Assembly (NCBI GenBank): GCA_027031765.1
Contig: JALVPN010000115.1
Coordinates: 1 to 18,250, forward strand
Length of the DNA stretch: 18,250 bases
Reading direction: 5' to 3'
Source: Promethearchaeota archaeon
GTDB taxonomy: Archaea; Asgardarchaeota; Thorarchaeia; Thorarchaeales; Thorarchaeaceae
In this document: in pieces, positions 1 through 18,250 of the stretch
Layout: every line of letters starts with the position of its first letter
How positions within the stretch are numbered: position 1 is the first letter of the stretch
Position numbers and translations under genes: made by a program
Notes under the pieces: generated by a model
What the model saw: the letters and a program-made list of their open reading frames with translations, nothing else
What the model was told of the DNA's origin: nothing
Database searches by the model: none

Positions 1-209
1 AGGTCGACGGGATTGTCACCGCCTGCGAGTTCTGTGACATCCAGCTCACGCAGGTCCAGTTCGACGAGGAGGTGCACCCGGCAGAACGGATACCCGTCCT
101 AACACTTCCACAACTCTTGGGCCCAGCCATGGGCATTGAAGAGGACAAGCTCGGCATCGACCTCAACCGGATCAGTCCACGTGGCATTCTCGAGGCGTTG
201 GAGGCATGA
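1..209 (+). CDS. hdrB: Heterodisulfide reductase subunit B, C-terminal part (runs off the 5' edge)
   Basis: Manual translation from position 3 gives VDGIVTACEFCDIQLTQVQF...IPVLTLPQLLGPAMGIEEDKLG...LEA*, with TGA at 207-209. This matches the end of the second CCG domain of HdrB (IVTACPFC...IPVLHYxQLLGLAMG). The stop overlaps the hdrA start (ATGA). Confidence 0.85.
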   Translation, partial: VDGIVTACEFCDIQLTQVQFDEEVHPAERIPVLTLPQLLGPAMGIEEDKLGIDLNRISPRGILEALEA

Positions 210-1960
210 TGATGACAGCACAGGAAGAACCAAGGATTGGAGTGTTTGTCTGCCACTGCGGCCACAACATTGCGGGAGTCGTCGATGTTGTCCGGGTGGC
301 CGAGTATGCAAAGTCACTGCCACACGTGGTGTTCGCTACGGATGAGATGTTCATGTGTTCGGACGCAGGACAGCAACTCATCCGGGACAAGATTGCAGAG
401 TATGACCTGAACAGAGTGGTCGTTGCAAGCTGTTCACCACGGATGCACGAGCCCACGTTCAGGCGCGTTGTGGAAGAGGCCGGCCTCAACAGGTACCTCT
501 TCGAACAGGTGAACCTCCGGGAACATGTCTCGTGGTGTCACATGCGAGAGCCTGAGCTCTCCACCGAGAAGGCGATTGACCTAGTCCGCATGGCAGTTGC
601 AAGGGCGGCCAAGCTGGAGGGGCTGCCTGTCAAGAGCGTCAAGGTGACCCCTCGCACGCTCGTTGTCGGTGGCGGGATAACCGGCATCCGGGCCGCCCTC
701 GACATCGCAGACCGTGGCTTCGAGGTCGTCCTTGTGGAGCGTGAGCCCAAGTTGGGCGGCAACCTGGTCAAGTGGAACCATGTTTTTCCGGTGGACAAGA
801 GTGGCAAGAAGATACTCGGCCCGTTGATAAAGCGTGTCAAGTCCCATGAGAGGGTGCGGGTGTTCACCAACAGCGAGGTGTCCGACTTTGACGGTTATAT
901 CGGCAATTTCGTTGCCACCATCCGCAACAACAAGACCGGCAAGGAGGAACAGGTCGAGGTCGGTACGGTGATAATCGCCACGGGGTTCAAGGCATATGAG
1001 CCCGTGGAATACTATGCCTACGGCCAGTCCCCAGACATCATGACCCTCGCGGAGTTCCACCAGCGCCCAGGCGACGAGCTGCTGAAGCGGCCCAGTGACG
1101 GCAGGCCTGTCAAGAAGATAGTATGCATCGGCTGCGTGGGCTCGCGGGAGCCCGGCAAGCAAGGCCACGAGCACTGTTCACGGTACTGCTGTACGGCGGT
1201 GGCAAAGACCGCTGCTGATATCCGGTCCGACGTAGAGGAGGTCGTTGTACTCTACCAAGACGTACGGACATACGGCAAGGGCCACGAGGAGTTCCACCGC
1301 CTTGCCAGGCTCCGATACGTCATGTACAGCAAGTTCCCACGGGAGGAGAAGCCGCAGGTGACCGTGGCCGACGGCGAGCTGACGGTCAAGTGGCACGATG
1401 TCCTCTCCGGCGACGACTTCGAGTTCCACCCTGACATCATTGTCCTGGCATCGGCAATGGTGCCACCGGACGGCATAGACGACGTCGCCAAGATGTTCGG
1501 CCTGACACGCAGTGCTGACGGCTTCTTCAACCCAGAACACATCAAGCTCGCACCACTGACCACTCACACAGCCGGCGTGATGATTGCAGGCACCGCACAG
1601 GCTGCAAAGAACGCCACGGAGTCGGTGGTCGATGCCAGTGGCGCAGCTGCAAAGGCGGTCGGCCTGATGGCACGCGGTGAGGTGGAGATCGAGTCCACGA
1701 CAGCCCAGGTGATTGAAGACCTCTGTTCGTCGTGTCACACCTGCGTCGCGGCCTGTCCCTACGGCGCGATTGCCATGGACGAGTCGAAAGACCCGCCAGT
1801 AGCACATGTGACATCGGCAAAGTGTCACGGGTGCGGCACGTGTGCTGCTGCCTGCCCGAGCAGTGCCATTCTGATGCTCCACTCAACAGATGAGCAGATC
1901 ATGGCCATGGTGGAGGCATTCCTGACACCCGCACCCGAGATTGGAGGAGGTGAGGCGTGA
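206..1960 (+). CDS. hdrA: Heterodisulfide reductase subunit A (FAD, Fe-S), short form lacking the inserted ferredoxin domain
   Basis: N-terminal RIGVFVCHCG..NI, MCS and SCSPRMHE motifs; FAD motif VVGGGITG; CIGCVGSR...CSRYCC cluster motif; two C-terminal CxxCxxCxxxCP motifs. GGAGG at 200-204 precedes three tandem ATGs (206/209/212), so the true start may be 209 or 212. Confidence 0.95.
   Translation: MMMTAQEEPRIGVFVCHCGHNIAGVVDVVRVAEYAKSLPHVVFATDEMFMCSDAGQQLIRDKIAEYDLNRVVVASCSPRMHEPTFRRVVEEAGLNRYLFEQVNLREHVSWCHMREPELSTEKAIDLVRMAVARAAKLEGLPVKSVKVTPRTLVVGGGITGIRAALDIADRGFEVVLVEREPKLGGNLVKWNHVFPVDKSGKKILGPLIKRVKSHERVRVFTNSEVSDFDGYIGNFVATIRNNKTGKEEQVEVGTVIIATGFKAYEPVEYYAYGQSPDIMTLAEFHQRPGDELLKRPSDGRPVKKIVCIGCVGSREPGKQGHEHCSRYCCTAVAKTAADIRSDVEEVVVLYQDVRTYGKGHEEFHRLARLRYVMYSKFPREEKPQVTVADGELTVKWHDVLSGDDFEFHPDIIVLASAMVPPDGIDDVAKMFGLTRSADGFFNPEHIKLAPLTTHTAGVMIAGTAQAAKNATESVVDASGAAAKAVGLMARGEVEIESTTAQVIEDLCSSCHTCVAACPYGAIAMDESKDPPVAHVTSAKCHGCGTCAAACPSSAILMLHSTDEQIMAMVEAFLTPAPEIGGGEA
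1946..1953 (+). promoter_or_regulatory. Shine-Dalgarno site for mvhD, inside the 3' end of hdrA
   Basis: GGAGGTGA lies just upstream of GTG 1957/ATG 1960. Similar GGAGG motifs precede 2404 (2388-2392), 2639 (2628-2633) and 3571 (3556-3560), consistent with a coupled operon. Confidence 0.7.
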
Positions 1961-2403
1961 TGGCCACAACAGCCGAGACCAAGACCCAAGACGAGCAGTG
2001 GGAGCCGAGAATCCTCGCCTTCTGCTGCAACTGGTGCTCATACGCAGGGGCTGACCTTGCCGGCACCAGCAGGATACAGTACCCTACGAACGTGAGGATA
2101 ATGCGGGTGAACTGCACCGGGCGGATTGACGTTGACTTCATCCTTGCTGCCCTGGAAAAGGGCGCTGACGGTGTCCTTGTCAGCGGCTGTCACCCCGGTG
2201 ACTGTCACTACACGAGCGGGAACCTGAAACTACGGGCGCGGTGGGCCCTCTTGGAGGAGGCCCTCAAGCAGGCGGGTGTTGACCCCAGGAGGGTGAGGCT
2301 CCAGTGGGCGAGCGCATCTGAGGCACAGGCCTTTGCTGATGGTGTCCGGATAATCGTAGACCAGGTGCGCAAGCTTGGCCCGATGAAGGAGGCGTGGAAG
2401 TAG
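1957..2403 (+). CDS. mvhD: F420-non-reducing hydrogenase iron-sulfur subunit D ([2Fe-2S]), all-Cys form
   Basis: FCCNWCSYAGADLAG, RVNCTGRID and ADGVLVSGCHPGDCHY motifs; lies directly after hdrA. Confidence 0.95.
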   Translation: MMATTAETKTQDEQWEPRILAFCCNWCSYAGADLAGTSRIQYPTNVRIMRVNCTGRIDVDFILAALEKGADGVLVSGCHPGDCHYTSGNLKLRARWALLEEALKQAGVDPRRVRLQWASASEAQAFADGVRIIVDQVRKLGPMKEAWK

Positions 2404-2637
2404 ATGCGGGACTTCGACCGGTACTTCTACCAGAAGCGCACGGATGTACAGCGCCAGCGTGCGGCCATTGAGCAGGTCCTCAAAGGCGGCCCCAGCACGG
2501 TGAGCAGGATTGCAGAGGCCACCGGTATGCCGAGCAGCCTTGTCGTCTGGAACCTGATGGGCATGCTCCGGTGGGGCGTGGTCGACGTTGCCGGAGAGGA
2601 AGAGCACGAGCTGGTGTACACCCTGAAGGAGGTCTGA
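2404..2637 (+). CDS. Small winged helix-turn-helix protein inside the hdr/mvh operon, function unknown
   Basis: 77 aa. The pattern IEQVLKGGPSTVSRIAEATGMPSSLVVWNLMGMLRWGVV followed by a beta-hairpin (VAGEEEHELVYTL) is wHTH-like. It has its own SD and abuts both neighbours. Confidence 0.8.
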   Translation: MRDFDRYFYQKRTDVQRQRAAIEQVLKGGPSTVSRIAEATGMPSSLVVWNLMGMLRWGVVDVAGEEEHELVYTLKEV

Positions 2638-2638
2638 C

Positions 2639-3574
2639 ATGATGGCTGAACCAATACCAGTCGCAATGGGACAGGGCAGCTCCTGCTGGGGCTGTTTCCA
2701 GAGCCTTGTGGACATGCACCTCCGGCTTGCTGATGTCCTACCACTCCTCGACATCAAGTACTGGCAGGCAGTGGTGGACTACAAGCTGGAAGACCTTGAG
2801 AACTACCCCGACAAGTCGATAGTGGTCGGCCTGTACGAGGGGATGGCCCGGACCGAGGAGGACGTCCACCTGCTGAAGCTCATGCGTCAGAAGTGTAAGG
2901 TCCTCGTGGCCTTCGGCACGTGCTCCTGCTACGGTGGCATCCCGGGCCTCGCCAATGCCTGGGACATCGAGGAGTGCTACGATGTCAAGTTCAGGGAGAA
3001 CAAGACATTCTCCGGTGGCAAGGTGCCGACAGAGAACCTGCCACCCATCGAGCCCGTGGTGCATCCGAACAGCGACTACGTCGACTTTGACATCTACCTC
3101 CCCGGCTGCCCGCCCACGTCAGACCTCATTGTGAAGGCAATCACTGCCCTGCTTGAGGGCAAGGAACTTGAGCTGCCGACGTACACGGTCTGCCACTACT
3201 GTCCACGTGAGAAGAAGGAGACCCCAATACCTGAGATCCTCCGGCCGTTCAGGGGGAACGCAGACCCGGACAGGTGCCTCCTCGAACAGGGGTACATCTG
3301 CCTCGGCTCTGCCACCTGGGGCCTCTGTGAGGGACAGTGCGTCAGCAAGGGCGTCACATGCAGGGGCTGTTTTGGCCCGCCACCACCCATCACTCAGGAC
3401 CAGGGCGCAGCCGCCATGTCGATGCTCGGGACATATGCACCCCTGGAGCCGGAGAAGCTCAAGGAACAGGTGCCCGACCCGCTTGGCTGCTTCTACCGGT
3501 TCACCTATCCTTCCAGTCGTCTGGGGCGGATGCGGATACGTCGGGAGGAGCTCAAGGAGGCGAGTGAGGAATGA
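2639..3574 (+). CDS. mvhG: F420-non-reducing [NiFe] hydrogenase small subunit
   Basis: SSCWGC, EG, AFGTCSCYGGIPGLAN and YLPGCPP proximal-cluster motifs; C-terminal VCHYCPR...CLLEQGYICLG...CEGQC...CRGCFGP. Confidence 0.95.
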   Translation: MMAEPIPVAMGQGSSCWGCFQSLVDMHLRLADVLPLLDIKYWQAVVDYKLEDLENYPDKSIVVGLYEGMARTEEDVHLLKLMRQKCKVLVAFGTCSCYGGIPGLANAWDIEECYDVKFRENKTFSGGKVPTENLPPIEPVVHPNSDYVDFDIYLPGCPPTSDLIVKAITALLEGKELELPTYTVCHYCPREKKETPIPEILRPFRGNADPDRCLLEQGYICLGSATWGLCEGQCVSKGVTCRGCFGPPPPITQDQGAAAMSMLGTYAPLEPEKLKEQVPDPLGCFYRFTYPSSRLGRMRIRREELKEASEE

Positions 3575-4887
3575 CTGAGGACAGAGTGATACGAGTAGAG
3601 CCCGTCACCCGACTGGAGGGGCACGGGGCACTGACCATCCGGCTCGGCCCGGGCAACAAGGTCAAGGACATCCAGTTCAATGTGAGCAGTACGCGGTTCT
3701 TCGAGAAGTTCCTTGAAGGCCGCCCGATGGAGGAGGCCCCACGGATTGCACCGCGTATCTGTGGGATATGTCCCATACCACATCACCTCGCATCCGTGAA
3801 GGCGGTCGAGGCAGCATGGGATGTCACCCCACCTCCAGCAGCCATCAAGCTCAGGCGCTTGCTCATTGAGGCCAAGCAGCTCTCCTCCCACGCAATCCAC
3901 TTCTACGCCCTCGCAGCCCCCGACTTTGTGTTCGGGCCGTTCGCAGATCCAGGCGTCCGGAATGTCGCTGCTGTCCTGAAGCACCTGCCCGACGTTGCCG
4001 TACAGGCAATCAAGCTGATGGAGTTCGGTCAGGAGCTGTGCAGGGACATCGGCGCAAAGGCAATCCACCCGACGACGGCAATCCCTGGGGGCATGCTCTC
4101 ACCCCTCAGTGAAGGGGACCGCGACAAGTGGCTGAGGCAGGTCCCGGAGATGATGGAGAACATCAACAAGACGGTGGAGCTGGCCAAGAAGGTCGTCAAC
4201 GACTACATTGATGTGGTCACCAAGGTGGCTGTGACACCGACCTACTACATCGGCCTCAGCAACGACGGCGCCCTCGACATCTATGACGGCACCGTCAGGG
4301 TAATGGACCCGGAGGGCAAGATAGTGGCCGACTTCAAGCCCCCAGAGTACACCGAGTACTATGGCGAGTACATACCAGACCACTCATATGCGACGCACAT
4401 CTACTACAAGCCAGCAGGCTACCCCGACGGCATCTGGAGGGCCAACACACTGGCCAGGTGCAACGTCAACGAGCGCATGGCCACCCCGCTCGCCGATGAG
4501 GCGCTCAAGGAGATGCGTGGACTCGTCGGCCGGCCGTCCCATCACACCTTTGCGTACCACTACGCACGGGTGGTCGAGATGGTGCAGGCTGCAGAGATGA
4601 TACAGCGGCTCCTTGAAGACCCCGAAACCGTCAGTACGGACGTCAAGCTCTCTGATGTGGAGCCAAAGGCAGGTGACGGTGTCGGGATTGTGGAGGCCCC
4701 ACGTGGGACGCTGCTCCACAACTACGTCAGCGACGACAGGGGCATGCTCGTCCGTGCCAACCTGATAGTCGCCACCAACAACAACATCGCTGGGATTGAG
4801 AAGTCCCTGATGGACGCCGCCCGCTTCGTATTCGAACAGGACGGCCTGAAGGAGCTGAGCCTCCCCGAACCACTCGTCAAGACATAG
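3571..4887 (+). CDS. mvhA: Group 3c [NiFe] hydrogenase large subunit lacking the C-terminal Ni-binding motif (VhuA-type split subunit)
   Basis: EPVTRLEGHG, the L1 motif RICGICPIPHH, and VEAPRGTLLHNY / NLIVATNNN are present. There is no L2 motif (DPCxxCxxH) before the TAG at 4885-4887. Confidence 0.93.
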   Translation: MTEDRVIRVEPVTRLEGHGALTIRLGPGNKVKDIQFNVSSTRFFEKFLEGRPMEEAPRIAPRICGICPIPHHLASVKAVEAAWDVTPPPAAIKLRRLLIEAKQLSSHAIHFYALAAPDFVFGPFADPGVRNVAAVLKHLPDVAVQAIKLMEFGQELCRDIGAKAIHPTTAIPGGMLSPLSEGDRDKWLRQVPEMMENINKTVELAKKVVNDYIDVVTKVAVTPTYYIGLSNDGALDIYDGTVRVMDPEGKIVADFKPPEYTEYYGEYIPDHSYATHIYYKPAGYPDGIWRANTLARCNVNERMATPLADEALKEMRGLVGRPSHHTFAYHYARVVEMVQAAEMIQRLLEDPETVSTDVKLSDVEPKAGDGVGIVEAPRGTLLHNYVSDDRGMLVRANLIVATNNNIAGIEKSLMDAARFVFEQDGLKELSLPEPLVKT

Positions 4888-4906
4888 GCCCAAGGACTGA
4901 TGGAGA

Positions 4907-5059
4907 ATGACCGAAGAAATCCCTGAAGGACTGCTCAACCTCCTTGAGATGGTTGTGCGGTGCTATGACTGCTGACTATCATGCGGCGCTCATCTCGTCA
5001 TCGTTGACGAGGAGGGCCGCGAGGTAGTCCGGAAGGAGCTCGTGACCGGCGGTGGATGA
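4907..5059 (+). CDS. vhuU: VhuU-type selenocysteine-containing C-terminal peptide of the hydrogenase large subunit (TGA 4973-4975 = Sec23)
   Basis: Manual translation: MTEEIPEGLLNLLEMVVRCYDC[TGA]LSCGAHLVIVDEEGREVVRKELVTGGG*. It aligns with the MvhA C-terminus (..NLMEMVIRAYDPCLSCATH..), with TGA exactly at the first Cys of the L2 motif. The frame stays protein-like after the TGA and a SECIS-like hairpin follows. Confidence 0.9.
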
Positions 5060-5117
5060 AGGCCCGGCCAAAAGGTGCGTGCCGGGCTGGACGGCCCCGC
5101 AAGGGCCCGCCAGTCAC
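5042..5117 (+). promoter_or_regulatory. Eukaryote-like SECIS element (core 5056-5092) overlapping the vhuU stop codon
   Basis: AUGAA (5056-5060) and GGAC (5089-5092) give tandem G.A/A.G pairs. An 8-bp stem GGCCCGGC/GCCGGGCU (5061-5068/5081-5088) leads to an apical loop with AAAA (5070-5073). A basal helix GUGAC-C-GGCGG/CCGCC-A-GUCAC pairs at 10 of 11 positions. The core is 80 nt downstream of the in-frame UGA. Folded by eye only. Confidence 0.75.
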
Positions 5118-5138
5118 GCTCCTCCCCCACCTTTTTCT
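5118..5138 (+). terminator. Possible archaeal pyrimidine/oligo-T terminator of the hdr-mvh operon
   Basis: GCTCCTCCCCCACCTTTTTCT directly follows the SECIS. T5 tracts are rare in this GC-rich window and the next gene is convergent. Confidence 0.4.
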
Positions 5139-5346
5139 ATGACACGCTACACTGTGGGCTGTCAGGCAGGGCCCGCACCCGGGTCGGCCTGTTCCCCTTT
5201 CCAATCTCTAGCTGTGGGCCCGGGCCCTTCCATGGAGTACCACAGTGATTGCCGGTGGTGTCCAGACCTCGTGCCGGCATGTCCACCACACTGTCACCCA
5301 GTCGGCTCTCGATAGTCGGGGGGTATGAGAGTGTACCAGTGTTGAG

Positions 5347-6312
5347 CTAGGTCCACTGTGACTTTGACCACACGACCGCTATCCCGTTGGCCATGCCCAC
5401 GTAGAGCCACCGCCCGTCCACGGACAGCGACGTGACTGGCCCTTCCTGCCTGATCACCGCGTTGCACTCCAAGCTGTCCTTGTTGAAGACCCGCACCGTC
5501 CTGTCGTAGGAGCCACTGTAGACGAACTCCGCATCAGTTGTAAGGGCCCGGACATCCGAGTCGTGCCCGCTGAGTGTCCCAACGTGGTGCAGACCTGGCA
5601 GAGTGTAGACTAGCACCACATTGTCCCTCGATGCACTGAAGAGGCGTCCTTCATCCACCTCGATGACATACGATGCGTTTCTCGGGCCCTGGTATGGCAG
5701 TACCCCCTTCGTCAGTGGCCGTGGGACGACAGAAATCCCATTCTCCTCCCCTGCAGCGTAGAGATTCTCGTTGTCTGCTGCAAGGGCACAGACGCGGTCG
5801 CAATAGTCATAGAGGACAGTCTTGATATCAAGCGTCCTGCGGTCACGGATCTCAACGGTCGCACCTGATGCCACGTACAGGTGCCTGTCATCGAGTGCGA
5901 GGGCACGTACAGGCCCGGGGTATCCCCCTGATGCCAGCAGCCACTTCCAGCCGGGAAGTGACCAGGCATGGAGCGCTTCAGAACTCAGACCTGCGAGTAC
6001 CCTGTCCTCGTCAACGAGGAGGGCAGACACCGTGCCAGAGAGCCGCCACATACTGCTGTCATAGTGCCATGACCCGACCTTGAAGACCTGGACTCCGTTG
6101 CCGCGGGCCACGAACACCAGCTGGCCTGCTCTCGCTATGTTACTGACGGGCCCTGTAAGCCCCAGCATGACACGTTCCGGCGGGACGAGCCGGGCCTCTG
6201 GCACGTATTTGTGCCGTGACGACACCAATCTGGCTTCCCTCGTGAGGCCTCCCTTGTCACAATGAAAGAAAAAACCTTCGAATACATGTCCTCCTCCCAT
6301 GCTCATCCACAC
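5347..6312 (-). CDS. WD40-repeat beta-propeller protein
   Basis: About 7 repeats of ~40 aa, clearest at LSGHDSDVRALTTDAEFVYSGSYDRTVRVF and LFSASRDNVVLVY. The start is uncertain: the first ~28 codons overlap an AT-rich tract (6261-6275), so TTG 6228 or GTG 6225 may be the real start. Confidence 0.85.
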   Translation of the reverse strand: MWMSMGGGHVFEGFFFHCDKGGLTREARLVSSRHKYVPEARLVPPERVMLGLTGPVSNIARAGQLVFVARGNGVQVFKVGSWHYDSSMWRLSGTVSALLVDEDRVLAGLSSEALHAWSLPGWKWLLASGGYPGPVRALALDDRHLYVASGATVEIRDRRTLDIKTVLYDYCDRVCALAADNENLYAAGEENGISVVPRPLTKGVLPYQGPRNASYVIEVDEGRLFSASRDNVVLVYTLPGLHHVGTLSGHDSDVRALTTDAEFVYSGSYDRTVRVFNKDSLECNAVIRQEGPVTSLSVDGRWLYVGMANGIAVVWSKSQWT

Positions 6313-6397
6313 ATGTGGCCCGTGACACCGTGACAGCCACCAGGACGCTACTTGTAGCCCCTCCCACCGTCTGCACCTGCGTCCTGTCCCTCCTACC

Positions 6398-6405
6398 TTT
6401 TATGC
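6398..6405 (+). promoter_or_regulatory. Possible TATA box for the DDAH gene
   Basis: TTTTATGC about 30 nt upstream of ATG 6436, a spacing that fits a leaderless or short-leader archaeal transcript. Confidence 0.35.
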
Positions 6406-6435
6406 GCTGGGTGTGCACCGTCCTTGCTGTCCAAG

Positions 6436-7194
6436 ATGTCACTCGCATACCGTTCGGCCATCGTCCGGCCACCGTCACCAGCTCTGGGACAGTGCGTGTC
6501 ATCCCATCCACTCGCCCACACAGTGGACATACGGAGGGCGCAGGCGCAACACCAAGCATATGTGGACGCCCTCGTCAATCTCGGTCTTGATGTCACAGTG
6601 CTGCCACCCCTCCCACTCCCTGACTCGTGCTTTGTGGAGGACACGGCGGTCGTCCGTGACAACCGGGCAGTCCTCACACGGCCGCGCCCTGAGAGCCGCC
6701 GTCCCGAAGTGGACGCAATCGCACCGGTGCTCGGAGAGCACTTCGACTGCGTGCGTGTCGAGGCGCCGGCAACCCTTGAGGGCGGCGATGTCATCCACCT
6801 GTCAGACCGCCTCGTGGTAGGGGTGTCATCAAGGACGACGCCAGACGGGGTGGAGCAGCTCCGCACCCTCCTTGGCGTCCACGTCGACACGGTCACTGAC
6901 ACGACCATGATGCACCTCAAGTCGCACGTCACTGCTGTAAGCGACACGTTGTTCGTGTGTACACCCCGGTTCACGGGACACCGGGCCCTGCGGGCCGAGG
7001 AGGTGGTGGTCGTCCCACCGCCGGAGTCGCATGCCGCAAACACGCTGACCATCAATGGTACTGTGCTTCTGCCTGCGGGCTGTCCGCTGACAACACACGA
7101 GTTACGGGAGCGCGGCTTCGATGTTGTCGAGCTTGAGATGGACCAGTTCAGGCTGTGCGACGGGGCACTGACATGCCTGTCCGTATTGTTCTAG
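6436..7194 (+). CDS. ddah: N(G),N(G)-dimethylarginine dimethylaminohydrolase (amidinotransferase superfamily)
   Basis: AIVRPP, FVEDTAVV, SRRPEV, LEGGDVI, MHLKS (catalytic His) and DGALTCLS (catalytic Cys) motifs. ATG 6436 is preferred over TTG 6424. Confidence 0.9.
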   Translation: MSLAYRSAIVRPPSPALGQCVSSHPLAHTVDIRRAQAQHQAYVDALVNLGLDVTVLPPLPLPDSCFVEDTAVVRDNRAVLTRPRPESRRPEVDAIAPVLGEHFDCVRVEAPATLEGGDVIHLSDRLVVGVSSRTTPDGVEQLRTLLGVHVDTVTDTTMMHLKSHVTAVSDTLFVCTPRFTGHRALRAEEVVVVPPPESHAANTLTINGTVLLPAGCPLTTHELRERGFDVVELEMDQFRLCDGALTCLSVLF

Positions 7195-7266
7195 CCCTCA
7201 CGACCAGCGACTGGTTGACCAGGTCATAGTACGAGCCACTGGACGACGTCGCCAGTCCGCAGAGGG

Positions 7267-8631
7267 TCAAACGGCACGTGTGTCGTGACTGTCTGGCTGG
7301 TGGGCATCGTCGTCACGTCGTGTTTCCAGTGCGCACGAGAGCCGGACGTGAAAACGTGTGCCCACGGCCTTCTCACCCTTCTCAATGACCTCAGCATGCA
7401 CATCGCAGTTGCACATGGACGAGAGCGCCTTTATCAGGAAGAGGCCAAGGCCCCCCGTTGGCGGCATCTGGGGCACCGCACCTTGCTCGGAGTTGAGGTA
7501 CTCCAGTGCTGCGCTGGACAGGCCGCCTGCATCGTCTTCGATTATCAGTGTCACGCTCCTGCCGTCTGTCCTATGGGCTATGCCTATGCGGGTGGCACCG
7601 TGTTTCAGTGCATTGTCGAGGATGTTCCACACGACCTGCCTGAGTAGCTGGTTCGATGATACGGGGATCTCTCCAGTAAGCGTGTTCTCAATACGGGCGT
7701 CCCTGTCCCTGTATACCCCCATGAGGGGTCTCAGGACACTGTCCACCATCTGACGGATATCAATGGTCTCGAAAGTGCTCTGTAGATGTGCCACCTGAGA
7801 GCTGACCTCGCGCATGTACTCTACGAACTTGGACGCGTTCGCAAGGGTGGCGGCAGCGACTTCGAGCCACTCGTGCGAGTCGGGCCCCCAGTCACGTGCC
7901 AGTTCCAGCGACTGGGATACCAGGTGCAGGTAGCCGCGGATGTCGTGCTGCACAATCCCTGAGAGTAGGAGCGCCACTTGGAACTGCGTCTGGAACCGCT
8001 GGTCGGTGACCTTCACGAACAGTGCGAACAGACATGCCCCCTGTACCGAGACCACAGTCCCCTGCAATATGACAAGTGCAGTCATGGCCTCTCTGAAGAC
8101 AAGGCCCACAGTCGGGGCCACAAAACAGCTCGCGGCCCACAACAGCGCCGCCGTCCTAGCAATGGCGTTCAACCAGCCCGGATGTCTGTCAACGGTTGGT
8201 AGCGACCTGTAGAAGTAGATGCCAGCCACACCAGCATAGAGCAGCGGCGGGGCCAACATCAGGGGTGTCGGTACACCCAGGACCACCGTTACCGCACTGT
8301 ACGCTGCGGCACCAACACCCATGGTCAGATACGTCGCCACGGAAAACGGTGCCCGCCCGGCTCCAAGCGAGCCGTTGAGCAGCAGTGTCGACCCGAACAT
8401 GAGCCCGCACGCTGCTACGGCATCGAACACGTCCGGCTCCATCCCCAAGTTGAACACGCTAGGCCCGGTCATCGACGCCAGCACCAGCCAGCCCACGGCC
8501 CAGAAGCGCATCCGCGGCCCAGTAGCGTATCGCACGAAGCCTGTGATTATGATGAGCACGAATGTCAGTACCACCTCTATTCCAAGAAGCGTCGTCACAT
8601 GCACCGGGAGCAACTCCTGCAAACCAGTCAC
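7267..8631 (-). CDS. Membrane-bound sensor histidine kinase with about 7 TM helices
   Basis: Seven hydrophobic segments in the first ~205 aa; H-box QHDIRGYL; N-box NILDNALKH; G1-like EDDAGG; G2 GGLGLFL. No response regulator in the window. Confidence 0.88.
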   Translation of the reverse strand: MTGLQELLPVHVTTLLGIEVVLTFVLIIITGFVRYATGPRMRFWAVGWLVLASMTGPSVFNLGMEPDVFDAVAACGLMFGSTLLLNGSLGAGRAPFSVATYLTMGVGAAAYSAVTVVLGVPTPLMLAPPLLYAGVAGIYFYRSLPTVDRHPGWLNAIARTAALLWAASCFVAPTVGLVFREAMTALVILQGTVVSVQGACLFALFVKVTDQRFQTQFQVALLLSGIVQHDIRGYLHLVSQSLELARDWGPDSHEWLEVAAATLANASKFVEYMREVSSQVAHLQSTFETIDIRQMVDSVLRPLMGVYRDRDARIENTLTGEIPVSSNQLLRQVVWNILDNALKHGATRIGIAHRTDGRSVTLIIEDDAGGLSSAALEYLNSEQGAVPQMPPTGGLGLFLIKALSSMCNCDVHAEVIEKGEKAVGTRFHVRLSCALETRRDDDAHQPDSHDTRAV

Positions 8632-9185
8632 CAGTCCCTATCTACTGTAGGCCCACACCACCGTGCTATCCATGGCCCCGTGCTCTCTCACCTGCGTTCC
8701 CAGACCCGCCGCCAGATGCATGTGTGGCCTGCACGCGGCCCACCGACCTCTGTTCATGTGTCGTTTCACATGCACTCTCTCCCACCACTCCATTAAGCAT
8801 TATCTGTGACCGTCCCCCTCAGCAGACAGCCTACGGCCCGAATGTCGCTCAGTGGACACGCCCACTCTCAACCGATGAAGAGTCCGCCAACATAACCTCT
8901 CGCCCACATCCGTCGTCCCACATCCAGTCGTCTGCCAAAGTCGTCCCTCGTGCCCTCACCTATGGCTATGTCTCATATGTGGTGTCCCCCACAGGGCTGC
9001 CTGCACTCACGGGCCGAGGTCTGGTTGCAGCACATGCCGACACTCGATGTCCCGTCAATCCTGTCAATAAGGCGCCGCGTGTGCAGTACCCGTCGTGGCT
9101 GGCACCCAGAGAGTTGTCGTCACGCCTGTCCTGAGATACCAAGGTCATGGACCATGTGGTACTGGTAGTGCCGCAGTGGAGAGCC

Positions 9186-9200
9186 GGAAAAGGTTAATAT
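9186..9200 (+). promoter_or_regulatory. Possible BRE + TATA promoter for the first FG-GAP surface-protein gene
   Basis: GGAAAAGG followed by TTAATAT, the archaeal BRE-TATA arrangement, in an otherwise GC-rich intergenic region. Confidence 0.45.
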
Positions 9201-9420
9201 CGTACTTTCAGCAACAGCTACGGCGGACAAGGAACGGAACGGTGGGCCAGTGATGCGGAGAGTGCTTTCGGGGCTCCACGCACTCCTTGCTGGGTGTCCT
9301 CTTGGGGCCAATGCGCGTCGACGGGAGCAGTTTCGAAACTGCAGGCAGGAGACCTGCGATAGGAAGTGTATGGGTCGTACTATGAACACACAGTATGCCC
9401 GTGGTGTGCGGACAGTACGC

Positions 9421-10698
9421 ATGCGGGTGCGCTGGCCACTGGTTGTTGTGGTGGTGCTTGTCGTGGCCCTGCAACTGGGTGTAGGGACTTCCTCAAGCAT
9501 GAGCCCCAGTGCCGGCACCAAGGGGCCTGCGGGCGACACCCAGCCCCATCAGCACCGACAACTTGGGCTGAGCGAAGCAACCGAGCTGAGCCCTCTCTAT
9601 ATCAGTGAGATGGACTACCACTTCATAACCCACGGGGAGTGCTTCCGGTCAGCTGAAGACCCTGACAAGTCCTACCTGCTTGCCATGAGCGTCGTTGACT
9701 CTGGTTCCGACATTGAGGTGCCAGTGTCAGTCTGGGCCTACAACCATACCTCAAGTACAGTCGACCAGATCTCCTCGACGTATCCAGTGCCCTCGGGCAC
9801 AATGTACCTCCATCCCCTCAGTGCCACATACATGGGGCACCAGGTGCTCTGGGGGTACTCGTATGTTCATGGTGTGAGGAAGGTCGCGCTCTACTACTGG
9901 GACGGCACGGACTTCGTAAAGTTCACAAACGAGATTACGCTTGGGGGTGGCGTCTGGACCTGGCACCACTACGAGTACGACTTCAACCATGATGGCATCC
10001 CCGACTTCACCTTCGCATGTTCCTACGGTGGTGGTCAGGTGGGCGTCATCACATGGGACGGTAGTTCCACAATCTCAATCGCATGGCAACTCGACTTCGG
10101 TCTTACGACTCACAGCGGCAGCATTGGCGATATCGACAACGATGGAAAGCCCGAAATCGTGGCCCTCTCGTGGACCGACGAGTCTGTGAAAATCATTGAC
10201 TGGACTGACAACTTCGACTTCAGTCTGCTCACGTCATACGACTTGGCGGCACACAGCATGACCACCGGTGGTGTGGATGCAGTTGTCGGGGATGTTGACA
10301 ATGATGGCGTATCCGAGCTGTTCGTCAGTTGCACAAAGAGCGGAACGCCATGGCTGTATGTCTTCCAGTACACGGGCGGCGAGCTCGTGAACGTAGACAG
10401 CTATCTCCTCGGGACCCGCGAGTTCCCAGACTTCTCGACGGTAGACATCTGTTTCTTCGACCAGGACTCGGTCCCTGATATCTTGGTAGGTACAAATGAG
10501 TCCTTCGAGATACTGAACTGGGACAAGACCACCGGGTTCTCGTGCAAGTACTACTATGAGAACCCCTATGCCCACCACGACCCTCCGCCACAATATGATG
10601 AGTTCAACTACTACATCATCCCGGCAAACTTGGACGATGACGACCAGTCTGAGGTGGCAGTTTCATTCGCCACTTACTCTACTGAAACAAATGCGTAG
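9421..10698 (+). CDS. Exported FG-GAP/VCBS beta-propeller; N-terminal part of a 9421-12366 gene interrupted by an in-frame TAG
   Basis: Signal-peptide-like MRVRWPLVVVVVLVVALQLGVGTSSS at ATG 9421 (upstream starts at 9250/9253/9382 are possible). FG-GAP Ca loops: YDFNHDGIPDF, GDIDNDGKPEIV, GDVDNDGVSELF, FFDQDSVPDILVG, NLDDDDQSEVAV. Confidence 0.8.
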   Translation: MRVRWPLVVVVVLVVALQLGVGTSSSMSPSAGTKGPAGDTQPHQHRQLGLSEATELSPLYISEMDYHFITHGECFRSAEDPDKSYLLAMSVVDSGSDIEVPVSVWAYNHTSSTVDQISSTYPVPSGTMYLHPLSATYMGHQVLWGYSYVHGVRKVALYYWDGTDFVKFTNEITLGGGVWTWHHYEYDFNHDGIPDFTFACSYGGGQVGVITWDGSSTISIAWQLDFGLTTHSGSIGDIDNDGKPEIVALSWTDESVKIIDWTDNFDFSLLTSYDLAAHSMTTGGVDAVVGDVDNDGVSELFVSCTKSGTPWLYVFQYTGGELVNVDSYLLGTREFPDFSTVDICFFDQDSVPDILVGTNESFEILNWDKTTGFSCKYYYENPYAHHDPPPQYDEFNYYIIPANLDDDDQSEVAVSFATYSTETNA

Positions 10699-10728
10699 TA
10701 CCACACCCTTGGTGTCTTTGACAGCGAT

Positions 10729-12366
10729 GTGTCTTTTGACGACGACTCCGACGGGATGCCTAACAAGTGGGAAGAATCTCACGGTCTGGACTACTCCAAC
10801 AGCAGTGATGCATCCCTAGATGGGGACAGGGACGGTCTGACAAACTTGGAGGAGTACCAGAACGGCTGTGACCCTTGGAACAACGACACAGACGCTGATG
10901 GTCTTGCCGACGGGTGGGAGGTCGCCAACGGCCTGAATCCTACTGTTGTTGACACGGATGGCGATGGCCTCGACGACAACTACGAGGTGACGCATGGCCT
11001 CGACCCGTTGAGCCCTGACACCGACGGCGATGGGATGCCTGATGGCTGGGAGGTTGCACACGGTTTCAACGCTACGTACTCTGACGATGGGGTGCTGGAC
11101 GCAGATGGTGACGGTGTGTCCAACTCTGAGGAATACCTGAACGGCTGTGACCCGCTCAAGGCTGACACGGACAATGACGGCCTCCCAGACGGTCTTGAGC
11201 TAGCCTTGCCGCTCAACGCGACCGTGCCGACTGACGGATATGCGGTGTGGGGGCTGCTCGGTGTGTGCGCTGGTGTTGTGGTGCTGGCAGGTCGCCGATG
11301 GCGCGACAAGCAGCTACACCCGTGGCGCCATGACCCCGGAGTGGCCTCGGTCAAGGACGAGGTGCTGAGGGTGCTTGAGTGGTTCAAGATCATGGCGCAG
11401 CGTGCGGCGGAGCTTGAGGACGCACATGACTACAAGGGTGCAGCCCGCCTTCTTGAAAAGCTGCTGAGCATCATTCAGAGAGGACGCAACGACATCATGG
11501 TTATTGGTCGCGATAGGTATGAGGCGCGGGTGGCAGAGCTGGAATGCGCGTTGTGGCGCTGCAGAGTCAAGGCCCACATAGCTGATGCACAGGCCATTGT
11601 TGACAAGTTGAAGTCACGTACGGCCCACATCTGGGATGACGGTTCCCTCCACAAGGCCCTCAAAGATGTGGATGGTGCCCGTGAAGCGGCATCGGCTGAG
11701 CTGAAGGCTGCGCGTGAGGCCGTAGCTCAGGGCCGACTTACAATTGAGGCCGGGTGGGTCACCCAGGCCGAGCATGACCTTGATACGCGCCTGAACGATG
11801 TCACCCAACAGATCCGGAAACGCCTGAGCGCACTCTCTACGGTCAGGGCCAAGGTGGATGAGTTGGAGGATGTGGTGGCGGCCAGCATGGGCAGCGACCC
11901 TCTGGAGGACCGGATTGCTCGGCTGGAGTCTGCACTGGGGGCGCTGCAGCAGGCTGTGAAGTCGCTCGGGGCCGGTCTGGATGTGCTCTTTTCTCCGCAG
12001 GCTGACGCGAAACGTCGACTTGAGAAATGGCAGGTGGACTTGGCGCACGACCTCGGCCTTGACATCCTGGAAGAGGCCTACCTCCGGCTCAACTATCTGA
12101 AGTCACTGGAGGAGCTGACGGGTGAAGGGCCTATTGACCCGAGAATGGAGGAGGCGGCTGCCCGGGATGCCATTGAAGGCGTGCTCATTGAGGCAAGGCG
12201 CGCAGTTGCAGAGGTCGAGCGGATGGATGAGAGCTCAGGTGAGCGCTGGGCCATCGTGGAGGAGGTAAGAGACCGCCTGCTCATGGCCCAGGACCTTGCG
12301 CGACGGTTTCAGTTCACAGAGCTCGAGGGCGAGGTCACGCGCCTGCTGGAACGGCTGTATGAATAG
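10729..12366 (+). CDS. TSP3-like repeat stalk, single TM and long alpha-helical cytoplasmic tail; in-frame continuation of 9421-10698
   Basis: Seven DxDxDG..xE repeats, a TM (YAVWGLLGVCAGVVVLAG) with a basic RRWRDK stop-transfer, then ~350 aa of amphipathic helices. Same frame as the upstream ORF, with no signal peptide or SD of its own. Confidence 0.8.
   Translation: MSFDDDSDGMPNKWEESHGLDYSNSSDASLDGDRDGLTNLEEYQNGCDPWNNDTDADGLADGWEVANGLNPTVVDTDGDGLDDNYEVTHGLDPLSPDTDGDGMPDGWEVAHGFNATYSDDGVLDADGDGVSNSEEYLNGCDPLKADTDNDGLPDGLELALPLNATVPTDGYAVWGLLGVCAGVVVLAGRRWRDKQLHPWRHDPGVASVKDEVLRVLEWFKIMAQRAAELEDAHDYKGAARLLEKLLSIIQRGRNDIMVIGRDRYEARVAELECALWRCRVKAHIADAQAIVDKLKSRTAHIWDDGSLHKALKDVDGAREAASAELKAAREAVAQGRLTIEAGWVTQAEHDLDTRLNDVTQQIRKRLSALSTVRAKVDELEDVVAASMGSDPLEDRIARLESALGALQQAVKSLGAGLDVLFSPQADAKRRLEKWQVDLAHDLGLDILEEAYLRLNYLKSLEELTGEGPIDPRMEEAAARDAIEGVLIEARRAVAEVERMDESSGERWAIVEEVRDRLLMAQDLARRFQFTELEGEVTRLLERLYE
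10738..11232 (+). repeat. Seven intragenic 66/81-bp TSP3-like (DxDxDG) coding repeats
   Basis: Units such as DTDADGLADGWEVANGLNPTVV and DTDGDGLDDNYEVTHGLDPLSP. Confidence 0.85.
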
Positions 12367-13046
12367 TGATGTGCATGTGGGTCAAGGCCTGTGCACCAGC
12401 TGGCCGCCACTTGGCCCGGCCACACTTGGGACACCTGGTACGGCCCCGTGCGAGAGAGTCGAGATGGGGCTTCCCGCAAGTCCCTCAGGGGGTGGTCGGG
12501 CGCCCCATAGCTCTCCGGTGGCAGTACGGTGCTGGGCTGCGATGACGACCACATCCGAGTTTCAGAGCCTGCGCTCAGCTCGTTTCCCAATGGCACCCGG
12601 CGTGCTCCTCGCTGGTGCTGTAAGTCGGGGTGCTGCGGACGCACTCAACGCTGTCACTGGTGGTGTCCGTGAAGACGGGATGCCGCCGGCTGATGACAGA
12701 CATGCGGACAGGTAGCGACGGAGTGGTAGTCGGGCTCTGACAGGTACTGACGGAGCATGGGGTACGCGGGTGTGCCGACGTAGGTCAAGTCTACTGCGGA
12801 CAGGCTGGAGGGGCGCTCCGTGGCTGTACCTGCGATGGGGAGCTGCTGGTGCTTTGGGGCTGGGAGTGTAGTGCGTCGGTGTTGTCATGGCGACCGCAAC
12901 ACTAATTGCGCCCGTTGTGTCAGGGGTGTGTGACCACTGGCAAGGTGCGCCGCGTCCTGATATGCAACGTTTCAACTGACGGTGCGTAGACATGAGGGGG
13001 GCTTGGACGCCAGGTGTGCTGACGGCGGCCCGCACATTGCTGGGGC

Positions 13047-15677
13047 ATGGGAAGTGATCAGTTGTACAGGCACTACTCCGTATTGTTCGCAGTGTCCGTC
13101 CTGATAGCGGCATCGGCAGTTGTTGGCTGCACATGGAATCCTGTCATGTCCTGTCGAGAGTGTGGCTCTGGGGCTGGCCCAGTAGGGAGCGCAGCACCTG
13201 CAGATGGCGCTACCGTCCTCTGGAGCAGCCCGGCCGGGGGCGATGTGAAGTCGTCCCCTGCCCTCTACGATGTCAACGGTGATGGGGTTGTGGATGTTGT
13301 TGTCGGGAGCTGGAATGGTAGCCTGCTCCTGATGTATGGCACCAACGGGTCGGTGTGGGGAAATGTGGTCACCACGGGCCCCATAATGTCCTCACCCACG
13401 CTGGGGGCCTTGACCGGTGATGGCAGTCTTGACATCGCGTTCGGCGACCTGAACGGCAACTTTCTCGTGGTGGACGGTACGAACCTCTCAGTGTTGCTCG
13501 CCATCTCCTTCTCTGGTGCTGTCCTTGCATCGTCTGCAGTTGGTGATGTTGACGGTGATGGTGACATGGATGTGACAGTGGGCACTGAGGGGAACTATAC
13601 GTGCGCCATCGATGCAGCAAACGAGTCTGTGACGTGGGAGTTCAGTACCCAAGGGGGTGTGTTGTCTTCTGCTGCCCTTGGTGATGTCGACGGTGACGGT
13701 GACATGGATGCCGTTTTCGGGTGTTGGGACCGGAGGGTCTACGCCCTCGACGGTGCCACTGGCAATGTTCTATGGTCATACGAGACCGGTGATGAGGTAT
13801 GGTCCTCGCCTGCACTGGGTGATGTGGACGCTGATGGTATCTGTGAGGTGGTCATCGGCAGCGAGGACGGACACGTATACGTACTGGAAGGTGACACCGG
13901 CAACACGGTCTGGTCACATGATGCTGGGGCCGCTGTCACAGCCTCACCTGCGCTTGGCGATGTCGATGGTGACGGTGACCTTGATGTGGTCGTGGGTGCC
14001 TTTGATGGCTGGATGTATGCTCTTGATGGCACGACAGGCTCGCTCCTGTGGTCCTTCAGTGCTGGCGCCGGGACTGTTTCATCGCCTGCGCTCGCCGACC
14101 TCAATGGCGATGGGGGCCTCGACGTCGTCTTCGGCGACGGCAACGGCCGGGTATGGGCACTCATGGGCACCAACGCCAGCGTCCTGTGGTCCTTCCAGAC
14201 AGGAGGTGTTGTGGGCTCGTCCCCGTCCGTCGGGGACATCGATGGCGATGGTGACCTGGACGTGGTAGTGGGCTCTGATGATGACACGGTATACGCACTC
14301 GAGGGCTCCTCGGGCCCGGGCCGGGTATACTGGGAGGGCTCGCGCGGTGACATGGCTTTCCGGAGGACGGGATGCCTCGACGACATAGACCCTGACGGCG
14401 ACATGCTCTCGGACTACTCTGAGGCACTCTATGGCACCGATAGCAGTGACGTGGACACCGACGACGACGGTCTTGCTGACGGGTGGGAGGTCGCCAATGG
14501 CCTCGACCCTACTGTTGTTGACACAGATGGCGACGGTCTCGACGACAACTACGAGGTGATCCATGGCCTCGACCCGCTGAGCCCTGACACCGATGGCGAT
14601 GGGATGCCTGACGAGTGGGAGGTGTCGCATGGCCTCAATGCAACAGATGCCAGTGATGCTGCACAGGACCCCGACCATGACGGTCTTTCCAACCTCGGGG
14701 AGTACCAGCACGGGTGTGACCCGGGTAATGCTGACACGGATGGTGATGGTCTGGCCGATGGCTGGGAGGTCGCCCACGGCCTGGATCCAACCGATGTGGA
14801 CTCGGACGGCGATGGTATGCCTGACGGCTGGGAGGTCGACCATGGCCTCAATGCCGGAGATGCCGGGGACGCAGCACTTGACGGTGACAACGATGGTCTG
14901 ACAAACCTTGCTGAGTACCAGAACGGGTGTGAGCCCGGGAATGCTGACACGGATGGTGATGGTCTGGCTGACGGGTGGGAGGTGGCCAACGGCCTCGACC
15001 CCACTGTCAGTGACAGCGACAGTGACGGCCTGATTGACGGGTGGGAGGTGGAACATGGTCTTGACCCAAGTTCCAACGACACGGACGATGATGGCCTCGC
15101 TGATGGCTGGGAGGTCGCCCACGGCCTCAATGCTACTGACACCGACACCGATGGTGATGGTCTCTCGGACAGCTGGGAGGTGTCTGAGGGCCTGGATGCG
15201 ACCAGCGACGACAGTGACGGTGACGGCATGCCTGATGGCTGGGAGGTCGCCCACGGTCTTGACCCGGCAAGTCCGGAGGATGCTGCACTGGACCCTGATG
15301 GTGATGGCCTGACAGGCCTCGAGGAGTACGTGAACGGTTGCGACCCTCGTGACAATGACACTGACAGCGATGGCATGCCTGATGGCTGGGAAGTGGCCCA
15401 TGGCCTGGACCCGACCGATGCCACAGATGCAGCAGCTGACAGTGACAGCGATGGCCTGTCGGCTCTGGAAGAGTACCAGCATGGCAGTGACCCACGGGAC
15501 ATCGACACAGACGACGACGGTCTCTCTGATGGCTGGGAGGCGTCAATGGGGCTGGATGCTGCCTCCCCCCTAGACGGCTACGCCATCTGGGCGTTTCTCA
15601 CTGCTGCCGCCATTGTCCTCGTCGTTGTCATCGCGTACTCCCTGCGGCGACGTGGACTGTTCCCACAGCGTCCATGA
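13047..15677 (+). CDS. Type I membrane surface protein: FG-GAP/PQQ-like beta-propeller, 17 TSP3-like repeats, C-terminal TM
   Basis: Hydrophobic N-terminal signal (SVLFAVSVLIAASAVVGC); eight ~44-aa blades of consensus LWS...SSPALGDVDGDGDLDVVVG..DG.VYALDG; Asp-rich repeats; TM YAIWAFLTAAAIVLVVVIAYSL; short basic tail RRRGLFPQRP. Confidence 0.92.
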   Translation: MGSDQLYRHYSVLFAVSVLIAASAVVGCTWNPVMSCRECGSGAGPVGSAAPADGATVLWSSPAGGDVKSSPALYDVNGDGVVDVVVGSWNGSLLLMYGTNGSVWGNVVTTGPIMSSPTLGALTGDGSLDIAFGDLNGNFLVVDGTNLSVLLAISFSGAVLASSAVGDVDGDGDMDVTVGTEGNYTCAIDAANESVTWEFSTQGGVLSSAALGDVDGDGDMDAVFGCWDRRVYALDGATGNVLWSYETGDEVWSSPALGDVDADGICEVVIGSEDGHVYVLEGDTGNTVWSHDAGAAVTASPALGDVDGDGDLDVVVGAFDGWMYALDGTTGSLLWSFSAGAGTVSSPALADLNGDGGLDVVFGDGNGRVWALMGTNASVLWSFQTGGVVGSSPSVGDIDGDGDLDVVVGSDDDTVYALEGSSGPGRVYWEGSRGDMAFRRTGCLDDIDPDGDMLSDYSEALYGTDSSDVDTDDDGLADGWEVANGLDPTVVDTDGDGLDDNYEVIHGLDPLSPDTDGDGMPDEWEVSHGLNATDASDAAQDPDHDGLSNLGEYQHGCDPGNADTDGDGLADGWEVAHGLDPTDVDSDGDGMPDGWEVDHGLNAGDAGDAALDGDNDGLTNLAEYQNGCEPGNADTDGDGLADGWEVANGLDPTVSDSDSDGLIDGWEVEHGLDPSSNDTDDDGLADGWEVAHGLNATDTDTDGDGLSDSWEVSEGLDATSDDSDGDGMPDGWEVAHGLDPASPEDAALDPDGDGLTGLEEYVNGCDPRDNDTDSDGMPDGWEVAHGLDPTDATDAAADSDSDGLSALEEYQHGSDPRDIDTDDDGLSDGWEASMGLDAASPLDGYAIWAFLTAAAIVLVVVIAYSLRRRGLFPQRP
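13215..14306 (+). repeat. Eight ~132-bp FG-GAP/PQQ-like blade repeats
   Basis: Loops DVNGDG, ALTGDG, DVDGDG, DVDGDG, DVDADG, DVDGDG, DLNGDG and DIDGDG recur about every 44 aa. Confidence 0.85.
14388..15572 (+). repeat. Seventeen 66/81-bp TSP3-like coding repeats with higher-order organisation
   Basis: 22-aa and 27-aa DxDxDG units. The stretch AATGCTGACACGGATGGTGATGGTCTGGC is identical at 14727 and 14940, 213 bp (71 aa) apart. Confidence 0.9.
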
Positions 15678-15996
15678 GGTCACCTGTGAGTACCCAGGAC
15701 CAGCAGTCAGGTGCTTGGGATGGGCCCGCATACAGGGCCACTCCCTCTCTGGCCGTGTGAGCAGTAGGGTACATGTCTGGTCTCCGAGCCGCAGTAGCGG
15801 AATGAGCCCTCTGTGCAGGTCGAGCTGTGCATGGCCCACAGGCGGGCTGGTGGGCAAGCCGGTGACCAGAGCGGCAACGTATCATGTACCAGTGCCGTAC
15901 ATGGAGACGTTGTATCGCCATGGGCTACTCGGTTGTGTGACCCCGTGGCGCGGAGGTGACGCCGTCCCTGTAGTGTCCGGACTCCTATCTCACTCC

Positions 15997-16356
15997 TCAA
16001 CCAGTGTCCTGTCCCGGCACTGCAAAGTGTTCCTCCCTCACGGAGTACGTCACGACAATGAAGCTCAGGACTGCGCTCACTACGAGGCCAATGACCCCCT
16101 CCAGAAAGAGCACCACCTGGCCGAACCCTGCAACAAGTGGGGCCACAAGGAACCAGATGACAATGCTCGGCAGCACTGACAACTGGAGTGCGGTCTCGGT
16201 ATATGAGGAGAGCCCGGTAGAAGACCCAATCGGTGTCGCACGCCGCAGGAGCAGCCGTGCTATGCCGTAGCTCCAGACCACGGTGGCGGCCCACGTTCCG
16301 AGGGCGAAGAGGAGGAACTGTGATCCTGTGAAGGCACTCATCGGTCGTGCTCTCAC
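15997..16356 (-). CDS. Small hypothetical membrane protein (about 3 TM)
   Basis: 119-aa ORF with three hydrophobic segments. The start is GTG 16356 or ATG 16341. I do not recognise the family. Confidence 0.6.
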   Translation of the reverse strand: MRARPMSAFTGSQFLLFALGTWAATVVWSYGIARLLLRRATPIGSSTGLSSYTETALQLSVLPSIVIWFLVAPLVAGFGQVVLFLEGVIGLVVSAVLSFIVVTYSVREEHFAVPGQDTG

Positions 16357-16919
16357 GGCTGCTGCCTTTCAATCTGTCGGTCTCCCGGGTCTCTCCGTCC
16401 TGCGGAGGCGTGGTGTGCCGTGACGAGTCCTCTAGGGACGGTTGTCCATGAGTACAGGCAGCTTGGCTGGTGACCGGCATTCCGGTGATGTCCCATGGGG
16501 CACTGTGCCGACACACCAGGGACGTGGACTGGTCATCCCGGATGCAATCATGGACACTGGGGCCACGTATCGTGGGGTGCCTGTCACTGGAGGCCTGTCT
16601 GGTCTATCATGGACCAGGCGGACACCAACATCCGGCCCATCCTCATTGACCTCCCACGGTTTCGTCTGTCCCATCTGGACTCACGGGGCCCCATCTCGAG
16701 GGCCTGTCGGTGCAGGTACTGTGTCGTGGCTCGGCCCGCGTCCGTTGGGCTGCCAACGTACACCATGCGTCGGACCGGGTGGAGTGCCCCTATGTCGGTT
16801 GGCAGCACAGCAGTCGTCGGTTGCCCCAGTGGCAACAACGGCCAAGAAGACTATTATCCTCTAGCACCGGTAGTGCTTTTCGACACAGGTGTGTTTCGGC
16901 ACACACGAGAGTGACCAGA

Positions 16920-17561
16920 ATGGAACCTGAGGGACTACTCCCACTCACAGAGCCGCTACTAGAAAAGGCGGTGGAGGTATACACGAGGGCTTTCTGGAGC
17001 GACCCTCTTACGATGTACTTCTTCACCAGTGAGGAACAGAGGCGTCGACTGCTGCCCCTCTTTGCCGAGTACAGGCTGAGGTACGGAATGCGCTATGCCC
17101 ATGTGTTCACAACATCAGAAGACGTTGAGGGCATCGCCGTGTGGACGCACTCTGACAGTGACAAGGGCAGCCTGCTGAGGAGCTTCAGGACGGGCGGTCT
17201 CAGGCTGATCCGTGCATGTGGTCTCTCATTGACGAAGAAGATGCTGAGGGTGCAGGAGTTCACTGAGGAGAACCGGGCGAGGTACGCGGAGCTACCGTAC
17301 ATGCACCTCAGTTCTTTTGCTGTCGACCCCGAGCACCAGGGAAAGGGGGTTGCCAGCAGGCTCGTGCGGCCAGTGCTGGCCCATCTTGATGCCAACAGTA
17401 TCTACGGTTATCTTGAGACCCAGAGCGAGCGGAACGTGTCCATATACAGGCACTATGGCTTTGAGGTCTTGGCGGAGGTTACCCTGCTCGACACTGACAT
17501 CCCGCACTGGGACATGATACGTCGCCCACGCCAGCCGTCTGGTGGTGACGCCCCGTCCTGA
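16920..17561 (+). CDS. GNAT family N-acetyltransferase
   Basis: RAFWSDP at the N-terminus, motif A HLSSFAVDPEHQGKGVASRL, and YLET...NVSIYRHYGFEV. ATG 16920 is preferred because the upstream extension to 16710 is not protein-like. Confidence 0.9.
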   Translation: MEPEGLLPLTEPLLEKAVEVYTRAFWSDPLTMYFFTSEEQRRRLLPLFAEYRLRYGMRYAHVFTTSEDVEGIAVWTHSDSDKGSLLRSFRTGGLRLIRACGLSLTKKMLRVQEFTEENRARYAELPYMHLSSFAVDPEHQGKGVASRLVRPVLAHLDANSIYGYLETQSERNVSIYRHYGFEVLAEVTLLDTDIPHWDMIRRPRQPSGGDAPS

Positions 17562-17725
17562 CAGGTGGGCGCAGCGTGAGGGTACGTCAGGGCTGGACAT
17601 CATGTACGCACTTGGACTCACAGGGCCCGTGGTTGGCAGAGAGGTCACGGGTCCGGGGCATACAACACCACATGCCCCCAAGCTGCTCCTGTCAGCAGCC
17701 CTCCGCTGCCCGGTGCGCACACATG

Positions 17726-17733
17726 TTTATAAG
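17726..17733 (+). promoter_or_regulatory. TATA box upstream of ssb
   Basis: TTTATAAG is the best match to the archaeal TATA consensus in the window and lies between GNAT and ssb. Confidence 0.55.
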
Positions 17734-17869
17734 CATCGAGCTGGCAGAACACACAGGTCGACCCATCAAGCAGGGGGACGTGGGATGTTTCCCGGTGACA
17801 TATGGTCGCGGGCTCATTCCGTATCCGACTCTGCTTCTTGAGTCCGCCAGTCAACCAACGTGATCCAAG

Positions 17870-18250
17870 ATGACTTACGAGAGAGAGCCAGTTGTGGCTA
17901 CGGTTTCTGAGCTCAGGCCCAGGATGAAGAACATCACAATCGAGTTTAGAGTGATTGACAAGGGCGAGGTGCGTGAGGTGACCTCGCGGCAGGACGGTGA
18001 GAGCCACCGTGTGTGTGATGCCGTGGTCGCCGATGCTACCGGTTGTGTCGTCATGCCACTGTGGGATGACAACATCGAGTCAATTGAGGTCGACAAGACC
18101 TACCGCCTAGAGAACGGCTACACCGGCCTTTTCCAGAGGCACCTGCGGCTGAACATCGGTCGCTACGGTGTCATCAGAGAGGCCGACACCGAGATTGAGG
18201 AGGTCGACACAGACCTCGACATGTCTGCTGCCGAACACGAACGTCCACAC
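17870..18250 (+). CDS. ssb: Single-stranded DNA-binding protein, single OB-fold crenarchaeal type (runs off the 3' edge)
   Basis: Not in the ORF track because there is no stop in the window. Manual translation: MTYEREPVVATVSELRPRMKNITIEFRVIDKGEVREVTSRQDGESHRVCDAVVADATGCVVMPLWDDNIESIEVDKTYRLENGYTGLFQRHLRLNIGRYG..., matching the Sulfolobus-type SSB pattern (v.DeTG...tLW...ienay...f.g.l.Ln.Gkyg). Confidence 0.88.
   Translation, partial: MTYEREPVVATVSELRPRMKNITIEFRVIDKGEVREVTSRQDGESHRVCDAVVADATGCVVMPLWDDNIESIEVDKTYRLENGYTGLFQRHLRLNIGRYGVIREADTEIEEVDTDLDMSAAEHERPH

Follow-up and report, generated by a model that had tools for sequence, protein, structure and literature searches.

How is the nickel site of a hydrogenase completed when the gene for its large subunit ends before the second nickel-binding motif, and is the TGA inside the short reading frame that follows this gene a stop or a codon for selenocysteine (Sec)? 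These questions are raised by the stretch of DNA analysed here (the window, 18,250 nucleotides at its full length), in which a compact, plus-strand operon with an HdrA-like gene in first place is found. The HdrA-like flavoprotein (584 aa, 206-1960, plus strand) was assigned by Pfam and by PDB alignment to 8rvu_a (E 5e-152). It is followed on the same strand by MvhD/VhuD (148 aa, 1957-2403, with a TAG stop), which was assigned by Pfam FlpD (E 4e-52) and PDB alignments, by the small subunit MvhG/VhuG (311 aa, 2639-3574; Pfam Oxidored_q6, E 1.5e-21) and by VhuA (438 aa, 3571-4887), the large subunit of a [NiFe(Se)] hydrogenase, which was assigned by translation and PDB alignment. A further plus-strand ORF of 77 aa (2404-2637), taken from the ORF list and the sequence, is wedged between mvhD and mvhG, with its ATG abutting the TAG of mvhD; it gave 0 matches in the Pfam search. 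Elsewhere in the window (9250-15677) lie two large genes in which FG-GAP propeller and bacterial TSP3 repeats occur and which probably encode surface proteins.

The translation of the VhuA-like ORF, which is terminated by TAG at 4885-4887, contains the N-terminal R-I-C-G-I-C-P-I-P-H motif, and the DxCxxCxxH motif, sought at the C-terminus of the same translation, is absent. The best PDB match of VhuA was the split chain 9sfi_g (418 aa, E 6e-131, 440 bits, as against 357 bits for unsplit MvhA), which aligns to residues 7-421 of the 438-aa protein, and the alignment with the unsplit MvhA 5odc_F (473 aa) reaches only residue 407 of this MvhA. Entry 9sfi also holds a separate 27-aa chain named as an 'F420 non-reducing hydrogenase subunit'.

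After a spacer of 19 nt (4888-4906), a 50-codon ORF (vhuU, 4907-5059, plus strand) begins in a frame different from that of vhuA (4907 mod 3 = 2 vs 3571 mod 3 = 1), and its translation, its PDB matches and its conservation in 41 loci and across the phylum point to a selenopeptide gene. Its position just 3' of a large-subunit gene that lacks the C-terminal Ni motif is the one by which a VhuU is recognized. The ORF reads as 22 residues (M-T-E-E at the start, R-C-Y-D-C at the end), an in-frame TGA at codon 23 (4973-4975, plus strand), L-S-C-G-A-H with His29 at 4991-4993 and a tail of 21 aa, after which TGA at 5057-5059 ends the frame, so that D-x-(U/C)-x-x-C-x-x-H is present as D-C-U-L-S-C-G-A-H with UGA at the first ligand position. 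The sequence-only reading had described the large subunit stopping before its second Ni motif and the 50-codon ORF lying 19 nt on in another frame, and all of its coordinates and counts proved correct.

Alignment of the vhuU peptide to solved structures placed it at the very C-terminus of MvhA, FrhA and sulfhydrogenase alpha subunits (E 7e-6 to 1e-3), with the TGA column opposite the first Cys of D-P-C-x-x-C-x-x-H in these alignments, and its place on unsplit MvhA is at residues about 423-450. Residues 5-30 align with the 27-aa chain 9sfi_M, in which an X, presumably the non-standard residue selenocysteine, stands opposite the TGA. Codon 23 is predicted, from its alignment to this X and to the Cys of MvhA, to encode both Sec and a Ni ligand. 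Because the peptide matches the C-termini of solved [NiFe] large subunits (E 7e-6 to 2e-4) and the same ORF and TGA recur in relatives, vhuU is not a chance ORF, and the proposal that it supplies the Ni-binding end missing from VhuA, by way of a UGA-encoded Sec, is supported.

Under table 11 vhuU ends after 22 codons, which is how gene callers would read it and which is compatible with the TGA being a real stop and the ORF being the decayed C-terminus of a large subunit, in a hydrogenase that is inactive or uses other ligands. The frame beyond the TGA was followed in relatives to weigh this explanation. A scan of species-representative genomes with VhuA gave 55 loci, mostly in Thorarchaeota MAGs and at 77-85% identity, and the organism was placed as Thorarchaeota-like on account of these matches. 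All 41 loci that retain sequence 3' of a split vhuA, those of Hermod-, Hel- and Atabeyarchaeia included, have D-C-U-L-S-C-[G/A]-A-H with TGA, and the conserved tail after L-S-C-[GA]-A-H is kept in the same 41/41 loci and in well over 100 census genomes. The ORF stop is likewise UGA in 41/41 related loci, preceded by A in all TGA forms checked except one (L121). In the census of 301 genomes of the phylum, the peptide was found in 246 genomes, and exactly one in-frame TGA was present in 148 of the 150 best matches. The expectation of the sequence-only reading that homologues keep the TGA was thus borne out when it was checked. Such conservation of the frame after the TGA, together with the Sec machinery and the covarying SECIS described below, speaks against decay, and a real stop is regarded as having very little chance of being the right explanation.

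Four distant, unsplit homologues (L069-L071 and L075, ~41% identity, from Bathyarchaeia and 'Promethearchaeota') read D-P-C at the ligand position. The canonical, otherwise near-invariant Pro before the Sec or Cys ligand (DPU/DPC) is replaced by Cys in the window, giving D-C-U at 4967-4975 (codons 21-23), and D-C-U is also found in 41/41 related loci and in 32 further census loci with the motif; the lone Cys form has D-C-C. Judged from these alignments, DCU is a lineage variant of the motif in which the ligand positions are kept. As the motif is DCU and not DPU, the active-site geometry may differ from that of characterised enzymes. Discussion of the Pro-to-Cys change (DPU to DCU) was not found in the literature, as far as its accessible text goes. 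It is conceivable, at rather long odds, that the Asgard Vhu is a distinct [NiFeSe] active-site variant with a thiol directly beside the Ni-bound selenolate, and Cys and Sec, as neighbours, could become linked in a reversible selenenylsulfide that protects or gates the active site.

The lone Cys form is a VhuU paralogue in another genome of the phylum (L117, G219:C96:5350-5650, minus strand) with TGT for TGA, D-C-C-L-S-C and a TAA stop. By sequence it is one half of a natural Sec/Cys pair, in which the SECIS core has been lost along with Sec; its TGT and TAA together mean that the loss of Sec goes with the loss of the AUGA stop.

A sequencing or assembly artefact, by which the true codon would be TGC or TGT or the vhuA-vhuU split would be a frameshift error, was considered with regard to the source of the DNA, a metagenome assembly in 229 contigs. 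Positions 4960-4983 are covered by contigs of four public runs, with the window itself in one DNA run and the copies of relatives in three metatranscriptome runs. In the contigs of all four runs, no letter other than those of TGA was found at 4973-4975 and neither TGC nor TGT occurred, while neighbouring synonymous sites vary; in this comparison the DNA run may be the source of the assembly and is then not independent, and RNA-library contigs can contain DNA. The contigs of the DNA run (X1) break near 4970-4975, in the conserved region of the Sec motif, which could be taken in favour of an artefact; several contigs of relatives pile up there (depth 156 vs 12), a sign of several strains or paralogues occurring together in the sample. 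Against an artefact stand the same TGA and the same split in independent assemblies from many studies, the split in a solved structure, and the single reading of the codon in the four runs, which came out in favour of TGA on a point that the sequence-only reading had named as a possible refutation. The artefact is the least probable of the explanations weighed, with next to no chance of being true. Word shares of 0.06-0.07 in most sequencing runs were considered as a habitat signal and rejected, being conserved parts of relatives.

The genome (2.95 Mb, 95% complete, in 229 contigs) was searched for the Sec machinery, for which the sequence-only reading had proposed to look, and tRNA-Sec, SepSecS, SelD, a PSTK-like and an EFSec-like gene were found. 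A tRNA-Sec gene (G000:C107:10653-10739) was detected at 59.8 bits against the Rfam cut-off of 47, and ARAGORN called it tRNA-SeC with anticodon tca. SepSecS (378 bits, E 4e-113) is located ~760 bases from tRNA-Sec, and a PSTK-like gene (127 bits, below the NCBIfam equivalog cut-off of 290) lies on the other side, so that the three form a compact Sec cluster within 2.8 kb (G000:C107:9851-12623). An EFSec-like gene of the selB family, cut by a contig end, scored 263 bits against a cut-off of 242. The selD gene (211 bits; G000:C31:46515-47324, minus strand) is a predicted selenoprotein gene, with one in-frame TGA in the H-G-U-S-C-K active-site region. Its stop is the UGA of an AUGA, after which a type II-like SECIS fold, GA and a GCAA-capped hairpin were found by eye.

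Read-through of the UGA as Cys or Trp, by near-cognate tRNAs or by a general reassignment of UGA, would by itself also conserve the frame. The dedicated Sec genes and the SECIS are present, table 11 leaves the other ORFs of the operon uninterrupted and UGA is also the terminator of vhuU itself, all of which argue against this possibility, and the lone TGT homologue has lost the AUGA stop, as expected of a Sec/Cys pair. Decoding as Cys or Trp is very unlikely, and it ranks first among the three alternatives weighed.

Decoding of the UGA as Sec would be directed by a SECIS element predicted at 5056-5092 (plus strand), which is eukaryote-like (loki-type, type I) according to the consensus fold of 38 sequences and matches in layout the element of Lokiarchaeota in PMC4989117, with AUGA...GA as its kink-turn core. 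It consists of AUGA (5056-5059), the UGA of which is the vhuU stop and around which the RNA reads A-UGA-A, a GC-rich upper stem of 8 bp (5061-5068 with 5081-5088), an apical loop of 12 nt starting with C-A-A-A-A, and G-G-A-C at 5089-5092. Type I eSECIS elements are described by AUGA, an upper stem of 7-15 bp, an A-rich loop and GA, located at or just after the stop (PMC11227280), and each of these is present in the 5056-5092 element. ATGAA and GAC are essentially invariant in the 38 aligned 3' ends. Compensatory changes occur in 8/8 upper-stem pairs of the consensus fold (n=38), and 93.8% of the upper-stem cells are paired; sliding the partners by 1-3 columns lowers this share to 19-48%. The covariation score was 0.669 vs 0.332 for shuffled alignments, and the observed values were reached in 0/500 shuffles.

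Below this core, a lower helix (within 5042-5117, plus strand; 5042-5044 and 5046-5051 with 5108-5113 and 5115-5117) was predicted by RNAalifold, joining the last coding bases of vhuU to the 3'UTR. Of its 9 pairs, 8 vary to some extent in both partners (n=35); the helix is weaker than the upper stem, and its compensatory change includes a synonymous codon position. A short conserved hairpin with a GCAA-type loop (5094-5106, plus strand) is located downstream of the SECIS core and ahead of the 3' strand of this helix. A GCAA hairpin right after the SECIS GA also follows selD in this genome and recurs in most of the vhuU 3'UTRs of Thorarchaeota; hairpin and lower helix together turn the element into a three-way junction. 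No mention of the hairpin was found in the accessible text of PMC11227280. Further downstream, a T5 run (5132-5136, plus strand) follows a conserved CUCCUY tract, and with T-rich tracts at the same place in relatives it is a likely archaeal transcription stop.

The SECIS structure is clear only from the comparative alignment, because the fold of the single sequence is uninformative: the MFE fold of 5057-5145 lacked the SECIS hairpin, and its energy did not stand out from that of shuffled sequences (z = -0.9). A scan of 4700-5500 with Rfam (E up to 10) gave chance-level matches only and no SECIS family, Rfam being without a model for SECIS of the vhuU type. With a covariance model built from the 38 VhuU SECIS, only the copy in the window was found among the 150 of 1436 genome candidates scored, so this model is of no use as a genome-wide selenoprotein finder; the selD SECIS, being type II-like, differs in shape from that of vhuU. 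An alternative SECIS with AUGA at 5139-5142 and a long-range pairing of CACUGUGG with CCACAGUG (5151-5158 with 5240-5247) was tried and dropped, since ~97 nt separate its two arms and its AUGA does not border on the stem.

With the X in the 9sfi alignment, the conserved TGA, the Sec machinery and the covarying SECIS all in agreement, the [NiFeSe] VhuU-type interpretation given by the sequence-only reading is supported. We hold it to be highly probable that vhuU is the separately encoded C-terminal piece of an Hdr-associated group 3c (Vhu/Mvh-type) F420-non-reducing [NiFeSe] hydrogenase of a Thorarchaeota-like Asgard archaeon, the UGA at 4973-4975 being decoded as Sec under the direction of the SECIS.

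In [NiFe] hydrogenases generally, a specific endopeptidase cuts off the C-terminal extension once the metal has been inserted. The C-terminal extension of 21 aa that follows His29 of vhuU (4994-5056, plus strand) resembles the C-terminal extension of FrhA in 3zfs_A, its last codons being at the same time the 5' strand of the lower helix, and one HycI-family protease gene is present in the genome. Homology and this single HycI-type gene suggest that cleavage would take place after about His29.

The working of the locus can be proposed as follows. UGA-23 would be decoded as Sec by the archaeal/eukaryal pathway with tRNA-Sec, PSTK, SepSecS, SelD and EFSec, and EFSec with Sec-tRNA-Sec would act at this codon as long as the SECIS hairpin stays folded. 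The second UGA follows 84 nt later and is part of the SECIS core, which the ribosome would have to unfold in order to reach this codon; termination there is expected because of this unfolding, as is also argued in PMC4989117. Read-through at the second UGA should cost little, given that the tail is expected to be cut off after about His29. The Ni-Fe site would take its two C-terminal ligands from the vhuU peptide (Sec23 and Cys26) and its two N-terminal ligands from RxCGxC of VhuA. The 21-aa tail would probably be removed by the HycI-type protease after metal insertion, and the mature peptide of ~29-30 aa would stay bound to VhuA, as in the 9sfi complex. Together with MvhG, MvhD and the HdrA-like protein, the enzyme may pass electrons from H2 to the Hdr-type flavin module.

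Whether selenium is also used elsewhere in the operon was answered by the partner subunits. The sequence-only reading had stated that HdrA and MvhD carry Cys, which holds for MvhD, in which Cys is present at all conserved positions of the PDB alignments with no in-frame stop, and does not hold for HdrA. The HdrA-like protein has, within its own residues about 195-245, D-K-S-G-K opposite D-C-S-M-C of the methanogen HdrA 8rvu_a, with K-S-G-K at the CxxC/U site, where Methanococcales have Sec, and lacks the inserted ferredoxin domain of ~72 aa (8rvu_a residues about 243-316 being unmatched). The Sec site of HdrA is reported as a CxxU motif (PMC13188914), and the C-S-M-C site of the methanogen HdrA appears to be this motif. 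The further statement that vhuU is the only selenium-dependent part of the operon stands, because HdrA has lost the motif, rather than using Cys in it, and MvhD has Cys. Further Sec subunits of the enzyme encoded elsewhere were considered and dropped, since an in-frame stop was present in 0/7 of the MvhD/FlpD-family genes matched in the genome.

An annotation without vhuU leaves the operon looking like that of a hydrogenase with only half its nickel ligands, and anyone reconstructing the metabolism of this Thorarchaeota-like genome would be misled into taking its H2 metabolism to be broken or independent of selenium. With vhuU included, the organism is marked as selenium-dependent for its Hdr-linked hydrogenase.

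Compared with known systems, the locus resembles the VhuA/VhuU of Methanococcales (PDB 9sfi/9t1s) in the split of the large subunit at nearly the same place, in the small peptide with the second Ni motif and X at the TGA position, and in the presence of the HdrA, VhuD and VhuG partners. It differs in the motif (D-C-U-L-S-C here, D-P-X-Y-S-C in the solved Methanococcales-type VhuU), in the SECIS, which is of the eukaryote-like AUGA...GA type here and of the GAA_A type there (PMC11227280), and in VhuD and HdrA, which are not selenoproteins here. The unsplit MvhA of Methanothermobacter and Methanothermococcus (5odc, 9sw2) and the unsplit homologues L069-L071 and L075 likewise represent group 3c large subunits with the operon partners, but they are single polypeptides with D-P-C (Cys) and have no SECIS.

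Closer likeness is found among the Asgard archaea, for which Sec-containing VhuU had already been reported (PMC4989117, PMC11227280, PMC13188914), as the sequence-only reading stated. A Sec-VhuU with a eukaryote-like lokiSECIS has been known from Lokiarchaeota since 2016 (Mariotti et al. 2016, PMC4989117). The Loki VhuU is, as here, a peptide of ~50 aa with one Sec; its SECIS too combines AUGA with a stem and an A-rich loop, and the AUGA of Loki VhuU.1 includes the stop codon, exactly like that of vhuU in the window (PMC4989117). The Loki SECIS has a stem of 9 bp and a loop of 11 nt, where the element here has 8 bp and 12 nt, and the 3' core is AA in the Loki VhuU and GA here (PMC4989117).

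In a survey of >400 Asgard genomes, the FrhA/MvhA/VhuU family was reported in 68% of the Sec-using Asgard archaea (Huang et al. 2024, PMC11227280), and 77% of the Thorarchaeia were reported to use Sec (PMC11227280). Structures like eSECIS are on record for Thorarchaeota (cited in PMC11227280 and PMC13188914), and those of the Thorarchaeia frhA family are given as type I eSECIS-like, with loops of the G[U/G]AAA type and lower-stem [U/C]GG_C[C/U][A/G] pairs (PMC11227280). The locus in the window is of the same frhA/mvhA/vhuU gene family and from the same class of organisms, and its aligned relatives show the features reported there (PMC11227280); its own loop begins with CAAAA and not with G[U/G]AAA. 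Novelty is low because Sec-VhuU and this SECIS type have been published for both Lokiarchaeia and Thorarchaeia (PMC4989117, PMC11227280), and vhuU of the window is a correct re-discovery and a useful annotation fix, adding one more well-supported case to the published pattern.

Follow-up and report, generated by a model that had tools for sequence, protein, structure and literature searches.

Two studies describe the selenocysteine insertion (SECIS) elements closest to the one analysed here. Mariotti et al. (2016) defined the lokiSECIS, and in their main text the AUGA of the Lokiarchaeota VhuU.1 element is also the stop codon of its gene (PMC4989117). According to the same text, lokiSECIS elements lie too near UGA stops for recoding at these codons to be structurally possible (PMC4989117). 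Huang, Xiao and Zhang (2024), covering more than 400 Asgard genomes, report in their main text that Thorarchaeia have type I elements for frhA and vhuU, and type II for selD; their methods state that UGA stops often overlap AUGA in Asgard elements, and SECISearch3 is described there as finding nothing on Asgard elements (PMC11227280). Asgard SECIS elements have been proposed to link archaeal and eukaryotic selenocysteine decoding. A layout in which the stop codon serves as the core is already published in principle, and the vhuU element described below is a further Thorarchaeota case of it.

The vhuU gene and its operon

The window is an 18,250-nt stretch (contig JALVPN010000115.1, positions 1 to 18,250, assembly GCA_027031765.1) from a 2.95-Mb MAG of 59% GC assigned to the Thorarchaeaceae. 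The genes that concern us, and the two UGA codons of vhuU, are as follows:

206-1960, plus strand: hdrA, 584 aa, Cys form with no in-frame UGA
1957-2403, plus strand: mvhD, 148 aa, Cys form with no in-frame UGA
between mvhD and vhuG, plus strand: a small ORF
2639-3574, plus strand: vhuG, matching NCBIfam VhuG below the curated cut-off
3571-4887, plus strand: vhuA (NF041785, 484 bits, below the cut-off of 800)
4907-5059, plus strand: vhuU, 50-codon selenoprotein subunit of the Vhu/Mvh [NiFe] hydrogenase, from its translation and NCBIfam NF041786
4973-4975, plus strand: in-frame Sec UGA of vhuU, TGA in 41/41 orthologues and inside the conserved DCULSC(G/A)AH
5057-5059, plus strand: stop UGA of vhuU, from the translation

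The best NCBIfam matches in the window are VhuA, VhuU and VhuG, each below its curated cut-off; the VhuU family NF041786 matches vhuU with an E-value of 1.6e-14 and 53 bits, under a cut-off of 70. The closest relatives of vhuA are all labelled Thorarchaeota, and vhuU lies downstream of it after a spacing of 19 nt. The translation of vhuU, MTEEIPEGLLNLLEMVVRCYDC-U-LSCGAH-LVIVDEEGREVVRKELVTGGG, contains the motif RCYDC-U-LSCGAH, followed by a 21-residue tail that ends in VTGGG. This tail is removed by the maturation protease. The usual nickel-binding motif is D-P-C/U-x-x-C-x-x-H; in this VhuU (window 4958-4993) it reads D-C-U-x-x-C-x-x-H, and the extra Cys preceding Sec is kept in 41/41 Sec-vhuU orthologues. 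Sec forms of HdrA and MvhD are common in Lokiarchaeia; the window has none, both genes being Cys forms, and internal stops are absent from all seven FlpD-domain genes of the genome. Going downstream from the Sec UGA at 4973, it is 59 nt to the first paired base of the lower stem described next and 84 nt to the stop UGA.

A predicted SECIS with the stop codon in its core

The 3′ end of vhuU very probably forms a SECIS of the Asgard 'eukaryote-like' type, whose predicted AUGA core contains the stop UGA. The element extends over about 90 nt (5034-5123), and its predicted fold is a three-way junction of helices P1, P2 and P3:

5034-5051, plus strand: 5′ strand of the lower stem P1, inside the coding sequence (codons K-E-L-V-T-G-G)
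5054-5060, plus strand: 5′ half of the proposed kink-turn core, G-N-A-U-G-A-A, with G, A, U, G, A and A invariant in 40/40 sequences
5056-5060, plus strand: AUGA-A, containing the stop UGA 5057-5059
5061-5068 with 5081-5088, plus strand: upper stem P2, 8 bp (seven G-C and one G.U)
5069-5080, plus strand: apical loop of 12 nt, CAAAAGGUGCGU, with A5072 and A5073 invariant
5089-5092, plus strand: 3′ half of the core, G-G-A-C, with A and C invariant and G in 39/40
5093-5107, plus strand: P3 hairpin with a YGCAA-type loop; 4 pairs, 94% paired, 2 with compensatory changes
5108-5123, plus strand: 3′ strand of P1, in the 3′ UTR
5131-5135, plus strand: T5 run directly 3′ of the element, read from the sequence

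In P1, RNAalifold pairs 5034-5036, 5038, 5042-5043 and 5046-5050 with 5109-5123, with two-sided changes in 7/11 pairs, and GUGAC (5042-5046) pairs with GUCAC (5113-5117). The proposed core contacts are a closing pair G5054-C5092, a bulge at 5055-5057 (N-A-U) and two sheared pairs, G5058.A5091 and A5059.G5090. At the sequence level, the pattern expected of a kink-turn agrees with the invariant G5054-C5092, the N-A-U bulge and the G.A and A.G pairs; the C-stem of this putative kink-turn has one clear invariant pair, positions 5053/5093 being without clean covariation. P3 follows the core and precedes the 3′ strand of P1, which makes the base a three-way junction. The outer part of P1 (5034-5041 and 5119-5127) brings together a near-invariant purine run, GGAAGGAG (codons R-K-E), and CUCCUUCC in the 3′ UTR, a pyrimidine run that resembles an anti-Shine-Dalgarno sequence. 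T-rich tracts trail the element in most orthologues. The T5 run at 5131-5135 is probably an archaeal transcription stop, in which case the SECIS would be nearly the entire 3′ UTR.

The initial annotation had placed AUGA-A, the 8-bp stem, GGAC and the GUGAC/GUCAC pairing exactly. Its 'AAAA apical loop' has to be redrawn as the 12-nt loop, which merely begins with an A-run, and its simple basal helix as a three-way junction, since the hairpin 5093-5107 is inserted there.

Taken singly, the sequence proves nothing. Its folding z-score against shuffles ranges from -0.9 to -1.9, not significantly more stable, as the region is GC-rich. The loose ATGA-stem-loop-GA pattern occurs at 59 sites genome-wide, so the bare motif is not specific, and among the long ORFs of the genome 56% end in TGA and 12% in A-TGA. 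Rfam SECIS families gave no match in a scan of the window with the gathering cut-off, nor in a permissive scan of 4850-5400 that admitted E-values as high as 10; the Rfam covariance model for eukaryotic SECIS does not recognise the vhuU element. This agrees with the reported failure of SECISearch3 on Asgard elements. The sole Rfam match in the scans, PhotoRC-I at E 3.2, is a chance hit.

The evidence is instead comparative. Our comparison set comprised 55 loci with VhuA relatives, 40 of which, together with the window, carry a Sec-type vhuU beside vhuA; these 41 orthologues belong to Thorarchaeota and to single genomes of Helarchaeota and Atabeyarchaeia. The gene ends in A-UGA-A in 41/41, and after it come a stem, an xAAA loop, the second strand and (G/A)AC, although counts of this kind overstate independence because the orthologues are related. 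Four loci with a fused Cys-type MvhA (L049-L051 and L055) have a TAG stop and no ATGA-stem motif after it. Split Cys-type VhuU controls do not occur among the 55 related loci, and in L014, L032-L037 and L047 the vhuA-like genes have no adjacent vhuU.

Run on an alignment of 40 of these sequences, RNAalifold recovered unaided the three helices P1, P2 and P3, with compensatory changes (two-sided and pair-keeping) in 18/23 pairs. In P2 such changes occur in 8/8 pairs, with 94% of its cells paired. Over the whole alignment 92.6% of cells are paired, compared with 83.7% in column shuffles, and 0/500 shuffles matched the observed alignment on any of five measures; sliding the partners by 1-3 columns brought pairing down to 32-54%. 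Ten positions are invariant in the 40 sequences: G5054, A5056, U5057, G5058, A5059, A5060, A5072, A5073, A5091 and C5092. The sole core exception, at G5090, is an AA variant in one orthologue (L045).

A leave-one-out covariance model (R2), built from 39 orthologues with the window excluded, finds the element at 5052-5093 with 45.5 bits and E 3e-11, while the runner-up in the window reaches 12.4 bits. With model R1, which included the window's own sequence, only the vhuU site scores high genome-wide, no other candidate exceeding 15.3 bits. No better SECIS has therefore emerged elsewhere in the window or, with R1, in the genome. On these grounds, the initial claim that the core UGA is the vhuU stop holds in 41/41 orthologues, and its placing of the 5′ basal strand in coding sequence is backed by covariation and by P1 as drawn by RNAalifold. 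Its reading of the element as an eukaryote-like SECIS is likewise supported by conservation and covariation of core and stem, by the codon rule set out below and by the same design in selD.

The RNA also leaves its mark on the coding sequence. Because the core letters are invariant, the last sense codon of vhuU is always G-N-A: GGA in 34 sequences, GAA in 4, GCA in 2 and GUA in 1. The final Gly codon is GGA in 34/34, whereas other vhuU Gly codons are mostly GGC or GGT, and in the 7 sequences with a non-Gly last residue the codon is GCA, GUA or GAA. This rule would fit a kink-turn closed by G5054-C5092, with N-A-U bulged and G5058.A5091 and A5059.G5090 sheared. If the kink-turn needs G-N-A-U-G-A, the RNA dictates the stop codon as well as the last sense codon, which can then encode Gly, Ala, Val or Glu. 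Such a constraint would be tolerable in a tail that the protease removes. Further upstream, synonymous sites are frozen where paired and free within the P1 bulge: the paired Val at -5 is GTG in 36/37, Leu at -6 in the bulge uses five codons, and at Thr -4 ACC and ACT alternate opposite G. The synonymous-site pattern supports the earlier suggestion that the cleaved tail is free to serve the RNA structure.

The selD element and orphan copies after cysS

Beyond vhuU, the genome encodes tRNA-Sec, a PSTK-like gene, SepSecS, SelB (contig C38) and a Sec-SelD (contig C31). The loci relevant here, all in the source genome (G000), are:

contig C107, 9851-12764: cluster of the PSTK-like gene, tRNA-Sec and SepSecS
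contig C107, 10649-10739, complement: tRNA-Sec
contig C31, minus strand, Sec codon at 47294 and stop TGA at 46304: Sec-selD (locus L070)

An MvhD-domain gene lies upstream of the cluster on contig C107 (1100-1468).

The genome's Sec-selD ends in ...uuc cca UGA g, and its UGA lies within the AUGA core of a type II SECIS. After the core come the upper stem, an AGAA bulge, the mini-stem that defines type II, GA, GGA, a CGCAA hairpin and CGGUCUC. GGA pairs with UCC just 5′ of the bulge, and CGGUCUC pairs with GAGACCG in the coding sequence. The R1 search of the genome for further copies returned vhuU only, missing the selD element because it is type II; the latter was found through the selD gene itself. 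Among the Sec-selD genes of 21 Thorarchaeota genomes, the stop is TGA in 21/21, preceded by A in 13, G in 7 and C in 1. RNAalifold on these 21 sequences again gives P1, P2 and P3, together with a 3-bp C-stem of the putative kink-turn, and 12/19 pairs are compensated. The C-stem is the 3-bp UCC/GGA and occupies the place where vhuU has its closing pair. The design common to vhuU and to 21/21 selD is a stop UGA in the core, a P1 that reaches into the coding sequence, and a P3 hairpin. The element lies 84 or 96 nt away from its Sec codon in vhuU but 990 nt away in selD, which implies that it acts over variable distances.

The covariance model also picked out vhuU-type SECIS-like elements 14-32 nt downstream of cysS (cysteinyl-tRNA synthetase) at four sites in other Thorarchaeota genomes:

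G098, contig C1, 677400-677442, minus strand: cysS-linked copy L107
G103, contig C60, 1669-1711, plus strand: cysS-linked copy L108
G037, contig C8, 59466-59508, minus strand: cysS-linked copy L109/L111
G131, contig C29, 19533-19575, plus strand: cysS-linked copy L100

The cysS genes at these sites have a TAA or TAG stop and no in-frame UGA, and one of the four sites holds just a 3′ remnant of cysS. The copies retain AUGA-A, the stem, a UAAAG loop, GAC, the YGCAA hairpin and a GCUGGU lower stem, and their stem sequences differ yet still pair. In appearance they are duplicates of the 3′ end of vhuU, last codons T-S-G-G included. No selenoprotein gene adjoining the copy was seen in L111, and in the source genome no such element follows cysS. 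Near-identical elements after UGA-less cysS genes indicate that the fold can occur where no Sec codon is evident for it to act on. Should these orphan copies prove functional, they would suggest that SECIS RNA has a second role, in regulation, linking Cys-tRNA synthetase to the Sec system.

Two UGA codons in one gene and the known SECIS classes

How might one gene use UGA both as a Sec codon and as a stop? When UGA 4973 is in the A site, the leading edge of the ribosome would be some 40 nt short of P1. The element, at least 59 nt downstream, would still be folded at that moment and, by analogy with its family, could direct SelB and Sec-tRNA(Sec) to insert Sec at 4973. For UGA 5057 to reach the A site, P1, the kink-turn and part of P2 would have to be opened first. 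Since the ribosome would have melted the SECIS before arriving at 5057, there would be no SECIS in cis, the release factor would win and the codon would be read as a stop. The geometry of this proposal is sound, and we have moderate confidence that unfolding by the ribosome settles the stop/core overlap. It is essentially the published proximity argument with the unfolding step spelled out. As for a role of the overlap itself, it could reset the element, limit read-through, or be merely tolerated.

The last of these options leads to the reading that the element is a true SECIS whose coincidence with the stop has no function of its own: the frame simply runs to the first in-frame stop, which is the invariant UGA, and any stop placed slightly upstream would terminate equally well. 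TGA is, after all, the stop of 56% of the long ORFs in the genome. A Methanococcus SECIS keeps its function when relocated to a place directly after the coding region, with a flexible distance to the UGA (PMC9622424), and the main text of the lokiSECIS study gives various stop codons for Lokiarchaeota VhuD genes (PMC4989117). However, an earlier UAA or UAG occurs in 0/41 vhuU and 0/21 selD, despite tails that vary in sequence and length, and the 5′ strand of P1 lies inside the coding sequence in both genes alike. Together these observations suggest that the overlap itself is under selection, even though shared ancestry inflates the counts, and we consider a coincidence without function somewhat unlikely.

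Far less probable is that the region is a terminator or an mRNA 3′-end stability element of the hdr-mvh operon in which the AUGA and GA motifs are coincidental. GC-rich hairpins followed by the T5 run at 5131-5135, the T-rich tracts in orthologues and the frequency of the loose SECIS pattern (those 59 genomic sites) would all suit it. Yet a terminator has no need of an invariant G-N-A-U-G-A-A, loop AA and GAC alongside covarying stems, and the same core follows selD, the other selenoprotein gene identified in the genome. For transcription termination in archaea, as is generally known, a T-run suffices. The two roles are in any case not mutually exclusive. Finally, the idea that UGA 5057 is at times decoded as Sec or read through, so that a VhuU with a C-terminal extension results, is almost certainly wrong: the frame does stay open for 62 further codons past 5057, but indels downstream of the element are not multiples of three, coding conservation is absent, no second SECIS-like match lies downstream and the transcript probably ends at the T-run at 5131.

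We are left with a SECIS whose core is the stop codon as the preferred reading. A bolder version would hold that the Thorarchaeia SECIS is a translation-gated, three-way-junction kink-turn that overlaps the end of every selenoprotein ORF and is reset by terminating ribosomes, with the YGCAA hairpin forming part of the recognition surface and the orphan cysS copies being regulatory. Taken as a whole, this version is doubtful.

The central idea is already in the literature and no new question is opened, but the window provides a clean, well-supported Thorarchaeota example of a SECIS and sharpens the published picture in three respects. Stop and core coincide in 62/62 genes (41 vhuU and 21 selD, related as these are); the last codon of vhuU appears to be fixed as G-N-A by the RNA; and the predicted fold is a three-way junction with a conserved hairpin. 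Judging by the main texts of the two earlier studies, the strict stop/core conservation, the G-N-A rule, the junction hairpin and the orphan cysS copies are apparently new details. Both main texts are silent on any hairpin or junction located between core and lower stem (PMC4989117, PMC11227280); that of the lokiSECIS study makes no mention of a lower stem reaching into the coding sequence (PMC4989117), and that of the Asgard survey describes neither the G-N-A last-codon rule nor the strictness of the stop/core coincidence (PMC11227280).

Among the known classes, the SECIS of Methanococcales and Methanopyrus (GAA_A) resembles the vhuU element in lying just 3′ of the gene and in that GAA (5058-5060) and A5091 flank a GC-rich stem. 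The spacing in M. maripaludis fruA, where 88 nt separate the UGA from the element, has been reported (PMC9622424). The vhuU element nevertheless falls outside this class, although GAA and A are present. Its upper stem is 8-9 bp long instead of three consecutive G-C pairs and its loop is 12 nt rather than short, by the definition in the main text of the Asgard survey (PMC11227280); furthermore, the AU preceding GA and the G preceding A are conserved here, and the loop has conserved As. With the eukaryotic SECIS it shares the AUGA/GA quartet of a predicted kink-turn, the unpaired apical As, a presumed effect on a distant UGA exerted from the 3′ side, and the logic of a minimum spacing. It differs from the eukaryotic element in its shorter upper stem, its overlap with coding sequence and its three-way-junction base. 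To our knowledge, no SBP2 is known in Archaea.

The likeness to the Lokiarchaeota VhuU.1 lokiSECIS, as described in the main text of that study, is this: AUGA directly precedes a stem of about 9 bp, the loop of about 11 nt starts A-rich, and the coding sequence ends within the element, AUGA doubling as the UGA stop (PMC4989117). The core is AUGA_GA here and AUGA_AA in Loki, and the last loop base is U here, whereas it is an ultraconserved G there (PMC4989117). The host, too, differs, being a Thorarchaeota genome of 59% GC. The element also fits the type I model in the main text of Huang et al., which has a GA_[G/A]A core, usually after AU (here A5056-U-G-A5059 and G5090-A5091), 7-15 bp in the upper stem, no more than 2 of them mismatched (here 8 bp), and 8-20 nt in the loop, whose unpaired As stand close to the 5′ side (here 12 nt); the model places the element at or just beyond the 3′ end of a gene that contains an in-frame Sec UGA, the genome having Sec machinery, as is the case here (PMC11227280). 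The loop of the window begins with CAAAA, in contrast to the G[U/G]AAA typical of Thorarchaeia in the same text, while the lower-stem pairs of that model, [U/C]GG_C[C/U][A/G], correspond to 5047-5049 paired with 5110-5112 (PMC11227280).
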